Source of the DNA: Takakia lepidozioides | Lineage: Eukaryota; Plantae; Bryophyta | NCBI GenBank assembly: GCA_030704615.1 | Contig: CM060732.1 | Coordinates: forward strand, 79,050,001-79,114,000 | Direction of reading: 5' to 3' | DNA length: 64,000 nucleotides | In this document: one piece after another, positions 1 through 64,000 of the stretch | How the letters are laid out: each line of letters starts with the position of its first letter | Position numbering within the stretch: the stretch's first letter is position 1 | Position numbers and translations under genes: made by a program | Notes under the pieces: generated by a model | The model's input: the letters and a program-made list of their open reading frames with translations, nothing else | Told to the model about the DNA's origin: nothing | The model's database searches: none

Positions 1-229
1 TGCATGTTTTTTAGCCATTTTAATCTCTAGCTTGGATTATCGTATCCTACGGAATATGCAGGGATGCCGGTGAAAAAAAATAAAATTTGTTGGACCTAAG
101 TTGAACGAAGGTGGCTCTTCTGTTCTTGTATAAGGTATTTTTTGCTTTTTGGAATGTGATCTTGTATTCAATTTCAAACTCTAATTTTTTTCCGGGCAGG
201 TTCATTGGGCAGATTGAAATGTTTTTGTT

Positions 230-3056
230 CACCTTCGTTGACCTTCGTCACTGATGGAATTGCGTTGGTAACTGACAGAATAGGAGCTCTCCGGATCCAG
301 CGAGGTGCTCGGCCCATTTCAAACAACGTTTTGGTGGTGACTTGCTGCAGAGACAACTTCTACTCGAACAAAAGTTGCAACAAGTTTCCATGACCGATGG
401 AACTTCAGTGGAGGACTACTTGAAGCAAGTCGAAGATCTTGCAGGCCTACTAGCTAGTATTAACGCTAAAGTAGATGAAGTCAAACTGATGCATATTGTA
501 CTCAAAGGACTTCCACTTAGCTGGAGTTCTTTCATATCTAACTTTGGTTCTAACTTATCTAAGCTTCCTCGACCAACTTTCACAGACTTGGTTGAACGCA
601 TGCAATCCGAGGAGTATTGGCGTCGTGGCAAGATGGAAGACGAACTCATGAAGAAGCAATGCTTGCAGGCCCAGTTCACCCGGAATGCAGTATGAGGCAA
701 AGGCAGGCCCTTCAACAACCCCAACAAAGCGCAGAACCAGTTCGGAGGTTCACCTCGACCCAGCTTCAACCGAGGAGGGCGTCGCAATACCAACTGCAAC
801 TACTGTGGAAAATCTGGCCATTGGGAAGCTGACTGCGATCTCAAAAAGATTGAGGAGCAAATAGCGACTCCTTAGTTCAAGGCTGCAGGAATGCGCCGCT
901 CTAAGTTCCAAGCTAATGTGGTTGAAGTTTTCGATGATGACGAGGAAGAGGACCTTGATGAGTTCCCTGAGTATCACTCCGGTGAAGTCAATATGGTAGA
1001 ACAAGACCATGAGACCCGTGACTGGTTTATGGACTCCGGAGCAACTAATCATGTCACTGGTGACAAAGAGCAGTTCAGTAGTTTTGCTTCTCGAGTCTCT
1101 GGTACCTCATCTGGTGTAACTGCCGCCAGTGGCGCTAAGATGTCTATGGGCGGTAGAGGAATTGTCAATCTTTTTGATAATAAAGCATTCAAAAATGTTC
1201 TCTACGTGCCTGGAGTCACCAAAAGCTTGATGTCACTTGGCAAAATTACAGACAAAGGTTATCTTGTGTTGTTTAATTCTAAATCGTGTATAGTGTTTGA
1301 GAAAGATAACCCTCACCGGGTACATCTTTACGGTACACGTGATTCTTCTAATAGTCTGTATCGGCTCAAGCATTCGTTACAAGGCCAAGCTGCACTTATT
1401 GATCCTGGCGCTTCACTTACATCTCTAGCCTCGATCCGCCCTAACTCCATCGAAGGCTAAGTACTTACCTTTACAGATGACTACAGTCGCTACACATGGG
1501 TGTATTTTCTAGCAGCTAAAAGTGAAGCCTTTGCAAGGAATTTGCGAAGTCAGGGCTTATGGAACTATTCCACGCAATCATGTTGTTCAGAACGAAATTC
1601 AGGGGCCCATGGAACCATTCCACGCAATCAGGATGCTGAAGAACAAAATCGAGATGTTGAGGATGTGCATGGTAATGACATTAACGACCTTCATCCTGAT
1701 GTGGCTCCCAGAAGCGATGATGATAATGTCTATCATGGAGATCGGTTAGCTTCTCCAATTATATAACCCGTGAGGCATTCGACTCGGGCAGCTCGACGCT
1801 TACCTGTGCACCTACATGACTATGATTTGAGCTTCGGTGAAGAAACTGTTGATCCCGTTAGTGACAATATTACTCTGGCAGAAGCTTTACGTGATCCTGG
1901 GTGGACCAAGGCCATGCAAGAAGAATATGATTCTCATAAAGAATCATACCTGGGAGTTAATCAAGCTTCCTCCAAATTGTAAGACACTATCAGTGAAGTG
2001 GATATACAAGGCAAAGCCTCAACTTGGCTCCACCCATCATCGGCTAAAAGCGAGGTTGGCTGCTCGAGGATTGGAACAACAAGCAAGGATTGATTACAAC
2101 GAAACTTTTGCTCTTGTTGTCCGATGGTATACTCTTAGAACGATAATTGCTTTGGCTGTCAATCTTGGCTGGGACATGAACACCATCTTGACGTTGTTAC
2201 GGCATTTCTCAACGGAACACTTGAAGAAACTATTTATATGCAGCAACCTCCCGGTTTTGCAATGGCTGGTAAAGAGCATTTGGTGTGCCGGCTGTTGCGA
2301 TCTATCTATGGGTTAAAGCAATCCCCTCGGGCTTGGCATGTGAAGAAATCGATACATTTCTTTGTGCTCAAAATTGGACTTGCAGTGAAGCGGATCCCAA
2401 TCTCTATTACTTTCTTGAAGGTTCCGTCATTCTCATCATTTTGCTGTGCGACGATGATCTCTTGGTTACCGGCAATGACTCTGACCATATTTATGCTGTC
2501 AAACAGACCTTGCAACGCAATATGAAATGAAGGATTTGGGTGTCAGCAAGCATCAGCCTACTGTCTCTGACAGCACTACTGAAGCCAAGTACAAGGCATT
2601 ATCTAAAGGGACAAAAGAAGCAGTATATCTTCGCCGGTTGTTACTTGAAGTCAAACTTCATCATTCTACTTCGACTATCCCTCTCGCACATTCTGATCAT
2701 CACATTTAGTCCAATCTTTCCGAAGCACACATTCCTACTAGGCTGGACGTGCATCTTCATTGCGATAATCAAGATGCTATTAGGCTCGCTAAGAATCCCA
2801 TCTTCCACGCACGCACCAAGCACATAGAAGCTAAGCACCATTTCATTCGTGAAAGGGTGCTAGAGGAGGAGATAACACTGAAAGTCATCTCTACAGAAGA
2901 ACAACGTGCTGATATATTCACGAAACAAGTTGGCAGACAGAAGTTCGAGAAACATCGGAGTTTTATTGGGGTGCACTCTCTGGCACAAGTATGATTACAT
3001 GTCTCAGATCATGTCGATGTGACATCCCCCCTGATCGGGTCGAGAGGGGGTGTTGG
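230..3056 (+). mobile_element. Degenerate Ty1/copia retrotransposon internal region (gag-PR-partial INT-RT-RNaseH-PPT)
   Basis: Gag UBN2-like segment (SVEDYLKQVEDLAGLLASI...LKGLPLSW). Zinc knuckle CNYCGKSGHWEADC at ~795-838. Protease WFMDSGATNHVTG. INT remnant TFTDDYSRYTWVYFL. RT KARLAARG...[10 protein letters not shown]. RNaseH CDNQDAIRLAKNPIFHARTKHIE. INT precedes RT (copia order). PPT gagagggggg at 3041-3050 followed by TGTTGG. Many frameshifts, stops and internal deletions. Confidence 0.92.
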
Positions 3057-3095
3057 AAAAGACAACTTGAAACAGCGGCTTAAGTTTCACCGTGA

Positions 3096-3247
3096 CGAAT
3101 CTTGGAGAGAAGAGAGCGCATGTTGCGTCATCGACTCATCAAGGAAGTTTTGATTGTTTGGCATGGGCTTCCTCTCATGGATGCTACTTGGGAGTCAGAG
3201 CAAACAATAAAGAAACAGTACCCAGACTTTGTCATTGAGGACAATGA
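3096..3247 (+). mobile_element. Gypsy (chromovirus) integrase chromodomain fragment
   Basis: ERRERMLRHRLIKEVLIVWHGLPLMDATWESEQTIKKQYPDFVIEDN matches the retrotransposon chromodomain pattern (LxxWxGxPxxxATWE). Confidence 0.75.
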
Positions 3248-3420
3248 AAGAAACTTCATCAAATCATCCATAAATAGTGTTTTGATTTGTTTTATGAGAA
3301 TGTTTTACATGCAGCCCACCCTCGAAAGGGGGCAGTAGTCGCAAGGCAAACTGGCTCTTAGTTACGCCGGTTTCGGCCGGAGTCTTCTCTCTCTATCTTT
3401 TACATGCAAACATCATACCA

Positions 3421-3645
3421 ACAGTTGGTAGCTCAGTTGGATAGTGCTCTCAATGCCACCCAGATGATTTTGGGGTCAAATCTTGATGGTTGTGGTATGT
3501 TCTTCTCCCCCTTCTCTTGGGCGCAAGCCTTCACGGCCAGGTTATTCTGAAAGAGGTTATTTTTTCCTCTAACTATAATTAAAGGGCCCGATTTATGAGC
3601 TGTAGCCTGTCGCTCCTAGGTGTTTCCCCTTTTTTTTTTAAAAAT
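3421..3645 (+). mobile_element. tRNA-derived SINE
   Basis: A-box-like TAGCTCAGTTGG, B-box-like GGGTCAAATCT, tail gaggttatttttcc... ending in a T/A run. A related copy lies at ~49555-49710. Confidence 0.6.
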
Positions 3646-3684
3646 GAGAACAAATAGCAATTTAAAGGAATAGGACGTATAATC

Positions 3685-4065
3685 CTGTGTTGTGCGGGTA
3701 AATAGATTTTTGCTTACCCTCCGGGTAAGGGTAAATAAAAATCAGAGGTTTATTTATCCTCCGGGTAAGGGTAAATTATTTGTATGTCCATTTATTTATC
3801 CTATGGGTAAGGATAAATTATTTATATGTCCATTTATTTATCCTACAGATAAAGGATAAAGGCCAATATTTTTGACCGGGTAAGGATAAATGATTTACCC
3901 TTTTTATACCCGCCGGGTAAATAAAGGATATATTGCAGGATATATATATCTTCAGTTTGTTATGCTCAACTCAAAAAATATAATAATTAAGATAATCAAC
4001 TTATGGTCTTTTTTTGGTTTAGTATGAGGCTCATTGTATCATATGTTGGTGAATAATATGAGGGA

Positions 4066-4096
<31 letters not shown>

Positions 4097-4907
4097 GGAT
4101 GATCAGAGCGAGTGTCTTCACACTAAAATAATAATCAAATAAAGCCAAATAGAACCATGTACGAGTGCCTTGTCCATGGAACTAGTGCCTCCGAGATCCA
4201 GGTAATAGATAATAATGAAACAAAATAATGAAAGATAAACTAGTGCCTCCCAGAGATCCGGGTAAAGATAATAATGAAATAAAGGAAAGAATTGATTCAA
4301 TTGTGATGGCATTTTCCATTTGTAAGGTAATGAAGTGAGGCAAAATCCATAGGCTATGGTTGATAGCTTAAAATAGATAAATAATTACCACTGTAACAAA
4401 GATGCCACGGACGAAATAGAACAATTTGTTCCGGAGGAGATGGTCCATAATGGAGCCTACCCTGGGAGTGTCATTCCCTGTCAAGGTTAGTAGAGTTTCT
4501 AGTAAAACTGTAGCTGAATTGCTTGCTGTCGCTGGCGAATGGGCAGCACTTAACAGCTCTGATTTCAGGGTTGCACTACACACGCATAGAGACAAGCACA
4601 AGAGTAGGACACTGACAGAGTATCACTTGGATTTCTCAAGAAGCTTTAAAATTTAAGTCTCAACATTTATATGGCAACATGGTCTTCATAGAGCAATAAG
4701 GGTGCAATTCCTATCTGTAGTTTCTCATTTACACTATTTATCCTCCAAAATATTTATTTATCCGCGGGTAAAGGGTATATGGAAACTATTTACCCTTTAG
4801 ACGGGTAAGGGCAAGGGTTATCTCATATTATTTACCCGTCTGAAGGGTAAGGGTAAGGGTAAATGAAATGGGCCAATCCGGGTAAATGATTTACCTGCAC
4901 AACACTG
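3685..4907. mobile_element. Non-autonomous hAT DNA transposon
   Basis: 19-bp imperfect TIRs (ctgtgttgtgcgggtaaat / atttacctgcacaacactg). Perfect 8-bp TSD GTATAATC at 3677-3684 and 4908-4915. Subterminal GGGTAA/TTTACCC repeats. Internal (TA)n at ~4067-4093. Confidence 0.88.
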
Positions 4908-4999
4908 GTATAATCATGTATACTTAAAGACAGTAAAATATAGCATATATAATTGTTCCATGCCACCCGTCACCGTGCTTGTAGTTTTCTATAACAATC

Positions 5000-5760
5000 G
5001 ACACTTGTTTTCAGGACAGACCTATGATTAAATGCCCAGTATGGGGTTGCCTGAGAGCTCATACCCTGTGGGCAATCTGGAAATGAAGGTGTGCTTGGAT
5101 CTTCCAGGGGAAAAACCCCAGTCTTAGATCTATGATGTTTAATAAATATTATGTAGATCTGATGATTGAGAGGAGAAAAGCTTGGATCTCTTTGTGTGCA
5201 GCTCTTCCCCGAGCTTCAACCAGGTGCAGACTCCAGCTTCTCCAGAGGTTTGATATCACCCGGGGCAAGGATGACATCATCGGCACCCACAATTCCGACT
5301 CTTCAGTACAATGGAAAGGCTCCATCCCCCCTCAATGGGAAATCCCCGGCTGAGGGGGAGGAGGTGGACTTTAATTGGCGCCACAAGCATGCTAGGGACT
5401 CCAAGTTTAAGGCTGAGCTTAAATTTTAGGGCTCTGGCATCTTGTAGATTGCCATTGCTGGACTTAGATTGCTTTGGTACACTTCTCCTCAGGATTCTGC
5501 CTCTCACTGATTTCTCATAGTTACTTCTCTCCTTCATAGACACCTTCCCTCTCAGCTTGGCACTATGACATTTCAGGACATCACTTTCACTCATTCGTAA
5601 ACATTTGCTAAAACTCTCCTTTAAACTCTTGGTTTTTTTGGTCATAGGGTGGTATCCCCACTGTAAGCCTTCACGGCTCCAGGGTGGTTATTTTTTCCAC
5701 TTCTTCTAATATATTTCCAGGGCCTATGTCCCCTGTTCCCACAAAAAATAAAATAAAAAA
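5000..5760 (+). mobile_element. LINE 3' end / tail with A-rich terminus
   Basis: Ends ggttattttttcc...ttccagggcctatgtcccctgttccc followed by an A-rich tail. The same tail occurs at ~12745-12809 and ~53665-53740. The 5' boundary is approximate. Confidence 0.5.
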
Positions 5761-5862
5761 TATCGAAATAGATTGCAGCCCACCCATTCACGTCCATCAA
5801 CCATCCTCCATTTAATAGCCCTCAAATTCCTGCAAGAATAACATTGTACATGAATGAGCTCA

Positions 5863-6250
5863 CCTGCCACAGGAACCTCAATGGTAAACTCTGTGTAGAT
5901 AAACATACAGTGCATGGAGGAGAAACCAGCTGCCACATATGCAAGGATGATTTCAGGCCCTACCACTGATCGAGCCTGCAACCCTGTTATGACAAATATG
6001 CTTGCCCCCACCACTGTACCTGCAGTGGTTGCACCAAAGTTCACCGAATTTCCAATTCCTTTGTGATTCAAATTGTTGAAGTGTGAACATTCCCAGATTA
6101 TCTTTCAATGCCACTTGCACTGTCATAAAGGATGTGCAATAAGGGCCTGTCCATCCTGAAGTGCAATCTCCTTGGAGTTTCAGATACTACAATTTTCATA
6201 TTGACATGATTGGCGAATTCCAGACCATGGCACTTGCCGATGTTGCACAT
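5863..6250 (-). pseudogene. Cationic amino acid transporter (CAT) 5' fragment
   Basis: AGTVVGASIFVITGLQARSVVGPEIILAYVAAGFSS...YTEFTIEVPVAG resembles CAT TM1-TM2. The upstream ETPRR segment is in a different frame. No downstream exons found. Confidence 0.75.
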
Positions 6251-6819
6251 TTGCTGGCTTGAATGTTTCAACCCCTTCTTCACTAGTACATATGATTGTG
6301 AAAACAAAGATCAGTGAATCGAGCATGCCAGTAAATCAGAAACTATACCACAAAGAAAAGTTAAACCAGTCTTGATGCAGATGCGTGGTAGTTTATGACA
6401 AGAAAAAATACCTATGGAGAACCACATGATGTCCCACCAATTGAGTGACCTCTTCGTTGCATTTCCACTTCGCTCCACCATCTCACATATTTCTACCTGC
6501 GCTCCATCGACGCAGACAAAATTGACTTATAGATAAAACAGAACATGTTTGTTTACAGAAAATGACACGTGGCAGACTCTCCATGACTGTGAACTATGAC
6601 TACGGGCGTGCTAATCCGGTTGCGCACGTGGCACGTTGCAGTTTTTACACGTGGGCCATCAGGAGGTTGACATGTGTCATGATGGGTGTTTTATTATGTA
6701 TTTCTACACATTTGTATTTCTGCCACGTGGTGCATTACTATTGGAGAGTGAAAATAGATGCAGTCATTATTATGACTATGGTAGAAGTCATATATATACA
6801 TATATAATGAACAGGGACA

Positions 6820-7369
6820 TGTGATGCATGATTCCGGAGCTATGGGTTTATTCCCCTTCCTCTACCGGACAAGGCTCTACAAGGGGGATGTAGTCGATAG
6901 AGGAGCTTGGCAGAGAAGACGAAGAGGACGCAACAGACTCACACATCCAAAAACATTCATAAAAAGCACTCAAGCACACCGTTACGCTTAGTATGCACAC
7001 ACGTAAGATGAAAACCACCACACTTTCTGCCACGGCAGAGGGATTTAAATAGTATTAGGGCGTAATCTAACCCTAGCGCCACGCGGCACATACACATAGC
7101 CTTTCCAGATGTTGTTCCAGCCTGACCATAGAAAGAAGCCACATCATCTAGTTCCATCCTAATCTAATCCTAAACTAGTTGTTAGAATAAGACAACATAT
7201 AATAAAGCCGTAAGCTGTTGCCAGCTCATCCTCATGCATTAGGTAGAAGTTCATCTAGACCACATCCTAACTCCGTTCATCCTTTTTACATCCCTTGTTC
7301 ATCCTCCCATCCTCCACCCTCCATTCATCTAAGGCAGAAAAACAGGTAAGGGGGAATCCCATCATCACA
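6820..7369 (-). repeat. 3' LTR of element 1 (B 6829-7369 plus 9-bp A' 6820-6828)
   Basis: Reads TGTGATG...GGAATCA-TGCATCACA on the minus strand. Highly similar, inverted, to 12810-13347. Confidence 0.9.
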
Positions 7370-10300
7370 TATGTGATGCATGCCAGGGCCACTATGAACT
7401 GTGAGCTCTTGCGAACTAAGATATGAGGAAAACGAAGAAGGAGTTAGCCTAAGCAAAACTACACACCCGATGCAAGAGGGATGGAAAAACCTAGGGAAGA
7501 AAACCTCACCCTGCAAGCTGGGTGGAGGACAAAACATCCCATAGGAAAAACCCCAATTGTTACAAATGGTGCTGAAAACTGTCACGAAATTCAAAAACTA
7601 CTCTAAAGTGGAAGAAGCCATGGCCTGATCACGAGTTGTTCGAGCTGTAGGGGTGAAAATCACCTGGCAGTTCTCAACATTCAAACATGTTAGATCAAAA
7701 GTGAGTGTACACGGAACAAGCAGGGAAACATTAACAGGGCTAGCAAGGTAAGGAGTGGAAGAATGTTGGGGAAGCAACACATATTGCCAACCAGGAAGAA
7801 TATCAGACTTCAGGTAAGGTCCATCAATCCGCCGCTTGGCCTTGGATACTTGCTTACCAGGCCCTTACACATATAGACTGCCCTACTTTGAAAGACTCAG
7901 AATACACAACCCACCGGTTATAATTTTTGGCCTGAGAAGCCTGGGCAAACACAATGTTAGACTTAGTTGTTTCTCGCAAATGATGGCGTTTAGCATCCAG
8001 GAAAAGCAAAAAGACTTCCCAATTTCCAGGCTCAGTAGCTGAGACCTGCGGCCAAGAGATATGCAAAGGAGTCCGACATTTCCTACCATACAAAAGTTCA
8101 AAAGGTGAGATTTTGGTACTGGCATGGATAGAAGTCCTATAGGCAAATAGCAGAATAGGCATGGCAATATCCCATTCATCAATTAGCGTTCAATTCTTTT
8201 CGAGCATCTTTGCACATAGTTTTGTTAAATCGTTCTGTCAAACCATTGCATTGGGGATTGTAGGGAGCAGTAACGGCATGCTTCGTGTTGAGATTAAACA
8301 AGACAATCTCCATAAGTTGGTTGCAGAACTCAGTACCTTGATCCGTGAGGATTTGAAGAGGGCAACCATGATGAAGTATCACCTAATCAAAGAAGAACTG
8401 CACCACCTCATCACTATCTTTAGCAACCAGAGGTCGGAGCTCAACCCATTTCGTCAGGTAATCCGTACCAACCGCAAGGTATGCATGGCCCTTGGACGTG
8501 GATTTAAGGGGTCCAACAAGATCCAAGCCAACCCTGGCAAATGGTTCAGTCACCGGGATCGGCTGCAAAGATAAGGGAGCTTTGGTCCTAGGTAGGATGG
8601 TCTTGGCATGACAGGGCACACACCTTGCAATGAAAGCTGAGACATCTTTAACTAAGTCTTTCCAGTGATACTGCTTTTGCAATCTTTTGATAGTTTTAAC
8701 AACCCCCAAATGGCCAGCATAAGTAGAAGCATGGTACAATTTGAATAAAGCAGGGACAGCGGACCTAGAAGGGACTTCCAAGAAGAAGAAAGTGACAGGC
8801 CTCGTTCTCTTCCTTTCGTGATCTGACTTCATTTTCAGTTGGCTGCCTATGAGGAGGCAAGCAGGCTGTAAGGCGCAGCTCAGTCCCTTGGTCGGGAAAC
8901 AAACCAAGGCAGATGCAAGACAAGATGAACATGCCTAAGGTAAGGGAAAGTACCAGAGCCTACTGTAGGATGCCAGACCAGAATTCATGCCAATACCAAG
9001 GGAAATTCAACCAACATCAAACTGAAGCAGATCTCAAGTGTCAAGCAGATCTGGAGGAATATAAGGATAATCCAGCAGATGACACAAGACAAATGGATCC
9101 GAAACAGGCACAACAGGTGAAGTAGAGCGTGAAGTATGAGGGACAAGGTCGTTCAGGGATTTTGGGTTCTCCTCGAGTCAAAACATCTGCATTGACATTA
9201 TCCTTCACACGCTTGTAAGAGATTGTGAAGTCATAGCCTTGCAGTATGAGAGCCCACCTAGCTAATCTCCCTAGCTAATCTCCCTAGCCTAGCTAATCTC
9301 CTTGCTGACTCCCTGTGAGTTCACAAGGAGTCAGCAAGGCTTTCAAAGGTAAATGATCAGTCTCAATTGTAAAATGACAACCATGTAAATATTGCCTAAA
9401 ATATTTGACTCCAAAGATAACTGCAAGGCCTTCCTTGTCAGTGATAGAGTAATTACGCTCATGTTTATTAAGGCGGCGGGAAGCGTAGGCAATGGCATGC
9501 TCCTTACCATCTTGAATCTGGCTCAACACTGCAGAGATAGCTAAATCACTGGCATCAGTTTGCAAGAGAAATGGCAAGGTAAAATCAGGATAAACAAACA
9601 CAGGAGCAGAGGTTAAGGTAGATGTTTCTGCAGTATCCCATACAAAACGAGCATCCTTGGATAACAAGTGAGTGAGTGAAGCAGCAAGTTTGGCAAATTG
9701 AAAAATGAAACGATGATAGTAAGAGCCCAAGCCCAAGAAGGCCTTAACACATGTTTTATCTCTAGGGGTTGGATAGTTCCACACAGCCTGGATCTTGGGT
9801 CAGGACTGATGCCAGCAGCAGAAAGCAGATGGCCTAGGAAATGGAGCTGTTCCATACAAAAATCACACTTCTTGGCTTTAACTTTAAGCCCGACTGTACG
9901 AAGCCTGCACACAACCCGCTGTAAATCCAGTAGATGAGCATCAAACGTCGTAGAATAAATATTGATGTCATCAATGTAAACTAAAGCACACTCCCAACGA
10001 ATGTTGCCTAAAACAATGTCCATAAGGCGCTGAAATGTAGCAGTGGCGTTGCAAAGGCCAAAAGACACTGTTTCAAATTGGAAGAGGCCCATCCTGCAGG
10101 TGAAGGCAATTTTCTCCTTAGCAGCAGCAGTAAAAGAACTGGCCAAAAGCGATAGGCTAAATCTAATGAAAAGAAGATAGTGGCCCCATTAAGTTGGTCT
10201 AGCGATTCGTTAATGCGTGGCAAAGGGTAGACATCTTTATTTGTAATGGCATTTAAACGCCGAAAGTCTACACAAAAACGGGTTGAGCCATCCTTCTTAC

Positions 10301-10659
10301 CCACCAAGACAATGGGACTGGCCCAAGGGGATATGGAGGGGGTGATCACACCAGCATCAAGCATCTTGATAATCTCTTCATGAATGACTTTTTGCTCACG
10401 AACACTCTCCCTATAAGCATGTTGTTTGATAGGCTTACCATCCGTGATGATGTCATGATCAAGAAGGGTGGTGCGGCCTAAGTCATGGGGCCCTTTACTA
10501 AAGATGTCGAGATTGTCACGGAGAAACAGGTGCAGGTGACGAATCTGCTGGGGGGTGAGGTGATCCGTCAGTGGAACCGGAATGAGAGGCAAACGCCTGG
10601 AGTTGGTCAATGGGGGAGTCCACTAGTCCAATATCATGAAGACTGAGGCCTTTCTGAAT

Positions 10660-10890
10660 AGAGGCCAACTCAAACAAAGGAGAAGCAGTGAGCCTAGTGA
10701 GGACCTGACCCTTGCGTACACTGATGCTAATACGTTCGGGATTAGCAACCAGTAATCTGACCTCTCCTTTAAATCCCCTGTCTAAAACCCCAGAAGCAAT
10801 CAGACAGTGCTTTTGTAGGGTAAGTTTTTTCCAGCCTTCTCCCTCAAGGAAATGACCTGTAGGGCAAGCAAAAGCTAAGCCAATAGGCAC
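10660..10890 (-). CDS. dUTPase-like domain within gypsy pol region
   Basis: PIGLAFACPTGHF...SGVLDRGFKGEVRLLVANPERISISVRKGQVLTRL resembles trimeric dUTPase (GxIDxDYRGE motif III, GxRIAQL motif IV). Motif II is degenerate. Confidence 0.6.
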
Positions 10891-12317
10891 TATGCGGCGT
10901 GCGCTGAGGAAAAGCTGGGATAGTGAGTCAACTGGAGCACGTAGCTACATGGTATTCTTTGCCAAAGGCAGGGGAGGTCTAGACTTCTTACCTGGCGGAG
11001 GGAAATGCCATTGGCATAGATTATCACCAGGTGGTTGAAACTGGCTGAATCTGGCCCAATTATAATGCAATCAGAGTAGTACTTCCAGACACTGTCACGA
11101 TAATGAAACTTTAAGTCTGGTGTAGTATAGGCAGTGGGCTTTTCTTCACGAAAAAGCTTCCGAGCCAACTCTTTTGCCTCTACCCAAGTCAGATCGTGCT
11201 TGTCTTTGATGTTGGACTCAAACAGCTGTCTGGCTTCTCCTTTGAGACAAATCCAAAAAGATTTTACTTGGAATCTTGCTGGTACACCATTCATTTCAGT
11301 ACTGATTTCAAAAAATTCCAAGAAGGACTCAAAATCTTCCCCTAAGTTGAATTCAGGGTATTGTTGCTTATGCATTCGCTCGCCAAGTTCAGACAAGTTC
11401 GAGAAGGGGCATCAGAGGCCCCTGTCTGTCTCAGCAACATCTTCATGAGAGGGGGGCAATTGGAAATCACCCCCATAGCTTCGCATAATGCTTCCACATC
11501 AAAGGTGGGTGGAGAGTCAGCCGCCGGATCCTTCTGTTTGAAATCTCCGGACGACTCTCTCCTTTCATAGTTCTTTGGTTCATTAGCTGTTGTCTCTCCC
11601 CTCTCCTTCGCTGCACGTTGTTCCAACTCACTTAGTCCCATAGTCTCTTCTGCCTCCTTTTCTAGCATAGATCTTGTGAAAATAGGCATGAGAAAAAGAA
11701 GTACCCCTACCTGTTAGAAGGGGCACTGAGCTACGAGTCCCAGCCAGTCACACAGTGAGAGGTGATGAAGCGGTGTTTGTGCAGCAGGTACACTCCTTTA
11801 CCCAAAAATCCTCACAGCTCTTCCTCACCCTTGAGCCAGAAGGTAACCTGCACAATGCTGCGCACGATTTTCTCCTTCACCAGTAGAGTATGGGTAGGGT
11901 ACTCCTTCACTGCCTCAGCGTTGTATATCCCCATCGTCTCTCGACGGAAGCAGATCCCTGGGAAAATCACTTCATCACTAGGACAAAAGGAAAAATCAGT
12001 GTTTGGAATGTCCGTGATCCGGTCCTCCCAAGTGAGCTCTCGGGTAGGGGTGGGCGGAATCCTAGGCTTCAAATTAGCAAGAAGAATAGAGGTACCACCC
12101 TTAACTAACTCCCACAAACGCAGGGGGCTTGGTTTGCCAGGCGGTAGGAAGTTTTCAAGCTCGACACCCAATTCTCGACTCACAGAGAACTAGGGAATGC
12201 CCAACACTGCTCAGCTGAGAGTCTCACCCCGTCCCAACTGCTTCTTAGCACTAGCAAGGGGTTTTTGTAGGGAAACTTCCCTGGAATGCGGCGATTCTGC
12301 TCCCTGCGCTCCGCTCT

Positions 12318-12809
12318 GGTGTGTATGGGCTTGGAATGGATAGCTATTCAGGAGCAGGGATAGAGTGTGGGCACAGATTCATCCAAGAGGGCCAGATTTC
12401 CAAGCACAAGATTACCTATGATTCCTTGTGGATCAATAGCTACAAGAAATTACCTGCATCTGGTAGATGGTCAACTAAAGGCAGCAGCTGCAGCAGCACA
12501 TTTGATAAAATCAGGCACCTCAACCATGACCACAGCTTCTAGAAGAGGATCAAGAGAGTGAGTCCACAATGCCTCTTCTGGCACTTCTGTGCTGGGCTGC
12601 ATTGCGTAGCCTGGCCTCTGCCTCCTAGGCCCTGGCTCTTAGTCTTTAGTGCTCTCTCCTTGTTTTTAGTACTTCTCTTGCAGTTTTTTGCCTCTGGTCT
12701 TGAAGCAGTGCCTTCCTAGGTCGACCTCTATGGCACCAGCTTTGAGGGTATTTTTTTCTTATGTACGTCTCATCCCCCTTTATATAATAAATTTTCCAAG
12801 GCCTCTGTC
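12318..12809 (+). mobile_element. LINE 3' tail into which element 1 inserted
   Basis: Ends ...aataaattttccaaggcctctgtc at the LTR. The continuation (tgtc)cctgttc is on the minus strand from 6819 leftward, restoring the family tail ccagggcctatgtcccctgttc. Confidence 0.65.
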
Positions 12810-13347
12810 TGTGATGATGGGATTCCCCCTTACCTTTTTTTCTGCCTTAGATGAATGGAGGGTGGAGGATGGGAGGATGAACAAGGGATGTAAAAGGGAT
12901 GGACGGAGTTAGGAAGTGGTCTGGATGAACTTCTGAGCTGGCAACAGCTTACGGCTTTATTATATGTTGTCTTATTCTAACAGCTAGTTTAGATTAGATT
13001 AGGATGGAACTAGATGATGTGGCTTCTTTCTATGGTCAGGCTGGAACAACATCTGGAAAGGCTATGTGTATGTGCCGCGTGGCGCTAGGGTTAGATTATG
13101 CCTTAATACTATTTAAATCCCTCTGCCGTGGCAGAAAGTGTGGTGGTTTTCATCTTACATGTGTGCATACTGAGCGTAACAGTGTGCTGGAGTGCTCTTA
13201 TGAATGTTTTTGCAATTGGATGTGTGAGTCTGTTGCGTCCTCTTCGTGAGATTCCGTCTTCTCTGCCAAGCTCCTCTATCGACTACATCCCCCTTGTAGA
13301 GCCTTGTCTGGTAGAGGAAGGGGAATAAACCCATAGCTCCGGAATCA
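12810..13347 (+). repeat. 5' LTR (block B) of element 1, inverted relative to its ORFs
   Basis: TGTGATG...GGAATCA, directly followed by the PBS. Confidence 0.9.
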
Positions 13348-13365
13348 TGGTGGAGATGCGGGGTA
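13348..13365 (+). promoter_or_regulatory. Primer-binding site complementary to tRNA-Ala 3' end
   Basis: TGGTGGAGATGCGGGGTA is the reverse complement of the plant cytosolic tRNA-Ala(AGC) 3' end including CCA (tRNA sequence from memory). It abuts the LTR-terminal CA. Confidence 0.85.
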
Positions 13366-13647
13366 GAGAATGTCGTTAATCGAGAATTTAGCTGGTACGA
13401 AGCACCTGAGGGCAATGGATCGCGTACGGGGATCTGGCATGATTGCAGAGAGAGGAGATAGCAAAATGGCGGCTTGGGTGTTTTGTGCAGTGAGGGAGAA
13501 AGAGAGTCTGTCTACTCAAGCTTCCTTGTGTTTTGAAATTTTCGTGAGCAATGACAGCCTAGATTTGTTCTAGGAAACACCCAACTCAGCTTATCACACT
13601 AGTTATGTTGGATTGCATCTGCTACTCTCTGTAATCCAACAGACATT

Positions 13648-13720
13648 CACCTTTTTGCCTCGATTGTCCCACCATTGACTGGGGTTAGAAAAGTATTCAT
13701 TCCACAACTTCTGTTGCGGG
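13648..13720 (-). pseudogene. OSB/PDF-motif fragment
   Basis: QQKLWNEYFSNPSQWWDNRGKK resembles the PDF motif of organellar ssDNA-binding proteins (LWxxFFxNPxxWWDNR). Appears as an isolated exon-sized piece. Confidence 0.6.
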
Positions 13721-15863
13721 GACAGTGAAATGGAATGGGAACCAGAAAACATCAGGAACATGGAAAACCACCCTCCAAAACTGCCAAGCATTCATCTAAA
13801 CCTGAAAACTTGCAAAACCATAAGATGGTCCCTATTGTTTGTATCTGAGAGATATACCCATGGACTGTTCCTATTATGAAAAGCAGAGGCAGGGGGAGCA
13901 GCGTACCTTGGCACCAGTGAGAACAATTTTGCCAGATACAAAGATGAGGTGTACAATCTTGGGCTGCTTCATTCTATAAATCAACCCTGGAAACAATTAG
14001 AACTAGGATTATTTCTTGTGACGCCAGTTCATGATGTCGTCCTAGGCTCTATCGAGTGACGAAGCTCGTAAGTCAGGGGCGCCTTCAACAAGCTGGGAGC
14101 TCATGTGACTAGGAAGTGTCACACTCTGAGTATCCTAAGCAAAGAAGTCCTCACCAACCCCATGTGGAATTGAATTGAGAAATAAAAGTTGTCCATTTGT
14201 CCTAAGAATATTTGACAAAAGCTGATCCTATATCCCCAATACTTTCACAGCTTCCATTAGCAAATTAGTATAGATCATGTGATTAATCATGCGTTGTTCC
14301 GTCCCGTTCCGTTTCATTAAAACATAAAAAAAAACTAAAAACATTATATTTTATAATTTATCGGATACTATTGAGGTTTTATGTATATTTATCACAGATT
14401 TTAAATCATATCATTTATAAATTTTCATAAATTTAGATATAGTTTGTATCCTAGGAAAGCAAATTTAAATTATTGCAGTCAATAAACTATAGACATCCTC
14501 CAACTAATTGCCGATGTTATTTTTCCTCTCGCAACTCCTCTTTTTTAATTCAATTCCAAGGGTTTTGTAAAGAGGAAAACAGAAAAAAACCATTTTTATT
14601 TTATTTTTATCCAATAATTATATTCTGAGTTGTATTGTAGATATTCTACAAGTGAATTCCCTATCAACAAAATAATTATAAATAGTCGTGACTTCTTTTC
14701 ACATGCAATTCCAATTCACAATTATCAGTATCATATCTAGTATTACAAACATGGACCATAAATCTGTATCTGTTTCTTATCTAATTATATTATTTGCTAC
14801 CAACATATCTCATCAACGCCTCTCATCAACTAGGATGAGCCATTCTGCGACAAGCTGCTTGTTTCTAAGTATTTATTTCTTATAGAGAACATTGAACTTA
14901 TCGCTGAATCACCAAAATAAGAACCCTCAATCATAGTGATAGAAGAAAATAATCTCTTGCAAGGTTAAGAGCTTTATTCTACAGGAGGATTATCTTGTAC
15001 AAGTGCGGTATGCAGAATCCGCAAGCTGGCCGATTCTGCATGTCGAATCGGCAGTGGCTGCGAAGGGAACCATGGGATCCTCAGCTTGCTAGGGCTGATT
15101 CTCCTAGGCAGAATCATGCAACTGCTTTTTACAAGTTTATCTTGAAATGGCGCTGGCCCATTCCCGCCACAAAAAGCACAAATTCCCAAATGAGGCCACT
15201 AATTACATTTGGTTATAGTGCTTTAGCCAAAACATTTGTATCGGTTTTAGAAATAAATATAGAGAGGTGGTACGAAAGTTTGGCTTGTGCCATGGTTCAA
15301 TTGGGCATGGCTCTCTGCTTTTAGCAAAGGTGGGTATCATGGCAAAACATGAATAGCCAGAAAAATGATTCATAGCACACCTACCCCATGCCCACTGTGT
15401 ACAAAGGAGGTCCCATCAAATGTGTTTCTTTTCAGCTGAAATTTTGCAGAGATATGCTTCACTCAATTATGCACTGGCATCTATTCTCGTTTTCTGTTTC
15501 CATTTGGAGAAACATTCTATTTGTCTTGTTTGAGGAGACAAACTTCATTAATATCAGCTTTGGCCCAAGATTGAACTTTATAATCTCAGAGGTCCCATGG
15601 TGAATTCTGTTTTCATTACTGAGGAAAGTGGGCATCCAATCCTATGGTGGACAGGCAGGGTTCATCCTGAATATGGAGATATGGTACCAAACGTGCAAGA
15701 AGGTCTGGTCTACCAGGCCATTTTTCCAACAACCCCGTGGTCCTGTGTAGAATCAATACTTTAGGTATAAGAGTACAAATCAAAGAGCCAAATACACAAA
15801 GAGCCAAACTCTCTCCCGTCAAAACTTCACCTTACCTTAGTAGGGTTTTGTGAAATCCTATTG

Positions 15864-18800
15864 CTATGCCCTCCCCTTTGCCTTGGGCCCTTTAGCTCTT
15901 GGACCTTTTGATCCCTTCTTGCCCGTCCCCTTCCCCTGACCCTTACCTTGTCTACCTTTAAACCCCTTGCCAGGCTTGCCAGTGTCCTTAGCCCGTGCAT
16001 CTTTCTTCAACCGCCGATCAACCACCACTCGTCCTTTTCCACCCTTGGCACCCACACCCTTTTTGGCAACCACAATTTCACGCTTAGCTCTCTTGGGTGC
16101 GGCCATTGCCTTGCTGTAGAGCCGTTCCATAGCCTTGTTCTTTGACTTAGCCGACAGATCCTCCTGGTCTGCAATGGCTGTAGCCTTTTGTCGAACCTGC
16201 TCCAACTTTTTAACTGCCCGGCGCTTCTTCCGAGCCTTGGCCTCCGCAACTTTCTTAACAGGACGAGCATCAATGGCACGGAACTGTGCCTGCATATATT
16301 TGTTCATGGTCGTGAGCGTTGTAACATTCTATAAACACCAGATAGATTTCAACTCCACATAACAAAACAAAGAAATATATCAGATGGATGCTAACAAGCC
16401 TTCCTTGCTCTCTAGGTGTAGCACTGATGACTCACTAACAGGGAAAGGTCAGCCCAGTGGAGCAGCTGCCCCACAAAGCACCATAACCAAAGAAATCCAA
16501 ACTACCCTGTCTTCGGAACAACCCCTAATACAACACAACTGTTGGTTCCCAGATGCCCGTATCCATAATCCAGCTTCGTCATCCTACTACTTGAAATCCA
16601 CAGGAGACACTTCCATATGAAGAGGGACATACCTTCATGGCTTCAACCTCGTCCTTAGTGATGGGCTTCTCTGGCTGTGAATGCTTCTTCTCGTCGTCTG
16701 CAAACCAGCGCGGCAAACCAACATCATCAAACGTATAGCGATTATATGCCGCATCGATGATTGACTCACGACTCTTCTTCCGTAACATTTTCTTGGCGTA
16801 GGCCAAGATCTCGGCTTTGCCATTGTCACTGTCCTCGTCACTATCCTCTGAAGTATCACTATCGCTTGAGTCGCTTGAGTTGGCCGGTACAATTTCGAAG
16901 TCATCCTTGTCTATCCCAGCATTTTCCAGCACAGATGACCGTTGGGGGATGCCATTGGCAATGCACCCACTGTCTGTGGGCAGAGTCTCTACATCTGCAT
17001 CATTGGCAGCCCCCTCAAAAATGGGATCCTTGAGAGCATTTCTATCTTTCCCCTTTATTACTTCATCGTCACTGAGATCCCCTAGAGTGTCAAATCCTGC
17101 AAATACGTCTTGACTAAACCACTGCTGTGCCATTTGCTCTTTTGAAAGTTTTGCCTCATCAGCCAATGGAACCACCAAAGGATTTGGCTCCTGTTGATCT
17201 TCATCAGACTGGTCACCTAGCTTCCCATCATTCGTTGTTCCTGTTTGATCAGCCTGCAGAAAAAAACCCCATTACTATTGTTCGAGGGCTGCAAACCAAG
17301 CAGAGGCCAGGTTCGTACAACAACTGCGGCAGACGAATCCATGGAACTCTGTAAAACTGAAATAATATGAAGGACTAGCTTACCTGCCAAAGCTCACCAT
17401 CCTCCTCAGCACCAGCCAGCTTCGCACGCCTGCGGCGTTTGGTGCTGCCCTCTGTTGCCGAACAAAACTGATCGTAAGCACGTTCCAGATAATCGTCCAG
17501 CTCTGCATCATATCTACCGAGTCCCCAACAGCGCCCAGATGTCAAAGGAGACTGACAGGACCCCAATATTTTCCGATTCATATCATTCTAGCCAAACTGC
17601 CAATATATACTAGGTCTCACCTCCTGCTTTCAGATAATTCACCCCACCTGTAACTAGATAGTGTCCAGATAGCTCTTTACTGTACACAATCCTGTTCCAT
17701 AGGTATGTTCTAATGTGTTTCGAAGTCATCTTTTGTATCTTGTAGCTGTGGCCTGGACAAAAGCTACAAAGGAAACATATCACCTGTGAGTGCTTGAATA
17801 GCCAGCCAAACAAACCAGATTGACAACTTGATATGACTTCAACTCAAAACAGTACTTCACTTAAATAAAAACCAAAGCCCTCAGATTGACCAAAAGATGG
17901 GTGCCAGAGAAGGTTGAGAAGACCTGAGCTAATAAATGCTGTGCTTTCTAAGACTGACTGCTTGAGTTCCATACAACTCTGTTGCATAGATCTTCAACCA
18001 CAACTAGCACAGATATTGGGCCATTGCCCCGGATTTGAGTGCATCAGAAGCCATTGACCATTCAGTGGTAGCCGGGATACCGCACATACTTTACTATACA
18101 AATAAATTTGTTAACCATATCTTTGGATATAAATGGAGTAAATGTGATTGACGTTTGTATCTCTTAGCTGTTGTTTCAGCAAAGCCAGGAGGGAAAGGTA
18201 TCACAATTGCTTTATGGAGTACTTAAATAGCCAACCATAAAGTCAGATTGACCATCATATAAGGACCCCGGACCTTAGTGCATGATTTATGAACAAAGTA
18301 AATCTAGTCCACATACAGATAAATTTGCTAACTGCATCATTGGATGTAAATGGAGTAAATGTGATTGACGTTTGTATCTCATAGCTGTTGTTTCAGCAAA
18401 GCTAGGAGGGAAAGGTATCACAATTGCTTTATGGAGTACTTAAACAGCCAACCAACAAGACAGATTGACCACGATATAAGGACCCCGGACCTTAGTGTAC
18501 GATTTATGTACACAAGTAGATCTACTCCACAAACAAATAAATCAGCTAATCGTATCTTTGGATGTAAATGCAGTAAATGTGATTGACGTTTGTAACTATA
18601 GCTGTTTGTTCCAGCAAAGCTAGGAGGGAAAGGAATCACAATTGCTTTACGGAGTACTTTAATAGCCAACCAACAAGACAGGTTGCCCATGATGCAAGGA
18701 CCCTGTATCTTAGTGCATGATTTACGTAAACAAGTAAATTGCATAGATATTTGAACGCTAGTATACCTTTCACACATTGCATGGAACTTCCAAGGCAATG

Positions 18801-21800
18801 AGCCTAATTCGATATAGCTATTGGTTTCTTGCCCAGGCATTAGAGTGACCTAGAGTTCGAGTCTAGCAACGATTCAATAAGGGACACCACATACTGCTTC
18901 AGATACAACACTTCACTTGGAATTATCTTGAATATTACTGTGAGTGATGTTTGTATCTCATAACTGTGGCTTGCGCAAAAGCTACAAGGGAAAGGTATCA
19001 CCGTTACTCTGTGGAGTACTTAAATAGCCAACCAATAAGTTAGATTGACCATGACGTAAGGGCCCCAGATCTTAGTGTTTGACTGCCATGCACAGGTATG
19101 TTTCACAACTCTTCGAATGCAACTAGACGTAACACAATATAGCTTCTGGAATACCTTTCACGTTCCGCCTCAGGATCGCTGTCTTCCTCACCAGGGTCTT
19201 GTCTCGATGGGTGGGCACCATTTAACATTTCATCATCACTGCTATCACCGTCATCAGCACCGTGATCTAATGTCCCAGCATCCTCAATACGAACAAGATC
19301 CTTCTTGGCCTGTGATCACCACATGCAAAAGCTAAAATTTAGCAGGGAGGAGTTCAGTTAGGGGAGAAGAGAGAGACTATGTGGTGACCTGTCTTAGTAC
19401 ACTTTACACTAAGACGAACAGGAAGCACAGGGCCTGTCAACATTACTCGTAAAATGTCTACGTACACCATTGTATCTCAACCAAAAAAAGTGATGTAAGA
19501 GCCAACCAAACAACCAAGATGGGGAGGAAGCACACCTTGATTGCTGCAAGACTAAAAAGGTCTGTATCAGCAACACCATCTTCCATAACATCCACCTGCA
19601 TCCCTGTTGAACTGCGTGCTTTTGCCTGGGAAAGAAAAAACACCCCAAGGTATTAGAGCCTTGTCCTGCACAATGTGGAGATCACTAAGTACAACCAATA
19701 AAAGATGGACAAAGGAAGCATACTGGCCCTGTGCATTGGTCAACATGAGAGGCTAGTAAGCTCTGAAGCCATATTGAGAGGTACCTAAAGATAAAATGAG
19801 ATAGCCACTAAAGAAGATGGAAAAAACACACCGGGACAGAACAACAGGGAAACACACAGAAGAAGAAACAGAAAAAAGAGGAAGGAAACCAGAAAGAATG
19901 CTGTAGAGGATGTAGATGTACTGAGTTTCTGTCTACACAGGAAGACTCAACCAGGAGGTAGTTTGAGCATTCAAATTGTATAGAACTCCAGACAAACAAA
20001 AAGAGAGAGAGAGCGCAAGAGAGAGAGAGAATGCACTCTTAAAACGTTGTTTGCCGTAGCCTTGTGGCTATAGACCCCACGCCCGTATGCTGAAAATAAT
20101 TGAGTTCTAGTTGCACACGCCGTGGCCCTTACAATGAGATGTGGAGTATGAGTAAATTATAATCCACATTTCATGTATCAAGACTTCCAAGTCCAGACTA
20201 GGTGGCGTACACAGCCCAGTTTGTCTAACACCATTTTTGACTACCATGATTGCAATTGCAGAATAGCCAACCTTTTCTCTTGCTTTTGCCTTGCGTTTTC
20301 GATCCCGCCGTTTCTTGGCCTGTGCAAGTTCTGTGAGCTCTTCCATAAATGTTAAATCTTCTTCATCACTCTCGGCAACTTCCTTGTCCTCGCCTACCTC
20401 TAATGTTGGAGTCTTCTCAGCAGCAGGTTGCAAAGCTCTCCGAACATGCAACCGCCACCTATACCCACACTAAAGCTAACTCCTGTTAGAATTTGGATTC
20501 TCTCTCTCCCACTCTCTTTCTGCTGAGTTTTAGCCTGTGATGGCACTATCACATCTGTCGCCAAATTGGAGCTACAGAAGGCGTGCTGGAATCAACGGTG
20601 TCTTTAGGCGGATGTCATATAAGCTAGGCAATTTTGTGTCCACAAAACTGCCAAGTAATAGTGGCAAACCTTTTAATCAGTGGAGACAATATTTTGAGGC
20701 TACAGTCCCCCCTAGTACATGAAGAGTGAAGGTCCAAAAAAGTCTGACAAACCATATCAACCAGATGAGAGATATACGTCATCTTAACCAATAAAGCAGA
20801 CCGGGAAAAGTCTCTCACTTGAGAAGCTGCTTGAACTCGGTCTTTCCCAACACTCGCAGGTCCTCGCACAGGATTATTATCTGCACCAGAAACAACTTAG
20901 TGAATATAATACTGGAGTTATAAGTAACTCAATGGATGGCCCAACCCCTAACAATAGTCAGCCAAATATATGAAGCCAACCTACATCTGCAGAGAGAGAA
21001 GACGGGGCAGACGGAAGACAAGCTGATTGCTCAATAAAGTATCGCTTTACCTCCTGGATAGTGAGAGGGTGATCTTTAATGGAGGCACATGCAGGATCCT
21101 TGAAAGATATGGAAGTGACTGAACCCAGTATATCCAAGGGCTTCTCTGCCCATACAAATTCTGATGCCAAACACTCCTTTCGCAGAGTTGTGTTGCCTTC
21201 ATCATACCTGCCTTGGCCCACCTCCCCTGTAAGCTCTTTTGCCACAAATGATAAGGAACAGTTTACTGACAGACATCTTCAGAAAGTTGTTCATGCCTTT
21301 TTTCATGCCCTAGGAGATTTTGTCCTCATTAACACAAAAAACGTGCTTTCACCTGAGATGTCCCCAGGACTTAGAATAAACTAGAAGAGTATGAACAGCT
21401 TAAGCCAACCGCAACTAAGAGAGACCCAGAGAAATAGAACGAAAAAGTACCCTTCCCGGTGCCGCTTCTGTTTGCTTCCTTTCAGAACGTCCACAACCTG
21501 CCACAACAATCACCCCCAGACCGTGTCACAATTGAAGAAATACCGTCAAACGCATTTTTTCCGATCAATCGCAAGGTTGATCAACACAATTAAACCACTT
21601 CAACTTATAACAGAAAACAAACAAAATGCATTTCCTTCAAACATAATCTGGTATTGGCCAATACCAGACAATTGGGTACATGAGGCCACAGAGAAAGAAT
21701 CAGCGGCCGCATGAACAGGGCACACCTTGGGAGCTTCAACAATTTCTTTGAAGAGATGCCGGGCATCAAGGAGGCGGGGGTCGATTTTTGCTGGTGCCCG

Positions 21801-23229
21801 ATACTTCAGGCATATCACGTATATTTCTGCCGACGTAGCACGACTGGCTACAGGCTTGGTGACCTCCACCTTTTCAAACAGCTGTCACATATCGAACAAT
21901 CCACAACAAACGATTCGGTAAAAGTCAACTATATTGTGCTACGATATACTCCACCAATACAAGTTGTAAAAAAGTTGGATATTGCAACACGCTAAAAAGA
22001 GTGTCTTTCAGTCGAGGAAAGTTTGAACGGTTTATGGGGCACAGAAGGAAGAGAGACAAATGCTAGACAAAAAACAGAAGTCCTTTGAAAGATGACTCGA
22101 GCACAGAACCAACACAAAACCCAGGTAAGCCCAACTTATGCATTCCAAGTGCTGATTCATATTTACAAGAATGAGGAAATCACAACAGGCAAGAGAGAAA
22201 AGGGTGGCTCCAAGGAGGCACAGAGTGAGAGAGACACACAGACGGACAGAGAGGGGGAAGTCTTTAAAACATGTGTGCCACAGCTTTGTGGCAAGAGAAC
22301 TTCCTGATTTAAGGGGTTAACTTCTCTTACAAGGCTGTAAAGCTTCCCCTGCAAGCATAAACCTAAGAAACTATAATGAACATCCAAAGCCAAAGCTAAA
22401 ATCCTCTCACCCTGATTGACACTTGAATAGATTAGTGACCCTTCTGCCTCCTCACAAATGAAAGCAACAATGACATAGAAGGGGGCTGGTGCACAAACCT
22501 GTTTGAATGCAAAGAGAAGAGCGTTGTAGTCCTGAGACCTGAAAACCTGCACCCGCCATCGGAATTCATTCAATACTCCAGGTAACACTTAAACCCATCA
22601 TGCTCCAGTCCATCATGAACCCTGGTTATACATCTAGGGCTTGAAGCTACAGTATCATAAACCCACAACCCCTCTTATCCTGGGTTAGTAAATCCTGTAA
22701 CAAAAAAGACAGAGGTGTCTGCATTGAAAAGTGCAAAAGAAAATGCCACCTTCGTAACAAACGTGCCCCCAGGTGACAAAAAATCTGTTGCAAGCTTAAG
22801 AGAATCCAAGACAAGCGCTGCCTGGGCAGAGGCCTCCTTCGCCCACGCACCCCCCACATTCGGAGACCCATCGTGCAACACGACCTGTACCATGTCATGC
22901 TGGCGCTCTCTCAGCACCTTTTTTATTGAAGCTCGACACTTGGTGGTGGTGATATCTTCTTGCAGAGTGATAGCCCCCCGAATGGGTCGGATGGGTACTA
23001 AATCAACACCGATGATGAGACTACCCACAGGAGTATATTTGGATGCCACCTGCATCCATCCTCCAGGAGCTGCACAGAGATCCAACACAGACCGGGAGGA
23101 GCAGAGAAACTGGAACTTCCGGTCCAATTGCACCAGTTTGAACGCGGCACGAGACCGAAAACCCTGCTCTTTCGCAAGATAGTAGAAGCGATCCAGACGA
23201 CCCTTTCCTGTTGTCTTGCTCTTCCCCAT
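15864..23229 (-). CDS. SPB1: AdoMet-dependent 25S rRNA methyltransferase Spb1/FTSJ3 homolog, multi-exon
   Basis: [64 protein letters not shown]-terminal [12 protein letters not shown] and [15 protein letters not shown]. Approximate exons: 23229-22750, 22546-22499, ~21882-21727, ~21497-21451, ~21207-21050, ~20880-20819, ~20457-20272, ~19626-19537, ~19309-19156, ~17514-17384, ~17252-16633, ~16289-15864, with GT-AG borders. Confidence 0.95.
18095..18740. repeat. Intronic tandem repeat, ~217-bp unit, 3 copies plus diverged outliers
   Basis: The unit ...gtaaatgtgattgacgtttgta...aggagggaaagg(t)atcacaattgcttta(t)ggagtactt...gaccttagtg recurs at ~18140, ~18357 and ~18575. Diverged copies at ~17735-17825 and ~18945-19078. 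Confidence 0.85.
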
Positions 23230-23973
23230 GGTAGCTGTCTACTTAAATCCCAGAATCTCGGTTCTTATGTGCTTAATATCCGAACTTGTGAATCTCAAAA
23301 GCCAACCCGTGGTATGTAAAGCAGTCCCGTGCTCTCAAAACGGCAATTGATTTCAGGAGTTTTGAAGATACTATGTGGACAGAGAAATGCTACAGTTCTG
23401 TAAAGCACTCTCCCGTCCATAATAGTCAATAGTACGCTATCCCCTTCTTAAACCTGAAACCCACCACAATCTGATCAACAGCACCCTACCTGCTCACACC
23501 ACATAAGTTGCACTCTTTACCGGACCTAACTCCAAAAGCTCAAAGCCTTGAGTTCGCGTTCATCCCAAAATGACATCTGCCATAGACCCCACTTCAGAGT
23601 TACCCGCGGAAAGAGAAGAGAGAAATGATTTGCAGCTACTTTAGGGTTCTGAGTTTAGTTGCATACACGAGGTTGATTTTAGGTTATGTAGTTCATGCGG
23701 TGGCTACTTTAATTAGGGCTTCGTAATCAGGACCTGGAGGGAGAGTTTGTGAAAAGAGGGAGGGAGGTCGTCTATCTCTCACCGCACTGAGCTCAAAATC
23801 CCAGTTCAGTTAGAGCAATTTTCTGAAAAAACCTGTCTTGCAATCTGGTTCAGTTTCTAGATTCTTATCCGGGTTCTAGATTTATCCAGTGAGGAGAAAG
23901 AGTGGAGAGTGGAAGGGAGGAAGGTGCTATGGACGTGTTCCCCAGGGGATGAATCGCCTATGAAAGCAAACAA

Positions 23974-26445
23974 ATGGAGCTTCGAAGCGGAACGGTGGTG
24001 GGTTCAGGCCCGATGGCAACCATTAGTGAAGAAGGTGCAAATATGTTGGTGGAGGGGATAAGGTTGTGCTTCTCGCAGTGGACAGCATTACAGCTGGCTG
24101 TGGAGAATGAGTGGGGCGGCCGCACGTCCAAGGAAAAAGCAGTGCAGCTGCAGAGCGATATTCTAGGGTGGTTTGTGCGATCCAAAGGTCTTTCACCCTC
24201 AGTTATTGCTTTCATTTTCTTCCAACTGTGTTCCACAAGGTTGTAGCAAGAGGAAGTTGAGAAATTGAGAACAATGTGGGGAAAATTTTCCATGGCGGTG
24301 GACCATGAGAGACATGGAATGTAAGCAAGTACTGATGTGGAAGTTTTTCTCTCTATGTCTCTTTCTCGCTTGTGACTCTGAGATGCTCATATACAAAAAT
24401 TGGTTCGGTTCATACAGCAAAGCGCAAAGCTTTGGGTCTCACTCAATTTTCCAACTGCAGAGGGAGTAGTATGGAAGTTAAAAGGACCATGCTTTGCAAC
24501 GTTATTAGGTCTACCCATTTGCCATGTAGGTTGGCAAATCCAACCATGCTAAAAATTTAGGATCCAGCTTTCGGTGCTCAAAGAGAGCTTCTCAGCCTGC
24601 TCTAGAAAGCTACCGTGGCTATTCTGGGGTGTTTGGCGTACCACCCTTGAGGTCTGGACGTGATGAGTTCAAGGTCAGATGGTGGGGTCAGTTCGCATGC
24701 CTAATACCAGATACTCTAAGATGATGGACTCTACTTCTTGGAAGCAAGACTGTCCTGTTAAACAGGCCAAGTCTTGGCAGAAAAGGTAGAGGATATTTTC
24801 TAGTACCTGTATATTAGGCAGGAAGAACAGACCCTGGTAGATGAAGCTGACTGAATTGCTTAAGGCCATGTCAGAGCTTGAAGGATGTCCAAACTAGACA
24901 AAGTTAGGCATAAAACTTCCCTGAACTCGATTCCAGTTAGTGACATGGGTGAGGACGTTAAGGATGATCTGAAGGTCCTGCCTACCCTTTGCACTAGACT
25001 GAAATTTAAACTCAGGGTGGGGAGTCTACCTTTGAACAATAAATAGATGCAGGGAGGAAAGGGAGACTGTCAATGCTCGATGTGCGGGCAGCCTCCATTC
25101 AGATACGATGTCCGGAGTATTCTCATCAGAGAGTGACCCTCTTCAGGACCACCAAGAACATAGTCCCTGCACCTCTGTCCACCAACTTTCAAAATCTAGA
25201 GGCTGAGCCTAAAGCCCTGGGCCCATTGTGGTTTTATTGCTGGGCAACTCACACACAGCAGATTCATGCTTGTCTGAAGGGCTTTCTAGAGGAAATCTGC
25301 AAAGCCTGAACTAATTGTTTATACCAGGATAATTCCCACTGCTGGAGTGAGCCCCTCACAAAGGTAGTGTCTGTTCCCTCTTGTTCCGCTCAAACTGGGC
25401 GTGGGCTCTATGGCCACAAGGAGAGAGCAAACAACTTTTTAGTTACTACATTCTCTGCACATAAAAGGATTTTGTAAGCCTACACTACGAAACCTAACCT
25501 GGGATAGCTTCCATGTGGAATCAGGACCGTGGTACATTGATGACTTGGAACAACTGTTGGACGAAAGTATGATCGATCTTTTCAGCGCTGAGGCTGAAGA
25601 TGGCAGCGTTGAGGAGGTTATTTGTCTATCACTCAGTCCCCCACCCCCAAATAGGCAGGCATCTTTGTCTCTACATTTTAAAGTCTTTGATTTTCAGCCT
25701 TGATGTTTCTATTTTGAATATAGTTTTGCATATTGCCAAGGGTCTACAACAACAATACCTCCAAGCTCACAATCTGCAACTTATTTTTTGAATTGAGAAG
25801 TGTATATGCCCATGAATTCGGCTCACAGCTGGAATAGAAAGAGAGGGAGGGTTGAAGATGTATGGGGTGGGTTGTCAGGTGGCAGAGCAATTGATGGTGT
25901 TACACGAAGAGTGCACACAAGGTAACTATGACACAGTGCGGCGTCTGTCTGCTGCAGCCGATGTCAGGGGCAAGCCTGCAGTTGTTCGAAGTCAACAGGT
26001 ACTATCTTATTGTTTTGGTTCTGTTCAGCCCAATATCTTGCTTAGACATGGTGGTCAGTCAATCGTTATTGTGTCAATGGACCTCCCACGAGATTATATG
26101 ACCGCACTCACCTTCCATCTCTAAAAGCCTTCATAGATTCAGAGTTTGGGGTGCATCTAACTCGGGTTACACACGTACATGTTGGGCCTTTGTCAGCTAC
26201 CTACTGAGGGCAGCGATGATGAGGATGAAAATGTCACCGAATCAGTTGGCCACAACGACGTATCAACATCACATGCACAAGGAGAGTTTATGGACATAGA
26301 TCCCTCTCCAGAACATATTGGCCAAGTTGCATCGAACATGGGTTCAAAGGGCAAAAAGGTTGAGATTTTGACAGAGGAAGATATGGCTGATGGTTGGCAA
26401 GCAGTACCATCCAGACACAGGCGACGGAACAAGCAGATATCTTGA
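23974..26445 (+). CDS. TSR2: Pre-rRNA-processing protein TSR2 (WGG domain), 4 exons
   Basis: EGIRLCFSQWTALQLAVENEWGG, YIDDLEQLLDESM...AEDGSVEEV, AEQLMVLHEECTQGNY, and C-terminal DGWQAVPSRHRR. Exons ~23974-24187, ~25524-25616, 25879-25998, 26197-26445. Confidence 0.92.
24690..25460 (+). mobile_element. Non-LTR retrotransposon 3' fragment (CCHC-ending family) in TSR2 intron 1
   Basis: Homologous to 29750-30470, 35766-36460 and 54820-55460 (SWKQDxPVKQAK...CPxYSHQRxTLF...NFENLEAEPKA...ggctctatggccacaagg). Confidence 0.75.
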
Positions 26446-26999
26446 CGATGTTGGTGTTGTTTTATATGAAAATGATCATAGTGCCTCCACATGCTGTGAG
26501 CAAGATTTTGTTAGGGTCCAGAGGAAGATGATTCCATCCAGAAGTTGCTAAAATTGTCTGTAGCAGGTCGAAGATGAATTCACTGCAGCTGAAAATTGTT
26601 GTATTGTCTCAACCTCTAGACCTTAGGAGAGCCCGACTGCATTTCCAAGCTTCGTAGGGATGCCTAAGAAAGCAGGATTGCTACCATTAAGTAGTAAAGT
26701 GACTGGCCGACGCCAGCATAAATAAGAGCCGCTTCATCTCACTGTGTTTGTCCTCTGGAGAGTGGGCTCTCTCAAAGATGGTGTACTTTGTCGGAATCAG
26801 ATTTCAAGATTTGAGGGTCTGAGTATGGTCAAGTTGTCCTGGGCTTGAGAGTGCTAGGGGCTTTTGTTTGAAATGATTGCGTAGTAAGTCTACATAAGCT
26901 TTGGGGCTAGGAGTGGTGAGAGCATCTTATTGATTTACATTGAGCAGTGAATTCCATCTAGTCCCAAGGCTTTTCATTGTTTCACAAGGGGGAAGAGTA

Positions 27000-28080
27000 G
27001 TGTTTGATGACTTTCACATCAAGACAAGTTGCAAGCCGTAATATCAACCATTTCATGAAAGCGCACTTCAATCAAAGTCATACTTCTGACCTCCTTTGCA
27101 TGCTTACATGACACATTTATCTCCCCTCTGTTGGATGGGTTGGTTAGCCCTTCCTTCTATGAGTAGTGTTGGCTTGGAAAGAGACTGATTGACAAGACTT
27201 TAATGAAGTGAATTCACAAAAGGCCAATGCCAAGTTTCCTTACTTGGGGGTTGTTGTTGTGATAGTATGTGAACATACACTTCTCACTCAAAGTGGTGGA
27301 GGGAAGTTTTAGAGAGATTTTCATATCCGAAGTGTGGTCACTGCAGGAGTCGCTCAGAAAACCTGATGAAACTTTTGGGCCGGCAGACAAGGATTCGTAC
27401 ATTGCCTTTCATCGTGGGTTTCTTAGTCGCCATCTCTCTCTACCTAGGGTGACCTTGATGGGCCTGCCTCGTTAGCTGTGGATCAACAATTTAAAGTAAT
27501 CAAAGATCTGAAGTGAGCGCTTTGCCCCCACTTCAAGTTAAGTTAGTCTAGGACATTTTAAGGGGTTTCAATTACTTGAGCTTCAGCATCAGGCTAACCT
27601 CGTTGGACTACAACAGGATATTGTGCATCAGTTGTAATTTTCCAGGACCTCTCCCCTCACTGACGCACACACTCAGAATAGGCCTGACATTCGTTGTTGT
27701 AGCTTGCAAACCAACTGGCCGTCCACCAAAAGTGCCATCGTTGCCGAGTTTTGCTCGACAGGAAAATATGTAGATCCTCCAAAAAACTTCAGTGCTGATT
27801 GCAAGCTTCACACGGAATAAGTTTTCACGCATTTTCACTGTGTTAGTGTTTCTTAAACGTTGTAGAAGGGGCTATGTTTGATTGTTGGCCCTGCTGGCAA
27901 GGACATAGAAATTGAGTTGGATTAAAACTGCTATGTGGGTCCTCTCCATCTCTCTTGGGTTTCACCCCTTCATGTTCGATGAGAGGGAGACACTGCTGAG
28001 GTGGTGTTGCATGGATTAATCTGGAGATTGTCGAGTCGCAGGATGGGTACCGCTGACTCCAAGCCCCTTCCACCTCAGGT
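27000..28080 (-). mobile_element. Possible highly degenerate LINE (endonuclease region) remnant
   Basis: Only weak, stop-ridden resemblance to L1 endonuclease segments. Boundaries uncertain. Confidence 0.25.
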
Positions 28081-28626
28081 CTTCATCTCTCCCAAGTGGA
28101 GTTTGTGAGGTTTGTGGGTTTAGAAAATATGTTTTTGTTTGTGCAGTTTGCGATTTCTGTTTCCATGTATGTAGACCTCTTGCATCAATAACAAGTTAGA
28201 GCTGGGTAGTCAGGGCGTGGATCTGAAGCGGGGACATCTCAAGAGTGCATGACGAATCTCTAATGTCTAGCCCACATGTTGTAGGATGTGGGAATGCACG
28301 CGAAAGGTTGTTGGGGTCTTACAACTGACTGACGGTAGTTTGAGAGAGATTTTTACTGAGTCATTGAGGGGCTGGAAAATCTCGCCTGGCACATGCAAAT
28401 CATTAATCTAAATGCATCCAAACATTCCTGGCATAGGGTTGATTGGGGGCATCTTGCAGTGCTGGTTATCATCGCAGAGGTACCCACATAGAGAGAATTG
28501 ACGCACACAAATCCTGACAACAGTACAAATGCCTCTTTTAAATCTACGGAAGGCCTTGGGGTGGATCCTTATTGGATTCTCCATGTGCAAGTTGTGGTGG
28601 AAAGGTGAAAGTCGCATATCATTTGT

Positions 28627-31389
28627 ATGGAAACACTCAGCAGCACTTCACCAGAGTATATGTTAATAATTTCTGAGTGGTGTTGTGAGCAGGGGGCTGG
28701 AGATGAGATCACTACCATAATCGGTCGGAGTGAAGAAGTGGATCCCATCTTAGAGAAACTTCAAAATCTACGAGTTGTAAGTAAAATTATCTGGTAACTT
28801 TGGCCCTCTCAGTGGTTCCGTTTCTCACCTCTTTTCACCTCTTTTCACAATTTAAATGTGGGGCTAATATATCCGGCGAGCATCTAGTAGACTTGTTTGG
28901 ACCCTTGTGCCAGCTTTCCTTGCTGCTGTCTAAAAGCATTGACCATACAGCAATTAAGTGAACATTCTGAGAGCTTCTCTGCTCCTACAATGAGATCACC
29001 TTTGGCTGATGGCTTCTTTCACTTTTTCGGAAGGAAATTGGTTAATATCTCCGAGTATGGAAAAGTAAAATATGTCACCATGCATGTATGTATATGGTTG
29101 AAGAACTGAATACCTGTGGCTAATGTTTTATGTTTCGTCTTCTGTGGTAGGCTTTGTTAGTGGAGCCTAAGAAGAGAAAGCCAGATGTCTACCATGCAAG
29201 GTCTCTAAACAACCTAACAGGACCATCAGGTGGGTTCTGCAACTGTTCTTAACCAAAAACTCACAAATAAGAGGCTCATGGAAGTTTACTATCTTTTTTT
29301 GGGGGTGGGCAGGCAGAACCCTTACTGAAACCGCCATCCGTGGAGAGCAGTTTGACAGACATACTGTTGCAGCGCTCGTTGTCTCATTCTGTTGAATATG
29401 GTCTGTTGAGCTTCCAACACCAACTGAGCAATAACTGGACACATGGAAGTCTGAGAGAGCTTTGTCCACATTTACTACTTCTACTGGAACGGTACATAGC
29501 TGTGCTTTGTCAAGTTGACCATTAGGGTCACCAATGCTGATTTAGACATTTAAACTGGTTTCATAAGTTATTGGGGTTGGGATGGCTGGTAGGATCATGG
29601 GATGCTAGCAGCACTGCACAGCTTTTGGGTCTGTACCGGGAGTGGCAGCGCCTCACAGCTGCCCAAGTTAGCAAGAATCAGGTGCTCTCTCTCTCTCTGT
29701 CTCTCTCTCCATGAGCTTTCTGCGGACGTTATAAAGCACCATTTCATTTCTCCCCCACAGTTCATCGACTCTATAGCTTGGAAGCAGGATCGCCCTGTCA
29801 AACAGGCTAAAGTCCTAGCAGAAGAGGGTAGAAGAGATTTTCAAGGATCTGAATCTTAAGTCCGCAAGTCTTTACACTGCTGGATTAATCTGACTTAGAG
29901 GCTGTAGTGTCCAAAGCCATGTCTGGTGCCAGGAAATTGTCTGATGAAAATGAAGTTAGGCAGAAAATTTCCCTGAGCTTGTTTTCAGCGGAAAGCTTAC
30001 TTTGGACAACAGAGACTTAGAGAGGAAAGGGGATCGCAAATGCCTGTTGTGTGGGCAAGCTGAAGACAATATTCACTTTCTGATTCATTGTCCTGGGTAC
30101 TCTCACCAGAGAGACTCCCTCTTCAAATTCATCAAGGAAACTGTTCCTGTACCTCTGTTTACCAGCTTTGAAAATCTCGAGGCTGTGCCAAAAGCCCAGG
30201 CCTTTTTGGGGTCATAGTTATTGAGCAAATCACACACATTACTTACATTGAAACAAACAATTGATCCGAGTTTCCCAGATATCCTCTAGAAATCCCTTCA
30301 CACAGACATCAATCTGCACTACCGGCGTCAGCCCCTGACAAAGGTAGTTTCTGTCCCTTTGTGTTCCGCTCAGACTGGATGCGAGGTCAATGGCCACAAG
30401 GCTACAGCAGCGGCATCTTATGAGTCATTCTCTCTCGCTCACAAACGGCAAAAAGTCTTCTGAGTACATTAACTCTTCCGCCCAAGGCACAGGGTCTATG
30501 GGCACAAGGCTATGGCAAACGTCTCATGAGTACATTCTGCCCCTTATCAGATTGTGGTCCTGTCCCTCCCCTTCTTTTTGCATGGGCAGGAGGAGCTAGG
30601 GTTCAAGATAGATGCAGTGGAAGCTGTGGCGATGAAGCTGCTGCAGCGCCTCAACTACTCAGCATCTGTCATGAAGAGCAGTGCTTCCCACCTCCAGGAT
30701 GGTCTGTTCTTCTCCCTGCATTCGGATTCATGATCTGTGACAACAACTAAATGTACTGATAGGTTCCCATGGCTGGTTTCAACTTCAAAGCATGCAATTC
30801 TGCGCTGGTCACCTGCTGGTGGGATATCCATGGAGGGAAATTTTGTCTAGCCTGGATGTTTCACCGAATTCTCTTGTTGGAGTTGAACTCTGATTACCAG
30901 TCTGTAGGTTTGTGGTGATGAGATGATACTTTCTTTGAAGCTGAGAAGAGGCAGCCAGAAGACCAAGCAGTTTGTGTAGAAAATGTGGATGTTATCCATC
31001 ATCGCCATGCTCTCAGACACCAGAGTATCTTGCTAGTTGCAGGTTAAGTGGTGGGTGCTCTTGGGCATTGGGCAATCTGTGGTAATATAGAAAAATGTCT
31101 GGTTGCAGTACAATTCTTGAAGGTGGAGGTGAGGGAGATGAAGCAGGGGTTGAGTAAAGTCCTCGAGAACTACAAGGTCCTTTGCAAGCGTATTGAAGCC
31201 CAAGGCCCAGACTTCTTGCATGGCACCAACCAGCCTGCTTCACGCACTGTTTCTTTGCTCAACAGAGAGCAAACACTTGGGGGTCCCTCGCTTCCTACGA
31301 AGCACCTGGTTGATATGACATCACAGCTCAAAAGCCAGCCATCATCCTTGGTGGCTTTATCAACACAATCAGATGGCAGATTGCTGTGA
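28627..31389 (+). CDS. Conserved plant coiled-coil protein (BORCS5/LOH1CR12-like, tentative), 5 exons
   Basis: Phase-consistent GT-AG exons: 28693-28776 (GAGDEITTIIGRSEEVDPILEKLQNLRV), 29313-29400 (AEPLLKPPSVESSLTDILL), 29593-29681 (LLGLYREWQ), 30590-30701 (AVAMKLLQRLNYS), 31109-31389 (LCKRIEAQGPDFL...stop). In-frame ATG at 28627; the true start is uncertain. Confidence 0.8.
29750..30470 (+). mobile_element. Non-LTR retrotransposon 3' fragment (intronic)
   Basis: CLLCGQAEDNIHFLIHCPGYSHQR is a C-terminal CCHC motif of LINE ORF2. Family-shared 3' tail. Confidence 0.75.
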
Positions 31390-31959
31390 AGCACTGACAG
31401 AGAGGAAGGTCTGAGGTAGACTTAGGAGCTTCGTCTACATTTGTAACGTTTGAAAGGATGTTTGCACTGCTTTTGCATCAAACTAGTTCTATAAAGAAGA
31501 AACTTCACTGGAGCGCAAATGATAGTGTACATGATGAGAGAGATGAGAGATTTTGTTGAAAGCATCCATATGATCACCCTCCCACATGGACAATGGCTGC
31601 GGATGTGGGATATGAAACTTGCTCCTTGGAGATGGTATGAACACAACTGGTGGGGTATAACATTGCAAAGATGGCCCACACACAGTGGCACCACTTGACA
31701 TTACTGGTGACTTCATGCAGTGTCAAGACCCAGCAACATATCAACTTTCCTCTCCTTTCATGTGGCTTACTGATCTGTTGTCACAGAAGAGAAGAGATAG
31801 CCCTTCTAAACTTACATAAACTGAAAAGTGTTAAACATGTTGTACTTTATTCTAGCGACGACCGAAGGTCCGGAGCTAGTTTAGCGTAGAGCAGGAATAG
31901 GGTGCCATAGTGCGTCGTCATCGTCGCCACGTTATCTGCCTGGACTGCCCGGAATGTTT

Positions 31960-32670
31960 TCCTGGTCTTAGCAGGCAGTGTTTCAATGGTGGGGAGGCTT
32001 GCAAGATCTATGAGCGAATGCGGCGGGAAGGGACAGGGTCTGCATTCTCAATGCATGTGCCAGCCTACAAGCCCTAGAAATGGGCAAGCAGGTCCATGCT
32101 GCCATCAACAAGAGTGGCATGTATAGCCTGATATCATTCAGGAGACTGCGCTCGTCGACATGTATGGCAAGTGCGGGAGCTTAAAGGATGCCCAACAAGT
32201 GTTTGACAACATGGCTCAACGAAAGGTGGTCTCATGGAGTGCGATAATTGCAGGATATGGTCAGCATGGCTGTGGTAGGGCGGCTTGCCAGATGTATGGG
32301 AAGGTGTGACACCCAACAATATTACATTCATTTCTGTTCTCAATGCTTGTGCCAGCCTAGGAGCTCTGGAGAAAGGTACAGAGTCCATTTTGACATAGTG
32401 GAAGCTGGAATTGCACCAGATATCATTCTGGAGACTGCCCTTGTCGATATGTATGCCAAGTGTGGGACCTTGAACGATGCCAGACAAGTTTTTGACAAAA
32501 TGTCTCAACGAAATTTGGTCTCATGGAGTGTGATGATTGCAGGAATATATGCCCAACATGGGTGTGGTACTGAGGATTTCGAGATGTATAAGCAGATGAT
32601 ACGGGAAGGCATAACGCCCAACAAGGTCACGTTCACTTCCATTCCCAATGCATGTGCCAGCATAACAGAC
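31960..32670 (+). pseudogene. PLS-class PPR pseudogene fragment
   Basis: TALVDMYAKCGTLNDARQVFDKMSQRNLVSWSVMIAG...ITPNKVTF, with frameshifts and deletions. Confidence 0.85.
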
Positions 32671-34685
32671 CAACGCAAGGAGCCCTTCCAATCTGATATG
32701 CTTACGTACACTCTAGGGAGGGCAGGTAAAGGACACTGTGAAAATCTATTTCATTGCGTGATGTGATCGATTTTTATTTCGCTTGTCTAGGTCGCCAAGG
32801 AAGAATTTGGAAGGTGCTGGTATTTGCAGTCTGACATTCAGAAATGGGGTTGCGACTGCAATGGAGTTATGAAGTTAACAGGGATGTTAAGAATATCCAT
32901 TGTAACTGCACACAATATGGATGGGGTCGAAGGGCTGCAAAGAATCCTTAAAGCTATGAGCTGTTATGCAGATTTCTCTCTTCTCTCTTTATCATCCATG
33001 TTTCACCGCCTCCAGATTCCTGACTCCTTCTATCTGCCCAAGATATTTAACTATTTTTCTTAGTCTATCTCAGTCGATGCCGAGTGGGCCACCCTATTGT
33101 AAGGAAATCCTTGATATTAACTGTGGCCAGCCATGAATTACCCCTCCCACGAATCCCAGAAACGTTTATAGGAAGAGTGGACACTCTGGTCTGGGACCAG
33201 CTCAGTATTGTCTGTGGCTTGCCTTTTGTGTGTTGGACCTGTGTTTTATGGACCCTCTTTGGATTTGTAAGAAGGTTTCACCCTGACTGTGCATCTTGTA
33301 TTCAGGAAAGTTAATGATGTTTCCCCAGACTGATTGACTACGTGCGCACAGCTAACTGTGGATTTGCGAGCACCTTGCAAGCTGGAAATCACAACCCTTG
33401 CGGGAGCATTGGCAGCTGCTGTCGTATTGGAAAAGTTTTGCTTCATTTGATAGTAGGTGTGGTTTCCTGGATTGGCTTGAGTGTTGTTTAGAAATTCCCA
33501 ACCTTGGGGATGGATGTGCTTGGGAGCATGGTAGTCCAGATCCAAAGCTGTTAAGACAGTTACCCTGATCACACAACCTTGAAAAGACTCTTAGGACTTT
33601 GAAGTGAGCCCTAATGGACACTAAAGAACAGCTAATACTGTTCGTCCTCCAGTTTCGCTGCATGACTGTATCTAAGTGCATGTCTGTTGCTCTCTATGTT
33701 CACAGAGTGCCAGTAAGTGCAATCTTCCAGATTTGATTGCTTGGTGTACCATAAATGTGTTGCCAACTACACAGCCTAGTGTTTTGAAAAACACACGCTA
33801 GCCTTTTGATAAAGGCTGCACCACAGTGGAAGGAGGTAGATATTTTGGGCCTTCTTCAGACTGGTTACCTTGCAGCCACGCACCCAGTAGGCTAGACAAA
33901 CTCCCAGTTGGGTGTTACTCTTGTATGATCTAATTTGTCTTTTGGCAACCGGCAACGTTATCTGTAGCTGGTGGCATTCATGAATTGAACATTGAGAAGT
34001 AAGTTATGGAAAGAGTCCAAAATGGTCCGTGGCGGTCATAATAATAATATTCCCAAGCCTGCTGGTCTTAATTTCTGTACCTGTGAACATAGTAGTACCT
34101 TCACTGCTAGGTTAAGTGTAGACCCTGCAAGCATATGAACTGGAGGGAGGGAGATGTCCTCATTAAACTCGGTTTGTTGCAGCCTTGTGGCCATACACCT
34201 GTAACCATTTTGGGTTAAGGTGGAGAGGGGGATATGAAGAAGGGAATTTACAGCCATCAGCAGAGCTCACTCCAGTATTGCAATCTCCATAAACCTCAAT
34301 TAATCCAGAAGGGGTTTTCCTTCTATTATATTGATTAAACTTATGCCTTGAAAATCGCCTTGTAGACCTTGTTCCCAGACTTGGAGCTGTTTAGAGGATG
34401 AGGAGATAGAAGGAGAAGCAATGATGCACAAATCCTAGAGCAGGAGGTTCAATGTGTGAACCTGTCACATATCATGGCATCCATCAGTTCAAAGAACTAT
34501 GTGCATTCTATCTCATGTCAAGTGACTTGAGGAGCTCCTTCAAGGCTTTGACACAGTATTCCACTGCAACAGGACTGCAACACAGTAGGTATCGAATATA
34601 ATATGGGGAGTAGCATGGGTTAATTCCCTAGTAGTTTGATCCACAGCAGTGAATCAATATTTCATTGAAAAGAAACATCGCATAC

Positions 34686-36746
34686 CTTAGCAATGTCGCC
34701 CAGTTCTGATATGGGGTCCACAGCTGTTGATGACGCGGTCCCAACCTGCAAATACCCCAGTCCCATCATGCACAAGCATGTCAAACAGATGATCCAAGCG
34801 TCAAATTATCAAAGCTGGAAATTTGGAACTCTAACCTCTGCAATAGATGCACTTGCCTCACAAATCTTCTGCTATTAGCAGTTGTTGTGCAGCAATACTG
34901 AATGGACTTTGTGATCACATAGGGGCCCATCCACAGAGAAATGCACCTTTTGGGGCTAAGATCACTAGCAGGTCAATACCCGCAAAGGGACCAGAAAGAA
35001 AAACACATCAATCTTGTCATGAAGAGGATGCTCCTAATAGACAAGCAGCCAGAATCCCTGTCCTCTACTGAAAAGAAGTACAATCCAGGCCCAGATACCA
35101 AGTTAATTTCAGCAGACGTTTAGATATTTGGAACCGATGCAGTGAGAAAGAATGGCACAAGGCCAGCTGCAATATCAGCCCCTACAGCTTTTGCAAGCAC
35201 TGCTGGTGACAAGGCATAGTTTGTAGAGGCATTGTAGCGGTCGAAAATTGTTCATGTTGATGCCAGTTATCTGTATACGATCACCAAGAAAGTTAGACAA
35301 CGGGCACGTAAGTTCCAACCAGAAAGAAGAATTATATACAGGAGAGGAAGCAGGGAGGGGTAGTAAGAGCCTGGGAGGATCTGTTGATTCTTGTGCGAGA
35401 TGTCTATCTGGCAGGCCTTTTGCACACATGAATGGCTTTGATCCGAAGTGTAGATGACAAGCTTACGGGCACCGCTTCAGCCTCAGATATGCCATAGGTG
35501 CTCGTCACTTCTTTCAAAGCACGCTTGCGGGCTGCCAGCATCACTACCAACACCGCCTCACTGGCAGTTCCTTGAATGACTCCCCCACCCTTGCCTGCCA
35601 TTTCACACTCCCATCTTTTGGTGAATGGCCAGCCAACACTGCCCACTATCATAGCAAATGAATAGGAGTATTCTAGTCACACTGGCTCAGAGTTGTGGAC
35701 ACTCAAACACCTACCTGGTAGGCAAGCTAGTGCACTGCCCTCATAACCATAGGTAGATAATTTACTCATAAGATGTTTGCTGTAGCCTTGTGGCCATAGA
35801 CCCCACACCGAGTTTGGGCAGAACTAAAGGGAACAGACAGTTCCTTTGTGTAGACAATTAGCTCTAGAGAGCCCTTCACACATGCATCAACCTGATGTGT
35901 GTGACCTGCCCGGCAAATAGACCCCAACAGGGCCATGGCTTTAGGCTCAGCCTCAAAAATTTCAAAGTTGGTGGACAGAGGTGCAGGGACAACGTTCTTG
36001 ATGTTCCTGAAAAGAGTCACTCTCTGGTGAGAATATCCCGTGTACCAAAAAATAAATATTGTCTTCAGGCGCCCGCACATCGGGTAATTACAATCTCCTT
36101 TCCTATCTGCATCAGTGTATTGTTGAAAGGTAGGCTTCCCCACCCTGAGTATAAATTTCAGTCTGGTGCGGAGGGTAGGTAGGCTCTTCAGATCATTCTT
36201 AAGGTCCTCACCCATGTCAAAGTCTGGAAACAAGTTCAGGGAAGGTTTATGCCCAACTTCATTTCCATTGGATAGTCTTTGGGCATCCAATATGGCCTTA
36301 GACACTGCAAACTTCAGGTCAGCTTCATCTAGCAAGGTCAATTCTTTTGGGCTAATATTCAGTTACTTGTAAATCTCTTCTACCCTTGTCAGCCAGGACT
36401 TAGCCTGTTTTACAGGACTGTCTTGCTTCCAAGAAATAGAGTCAACTATCTTAAGGTATTCAGTATTAGTCATACGAGTATTAGCCATAGGTGGAGAGTC
36501 GCTGGGATAGATACCAGAGGACAGAAATGCATTGGGAAGCTGTAAAAGCTTGCCGAGCCAGTCTAGCACAATGCTTTCCAGTTCTGGTGCGGCTGGGGAT
36601 TTAATCCAACTGAAGCCAAGCACATTGAAGCCACCACTGAGAAACTCTCCTAGCAAACCTGCTGTGCTACCGTTGTTAGGGAAATAGCCAAAAAAATTGG
36701 GGCTTTGCCAATGCGTGACCCCGGGCAAGATTTTGCTCTGCAAATC
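34686..36746 (-). pseudogene. Aromatic-L-amino-acid (tyrosine) decarboxylase pseudogene
   Basis: [18 protein letters not shown]...[19 protein letters not shown]; GKGGGVIQGTASEAVLV; YTSDQSHSCVQKAC after a frameshift; GTASSTAVDP. No 5' or 3' end; a LINE lies in an intron. Confidence 0.85.
35766..36460 (-). mobile_element. Non-LTR retrotransposon 3' fragment in decarboxylase intron
   Basis: Same family as 24690-25460, in reverse orientation. Confidence 0.75.
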
Positions 36747-37439
36747 TGCACACATCAAGCATTGAGATATTCTCAGGGTAACAAACTTCACAATGATGCC
36801 ACAATCATGAAGTTGTGTGGGCAGGCTTAGAAGCTAAGACTTGGCATCCTTCCTATGAGTAAACTTGGTTTTAATGGCAATGCTGAAAAATACACTCAGA
36901 CCTGACGTGTGGCATACATGAAGGGCGGGTATCGAGTCAACAAGCATTCCTACCACCAAGGCTTTGGGGCTCATCCTCGAGATTTTTGAAGTTGGTGAAC
37001 ACGGCGTGCAGGAACCCTGTTCTTGATGTTCCTGAAGAGGGTTTGCAGATCATGAGATCGGGTCCTTGCTCTTGTCATAGATTGAAAACAAGTCTAGGGT
37101 AGTTTATGCCTAACCTCATTTTCAAAGGACAGTCTTTGGGCACCAAACAATATAGTTTTGGACACAACCCCCTCTAGGTCTACTCCCATTGCGAGGATCA
37201 GAAATGCTTGTGGGCTTACATGCATGGAGCTGCGATGCTTAGAAACTATTTGTTTATGCCGAGGTGAGTTCCACACTACCGGAGTGAGCCCCTCACAAGG
37301 TAGTTTCTGGTCCCTTTTGTTCCATCCAAACTGGGCGTGGGGTCTACGGCCACAAGGCTACGGCAAAGCAACATCTTCTGAGTACATTCTATTGCAAATT
37401 GATGAAATCAGCTTACTAGCATGCCTTTGGTGATTTCAA

Positions 37440-37950
37440 AGACTCCATCCCGTTGTACATATCTTGTAATCATGGGCTCCATGATCACACCACATTTCGT
37501 TCAGCCATATTGTTGAACACTCCCTTTGCATCCTTGATGCACCCACATTTGGCATACATGTCTTCCAGCAGGCTCGCACATGCACTACAAAAGGCAAACA
37601 AACGTAATGTGGTCGGACTTCACCCCCTCCCACATCATTTGCTCATAGGTCTGCAAAACCTGCAATCCCCGCCCCTGTTGTGCATGTCCTGAGCGATCAT
37701 CACGTTCCACGACACCACATTTCGCTCAGCCATATTGTTGAACATTCCCTGTCCACAAGGGTAGTGTTCAGAATGACATCTGCCACAATTCCAGCTTTGA
37801 CGATGCAACCATGGACCTCTTTACCCTTCTCCAGCAGGCTCGCACATGCACTACAAACGCAAACAAACGTAATGTGGTCGGGCTTCACCACATCATTTGC
37901 TCATAGGTCTCCAAAACATACAATCCCCGCCCTTGTTGTGCATATCCTGA
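37440..37950 (-). pseudogene. PPR array fragment (3' half, split by inversion)
   Basis: VKPDHITFVCVCSACASLLEKGKEVHGCIVKAG. It continues the 43940-44387 fragment across the inversion breakpoint. Confidence 0.85.
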
Positions 37951-40900
37951 GGTGCAGGCCAAGGGCAGGCTCAACATGGCCAAGGACGCGGAGGTCAGGG
38001 TGGTGACCAAGGTATGGCCAACCGGCTTCAGCAGCTAGAGCAGAGGCTTGCTGCCATGGCCACAACTCAGGTGGTACCGGCTCCAAGGCTGGATGGTCCA
38101 CCTCCTGCTCCTGAGGGAGGAGACTTAGGAGGCATGGGATTCATGTGCGGGGCAGCACTACCACTATGGGTGGGGCACCACTACCACTTGTGCCAGGCAG
38201 TACTACCACTACCACTATGTGCGGGGCATGACTACCACTAGTGCAAGTGGAGTCAGCTGCGGCAGTGACTAGAGGAGCAGCACGAGTTCCTGAGCCACGG
38301 GGTACGGAGGTGGAGTTGGATCCACAGCGTGGGGAAGCAAGCCGTCAGGCCAGGCTTCCTCAGTCATTCACATTGGCGGAGACAGTATCGACACCATCCA
38401 TGGCACCTAGTTCCCGCCCGACTATTACCAAGGCGGAGGTTACTATGCCATTGGGGAGAGCTACACGGGCAGCACCACTACCTAGTGTTGCCAAGGCTAC
38501 GGCAGCTAGTGTGCTGCTGGGGGCGGCCAAAGCTGTGTGCCAGGCTCCATTGTTCTCGGCTACCATGATTGTGACGCCGGGGGTAAGACCAGCTGAGGTG
38601 TTCAGGCTGGCAGCGACACTCTGTGAGAGTGGGGAGGTTACTTCATCTTCTGCGGAGATAGTGGGAGGTGTAGTGCCGGAGGGATCCTCGGATGTGAGGG
38701 TCAAGACTGCCACGGCGGCACCATGGCAAGCTGCAGTTGCCAGATTGATGGAGCTGTCAGCTAGGCCGGCCATTGAGCGCGCCATGGTGACACCTGGAGT
38801 TATCATGTTAGACAACCAGGATGACATTTTCTATTTGAGTGGACCGGCAGGCAAGAGGTATCGGCCACTGCGGGTCTTGTTGGACTCGGGAGCTCAGCCA
38901 TTGATGTTGGGCAGAGCTGCTATTTTTTCGACTGGGACCACGGCGGTGCTTTCTCTTTCTGAGGCGTCACGTTGTCAGGTTTTGGGGCAAGCTATGGATC
39001 TAAATTGCTTGACTTGGATTATCAGCTTGGTTATGGCTGAGCAACGAAGAGTGCGGAGAGCACTTCCCTTGACGGTCTCTCTGCCTACCGAGACGGTACA
39101 GGCAGTGAGTGGGGGCGAGCCGGTGAAGACCACGGGGTGTAGACATCCATGGCACACGTGGGAGGTGCTCGAGGTTCAGAAGGAGTTGACAGCCAAAGCG
39201 GCTGTGATGGATGAGGTTGGGAATTCTTCTCGGGTTGAGGAGGTCCTCAAAGATGAGATGATGGGGCAGGTGGAGGCATTGTCATTGATCGAGCAGGCAG
39301 GGAGTACTACTCATGAGGTTGCGGCATGGCAACCACGGGACGCGTCCTCTACCTCTAAGTCTACTGGACTGAAGGTTGCAGTTACGGAGGACAATTGGGA
39401 GCCTGACATTGGACCCATTGTTACTGGAGGAGAAAGACGACGTATACAGCGGTTCCTGAGGCTTACAGGAATTGCTTTGCCTCTCGTGCTACGGTGGAGC
39501 ATGAGAGACATGTTCAGGTTGTGCATCGACCGGGTTTGGTCAATAAGGATGCGAATGGATTGAGTCGCAATCCATGCACGAGCCAGCAGGATGACACTGG
39601 AGCTCGGTGACATGGTGAGACGGATGAGGAGATGGTGTCGGGATGACATGCATCTGCCTTTTTTGTGTATCTTGGCATCGGGAGGCCAGGTTGGACCTAC
39701 AACAGGGATGACTGTAGACGGAGTGTCTGAGGACCCTGAGGCTAGTGATGAGCCAGGTGGTGCCAAAGATATACATGAGGATTCGGTTGTGTTGGACTAC
39801 CTCTGCACTGGAGACACGACAGCTAGTGTGACTGCCAAGGAGAGGGATCGGATTTTACAACGAGCCAAGAGCTTCAAGTGGGAGGGGATACACCTGCGAG
39901 TGTAGGAGGATGGTCGGGTGAGGATCGTGCCTCACCCAACACAGCGTGCACGGTTAGTGCGGCATGCCCATGAAGAGTTGGGGCATTTTGGAGTGCAACG
40001 CACTCATAGTTTACTGCAGGGGCAGTATTGGTGGCGTGGTATGCACATAGAGGTGCAACAGTTCGTGGCTAGGTGCATGGTGTGTGACAGGGTGCGTGCT
40101 TTATTCAATGCCCCTACACCACAGTTGCATCCTTTACCCATCATGGGATTGGGCTACATGTGGAGTCTTGACTTCGCAGGGCCTTTGCCACTGACGATGC
40201 GTCACCACAGATATGTGTTGGTGATAGTGGAGCACTTCTCCAAGTGGATTGAGTTGGTTCCATTGCCTGACAAGGCTAGTGAGGGGGCTGCGTATGCATT
40301 CCTGGATCGTGTGCTTAGCCGATTCGGTGCTCCAGGAGGTACTCACGGACCAAGGGAGAGAGTTCTTGGGGGAGTTTCAGGCTTTGTGTGATAAAGCCTT
40401 GATAGACCACCGTACCACTTCTCGGGATCATCCTGAGGCCGATGGGCAGAGAGAGTGGTGCAGACGGTGAAGAGGGGTTTGCGCAAGTATGGCTTGCAAA
40501 AAGGACACCAATGAGATTGGGATCTTCAGGTACCTTGGCTAGTCATGGGCTACAGGTTTAGCAAGCAAGCATCACTTGCCACCTTCTCACCATATTTTCT
40601 TCTTTTTGGCCGAGAGCCAGATTTGTCTGCGTCTATTCGCAGGGAGGCTGCAATAGTCCTCAACCTTGATGATCCGGATGTGTGGATACAAGCATGTGCC
40701 CAACGGGCAGAGTTGTTCAAGAGAGTCATGCCTATGGCTTTTGAGAATCTTGCTATTGCCCAACACCGAGACACATTGAGGTATGTCACTATACGTGGAA
40801 GGGGATATCGGCCAGGTATTTGGCGTTTCCACCGTGGGGACTATGTGTATATGCAGCAGACAGCGCCTACGACCTTGGATGTCACAGCAGGACGTGTGAT

Positions 40901-41059
40901 TCTAAGGGTCAGGGAGGTGTTACCTTCAGGAGTGTTGATTCTGGAGGGTCGAGATGGCATGGTATGGAAGGACCATGTGCGTAATTGTGCGCCATGTCAC
41001 CTTCCACATGTGGATGGGATGATAGATCCCAACCTTGCAGTGGTACCTGCAGGATTGCG

Positions 41060-41198
41060 TTGCATGCTATGTGGGCATGCTCGTGGTGCCGCCACTATGC
41101 TGGTGTGTGATCGATGCTCAAGAGGTTGGCACATGGGATGCTTATCACCACCTCTTGAGAGGGTTCCTGATGGAGATTGGTTATGTCCACACTGCTTG
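41060..41198 (+). CDS. PHD finger at integrase C-terminus
   Basis: CMLCGHARGAATMLVCDRCSRGWHMGCLSPPLERVPDGDWLCPHC is a C4HC3 PHD, in the same ORF (40545-41204) as the integrase tail. Confidence 0.92.
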
Positions 41199-41464
41199 GG
41201 ATAGTGGCAGTGGATATGACTAGTGGCAGCTCACAAGACATGGGAGGCCAAGCTCATAGGAGTCAATACCCAAGATCTCAGGCTCAAGTTCACAGGTTGC
41301 AAGACGGCGACTAACGATGGGGCAACTCTTGTACCCGGCCTCTTGATCTATTGAGTTTGAGTGTAGTAGAGACAGTGGTGGAGGACCTAGTGAGGTTATG
41401 GCCACTATCACATCTTGTGGCTACCTGGACTTAGAAGGACCTAAACGCCAACTAGGGGGGCGAT

Positions 41465-42224
41465 TGTGATGGACTAGTGGTAGCCTAGTGATGGACTAGT
41501 GGCAGACTAATGGTGGCTAGAGGCAGCCTAGTGGTGGCTAGTGGCAGCCTAGTGGTTGCACTAGTGGTGGCTAGTGGCAGCCTAGTGGTGGACTAGTGGC
41601 TGCACTAGTGGTGACTAGTGGTTGTCTAGTGGCAGCCTAGTGGTGCACTAGTGGTGGACTAGTGATAGACTAGTGTTTGGTGTGCACTGTTGTGTAGCGA
41701 TATGTATGCGCACGACAGCTGTCAAGTTATTTTACCACTGGTGTGAAGTTAGCTAGGAAATAGCTAGCTTTTATATATTGCACATTTGGGATTGACCCAA
41801 GTGTCAATCCAGGGACCAATACATGTTTGGGCACCTGACGTTGTTATCTTCACGGCAGATCGCGGTGGGCTCATCTTTCTCGAGTTGAGCCTCACTGCGT
41901 CTAGCTATGGCGCCGTAGTATGGATTCCCCATGGCGTGGGGTGCACTTGGCTCGACTTCATATATGAGTGATGTTTTCATGTGCAAGTGTGTGAGTTTGA
42001 GAGAGCTTGTATGCTTGTATCATTTCCTTTCTTTATCATTGTGATGGACTAGTGGCTGCACTAGTGGTGGCTAGTGGCTGCACTAGTGGTGACTAGTGGT
42101 TGTCTAGTGGCAGCCTAGTGGTGCACTAGTGATTGTCTAGTGATAAACTAGTGTTTGGTGTGCACATATGTTGTGTGGTTTTGGACAGCGATATAGTTGT
42201 GTAACGATATGTATGCGCACGACA
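41465..42224 (+). repeat. 3' terminal repeat complex A(41465-41717)-GC-B(41720-42038)-T-A'(42040-42224)
   Basis: A and A' both run TGTGATGGACTAGTGG...ATGTATGCGCACGACA. B runs TGTCAAG...CTTTATCA and has a TATA-like element at ~41772. Confidence 0.88.
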
Positions 42225-43939
42225 TCCTCCTTAAAGACAAGACCACGCATCACTATCAAAAACATGTAAGTCCATGTTCTAATTTCTCTAAATAAAACCT
42301 GCATTAAATACACCTCCCTTGATAAAGCTTCTACTAAATTTTCTTAATTATTTATACCAAATAATAAGATTATTATTTTTAAAATACGTTATATATTTTT
42401 CAGTGTAATAATATTCAATTTATAGTTTAATTCGATTTTATCTTTTCATTCTCTCTTATGTTGGGTACCTTCAACATTTTTCTATTGAAACATGTTTTGT
42501 TGAGGTTTTGGGGGAGTCGATCCCAAGATCGGTGTCCAAGTTACTCAACATGGGTTGATGTTTTGGGAAGTCCATCCCAAGACCGATGTCCTTGCTCATG
42601 ACAACAAGCATTTGTGTCTTTTCTGAATCGACTGCATGTTCGAAACCACTTGTAGTGCACCTAAGCATCGAGCTACAACATACATCGCTGTCCAACCACA
42701 CTTCCTAGCATATAGTCCTAGAAAGCCATGCCACGGAGCTCTAAGAGGTGCACTATTGCCATAGAAGAAAGCAAGTGATACGGAAATGGTAAAAAGAGGA
42801 GAAACCATTCTATCACGTTATATAAGTCAAGCCAATGGCACTTTTGCTAAATAACTCCACCATACAGACCTCACCCACTCTCCATCTCAAGTACTAGAGC
42901 TATGGCGGCGAGAGAGGCCTCGGGAGGCTCGACTAGAAGAAGACGAGCCTGCCTACGCCTCACGGGAGATAACCTCTCCACGTCCCAAGTGAGGTTCGCC
43001 ACCTCACTTGGCACATGGAACCAAATGAAGTCCCAATGCCAACAAAATACAAATATAAATATATAATGTCCTAATTAGTTAGAAATAACTATTCTAACTA
43101 ATCACAAACAAAACCATGACACACTGAAGGGAACAACATGGAGTCGTTTGTTACTACTGCACAGTCGTAACGGTCAATTTCGGCCCACGGGGGCATTTCT
43201 ACTGGCAGATCGAAGTTGCGTCAATGGCTCCGCAGTCGGCGCAATATTTGCGGCGATTTAATTGAATTACATAAATTGAAAAAATAGAAAAAACGGCAAT
43301 TCCAAGTGGTTTTAAGCACTAGAGAACTACTCTTATACAACTAGGCATTCATTGCATACCCTATTCAAAAATGGAAATTTTGTAAGTGCTCCACATGGCT
43401 CATGACGTGGAATATCTTAATGTATTTTATGGCTTGTGTGACTCATAGAGATTGTTCTAATCGTCGGATGTAAAACGATCTAAGGGTTAAAGACTAACTA
43501 TGTCCTTCGCCTGAATTCGTCTAAGTGTTGGGAGAGGGATGGAGGTGTTGGAGAGAGATTAGCAAGCGATGCGGGAAGGACGAAGACCAAATCGCGGCCA
43601 ATGTCTGTTGTTGTTGCAAGCGTTTATGGCGTCAGGGGCGCATTATGTGCAAATGTGGGCTCTTGGCTCCCCTCGGTACCATGATTTGGTATTCTTCCTT
43701 ATGATTACAAGGTTCTTGGGAGAATCAGCTTGGTCTTAGCAGCCCAATTTCAATCTCTGCCTGCTCAGCTGCACCGTGGTGGTTCTCACGGACCAATCCC
43801 ACATTACCTGACTACAGACACAAGCAGCACACACAAGAGGTCTTCTTGGGTTCATGGTCAGTCTAATCCTCCATGGGTCATGACACAAGGTAGAGGACAA
43901 TGTGGTGAGGGCACCTTCTTCTTCGACCTATTTCAGCCT

Positions 43940-44387
43940 GTTTTGTCGAGATGTGGTGTCGTGGAGTGCGATGCTTGTAGGGTATGCACAGCATGGACGA
44001 GGGATGAAGGCTTTGGAGACCTATGAAGTTGCGAAATGAGAGTTTGACACATGGCTGAACGAGATGTTGTCTCATGGAACACGCCGATCGCAGGATATGG
44101 CCAGCATGTGTGCGAGATGAGGGCATTAGAGACATATGAACAAATGTTGCGGGAAGGGGTGCAGCCTGACCGGGTCACGTTCATTTGTGTTTGCAATGCA
44201 TGTGCAAACCTGGCAGCCCTGGAAACCTGGTAAAGGGCGAAGAGGTCCATCGTCAAAGCTGGAACTGTACCAGATGTAGCAATACCTCGTCGACATGTAT
44301 GCCAAACGTGGGAGCATTCCCTTGTGGACAGGGAGTGTTCAACAATATGGCTCAGCGAAATGTGGTGTCGTGGAACGTGATGATCGC
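43940..44387 (+). pseudogene. PPR array fragment (5' half, split by inversion)
   Basis: MAERDVVSWNTPIAGYGQH...GVQPDRVTFICVCNAC. Ends at GATGATCGC. Confidence 0.85.
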
Positions 44388-44592
44388 CTGACCACCTCGT
44401 CCTCTCTGGGCTGCTCCACCTCGCCCCCGGCCACCATTGTTCCCTTGGAACTGGCCTGGGCGCAACTCAGGGTGCAAACCATAGCACTGGGCCTCTCCAT
44501 GCCCGTACCTGCCACAATGCCCACACTGCACCTGTGCAGGCTGTGCCGGTGCCAAACCATTGCCTCCCTCTAGGCAATCCTTCTTGACATGG

Positions 44593-46023
44593 GGCTTGGG
44601 CCTCACAGAGGCGGATATGGAGCCGTGCCTTTTCCAGATACAGACATCTCTGGGAGGATCAGAGCAGGCTCGGGGCATGACACGGCGTGAGTTGGCTATC
44701 AGACTACAGCTGGATCATCCTACAGATGACTCAGTGCTGAGAGCCAAGGCCATTGTGACAGACGTGGTCTCGTACGATGTCCTTGTTGGTGGGGCAGTAT
44801 TGTACCCCAAAGGCTTCACCCTGGATTTTTGGGAGGAGTCAGCTTCCTATAGGCCTGGATGGCAGTCAGGGGAGGGCTGGCGTGTGCAGCTCCCTGTGAC
44901 GTTCATAGGAGGAGTTGCGGTTGCCCAGCGAGGCAAGATGCCAACACTGGCAGCATTCACAGCTGCAATGACTTGGCCTGGAGAGTTGTTGGATGGCAAC
45001 ACTCATTCAAAGGATGTGTCACCTCCGGGAGAGCAGGATGACATGTATGGTATGGCGGAGTTGCCTGCCATGGTTGCTCACACTCCATTGTGGGGCTCGA
45101 GCAAGGATTTGCAACGGGTTGCTGATTGTCGTGTGCAACAAGCCTGGGTAGAGGCTTTTGTACCGTCAAGAGAGGAGGACAGTGCGGGGATTGCACCAGG
45201 TCCACCTTAGTTGTCACCATTGGATACCACACCGATCATGTGGCAGTGTCCGGATGAAGGCATTTGCTTTCTGGACTTGTTTGGCGGGATCAGCACCGGA
45301 TTGGCTGCTGTTCTACAGGCAGGTGTACGAGTACGATGATACTTATATGTGGAGAGGGATGAGACTGCACGACGCATCTCCCTACGCCATGTTGCTCAGT
45401 TGGTGCAACAGTACCCTGAGTTGTTGCCGGTGTCTGCAATTCGTGGATATTAGCAGGCCTTGCCAGCAGACATTTCGTTGCTGGGGGCGCAGGATTTGGA
45501 GCGGGTTGGCTCCATTGATCTGGTAGTGGCAGGTTGGCCCTGCCAAGGGCATTCATCAGCCGGGCATGGCAATGGATTGCAAGACTCGAGGTCAGGTTTG
45601 TTTTGGGAGATGGTGCGGGTTTTGCGCCACTTACAGCTTCATCAAGTTGTATCTCCAGCATATATCTTGGAGAATGTGCCACTGATGGGCGATTCTCGGG
45701 CCAAGGTGATGGCCAGTATACATCAAGTCCGGTCGTGACTTGGGTCAGCAGTGCTGCTGGATGCAGCTGCAGTGGGGTCACGGGCTCATCGTCCACGGTT
45801 ATGGTGGTTTAACTTGATGCCACCCGCACAGCTTAAGCGTGCATTTGATGGGGTGCAACGGCCAGCACACCTCACAGTGAATAGCATTTTGGACACAGGG
45901 AGGCAGTCTCAGCATGTGAGACACGATGACCATTCGCCTTTGGCAGTGGTCAACAAGGTGGGTCGACCACGAGCAGCACTACCTACACTGCTCAGTTTCC
46001 CAGGATCGCATGCTTTCCGGGAT
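44593..46023 (+). pseudogene. Protease C-terminal half fused in frame to a C5 cytosine DNA methyltransferase (motifs I-VIII)
   Basis: One frame with four in-frame stops. SYDVLVGGAVL (protease flap/end), then LDLFGGIS (motif I), YVERDE (II), DLVVAGWPCQGHS (IV, catalytic PC), SGLF (V), ILENV (VI), AHRPRLWW (VIII). Confidence 0.88.
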
Positions 46024-47997
46024 AGCAAAACAACAACTCCCCCACACAAAAAACAACTCCACAGTGTCGCTCCTGCAACCCAGCCCAAACCCGGACTGAC
46101 TCTTGCCTCCACCTACAGAAAGGTCTCGGCCTACAGAGAAGGTGGAAAGCTACGAGGAAGAGAAGCTAAAGCAATGCCTATCCCAAGCACGCTCTCATCC
46201 CAACACCCTCTTTTTTTTCCTCTCTTTTCTCACTTGCATGACCATGAGAGCATCCTGTAGACACTCCTCAAACCGCCCTCCACGAGCTCATGAAACTTGG
46301 CCTCCAAGGCCCCATGCAAGCCTCCACAGGGTCCGCCAGTGCCTCCTTACGTCCACCAGCCATTCCTCCGAATGGAACCACCTCAGGAAACCACACCGTT
46401 CACTGAAGGTTCAAAAATGGAGCAAATAGAGGTACATATAGGCCCCAACAACATTCTGTCCAAAGGAATTACCTACAGGCTGGTCTTCCCCATAGTTAAG
46501 AATTGGGCTGAAAACCCGAAAAGATTACCTCCAGGGAAGTAATCCCCTTTGTTAAAATGCAACAGGGAGGCAATTCCGACTTTTCTACCAGATCAGCTAG
46601 CTCAAAACCGTTGTTCTTCAGAGCCCAGCCTCCCCATCAAGGTCCCACGAAACGAGTGAAAGAAAAAGGTTTATTTATTTATTTTATTTTTTTCACTCTA
46701 ACTGTTCGCGGCCTTCCGTGGCTCCAACCGCCACGACTCCTCACGGCCCGCCCTAGGCACTCATTGGCCACGGGCTCCCAGTGATACCCCGTGGTACCAC
46801 TCCCACGAGCCTTCACGGCCCGCCATCCCCACGATCTGGTCACCGTGCCCATCCGTTGGATTCGGGCCACGACTTCCAACGGTCACGGTCAACGGTCACG
46901 GTCAACCATAACGACCTGGGCTCGTGATATCTCGTAATACCGCCCCAACGGCCCATCACGACCACTATTCCCTGCGATCCCTGGAACTCCCAACGAGTTC
47001 CCATGCGTTCTCGAGGCGTTCCCGACGTTCCCACGTGTTCCCGAGCTGGGGTTTGCTCCAGCTCGGGAAGAGCTATGGCTTCTGCGGAGCCATCAGCCCC
47101 GTTGCCCTGCACTCCTGAGCTCTCACGGCCCACTAGAAGTGCCTCCAACTCAACAAACATTATATATGCTGCCCAACAAGTTCCATTTTCTTCATGAAGC
47201 TCACAAAAAACAAATCTGAAAATACACACCTTTACAAACTTGGTGCACTTGCACTTCTCATGCATCTCCCTTGGCTCTAGGGCGCCTCGTTGCTGCCCTT
47301 CCAGCCCCACTCTTGCCACTCCAAGAGCCCTTACACTGCTGAGTTTCAGATTGAAACTCCAACTCAGCACATGTTTCACAAGTGCACTAATTTGCACACA
47401 AGAGGGACCAGCCCCCTCTTTTCACTCATACCTCTTCATGAGCTTGGAGCTGAAGCTCCCAATGGGCTGCGATGCATCCCCTCGCAGCTCCACCATTCGG
47501 CTGCTCTTGATCTACCCGCAACAACTAGTTTCGGGCAGAAATACTTGGAGCTGATCATATCATCTCCAATCTGCAACATGCTAGCTTCCCATGCGCAGCC
47601 CACATTCCTGCAGCTCCTTAACTCGGCCTGCAACTGAAACATGCTAGCTTCCCATGCACAACCCACATTCCTACAGCTCCTTAACTCAGCCTGCAACTGA
47701 AGAAGACGACCACCAGTTCGCCCACTCGTGGCCAGCATCTCCTCCGCTTCACACTAGAAGCCCAAACTTGGTTGCCATAGCGTTGAGCTATGCAACGCCG
47801 CTCTTCAACATGGACTACCCGCCTCTCTATCCCATGGCAAACCTGCAACCTGTTCGCCTTTGCACTCTATCCGCTTTGGATAGGCTCATGCACGGCTCCC
47901 TGCATTTTAGGCTGAACCGCTTCTCATGATCTGAAAACACAAGTGCTACAACTAACTCGAACTTGACACTCACAGACTCGAGCTCATCTTTCTCGAG

Positions 47998-48315
47998 TGA
48001 TAAAGAAAGGAAATGATACAAGCATACAAGCTCTCTCAAACTCAAACACTTGCACATGAAAACATCACTCATATATTAAGTCGAGCCAAGTGCACCCCAC
48101 GCCATGGGGAATCCACACTACGGCGCCATAGCTAGACGCGGTGAGGCTGAACTCGAGAAAGATGAGCCCACCGCGATCTGCCGTGAAGATAACAACGCCA
48201 GGTGCCCAAACATGTATTGGCCCCTGGATTGACACTTGGGTCAATCCCAAATGTCAATATATAAAAGCTAGCTATTTCCTAGCTAACTTCACACCAGTGG
48301 TAAAATAACTTGACA
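47998..48315 (-). repeat. 5' terminal repeat (block B only) of element 2
   Basis: Near-identical reverse complement of 41720-42038. No A block beside it. Confidence 0.9.
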
Positions 48316-48556
48316 AGGAGCCAACAAAAATTTATAGAATTGCTGATGAATAAACTCCATCATTAGTAGCAGTGTCAAGTCACAGTGCAGCTAAGTCCCA
48401 TAAATTTGTTGGCTCTCTTATGCAAGAAAAAGAATATGCATTGGCATGTTGAAGTCAACGAAAAAAATGTGGTCAGGCTCCAATTGGTGTGTTGTGCTCA
48501 GTCATGCCCCTTACTCTCACCTCCTTATGCATGAGAGCCCATTGCCGTTTGACTGA

Positions 48557-49021
48557 GGGCCGTACTATACTAGCAGCAAGAGGGGCAGCAGCACTGAATT
48601 TCGGGCCCTCCTATTGGTTTAAGAGAGGGTAGTGTGCCGCTCTGCCTACCACACTAGCGGCCCAGCGAAGAGGCTCCGACTTGGTGCCTACATGTCACAT
48701 TACCGTGCAATACCGATTTCCAGGCAAGGTCCCTTGGAAATCCACAATTTTAGGAAGACATTTTGTCGTGACGCGATTCCTCCGCCATCGCGAAGCTGGT
48801 CTCTCCTACCCCCTTCGTGCCCTACCTCTTTGTGTCTTCTTGGTTTTAGGATTGGTTATTTTTAGAATGAAAAGGTAAGGTAGTTGCAATTTTTTTTGCC
48901 GCTCGGCTTCTGCTATTGTGTATTAGCCGACTCGTTGCCACTTGGTGACATGGGCCTATATCCAACAATCCCTAGCCTGCTATGTCCATGCCGTTGGTGT
49001 GCCGCTAGTGTGGTATGGCCC
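48557..49021. mobile_element. Tourist-like (PIF/Harbinger) MITE
   Basis: TIRs GGGCCGTACTATACTAGC / GCTAGTGTGGTATGGCCC, 3-bp flanks tga/cga. Homologous to 52037-52449. Confidence 0.75.
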
Positions 49022-49554
49022 CGAGGCTTGTTTTTTCCCGCAGTTTCTATTTTTTAATTATATTTCATTATTATTTTTTGAGGAAAAGGGGAGGAATCCC
49101 TTTGGAGCTATATTTGCATTATTGAAGGGAAAAAAAAAACCCCTTGAGTGCCCATAGGCTGCCAGAAGGCTGATCTCACAGAGGACCCGTGTTGGATATC
49201 TCTGGAACAGTATTTTGGCATTTCAGGAAGGTTGTCGGTATCTCCCCAACTACAAGGCCTCCGCCCGTGGTTTTGATACCGTTGCAAAACCCTCGATGAG
49301 TAGAGGTGCATAAAGGCGGTTTTATAATTTTTGGACGTGCGGTATGGGAGATATTGAATTTCAAGTATTTTTATCATTAAAAAATCATAAAAATATCAAA
49401 TCGGGGTTTTCTGGAATACGAAATGACTGTAAAATTTGTGCTCAATGGCGGCGGCAGGCCACCATAACACTAGTATTTATCATTATTTATAGCAATGTTC
49501 CTAAATCATTTTGTCCATATGAGTTTCTCAATTTTCATGTATCAACTACCAACG

Positions 49555-49710
49555 TCTGAGTGCCACCTAGGTGATTCTGGGTTCAAATCCTTTTGTCTCC
49601 CCTTTCCTTGGGCGGTGTCCCCATGAGCCTTGGGCCCTCATGGCGAGGTTACTTTGAAAGAGGTTATTTTCTCCTCTCATTGTAATTGAGGCCTGATTTG
49701 TGATCGCCCC
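49555..49710 (+). mobile_element. Truncated SINE copy
   Basis: GGTTCAAATCC B-box and gaaagaggttatttt tail shared with 3421-3645. Confidence 0.55.
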
Positions 49711-50519
49711 TTAAACTACATATACCTCTGTATATACAGAACCATCGTATCGTCGGTATGAGGCGAGAAGTGTTTCGCCTTAAACTATATATATATATAT
49801 ATAGTACCATTCGTATCGTCGGTATGAGGCAAGAATTTCGACATGCGGGTACCCAACTTAAATGAGGCATGCCAATGCAACAAACAAACAACACAAACTT
49901 CTATTGAGGATAGAAAGTCTTTAATTTCTCTAAGTTAAAAGCCAAATTGCGTGGTCAACACGACAGTGGGGCCCGGGCCATAATCTATTATGTAAAAGCA
50001 TAAATAAGTAAATAAATCTCAAAAACTTTGCTGATAATAGACTATCTAATGTTAAATATAGAACGATTCCAGAATCTTTGATAGATTCAAAAAGAATATT
50101 CGATCAAATGAGGAAGCTCTATCACACCAAATGAGCAAGAAATCTAGGATGTCTGCATGAAGGCAAGGAAATGTCAGCATGGGTAGTTTCCAAGTTCAGT
50201 CTAATAATATGTCAAAAGCGTTGTACAAGATCCATCTCCATGGATCCTGACCTGTGTCACAGAGCTGCACCATCCTCTCAACGGGCGGCTTCCACTGAAT
50301 GCTACATTTGCTGCCTCAGATATTATTCATGCAGCCAGATTTGTCAAAAACCTTCCTCTGTGCAAATGCTCCAAGACGATCAACGTCTTTAGTTTTCCAG
50401 TCTCTCTCATAAAGATGGAGCTACTCTGAAATTTTCCAATGACTTTTGCTGCTAAATTAGACTAAGTTACAGTAGTGTACAAGTGTCTACAGTGGTCTAC
50501 AAGTGTATGAAAAATCAAT

Positions 50520-50720
50520 ATATGAAGCAAGCCAGTTTGTTTGTTTTGTCACGTTGAGATGTCCCAAACCGCAGCCCTGATGCTTGATGCCGTTGGAAAG
50601 CCCTCGACGAGGAGGGGTGCACCGGCTTGGTCTCATGATTTTTGGACCTGCGGTGTGGGAAATACGGAATTTCAAGCACTTTTGGTCACCGGAAATTCGA
50701 GAAAAATAGCAAAGTGGGCT
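50520..50720 (+). repeat. Dispersed repeat (second copy ~49235-49420)
   Basis: Shared tcccaa...aaa(g)ccctcga(c/t)gag...gg(t)gca...tttttggac..gcggt(g/a)tggga..ta..gaatttcaag. Confidence 0.6.
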
Positions 50721-50839
50721 TTCCTGGGACAATGATTGGAGCCCCGACGGGAGATATGTCAATAATGATTGGATATTACTACTCAATGAATTCATGGAAA
50801 AAAATAAAATCGGGCCTTGACATGAGAGACATAATTGGA

Positions 50840-51245
50840 TACATAGGAGATTGCACTTGGGCTTAGTTGACACTGGACACCTGGGCTTCTACATGGGAGA
50901 TGCACTTGGATACATGAATAGAAGATTGCACTTGGGCTTAGAAGGGCCTCAACATATGATACACACATGGGAGACGCCCTTGGATACATATGAGATTGCA
51001 CTTGGGCTTAGATGACACTGAGCACTTGGGCCTCTACATGGGAGATGCACTTGGAACATATAAGATTGCACGCTTAGATGGGTCTCAACATAGAAGACGC
51101 ACTTGAATACGTAGGAATTTGCACTTGATCTTAGATTTCAATTCTTCACAAATGGGCCAATGGCACAGGCTACCCTAGAGGTCGCACTTGGGCCTCCACA
51201 TATGAGACGTACTAAGATACATAAGGGCTTAAATGACACTGGACC
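50840..51245. repeat. Degenerate tandem repeat array
   Basis: Recurrent gattgcacttgggcttag / gggagatgcacttgga / gacactggacac motifs. Confidence 0.7.
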
Positions 51246-52036
51246 ATGGGGGGTCACTATATGTATTTTTTATATCACGTATGTACAAAGGTATATTTAT
51301 ACTAGGCTATATATTTAAAATTTTGCATTTTTATTCCATCCTATCTTTAGGTAGTATTGGAAAACCCTTTGTTTTCTAACACCCTATTTTTTATAATTTT
51401 CTTTTGCAACAATTAATTAGACCTTATTTTAAATTATTATTTTAAATAATTGCAAAATTTCAAAGCATGTACATAAACAAGTACATTCCATATAACATAA
51501 GTTAAATGCCAGACCCAAGAAAACTTTTAATTTTCATTAGCCATGAAAGCCGCAACATCACTTGGATATAAAGAGTACAAGTTTTGAGATGTTTCAAATG
51601 CCATAGTCACTGTTGAGATTATAGTATCAACATCAATCCGTGTATCACTGGAATCATATTTGAACTTTAGGTGACCCCTACCTGATTTCATCCTGATGGA
51701 TTAGAGGTGGATGAAATATGAGAAACTTCACAAGGATGGATACATTATATTGTAGATAAAACCCTTTATTACATTAACTTTTTAAGTAAAACTCTGGATT
51801 TTTTGTGACATTTAAAAAAAAAACTTGGGTGAAAGGATATTGCCTTACCATATTTTCTAAGTAATTTAAAAAATATATATCTCAAAAAAAAATTGCACCA
51901 TATATTTGTTCTCACGTGGTTTTGAAAATACGGGGGCTGACCCTCCCAAACACTGGACACTTAGATCAACGACACAACTATCATAGAGGTCGCATTTGGC
52001 CGGCCTCGACATACCTAGGTGGCGCACTTGGACTTA

Positions 52037-52449
52037 GGGCTGTATCACACTAGCGGCAAGAGGGGCAGCGGCACTCAATTTCGGACCCTCCTATTGGTTT
52101 AAGGGAGGGCAGTGTGCCGCTCACTAGCGGCTGCTGCAGGCGGAGAGGCGTTACATGTCACATTACCGTGAAATACGGATTTCCAGGTAGTGTCCCTTGG
52201 AAATCCACAATTTTAGGAAGACATTTTGTCGTGAAGCGATTCTCCCGCTATCGCAAAGATGGTCTCTCCAACCTTATCGTGCGATGGTCTCTCCTACTTC
52301 TCCTACCGATTTTTTTGTCGTTGGGCTTTTGTTATAGTGTGGTAGCCGATTCATTGCCACTTGGTGGCATGGACCTACGTCATCCAACAATCCCTAGCCT
52401 GCAACGTCCACATCAGTGCCGTTGGTGTACCGCTAGTGTTGTACAGCCC
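52037..52449. mobile_element. Tourist-like (PIF/Harbinger) MITE
   Basis: TIRs GGGCTGTATCACACTAGCGG / CCGCTAGTGTTGTACAGCCC, with TTA TSD at 52034-52036 and 52450-52452. Confidence 0.85.
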
Positions 52450-54819
52450 TTAAGGTAGATGACCCAATTCAGACCACATTGTAAAATGAACCTCTATAAA
52501 TGTGCATGAAACAAATAGTCGCAAGACCTAGAACGGTCCATCCAGAGGAGATCACCCGTTTTAGGTGCAAAGATGGAACTTTTATTAACAAGTAGTGGCC
52601 AAAAAGTACATAGTGAGGAAGCACCTGGTCCCACGAGTACAGTCCATTCCTGATATAGCAATGAGCCAAATCTATTCTACGCATTAAAACACATTTGCAT
52701 ACTTAAACTGTTACAATAAGAAAATAATTGGTTCAATTTCATAGCAGAATTATTAATTATCGCATGGGAGTGGGCAGTTATCCAATTAATTGCGATCCAA
52801 ATTCAAAGCTCACCTACACCATTTCAAAAACACCAAGTGAGATAATATGATAGAAAGGCGGGCCATTTGTCTGCAAGTGTTTAAAAACAAGAGTCAAGCA
52901 TGCGTTGAACGTAGGACATGGCAGGGGAGGGGTTGAGGATGATAAGATTATATAGGCTAGTTGGACAGTCACGGATGATGGCGATCTGACATGGGGAGGA
53001 GGAGTTACATATTTGAGAGGCACTCAATGATAACGAAATGTCTCCTGGCAAGGCCTGCTGATATCCACGAACTGCAGACACCGACAACAACTGCATGGTG
53101 GTTTGAAAGGGGAGGGCTGTATCCGCCTCAGCTCCACCCCCCCTCAGTTTTTGAAAGGCCGATGGGCTGAATTCGTGCAGTAGAAAGTGCATTTGATGAC
53201 GCTTACTGATTTTCTTACTAGAGTGGCTCAGTCACTTTTGCCAGCTTTACCAAACTGTTCATATGATGTCGCTGATCCGGATTACCATAATCATGAGGTC
53301 GTTTTAGCATGCATTCTGTTCACACTTGGTTGGGGCTATTGGTCATAAGTGGGTATTTTTGCATTTTCTACTTTACAAATTCACCCAAAAACAAATCACA
53401 GAAATTATACACCAAGTCAAAAAATCCTGAAACTTTGGCAATGCCAGTAGTTTTCATTTGTTAATCGAAATGCAAAAAAATGAACAAGAGAACCTCTAGA
53501 AAGGGCAAATCTAAAGCCCACCTCTCAATCCTCTAGACGCAGAATCAAGGACCCTTTGTAGTCTCCCCTCGCTGCTATGGAACCTACTGATCTTAGCTTC
53601 CTGCAGCCTCTCACAGTTCTGGTTAGGGGGCAGTGACTCCTTTTTCATCCTTATAGTTGTTTCCTGAGGTTATTTTTTCCTCAGTTTTTATTAATAAAAT
53701 TCTCCAGGGCCACAGCCCTGTTCACAAACAAAACAAAAAAATCGAAATCTGCCACTATGAGCACCCTGAACTTACTGCTTAAAGGGTCCATAATGGGTCA
53801 TCTACCTTGGATGACACTGGACACTTGGGCCCACGTCACAGGCCCACGTCACAGGCTACCCTAGTATTGTCTATTCTAGAAAATATTCCTACACCTGTGC
53901 CTTTGTCCGCACGGCTGGCAGGAATTCCAGACAGACAGAGTGCAGATTGCATCAGCTGGACAAACGACACGATCATCCAAACCCTGCTGTCGATGAAAGC
54001 ATGCTGTGAATGCATCGATGAAAGCATGCTGTCGATGAAACCGTGCCGTGTTGTCATCCATGAAAGCCATTTTCTCATCCTCCTGGGCATGGTTCATCAA
54101 GTCTTCGCGCGAAGGGGGCTCACTGGTGGTGCAGAGCAGGATCCGGTTGCAGAGGGGCGTGAAGGAGGGGTGGAGCCGGTTAGGATGGCAAACGCTGGAC
54201 GCTGCAAGTAGTTAGCCATGGCGGCTGTCCACTGCAATCACGCGGGCCCAGACTTCTTGTGGAACTACCGCTGCACACCTGTGAACTCTTCACTTGTCCA
54301 TTACTGAGGAGCAAGCTAGCATCGGCTGTGAACTCTCGACTCAGTTGCGGGCTGCCAAGCCATTGAAGGCGAACAAAAAAAAGACATTGCTGGTGGGTCT
54401 CACAGAAGCTGATCGACGAACCCCGCGTCGTTAGAGGAGGAAGATGGTTCTCTGGCTGTCTTAGGTGAGGGATACTCTTGAATCGTGTTGAGGTGGTGGC
54501 CTGAACTGAGGGAGTTTGAAATTTGTGAGAAAGAGATTTGGGTTTTAATTCTAATTGCAAAGATCTAGGGAGTTTCCATGGGAGGGTTCTAGTTTGTTTA
54601 GAAATTTTGATATGCCGGCACAACCTAGAGTCTTTCAGCAGGAAGGACCAGTAATCTAGTAGAATTTTGGTAGGGCTCTCACAAAGTTACTGAGTTCAAA
54701 TGAACGAGTGGCACGCACAGAAACTCGGGATACATCGCCGAATAAAAAATAATGGTTGTGGAGTCCTGTGTAAGGATTGGTTGGCAGAGTGCTTTACCTC
54801 GCAGTGAAAGACTGTGTGA

Positions 54820-55460
54820 GAGAATGTTCTCATAAGTCGTTGTTTGCCGTAGCTTGCCCCGCGTCCAGTTTGGGCCGGACAAAAAGGAACAGACACTACC
54901 ATTGTGAGGGGCTCATCCCGGTAGTGGTACTTACCTTGGTATAAACAATTAGTTCGGGCTTTCCAGATAAGCCCTTCACACAAGCATCAATCTCCTGGGT
55001 GTGAGCTGCCCAGCAACTAGACCCCAACAGAGTCAGGGCTTTAGGCTCAGGGTCGAGATTTTCAAAGTTGGTGAACAGAGGTGCAGGAACAATGTTCTTG
55101 ATGTTCCTGAAGAGGGTCACTTTCTGGTGAGAATACCCCAGACAATGTATCAGAAAATGGATGTTATCTTCAGGATGCCCAGCAATCTCCTTTCCTCTCT
55201 GCATCTGTTTATTCTTCAAAGGTAGGCTCCCTGCACTGAGTTTACGTTTCTGTCTAGTGCTGAGGGTAGGTAGGCCCTTCAGATCATCTTTAATGTCCTC
55301 ACCCATGTTACAGATTGGAAACAAGTTCAGGAAAGTCTTATGCCTAACTTCATTTTCATAGGACAGTATTCGGGCATCCCATGGCTTTAGACACTACAAC
55401 CTACAGGTCAGCTTCATCTAGCAGGGTCAATTCATCTGGGCTAATTTTCAGATACTTGAA
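54820..55460 (-). mobile_element. Non-LTR retrotransposon 3' fragment
   Basis: GHPEDNIHFLIHCLGYSHQKVTLFRNIKNIVPAPLF; same family as above. Confidence 0.75.
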
Positions 55461-55875
55461 AATTAGAGAAAGAGAGGAAAGCACACCTTGAGCTTCTGAG
55501 ATTGAGTATGTCACATGTAATATCTTGCAAGTTAAACCCAATCGGGTGACAAGCTGCTTTAATTCTTCTGAGTAAATAATATTGTACGTAGCAGGTCAGG
55601 TCCTACAAGACATCACCACACATTCGCAGCAATGATACCCACAGAGGACTTATGGCCGTTGGGAATCTTATACATACCGTACTCTGGCTCTTCTTTTCCC
55701 ACTTGAATGAGAAGGAGGTGCTGATGCATGATCGTCGAAGGCTAGGAGTGGAGCATTGCTGGCCACAGCAGGGTCCTTAAAACAACAATTCGTGTATCTC
55801 AACGATTGTGCATACCTTCTGGACGAAAATTGCAAGGCAGAGTCAGGAGACTTAGGGAAGACAAAGTCTGAAGGG

Positions 55876-58800
55876 ATGTCGCTGGCACGTGATCTATACA
55901 AGACAAAGCTGTGCACGCTGTTTCTGCAACGAGGACATTGTCCACGTCAGAGCTGCTCATTTGCACATGGAGAAGCAGAGCTCCGCAAGTTTCCTGGTGA
56001 GCCAATTTTTTCAGATATATTTTTACTTTCTATGGTTTTGGCGTCATGGATACTGAGATCATCATTGAGGTTTAAGGTTGGTATTCTTCTTCCGTTGTGG
56101 TGCAAGGTGACTCTGGTTCATGTCCTTGTGCAATTTACAGATCATCCGAACTTTGTGTTACCAAAAATCACATCAGTGGAGGCAGGCATCTTGTCCCATC
56201 ATCCTGCTGCTCCGCTTTAAACCTGGATCTAATACAACACGTTTCGAGCAACATGGCACTCCATCTAATGTGTTGAACTTGGTGTTTTAACGATATTTGG
56301 CAAGGAATCAGCCCATGGAAAATGGTCCATGTGTAACTGTCCATTCTCCCATTCTTTTTGTGTGGAGATACAGGGTGGCCTGAAGGTCATTAATAGAGAT
56401 TGCCGGGATGGTTGCGGCACATCTTGGTTGGAAGTGACTTGCAGTGTTGGCGAATTTCATCACATCCTACATCTCGGAACCTAGCACGTTGATCTGTAAA
56501 GGTTACATCCACAGTACTTTCTCAATATGATCTTTGCAGCCATTGCAGCTTGGTGGTGAAAGTGGCTACCACCTGTGGGCCATCTTACAACTATTTGTTG
56601 AAGAGAATATGGTAGGTGTAGACGTGATCAGGAAGCTCATTTGCTGGAGGAATGCTTTGCAGATTATGCTTGCCGATATGGTGCTGGATAGAACCCCCTG
56701 TCTGGGGATGGAAGCTTGCGCTCTGGTTATTTATTCTTACATGGAGGCACATTCTTTTCTCAAGTATTGCTTTATTTTCAGTTGTAATTGCCAGGCACAC
56801 ACAATCCATCGAAGGTCTTGTGAATGGTGTCTGGGTTTTAAGGGAGTCATAAATCTCGTGGTAACATCCATGGTAACGCCTTCCACAGATGGTTTATGAC
56901 CATATTCCCTATGAGAATAAGGAGCTATATTAGCCCATGGACATGGGCTTTTTAAAAGCAAGAAGAGGCATTCTTGTGCACAGTCCATTAATTCGCTCCT
57001 GTGCTCCGATTAATTAACGGTAAGCTTATGAGTCTCCATCCACCTCTCAGCAGTAGGTCTTACTCTCATCTGCTTGGTTCGAACTTTCTGGGGGGACCCT
57101 GAAGTGTCTGGTGCGGTGTCTCATGTTGGTGTTTGCACCTTTCCACTTGCAGATACCCGTGGTGGTGGCGATTTGAGGGACAGGTTAGATCGCAGACACT
57201 CCCCACCAGTTTATCGACGCCGATCTCCATACAAAGGTGATAAAGGGCGTGATTCGTACGGCGACCATAGATCACCATTGCGTGCCAAAGGTACACACGA
57301 TTTCAAGTAGGAGCTTCTTAGAATATTACCAAATGTGATATCATCAACGTATCTCAATTTTTGTGTGTTGCAGAAAGTGGTTTCGCATCTTTATGCCGTG
57401 TTCGACGTCCTTGAAAGGACATCGGTGTATCGTAGATCTCGGGCTGCTACCTTATGCTCATCCATACTTGGATATGCTGTTATTTATTTAGAATCTAGAA
57501 GAGCTCAGCATGTTCAGGTGGTCATACCATGTTCATGTCTATGACCATGGGGGCAGGTCATAGTCATTCAAGATCACCAGCAAGGCGCAGGCGAACACGA
57601 TCTCTTTCAGCACCAAGGTCACCGGCATATAAAAGGTAGGTTATTATCAGCAGTTGAAATTTTCCTTGTCCTCAGCGCCATAATTTTTATGTATGCATTT
57701 CCATAGGTTTAAACAGACGCTTGTTGTCTTACCGGGTACAGCATGGCCCTTTGAGAGTATTCTCAGAAGCAAACCTGCATCATGACCTTAAACTAACAGG
57801 AGGGAGAGGAAGAGGTTGCGCTCAGATGCAACAGATGCACACCTCAGTGATGTCTCGGGGGAAGACCATGGGGTTGACAATGCTGGTGCTGGTAACGGTA
57901 GGAGTCCATCTCCGAGTGTCCGAGAGGCACTTGAGGAGCAGGTCCGTAGGCTCATCCCCATCCTTCCCTCTTAAGCTATACAGTTTGGTGCCTTGCATGC
58001 TATCACATACAGCAAGTAGCTAGATGCTGAGTCTGTAGTTGTTAGTTTTGCAATTTGACCTATGCTTTGGTTGCTCTAAGTCGATCTGTGTGTGGGTTTG
58101 GTGCTTTGCTCAGGTGCGGGAGGTTCATGCTGAAAAGAAGGCACTGCAAGTTCAGAAAGTAAAACTTGAGGTAACCCTTTATGATACTCTTGTATCTGCT
58201 ACATAAGAGCTGTATCATGCAAGCAGTTTTGGGTCAACGACCCATGACTATTAACTACAGTTAGCATGGGCAAAAGGCAACTGTAGTAATGGGTATGGTA
58301 GATTTACATCTCAGACAACACATGCATGCCTACTCATTAATCAAGGTCGATACTTACTAGATGGACACATCTTTAAAAAGCCCTGAACAGTTGTGATTAC
58401 ACTTTTGTCTGTCGAGAGTATCAAAAAGGAAAATGCAGATTTTGTTTTTGCTATTTGAGTCATGGCTGCCCGCGAGTACCATGACCATCAGAAAATTGAA
58501 TGACAGCTTTCTCTTCTTGGAATTGTGTACCTGCAGATGTCATTGCAGAAGAAGGTACAGGAGACCACGGAGTTGTCAGAAAAGATTGCCTTACTTGAAT
58601 CTCGGTTAGCTGGGGTTCAGGAGGACTGCAGTGGGTACGTTCTATCCCTGCCCACAACTTTGTAGTGGCTCACAAAGCATGGGGCTTATGAGATGTTCGA
58701 TGGGTGCAGGGCTAGCTACGGGAGCTGAAGGTTCAGGCTGTTATCAATCTGTTGCTCATTAGAAGGCAATGCACATTCAGTTGCTATGCAGATTTTCGTT

Positions 58801-61262
58801 AGATCTGAACGAGTCTAGAGGTGACAGAACAATTGTAGTCATTGTATGCTGTCGCACATGCAGGCAACAAGGCAATATCAGAATGCTGAACTGACAGTGT
58901 GCTTGATCCCTAGTCGTGATTAAGTCAATCCCCTTTCCCTGTCCCAGGGACACCTTTGGCCTTTTATCCTGCTAAGCTGAAACAATGTTGTCCTTGCTTG
59001 CTCACTTGGTTCTGCCATCTCAGAGGCATGACTGATGAAAGTCATGTCAAGGACCAGGTCAACCTCCAATCTATGCTTTAATGTATGTACACTGAGCTAG
59101 TTAAGGGATTTACTGGTGAACGATGCAGGTTGGCATTGAAGACGAGGAAGTTCGTGAAAGCCTCCGCACGTTTTTTCCATGCTCAAGAGGACTTGAAAAA
59201 GTACAATTTAAACTTCACCTTCCTAGTCAATTTTTATCGTGTGGAAATATTGTGTGTGTGGCTGTGAGCTTTTAGATATCAGCAGGTTGTTGGACGTTCA
59301 TTTTTTAAATGATGTGTTTGTCTCTTTCCTATGAATTCCCTTGAAAGTAAATGTGCGGTCTCAACATCTCTTTAGGCTTCAGTTGTGAGAGCCTGTTCTA
59401 CATCTCAGCAGCACAATTTGTCGGAGATGCAGTGGTTGAATGATGCAATGCATGAATTCAAAACTTGATGTACAGGGCACAGGCAAAAATGGTGAAGCTG
59501 GTGGAGGAGTTGGGGGGAAATGGCGCGGGTAGGGTGGACCTTGATACGGAGGACTTGGAGATCACTATCATGAGTGATATGGATGGGAAGTGGAGGACTA
59601 GTACTAGCAACCTGGCAAACCATGCACCTGCCATGGAAGGTAGCCATTGTTTAATTTTCAGAGGCTGATACTGTGTATCTCTTTATAGACTGCTCTTCTG
59701 GTGAAACAGAATATGATGTCTTTTTGGTATGTTCATAAGCAGTCACATCATAGGGTGAAGTGCGATTAGAAATAGATGTTTGTTTCTACTAGTAGTTCGT
59801 GAAGGAAGACCCTGATTATTATTTGTGCTTCCTCAATGCAACTTTTGATTTGCCCAAATCATCTGAGAGTAGTGTATGTGCTTGAAAATGTTGTCATCAT
59901 GCTTGCAATGTCTGAGTCAATGGTTGCAATGTGCTCATTGCAGCTACCGACAACCACCTCTCCTCAAAGAATGATGACACAGCATCTGGTGAAACACAAC
60001 AGCAGAAGTCTACAACTGCATTGCAAGAGAAGCGAAGGGCATCAATTCAGAAAGCTTTGCAAGAGAGTGGCTTCAATGTGACAAGTAGGTATGGAGAGGG
60101 TGGCAATCTAACCAATCGTAAATTGCCAAGTCTAGCCGGCGATAACGAGGTGATGAAAGATGCATTAAGAGACTCCGCGATCGCAACTACTGATATAAAA
60201 GTCAGATCCAGAGACACCACTCCATCTCCTGGTGCTTCCAAGGTAAATCTCTCTGGGGTCATCAAGATTGCACCCCCTTCCATAGAACTGATAACTGGTG
60301 CTTGAGCCGTTCACCCAGAGATTAGTTGTATCCAAACTCGCAAAGATGACTGGGATTTTGACCTTTCAGTTTGAGTCAATTACAGCCAAACAACTACACT
60401 GAATAGACTGGGGAATTTTTGACCCCAACAATCTGCACTTGTGTGTCAATAGCATGCACTCTAATCAAGACTTCCATTCTTGCTATGAGCGAGGTGTTTC
60501 ACTGCTGACAGTCCAGTATCCCTTTGCAAAAGGAAGAAGGGTGTTCCATTTTTTACAGTGGAGTTATGTAGATGCTGCCTCTGCCTATTGGTCCTCTCTG
60601 TCAACTTAATCTGTTGCTGGGACCTTGTGGCAAGCTATACATCCATCAGAGAATGTACTCATAAGATGTTGTTGGCCACAGATCCTGTGCCACCTTTGGG
60701 TGGAGCAAGAGGGAACAGACACTACCTTTGGAAGGCTCACTCCAGTAGTGAGATTTACCTTAGCTGTACATCTAATAGAGAGAAAGAAAGACAGGGACAA
60801 CTAGCAGGGGCTGTACTGATAAGTGAATGAATTGTACATCCCCTACGCATCTAGAAACAATTAGAGACCTTTCCCACCAAACATACATGCAAGGAAGGTG
60901 GCTATACAAGCCAGACCTGATCTTGGATGTATTGAGACCTTGAAAACGATACAATTTATACTGTTGTATGCAATTGTGCCACCACAGGTCTTGTAAGTGT
61001 TGCTGTTCTGTTTACTGTGTAATCACTTCGACCTTGATTCCCCGACTTTTTCACACACTTGGTGCGAGCATTTTGGCGGTCTTGTAACCAGAGCTTTGAC
61101 TTAACAACACTAAGTGATTTCTGGTTTGAATTATAGGGGAAGGGAGGAATGAAAGCTAATCATATTGAAGAGATGCTGAAAGCTATGGGTGATGGCACTA
61201 GCACTGATGATGCCCATGATGGAGGAGGCAGCGACACAAATGATGAGCCTATGCCTGACTAA
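55876..61262 (+). CDS. CCCH zinc-finger protein with RS-rich and coiled-coil regions, multi-exon
   Basis: MSLARDLYKTKLCTLFLQRGHCPRQSCSFAHGEAELR (C-x8-C-x5-C-x3-H). Later exons: DLRDRLDRRHSP, LALKTRKFVKA...AQEDLK, AQAKMVKLVEELG. Last exon ends TAA at 61260-61262. Confidence 0.85.
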
Positions 61263-62719
61263 GATCGGGCACCTCATTTTTCCAGCACATCAACTGATGG
61301 GTCATTCATGATTACAGATTACAAAGTTTCAACTGGTTGTGCAGTTCACGCAATATTAGGAAAGAATCTGAATCCATCTTCTAAGGGTAGCAGAGAGCTG
61401 ACCTCCTTCGTGCAAGGAATGGAAGAGTTGGGATAAGAAAGGGCCCTCTTAAAAGATACAGTTTAATAAAGGCACCACTTGGTCTCGCTTAGAGAAACAG
61501 AAAAATTCTTGCAGACAAAATACTGATTAATCCTTGTAAGAGCTTTTTGGGTATTCATCCCTCCAAGATATGCTCGTAGACTTGTCCCTTGTATGTGGAT
61601 TCTTTCTTTGGTCTGAGCCACTCCCATCTCCTTGCAGTTTTGATCCACAGAGCCTTCTCTGCAGAGTTGAACCAAGCAGTACATGTGTACTGTACTTGCA
61701 TTGTTTATATGCAGCAAGATCTAGGCAAAATATTACCTGCTTACTGTGGCAGAAACAGCGTCTCGACTTTAACTACACAACTCAATGCACACTCTCTACT
61801 TAGGAGCAGAGCACAACAATCCTTCAAACGCGGCATACTCATAATCAATTCCAGATGACACATACCACCCATCGGATAAAATATAGCACATGAAGCTGTG
61901 CCAGAGCCTCAGTGGGCATCACCTTATAGATGTGTTGCTCCAATCCACAACCAAGCCTTCTCTGTGTGGTTCCCTTGGACTACCAGAACCTCAATTTCCG
62001 TTTGCAGCAACCGGCCATCTCGAGGTCGTTTTGGACATCAGGATTTTCTCACTGTCAGATAATGCCAAGCCATGTCGCTCTCTACATACTATTCATGCCC
62101 TTTGGACAGTCAGTTTGGTGACGTGCAGAGTGCTGGATACCGTTCGTGGTTATCTTGCCCCAGCTGGCAGTATTGTTCCTCGCTGATTATCATGCAGCTT
62201 CAGGTGACTCAGGTTGTCCACCTGCTATGTATCATGTAGTGTAGTGTGTGTCCCCTGAGATATGACACTGGTTTCCTCTAGACAAGAAACAGGCAAGTCA
62301 TTAGAGCAGGTAACATCCAACCATTTGACTTCGTAAGAGGGCCTATAGCTAACCTCATTCTTTCCTCATCATCATATACACCACATCCTACATTTCAAGT
62401 GGGAGGCCGATGGAATTCTTGACGAAAGGTTCTGGAAGGGCTGCTGTGGTCTCTGGCTTCATGCCACCTTGTCTTCGCATTGAATATAGCTCCAATCCAG
62501 CCTGTTTCCTCCTGCTTTCATTTCGTCTGTCTGCATACTGAAACAAGAGCAGTAGCATGGCCTAATCAAACCGCCTTCAATCTCGAGAGCCTTGTACCAC
62601 AGACTGAAGCAGGTATCATCAACCGTAGCATGCAGTCGCAATCTATGGTGCAGCATTTCTGCACTGGAGTTAGGAGTTTGAATTGACGACAGCAGGCAAA
62701 GTGAGCTGCTGACCTGACC

Positions 62720-64000
62720 CTAAAACCCCTCCCCCTTCACATCGATATACTCCCCAGTTGCCCTATTATATCGCAGAAGTGCCTCCCCAATGGTGCCAGC
62801 TGCCTTGTTTCGCACTTTTCTCACGAGTACTTGAACTTGGTCAATGGGACCTGCCGAGGGGTCACGGTTGCGGTGTACAACAATTCCATTATCACATTTG
62901 TTGATGAAATGGGCACTACCACTTATGTCGTACAGGCCAGGAGCTTCTCCTTTCCAGACTTGCAACTGCTTTGGATGGGCGACAAACCAGACATGGCAGT
63001 CATGATGTTGGGCGAACCTCTTTATTTTTGTGAGCATCTGGCTCACATATTCTGTCTCCGTCTGATTACTGGGTCGCTGGTGATCTAGCTCGTTATATGG
63101 GTCAATTATCAGCCCTCGAATCCCATGCCTCATCACTGCAGCTTTTGCAAGCTTCAGTACCCAATCCACAGAAGGCAACACCTCATCTTCATGCCGTATA
63201 AGAAAGAAGGTCTCCTGAAGCCATTTTTTTCCCATGTCCAGATCTTCTCTACTCATGCGGGGAATTGCATTCGCATAAGGGGCATCAAAAAAGGGTTGCT
63301 TGACATACTTCTCGAGCAGCTTCCTGGCATGCTCCCGCACTTTGTTTTCCATGGAGCAAAGTGCAAATGTCCACTTCTTCTGCCGATTCAGGTTGCAGAT
63401 GAGTGCATCAATCCACTCACTCTTGCCTGAATTCGGCACCCCAGTCACCACAGTGAGCTCCCCAGGCACCACCCTGTATATCTCATCGAGAGACCGCCAC
63501 CCAGTTGACACCCCCCTCTCATCTCCTAGGCGCAAATGATAATAGTCATCAATCTCTTTGTAGAACTGTCGAAATTGGAAGAGCCCACGAATGGGATACA
63601 GCTCCGCATTATCAATCAGGTCCTGCAATCCCTCCTTCCCCTGTTCTAGAAGCACCTCATTAGCATCCTTGCACTTTGTCCCATCTCGCTTTTCTGGCCA
63701 GTTCACTCGCCAGCATCGCTCTCTTCCGAGTCGGCGGGCAAGCTCCTCTGCCAGAGCAGCTCCTGGTTCATCTGAATCAGTAGCTAGGATGATGCGTGTT
63801 GCACCTTCAAAGTACTCTTGGCAGTTCCACAAGTACTCGTACTTCTTATCTTCAGTGGGAGGAGGAAGGGTACCATCTGCAGAAGCTTTGGGCGGGGCAC
63901 CATCAGGAACACTGACACAATTGGTGATGCCAGCCTCATACATGGCCAGCTTGTCTATCTCCCCCTCCACAATAATTATCTCTTTGCGACCCTTGACGTC
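62720..64000 (-). CDS. Twinkle-like organellar primase-helicase (T7 gp4 family), 5' end beyond window
   Basis: TOPRIM VEGEIDKL...ATDSD, KDANE; SF4 helicase Walker A GVPNSGKS and Walker B IIDPYN; HVWFVAHP; SGSAHFINKCDNG. Uninterrupted for at least 1280 bp. Confidence 0.95.
   Translation of the reverse strand, partial: DVKGRKEIIIVEGEIDKLAMYEAGITNCVSVPDGAPPKASADGTLPPPTEDKKYEYLWNCQEYFEGATRIILATDSDEPGAALAEELARRLGRERCWRVNWPEKRDGTKCKDANEVLLEQGKEGLQDLIDNAELYPIRGLFQFRQFYKEIDDYYHLRLGDERGVSTGWRSLDEIYRVVPGELTVVTGVPNSGKSEWIDALICNLNRQKKWTFALCSMENKVREHARKLLEKYVKQPFFDAPYANAIPRMSREDLDMGKKWLQETFFLIRHEDEVLPSVDWVLKLAKAAVMRHGIRGLIIDPYNELDHQRPSNQTETEYVSQMLTKIKRFAQHHDCHVWFVAHPKQLQVWKGEAPGLYDISGSAHFINKCDNGIVVHRNRDPSAGPIDQVQVLVRKVRNKAAGTIGEALLRYNRATGEYIDVKGEGF

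Follow-up and report, generated by a model that had tools for sequence, protein, structure and literature searches.

A dead Gypsy retrotransposon in Takakia lepidozioides from a green-plant family with a DNMT3-type methylase and a PHD finger

The window is a 64,000-nucleotide stretch of the Takakia lepidozioides genome (assembly GCA_030704615.1, contig CM060732.1). It contains a dead, internally deleted and locally reshuffled Gypsy element of a green-plant family. The element extends from about 48315 to 42224 with its pieces out of order (Table 1), and is thus wider than a previous sequence-only reading had assumed. The DNMT domain, the DNMT tail and the integrase (INT) with its PHD finger are fragments of this single element, which was broken and then re-joined; the coding pieces tile the intact ORF1 protein P0007 from Marchantia. 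Both the anatomy and the family assignment are practically certain. PPR and decarboxylase fragments, also present in the window, indicate a land-plant host (Streptophyta).

Table 1. Parts of the Gypsy element, in the order of an intact element (window positions)
Feature	Position	Strand	Evidence or remark
Repeat A1, 5' element end, TG…CA	47998..48315	-	311/319 columns identical to A2; TCCT before A1 (48316-48319)
Primer-binding-like site, 16 nt, directly after A1	47982..47997	-	Complementary to 48152-48167 within A (41869-41884 in A2); predicted to self-prime
5' leader / unrecognisable gag start, terminating in CFLCGG (first zinc-knuckle half)	46038..47981	-	Position; weak
Gag piece S1: knuckle 1 end, knuckle 2, RGG tract	44387..44594	-	P0007 residues 309-372, E=4e-18
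Piece S2: gag tail, spacer, protease N-half, DSG at 38883	37950..38924	+	P0007 residues 363-650
Piece S3: protease C-half, linker, DNMT motifs I-VIII, most of target-recognition region	44596..46021	+	P0007 residues 654-1133, 57% identity; PF00145
Piece S4: DNMT tail (motif IX end/X), ORF1 end, Pol start	38925..39490	+	P0007 residues 1162-1243; P0180 residues 3-35
RT remnant (~12 residues) joined to RNase H end	39467..39655	+	Remnant aligned by eye to post-YIDD stretch of four intact Pol proteins
Integrase: H2C2 zinc domain, DDE core, C-terminal region; stops and frameshifts	39666..41057	+	PF17921 E=1.5e-15, PF00665 E=4e-5; 67-77% identity to P0180
C4HC3 PHD finger, integrase end	41061..41195	+	PF00628 E=1.3e-10
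Polypurine tract, abutting B1	41454..41464	+	Sequence; similar tract in L003
Repeat B1, TG…CA, CTAGTGG tandem units	41465..41717	+	Sequence comparison of repeats
Palindrome GACA-GC-TGTC, B1/A2 border; predicted internal integrase attachment junction	41714..41723	.	Its 14-mer: once in window, once in L003 (same LTR place)
Repeat A2	41720..42038	+	Alignment to A1
Repeat B2, 3' element end	42040..42224	+	Single extra T (42039) between A2 and B2; TCCT after B2 (42225-42228)

The sequence-only reading had proposed a methylation writer and a histone reader in one Gypsy element. The domain content was borne out: A DNMT3-type domain and an integrase that terminates in a C4HC3 PHD finger belong to the same element. 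The named DNMT motifs I (45271), IV (PC at 45538), VI (ENV at 45670) and VIII (RxR at 45790) were found, PF00145 matches the window with E=7e-14, and the DNMT tail FSTGTT…GQAMDLNCL begins at 38925. The claim that the DNMT follows the protease (PR) directly and in frame holds in part. It is in frame with the C-terminal half of PR, but the catalytic DSG is 5.7 kb away, and the two domains are set apart by about 100 linker residues. Four stops (45208, 45337, 45451, 45736) interrupt the DNMT frame; the DNMT coding region has no introns. The reverse transcriptase (RT), including YxDD, was almost wholly lost. In the region 46023-47997, no significant gag match was obtained (best E 0.21; knuckle half E 1.8), and its tentative assignment as gag start is due to its position and to the CX2CX3HX4C knuckle that results when it is joined to the 44594 piece. 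Summed depth over the element is 5.6e5-1.1e6 in X1 compared to 68 for a unique flank contig. This means, the family is repeated, although a depth sum is not a copy number. Contigs from other copies connect 38924 with 44593-44596 directly in 4/4 sequencing runs, so that the DNMT piece adjoins the protease N-half. Hence, the PR-DNMT fusion exists beyond this locus.

The scrambled order might be an assembly error, which would leave the conclusions on the family unaffected. Among the matches listed (32 of 6,246; longest listed 56 nt; 99% identity), none bridges 44386, 44594 or 46022 with 31 letters on each side, and another Gypsy element in the window has inverted end repeats, too. Against an error, the breakpoints are reciprocal and base-precise, and the 37950/44386 inversion splits gag and a PPR-like repeat alike. 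Contigs connect 37948-37950 with 44386 on opposite strands. Moreover, the short filler at 46023-46037 is similar to neighbouring sequence, as is typical of end-joining repair. An assembly error is therefore considered improbable.

The repeats at the element ends have the order A…B-A-B, with the whole B+A unit only on the 3' side. The window copy does not have two full LTRs, one per end. In this one copy, TG…CA ends, a TCCT target-site duplication of 4 bp (chance about 1/256) and a polypurine tract at 41454 are present. Two exact contigs cover the border between B2 and the flank, with just 28 and 30 letters of B2. A CA-GC-TG palindrome inside the LTR is common to the window copy and the divergent intact relative L003 and is the sole LTR stretch clearly conserved between them. 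The 16-nt self-complementarity of the primer site is not reached by any of 10,000 shuffles (RNA fold z=-3.8), and the primer site of L003 has identical geometry with other letters. The window contains no tRNA gene for primer comparison. These DNA features rest on two elements, the window copy and L003, and the latter is a collapsed circular contig from which the inserted end layout cannot be read.

The same layout is found in PAT-type DIRS elements according to the available text of PMC5890265, and only a single inserted copy is seen here. Thus, the A…B-A-B ends might have arisen via a DIRS/PAT-like route with a tyrosine recombinase acting in trans, or by chance nesting of solo repeats. However, no tyrosine recombinase was found by Pfam in the window or in 35 long relatives (two of them Symbiodiniaceae outgroup proteins), and rve and H2C2 are present. 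In addition, TG…CA at both ends together with the 4-bp duplication, the conservation of the palindrome alone within the LTR, and the recurrence of the layout in Klebsormidium (de Mendoza et al., 2018, as far as accessible) argue against both variants. Such an origin is very unlikely.

The family comprises 508 clusters at E≤1e-30. Its hosts are liverworts, mosses, Coleochaete, Klebsormidium, Mesostigma and chlorophytes, so that the initial description as a land-plant LTR lineage was too narrow. Intact members encode Gag, protease and a DNMT3-like methylase, followed by RT, RNase H (RH), integrase and PHD. P0163 is one 2,811-aa ORF with the order PR-DNMT-RT-RH-INT-PHD. The order PR-RT-RH-INT with a DDE integrase is seen in intact P0163, P0290 and L003, and the window pieces map accordingly. 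In chlorophyte members, the DNMT is placed between RNase H and integrase, adjoining INT-PHD. Three of 22 DNMT-less Pol proteins fall among these chlorophyte-type elements, so the DNMT domain can be lost. Among 150 DNMT-selected representatives, 72 have INT and 53 have room after it; in 51 of these 53, a PHD follows. No chromodomain was detected by Pfam in the window or in the long relatives, which have the PHD instead and thus lack the chromovirus hallmark (Tcn1, Chlamyvir). Viral contigs yielded no relative by P0007 or Pol alignment and 17 low-scoring DNMT loci, none better than E 9e-15. A metagenome scan yielded two loci, of which L001 alone was used.

Phylogenetic trees group the family with the Klebsormidium element. 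The DNMT split has 100/100 support, the RT group an SH-aLRT of 96 (calculated from relatives, as the window has no RT), and the INT tree agrees with weaker support. By contrast, the DNMT of SymbioDIRS-Dnmt3 is far outside. DNMT and RT trees display broadly the same split by architecture, and the AU test did not reject one clade for elements with the DNMT before RT (p=0.52). The trees comprise no host DNMT3 sequence, which would leave room for the capture of a host gene confined to this locus or species. However, in Marchantia, Sphagnum and Calypogeia, the closest relatives, with 64-77% identity, are located within gag-PR-DNMT ORFs. Another retroelement domain accompanies the DNMT in 105 of the top 150 representatives, and introns are absent. 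A local capture is hardly conceivable.

In some members, Gag-PR-DNMT and Pol are separated by a stop codon. At 39327-39329, the window copy has TGG and other copies have TAG, followed by CAA CCA; the change 39328 G>A is carried by 71 X1 contigs and 40 X2 contigs. L003 has an open Gag-PR-DNMT ORF, a single TAG CAA TCA stop and an open Pol-PHD. Thus, a UAG-CARYYA stop is present in the window copy's family and L003, and UAG-CAR-YYA defines readthrough of type I (PMC3542737, available part). DNMT and RT are in the same frame and stop-separated in L001, L003 and other host copies. Readthrough is not family-wide, since L001 has TAG TAG CCA without CARYYA, and in P0163 and the Klebsormidium protein, as in P0157, DNMT and RT are continuous without a stop. 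No description of CARYYA readthrough in retrotransposons was found in the literature searched, mostly open-access papers.

The DNMT domain is of the Dnmt3 type. Catalytic motifs are retained in 127-128 of 135 full-length domains. Profile matches are best for DNMT3A (1.6e-27), followed by DRM (1e-16) and HhaI (1e-10), and the predicted structure of the L003 domain (pLDDT 92) is nearest to DNMT3A/B. Modelled fold and sequence are hence DNMT3-like rather than DNMT2-like. The CpG o/e ratio is 0.52 in the element, 0.44-0.49 in the rest of the window, 0.40 in the neighbouring Gypsy and 0.72-0.84 in intact relatives. The element displays no extra CpG depletion versus the rest of the window or the neighbouring Gypsy, and self-methylation is not supported by CpG.

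The closest solved relatives of the window PHD are CHD4, KDM5A/B, PHF12, ATXR5 and PHF21A. H3K4me3-reading fingers of the ING/BPTF type carry a Trp of the aromatic cage two positions ahead of the His that binds zinc. This tryptophan is missing here: Of 129 distinct fingers of the family, 117 have G and one has W at position H-2. The PHD probably binds the unmodified H3 N-terminus. The acidic residue just before Cys1 is absent from the window PHD and present in only 44 of the 129 fingers, so that K4 discrimination is uncertain. Chlamydomonas REM1, previously likened to this element for a PHD on its integrase, is reportedly a green-algal Gypsy whose PHD finger is encoded by a separate antisense ORF.

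From these data, the following life cycle is proposed. The true LTR would be B+A, as B borders on the polypurine tract and A on the primer site. Minus-strand synthesis would be self-primed as in Tf1. The linear cDNA would be closed into a 2-LTR circle, of which A2-T-B2 would be the fossil junction. Within a single LTR, the integrase would cut both strands of the palindrome behind CA, the central GC would be lost, and A-internal-B-A-B would be inserted. In this clade, Pol would be synthesized by readthrough, which would place the methylase at Gag levels and allow its loading into the particle. These steps are likely. The methylase may then act on cDNA cytosines, so that a new copy would be pre-marked on arrival. 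Finally, the PHD would bind the unmodified H3 N-terminus and steer insertion away from H3K4me3 promoters. For cDNA methylation and PHD-steered insertion, the chances are evenly balanced.

With the anatomy unchanged, the methylase might instead target the RNA of the element, the insertion site once integration has taken place, or other copies in trans; alternatively, it might bind nucleic acids without catalysis. The lack of additional CpG loss would fit, and a methylase acting at the insertion site would agree well with the location of the DNMT next to INT-PHD in chlorophytes. Furthermore, the DNMT of KnitGypsy-Dnmt3, the Klebsormidium homologue, caused no DNA methylation in yeast, a result its authors call inconclusive (PMC5890265, in part). 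On the other hand, the DNMT3-like rather than DNMT2-like fold and sequence and the conserved catalytic motifs speak for DNA methylation, and de novo methylation of CG is known for the related SymbioDIRS-Dnmt3 (PMC5890265, same portion). These alternatives are less likely. On balance, we favour the view that the window contains a dead copy of a Gag-PR-DNMT3/Pol-PHD family, with cDNA self-methylation and circle insertion likely in intact members and PHD reading predicted.

The methylase part was previously described in one alga. KnitGypsy-Dnmt3 from Klebsormidium nitens combines a Gypsy Pol with an intronless Dnmt3-type domain inside the coding region and has the DIRS-like A…B-A-B repeats of the window copy (de Mendoza et al., 2018, PMC5890265). 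In KFL_009030040 from Klebsormidium, the DNMT precedes RT, and both the DNMT and the RT tree place this protein on the side of the window family. In KnitGypsy-Dnmt3, the DNMT is within the Pol ORF, whereas in the window family a stop separates both. The portion of PMC5890265 available includes neither a PHD, a land-plant or chlorophyte member or a second DNMT position, nor readthrough, self-priming or a repeat mechanism. Likewise, no description of a land-plant or PHD-bearing Gypsy-DNMT3 was found, and literature on self-priming concerned only other lineages; both searches covered mostly open-access papers. SymbioDIRS-Dnmt3 shares the Dnmt3-type domain and the A…B-A-B repeats but uses a tyrosine recombinase instead of a DDE integrase (PMC5890265, excerpt).

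Writer and reader in a single retroelement are already known from the EpiLTRs of Cymbomonas and Euglena, LTR retrotransposons with DNA methyltransferase and chromatin reader (preprint of 2026, bioRxiv 10.64898/2026.05.21.726589, in part). Unlike the window family, they combine a chromodomain with DAM and with a DNMT whose sister group is DNMT4, and their authors consider the acquisition distinct from streptophyte Gypsy-DNMT3. Chlamydomonas Gypsy-7a_cRei is, by description, a green-algal Gypsy with a PHD finger and intergenic insertion 2.6 times the expectation, but no DNMT is among its listed domains (PMC9940879, accessible text). Tf1/Sushi and plant Tcn1 chromoviruses resemble the family in self-priming without a tRNA primer and in an integrase reader domain, but have a chromodomain and conventional LTRs (PMC6317226, in part); the word methyltransferase is absent from the main text of that survey.

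A more far-reaching scenario is only tentatively put forward. The lineage might be as old as green plants. In it, a palindromic integrase junction within the LTR might have taken the place of the linear cDNA ends, with self-primed circular cDNA being inserted. In the land-plant branch, a DNMT3-type methylase at Gag stoichiometry, obtained by readthrough, might pre-methylate new copies, and the PHD might direct them to unmodified-H3 chromatin. The methylase might have moved once between two polyprotein positions along the chlorophyte/streptophyte split.

In the genomes of liverworts, mosses and green algae, many gene models annotated as DNA methyltransferase represent elements of this kind, some of which escape detection by Pfam. 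What a retrotransposon gains from a cytosine methyltransferase was left open in 2018 (PMC5890265, consulted portion). Open Gag-PR-DNMT relatives are present in Marchantia polymorpha, a genetic model with methylation mutants, which makes the function directly testable. Should the proposed end structure hold, a DDE integrase would use a circle junction inside the LTR, although circles of this type commonly count as dead ends.

The element, which combines a DNA methyltransferase (DNMT) with a PHD finger, is present in the window as two blocks detected by six-frame translation (see table). The motifs named in the sequence-only reading were located where it had placed them, but there is no intact gene: The coding region is split into pieces, the methyltransferase frame is interrupted by four stops, and reverse transcriptase (RT) and RNase H (RH) are mostly deleted, YxDD included. 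Compared with the intact Marchantia ORF1 P0007 (Gag-PR-DNMT), the window pieces correspond to residues 309-372, 363-650, 654-1133 and 1162-1243, each matched once. By sequence, they are the remains of one shattered element.

Other genomic copies bear on the order of these pieces. Their contigs connect 38924 with 44593-44596, which holds for all four runs compared, and, on opposite strands, 37948-37950 with 44386. The opposite-strand connections are expected if a PPR-like repeat was cut by a reciprocal inversion. The rearrangement junctions of the window itself were not confirmed in reads (99% identity, among the pieces listed). Therefore, the scrambled order is possibly a misassembly. The inversion splits one PPR-like fragment.

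Coordinates of the element and of neighbouring features in the window
Position	Strand	Feature	Remarks
44596-46021	+	Protease C-half, followed in frame by C5 methyltransferase with motifs I, IV, VI, VIII	PF00145 E=7e-14
37950-41204	+	gag tail, protease N-half with DSG, then abruptly DNMT tail, RT scrap, RNase H end, integrase, C4HC3 PHD	PHD: PF00628 E=1.3e-10
44594-44387	-	Piece matching P0007 residues 309-372	
48315-47998 versus 41720-42038		318-nt repeat	311/319 columns identical
37420-37950, 43900-44386, 32127-32766		PPR-like coding fragments	behave as high-copy repeat
6827-13349	-	Second decayed Gypsy	540-bp end repeats, mutually inverted, 91%; weak dUTPase hit below cut-off (PF00692 E=0.002) lying between gag and RT
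24693-25443, 29810-30409, 35404-37367, 54847-55463, 60673-60735	both	Dispersed repeat family	copy near 36363-36833 next to aromatic amino-acid decarboxylase gene fragment (PF00282)
15864-23238	-	Spb1/FtsJ rRNA methyltransferase gene with introns	ordinary host gene
876-2316, 55732-56220		Copia fragments (Pol_BBD, RVT_2) and CCCH zinc-finger exon	

Among the neighbouring features, the inverted end repeats of the second Gypsy are due either to another inversion or to the element being of an unusual kind. The dispersed repeat family is possibly a gene-capturing element.

The element belongs to a widespread family. Using the DNMT piece as query, 54 relatives were found among 151 candidates, the top ones being Marchantia, Sphagnum and Calypogeia proteins with 64-77% identity. 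The INT-PHD piece yielded 105 relatives among 1,710 candidates, and precomputed annotation assigns both PF00145 and PF00628 to 14 of these 105. Named members include Coleochaete, Klebsormidium (KFL_009030040), Mesostigma, Tetradesmus, Enallax, Hariotina and Haematococcus. A profile search returned 508 clusters at E≤1e-30. Another retroelement domain is present in 105 of the 150 best representatives; the other 45 contain the DNMT alone, measure 244-650 aa and are probably fragmentary. Integrase was found in 72 of the best 150, and in 51 of the 53 with room behind it, a PHD follows. This means, the pairing of DNMT and PHD is the rule. Pfam PF00145 misses the DNMT domain of many members that the family profile finds (P0358, P0354, P0411, P0397, P0243-P0245); P0397 also carries a G-patch.

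Two architectures were observed. PR-DNMT precedes RT in all classifiable named streptophyte members, and RT-RH-DNMT-INT-PHD is the order in every named chlorophyte member. A DNMT tree of 74 rows is split by architecture with support 100/100, and in a tree of 72 of 181 eligible rows the after-RH group has support 98. The window DNMT is placed within the bryophyte sequences. In a tree of RT sequences built from 64 of 143 eligible rows, all 11 before-RT elements and 19 of 22 Pol-only proteins group together (support 96). The remaining three sit among chlorophyte types, which suggests that they have lost the DNMT. The window INT-PHD groups with Marchantia, Coleochaete and P0163, a full-length single-ORF relative (support 98). 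In these trees, which contain no host DNMT3 and have just two Symbiodiniaceae sequences for an outgroup, the simplest reading would be one capture, followed by a move of the DNMT between positions. The AU test does not reject DNMT-before-RT as one clade (p=0.52), and either direction of the move is compatible.

In sequence, profile and fold searches alike, the top match was DNMT3A/B, with DRM, HhaI and DNMT2 ranking lower (model of the L003 DNMT: pLDDT 92; TM about 0.62-0.66 at Foldseek E 1e-16). Among 135 full-length domains, the catalytic Cys is kept in 128, the ENV-type motif in 127 and RxR in 127. L003 and Marchantia Mp4g09160 are examples of natural elements whose DNMT domain is intact. 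Two observations count against self-methylation, which the sequence-only reading had considered: No activity in yeast was shown by the enzyme from Klebsormidium, a result described by its authors as inconclusive (PMC5890265), and CpG is no more depleted in the element than in neighbouring DNA.

The closest solved relatives of the PHD are the fingers of CHD4, KDM5A/B, PHF12, ATXR5 and PHF21A, which are readers of unmodified H3. In 129 distinct fingers, the cage tryptophan position is occupied by G in 117 and by W in one, and an Asp follows Cys3 in 112. An acidic residue before Cys1 is absent from the window PHD and present in 44/129, so that K4 sensitivity of the predicted reader is uncertain. 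Intergenic insertion of a PHD-bearing Gypsy of Chlamydomonas is reported to be 2.6 times commoner than chance (PMC9940879). This bias fits targeting, with selection as a possible alternative cause.

A stop codon may set the level of the methylase. The divergent relative L003 (L003:1-9285) is a near-intact family element on a circular contig of 9.2 kb, presumably a eukaryotic contaminant in the cyanobacterial assembly to which it is assigned. Its Gag-PR-DNMT frame is open up to a single TAG CAA TCA, and Pol is open with a PHD-like finger at its end. At this place the window reads TGG CAA CCA; the first codon is TAG in other host copies (39328 G>A, 71 contigs of one sequencing run). Tobamovirus-type readthrough signals have the form UAG-CAR-YYA (PMC3542737). 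The decayed relative L001 reads TAG TAG CCA, and neither P0163 nor KFL_009030040 has a stop at the DNMT-Pol boundary; thus, the putative readthrough holds for a subclade. The 14 inspected ORF1 proteins terminate 62-147 residues past the DNMT, which fits a stop between ORF1 and Pol. With the stop there, the methylase would be produced at Gag levels.

The ends are arranged in element order as A1…B1-A2-B2 (A1, 5' end; B2, 3' end), with TCCT on both outer sides and the polypurine tract adjoining B1. The single T between A2 and B2 equals the base directly before B1. Behind A1, 16 nt are complementary to a stretch within A (0/10,000 shuffles match; RNA fold z=-3.8), and L003 has the matching geometry in other letters (12 nt, 1/10,000 shuffles). 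The sole LTR stretch clearly conserved between the window and L003 comprises about 40 nt and ends with CACGACA-GC-TGTCA at the B|A border. On the economical reading, the true LTR would be B+A, reverse transcription would be self-primed, the cDNA would close to a 2-LTR circle, and integrase would cleave at the palindrome inside the LTR.

The window element agrees with KnitGypsy-Dnmt3 of Klebsormidium nitens (PMC5890265) in the features tested, i.e. domain type, tree position and repeat layout, and was therefore filed as a land-plant member of Gypsy-DNMT3. The DNMT-bearing Gypsy core is already published; the window feature is real and belongs to a dead copy. A writer and a reader on one retroelement have been reported for EpiLTRs in the accessible part of a preprint (bioRxiv 10.64898/2026.05.21.726589), fusions of PHD to transposons are described as common, and the accessible text of two later papers mentions only 'streptophytes' for Gypsy-DNMT3. 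In the literature searched, with Fig. 4c and the supplementary figures of the 2018 Klebsormidium paper outside its scope, no description was found of chlorophyte or land-plant Gypsy-DNMT3, of its PHD and two alternative DNMT positions, or of readthrough, self-priming and the internal junction in this family. The functions are predicted from sequence; the proposed mechanism is testable, and near-intact relatives exist in Marchantia.
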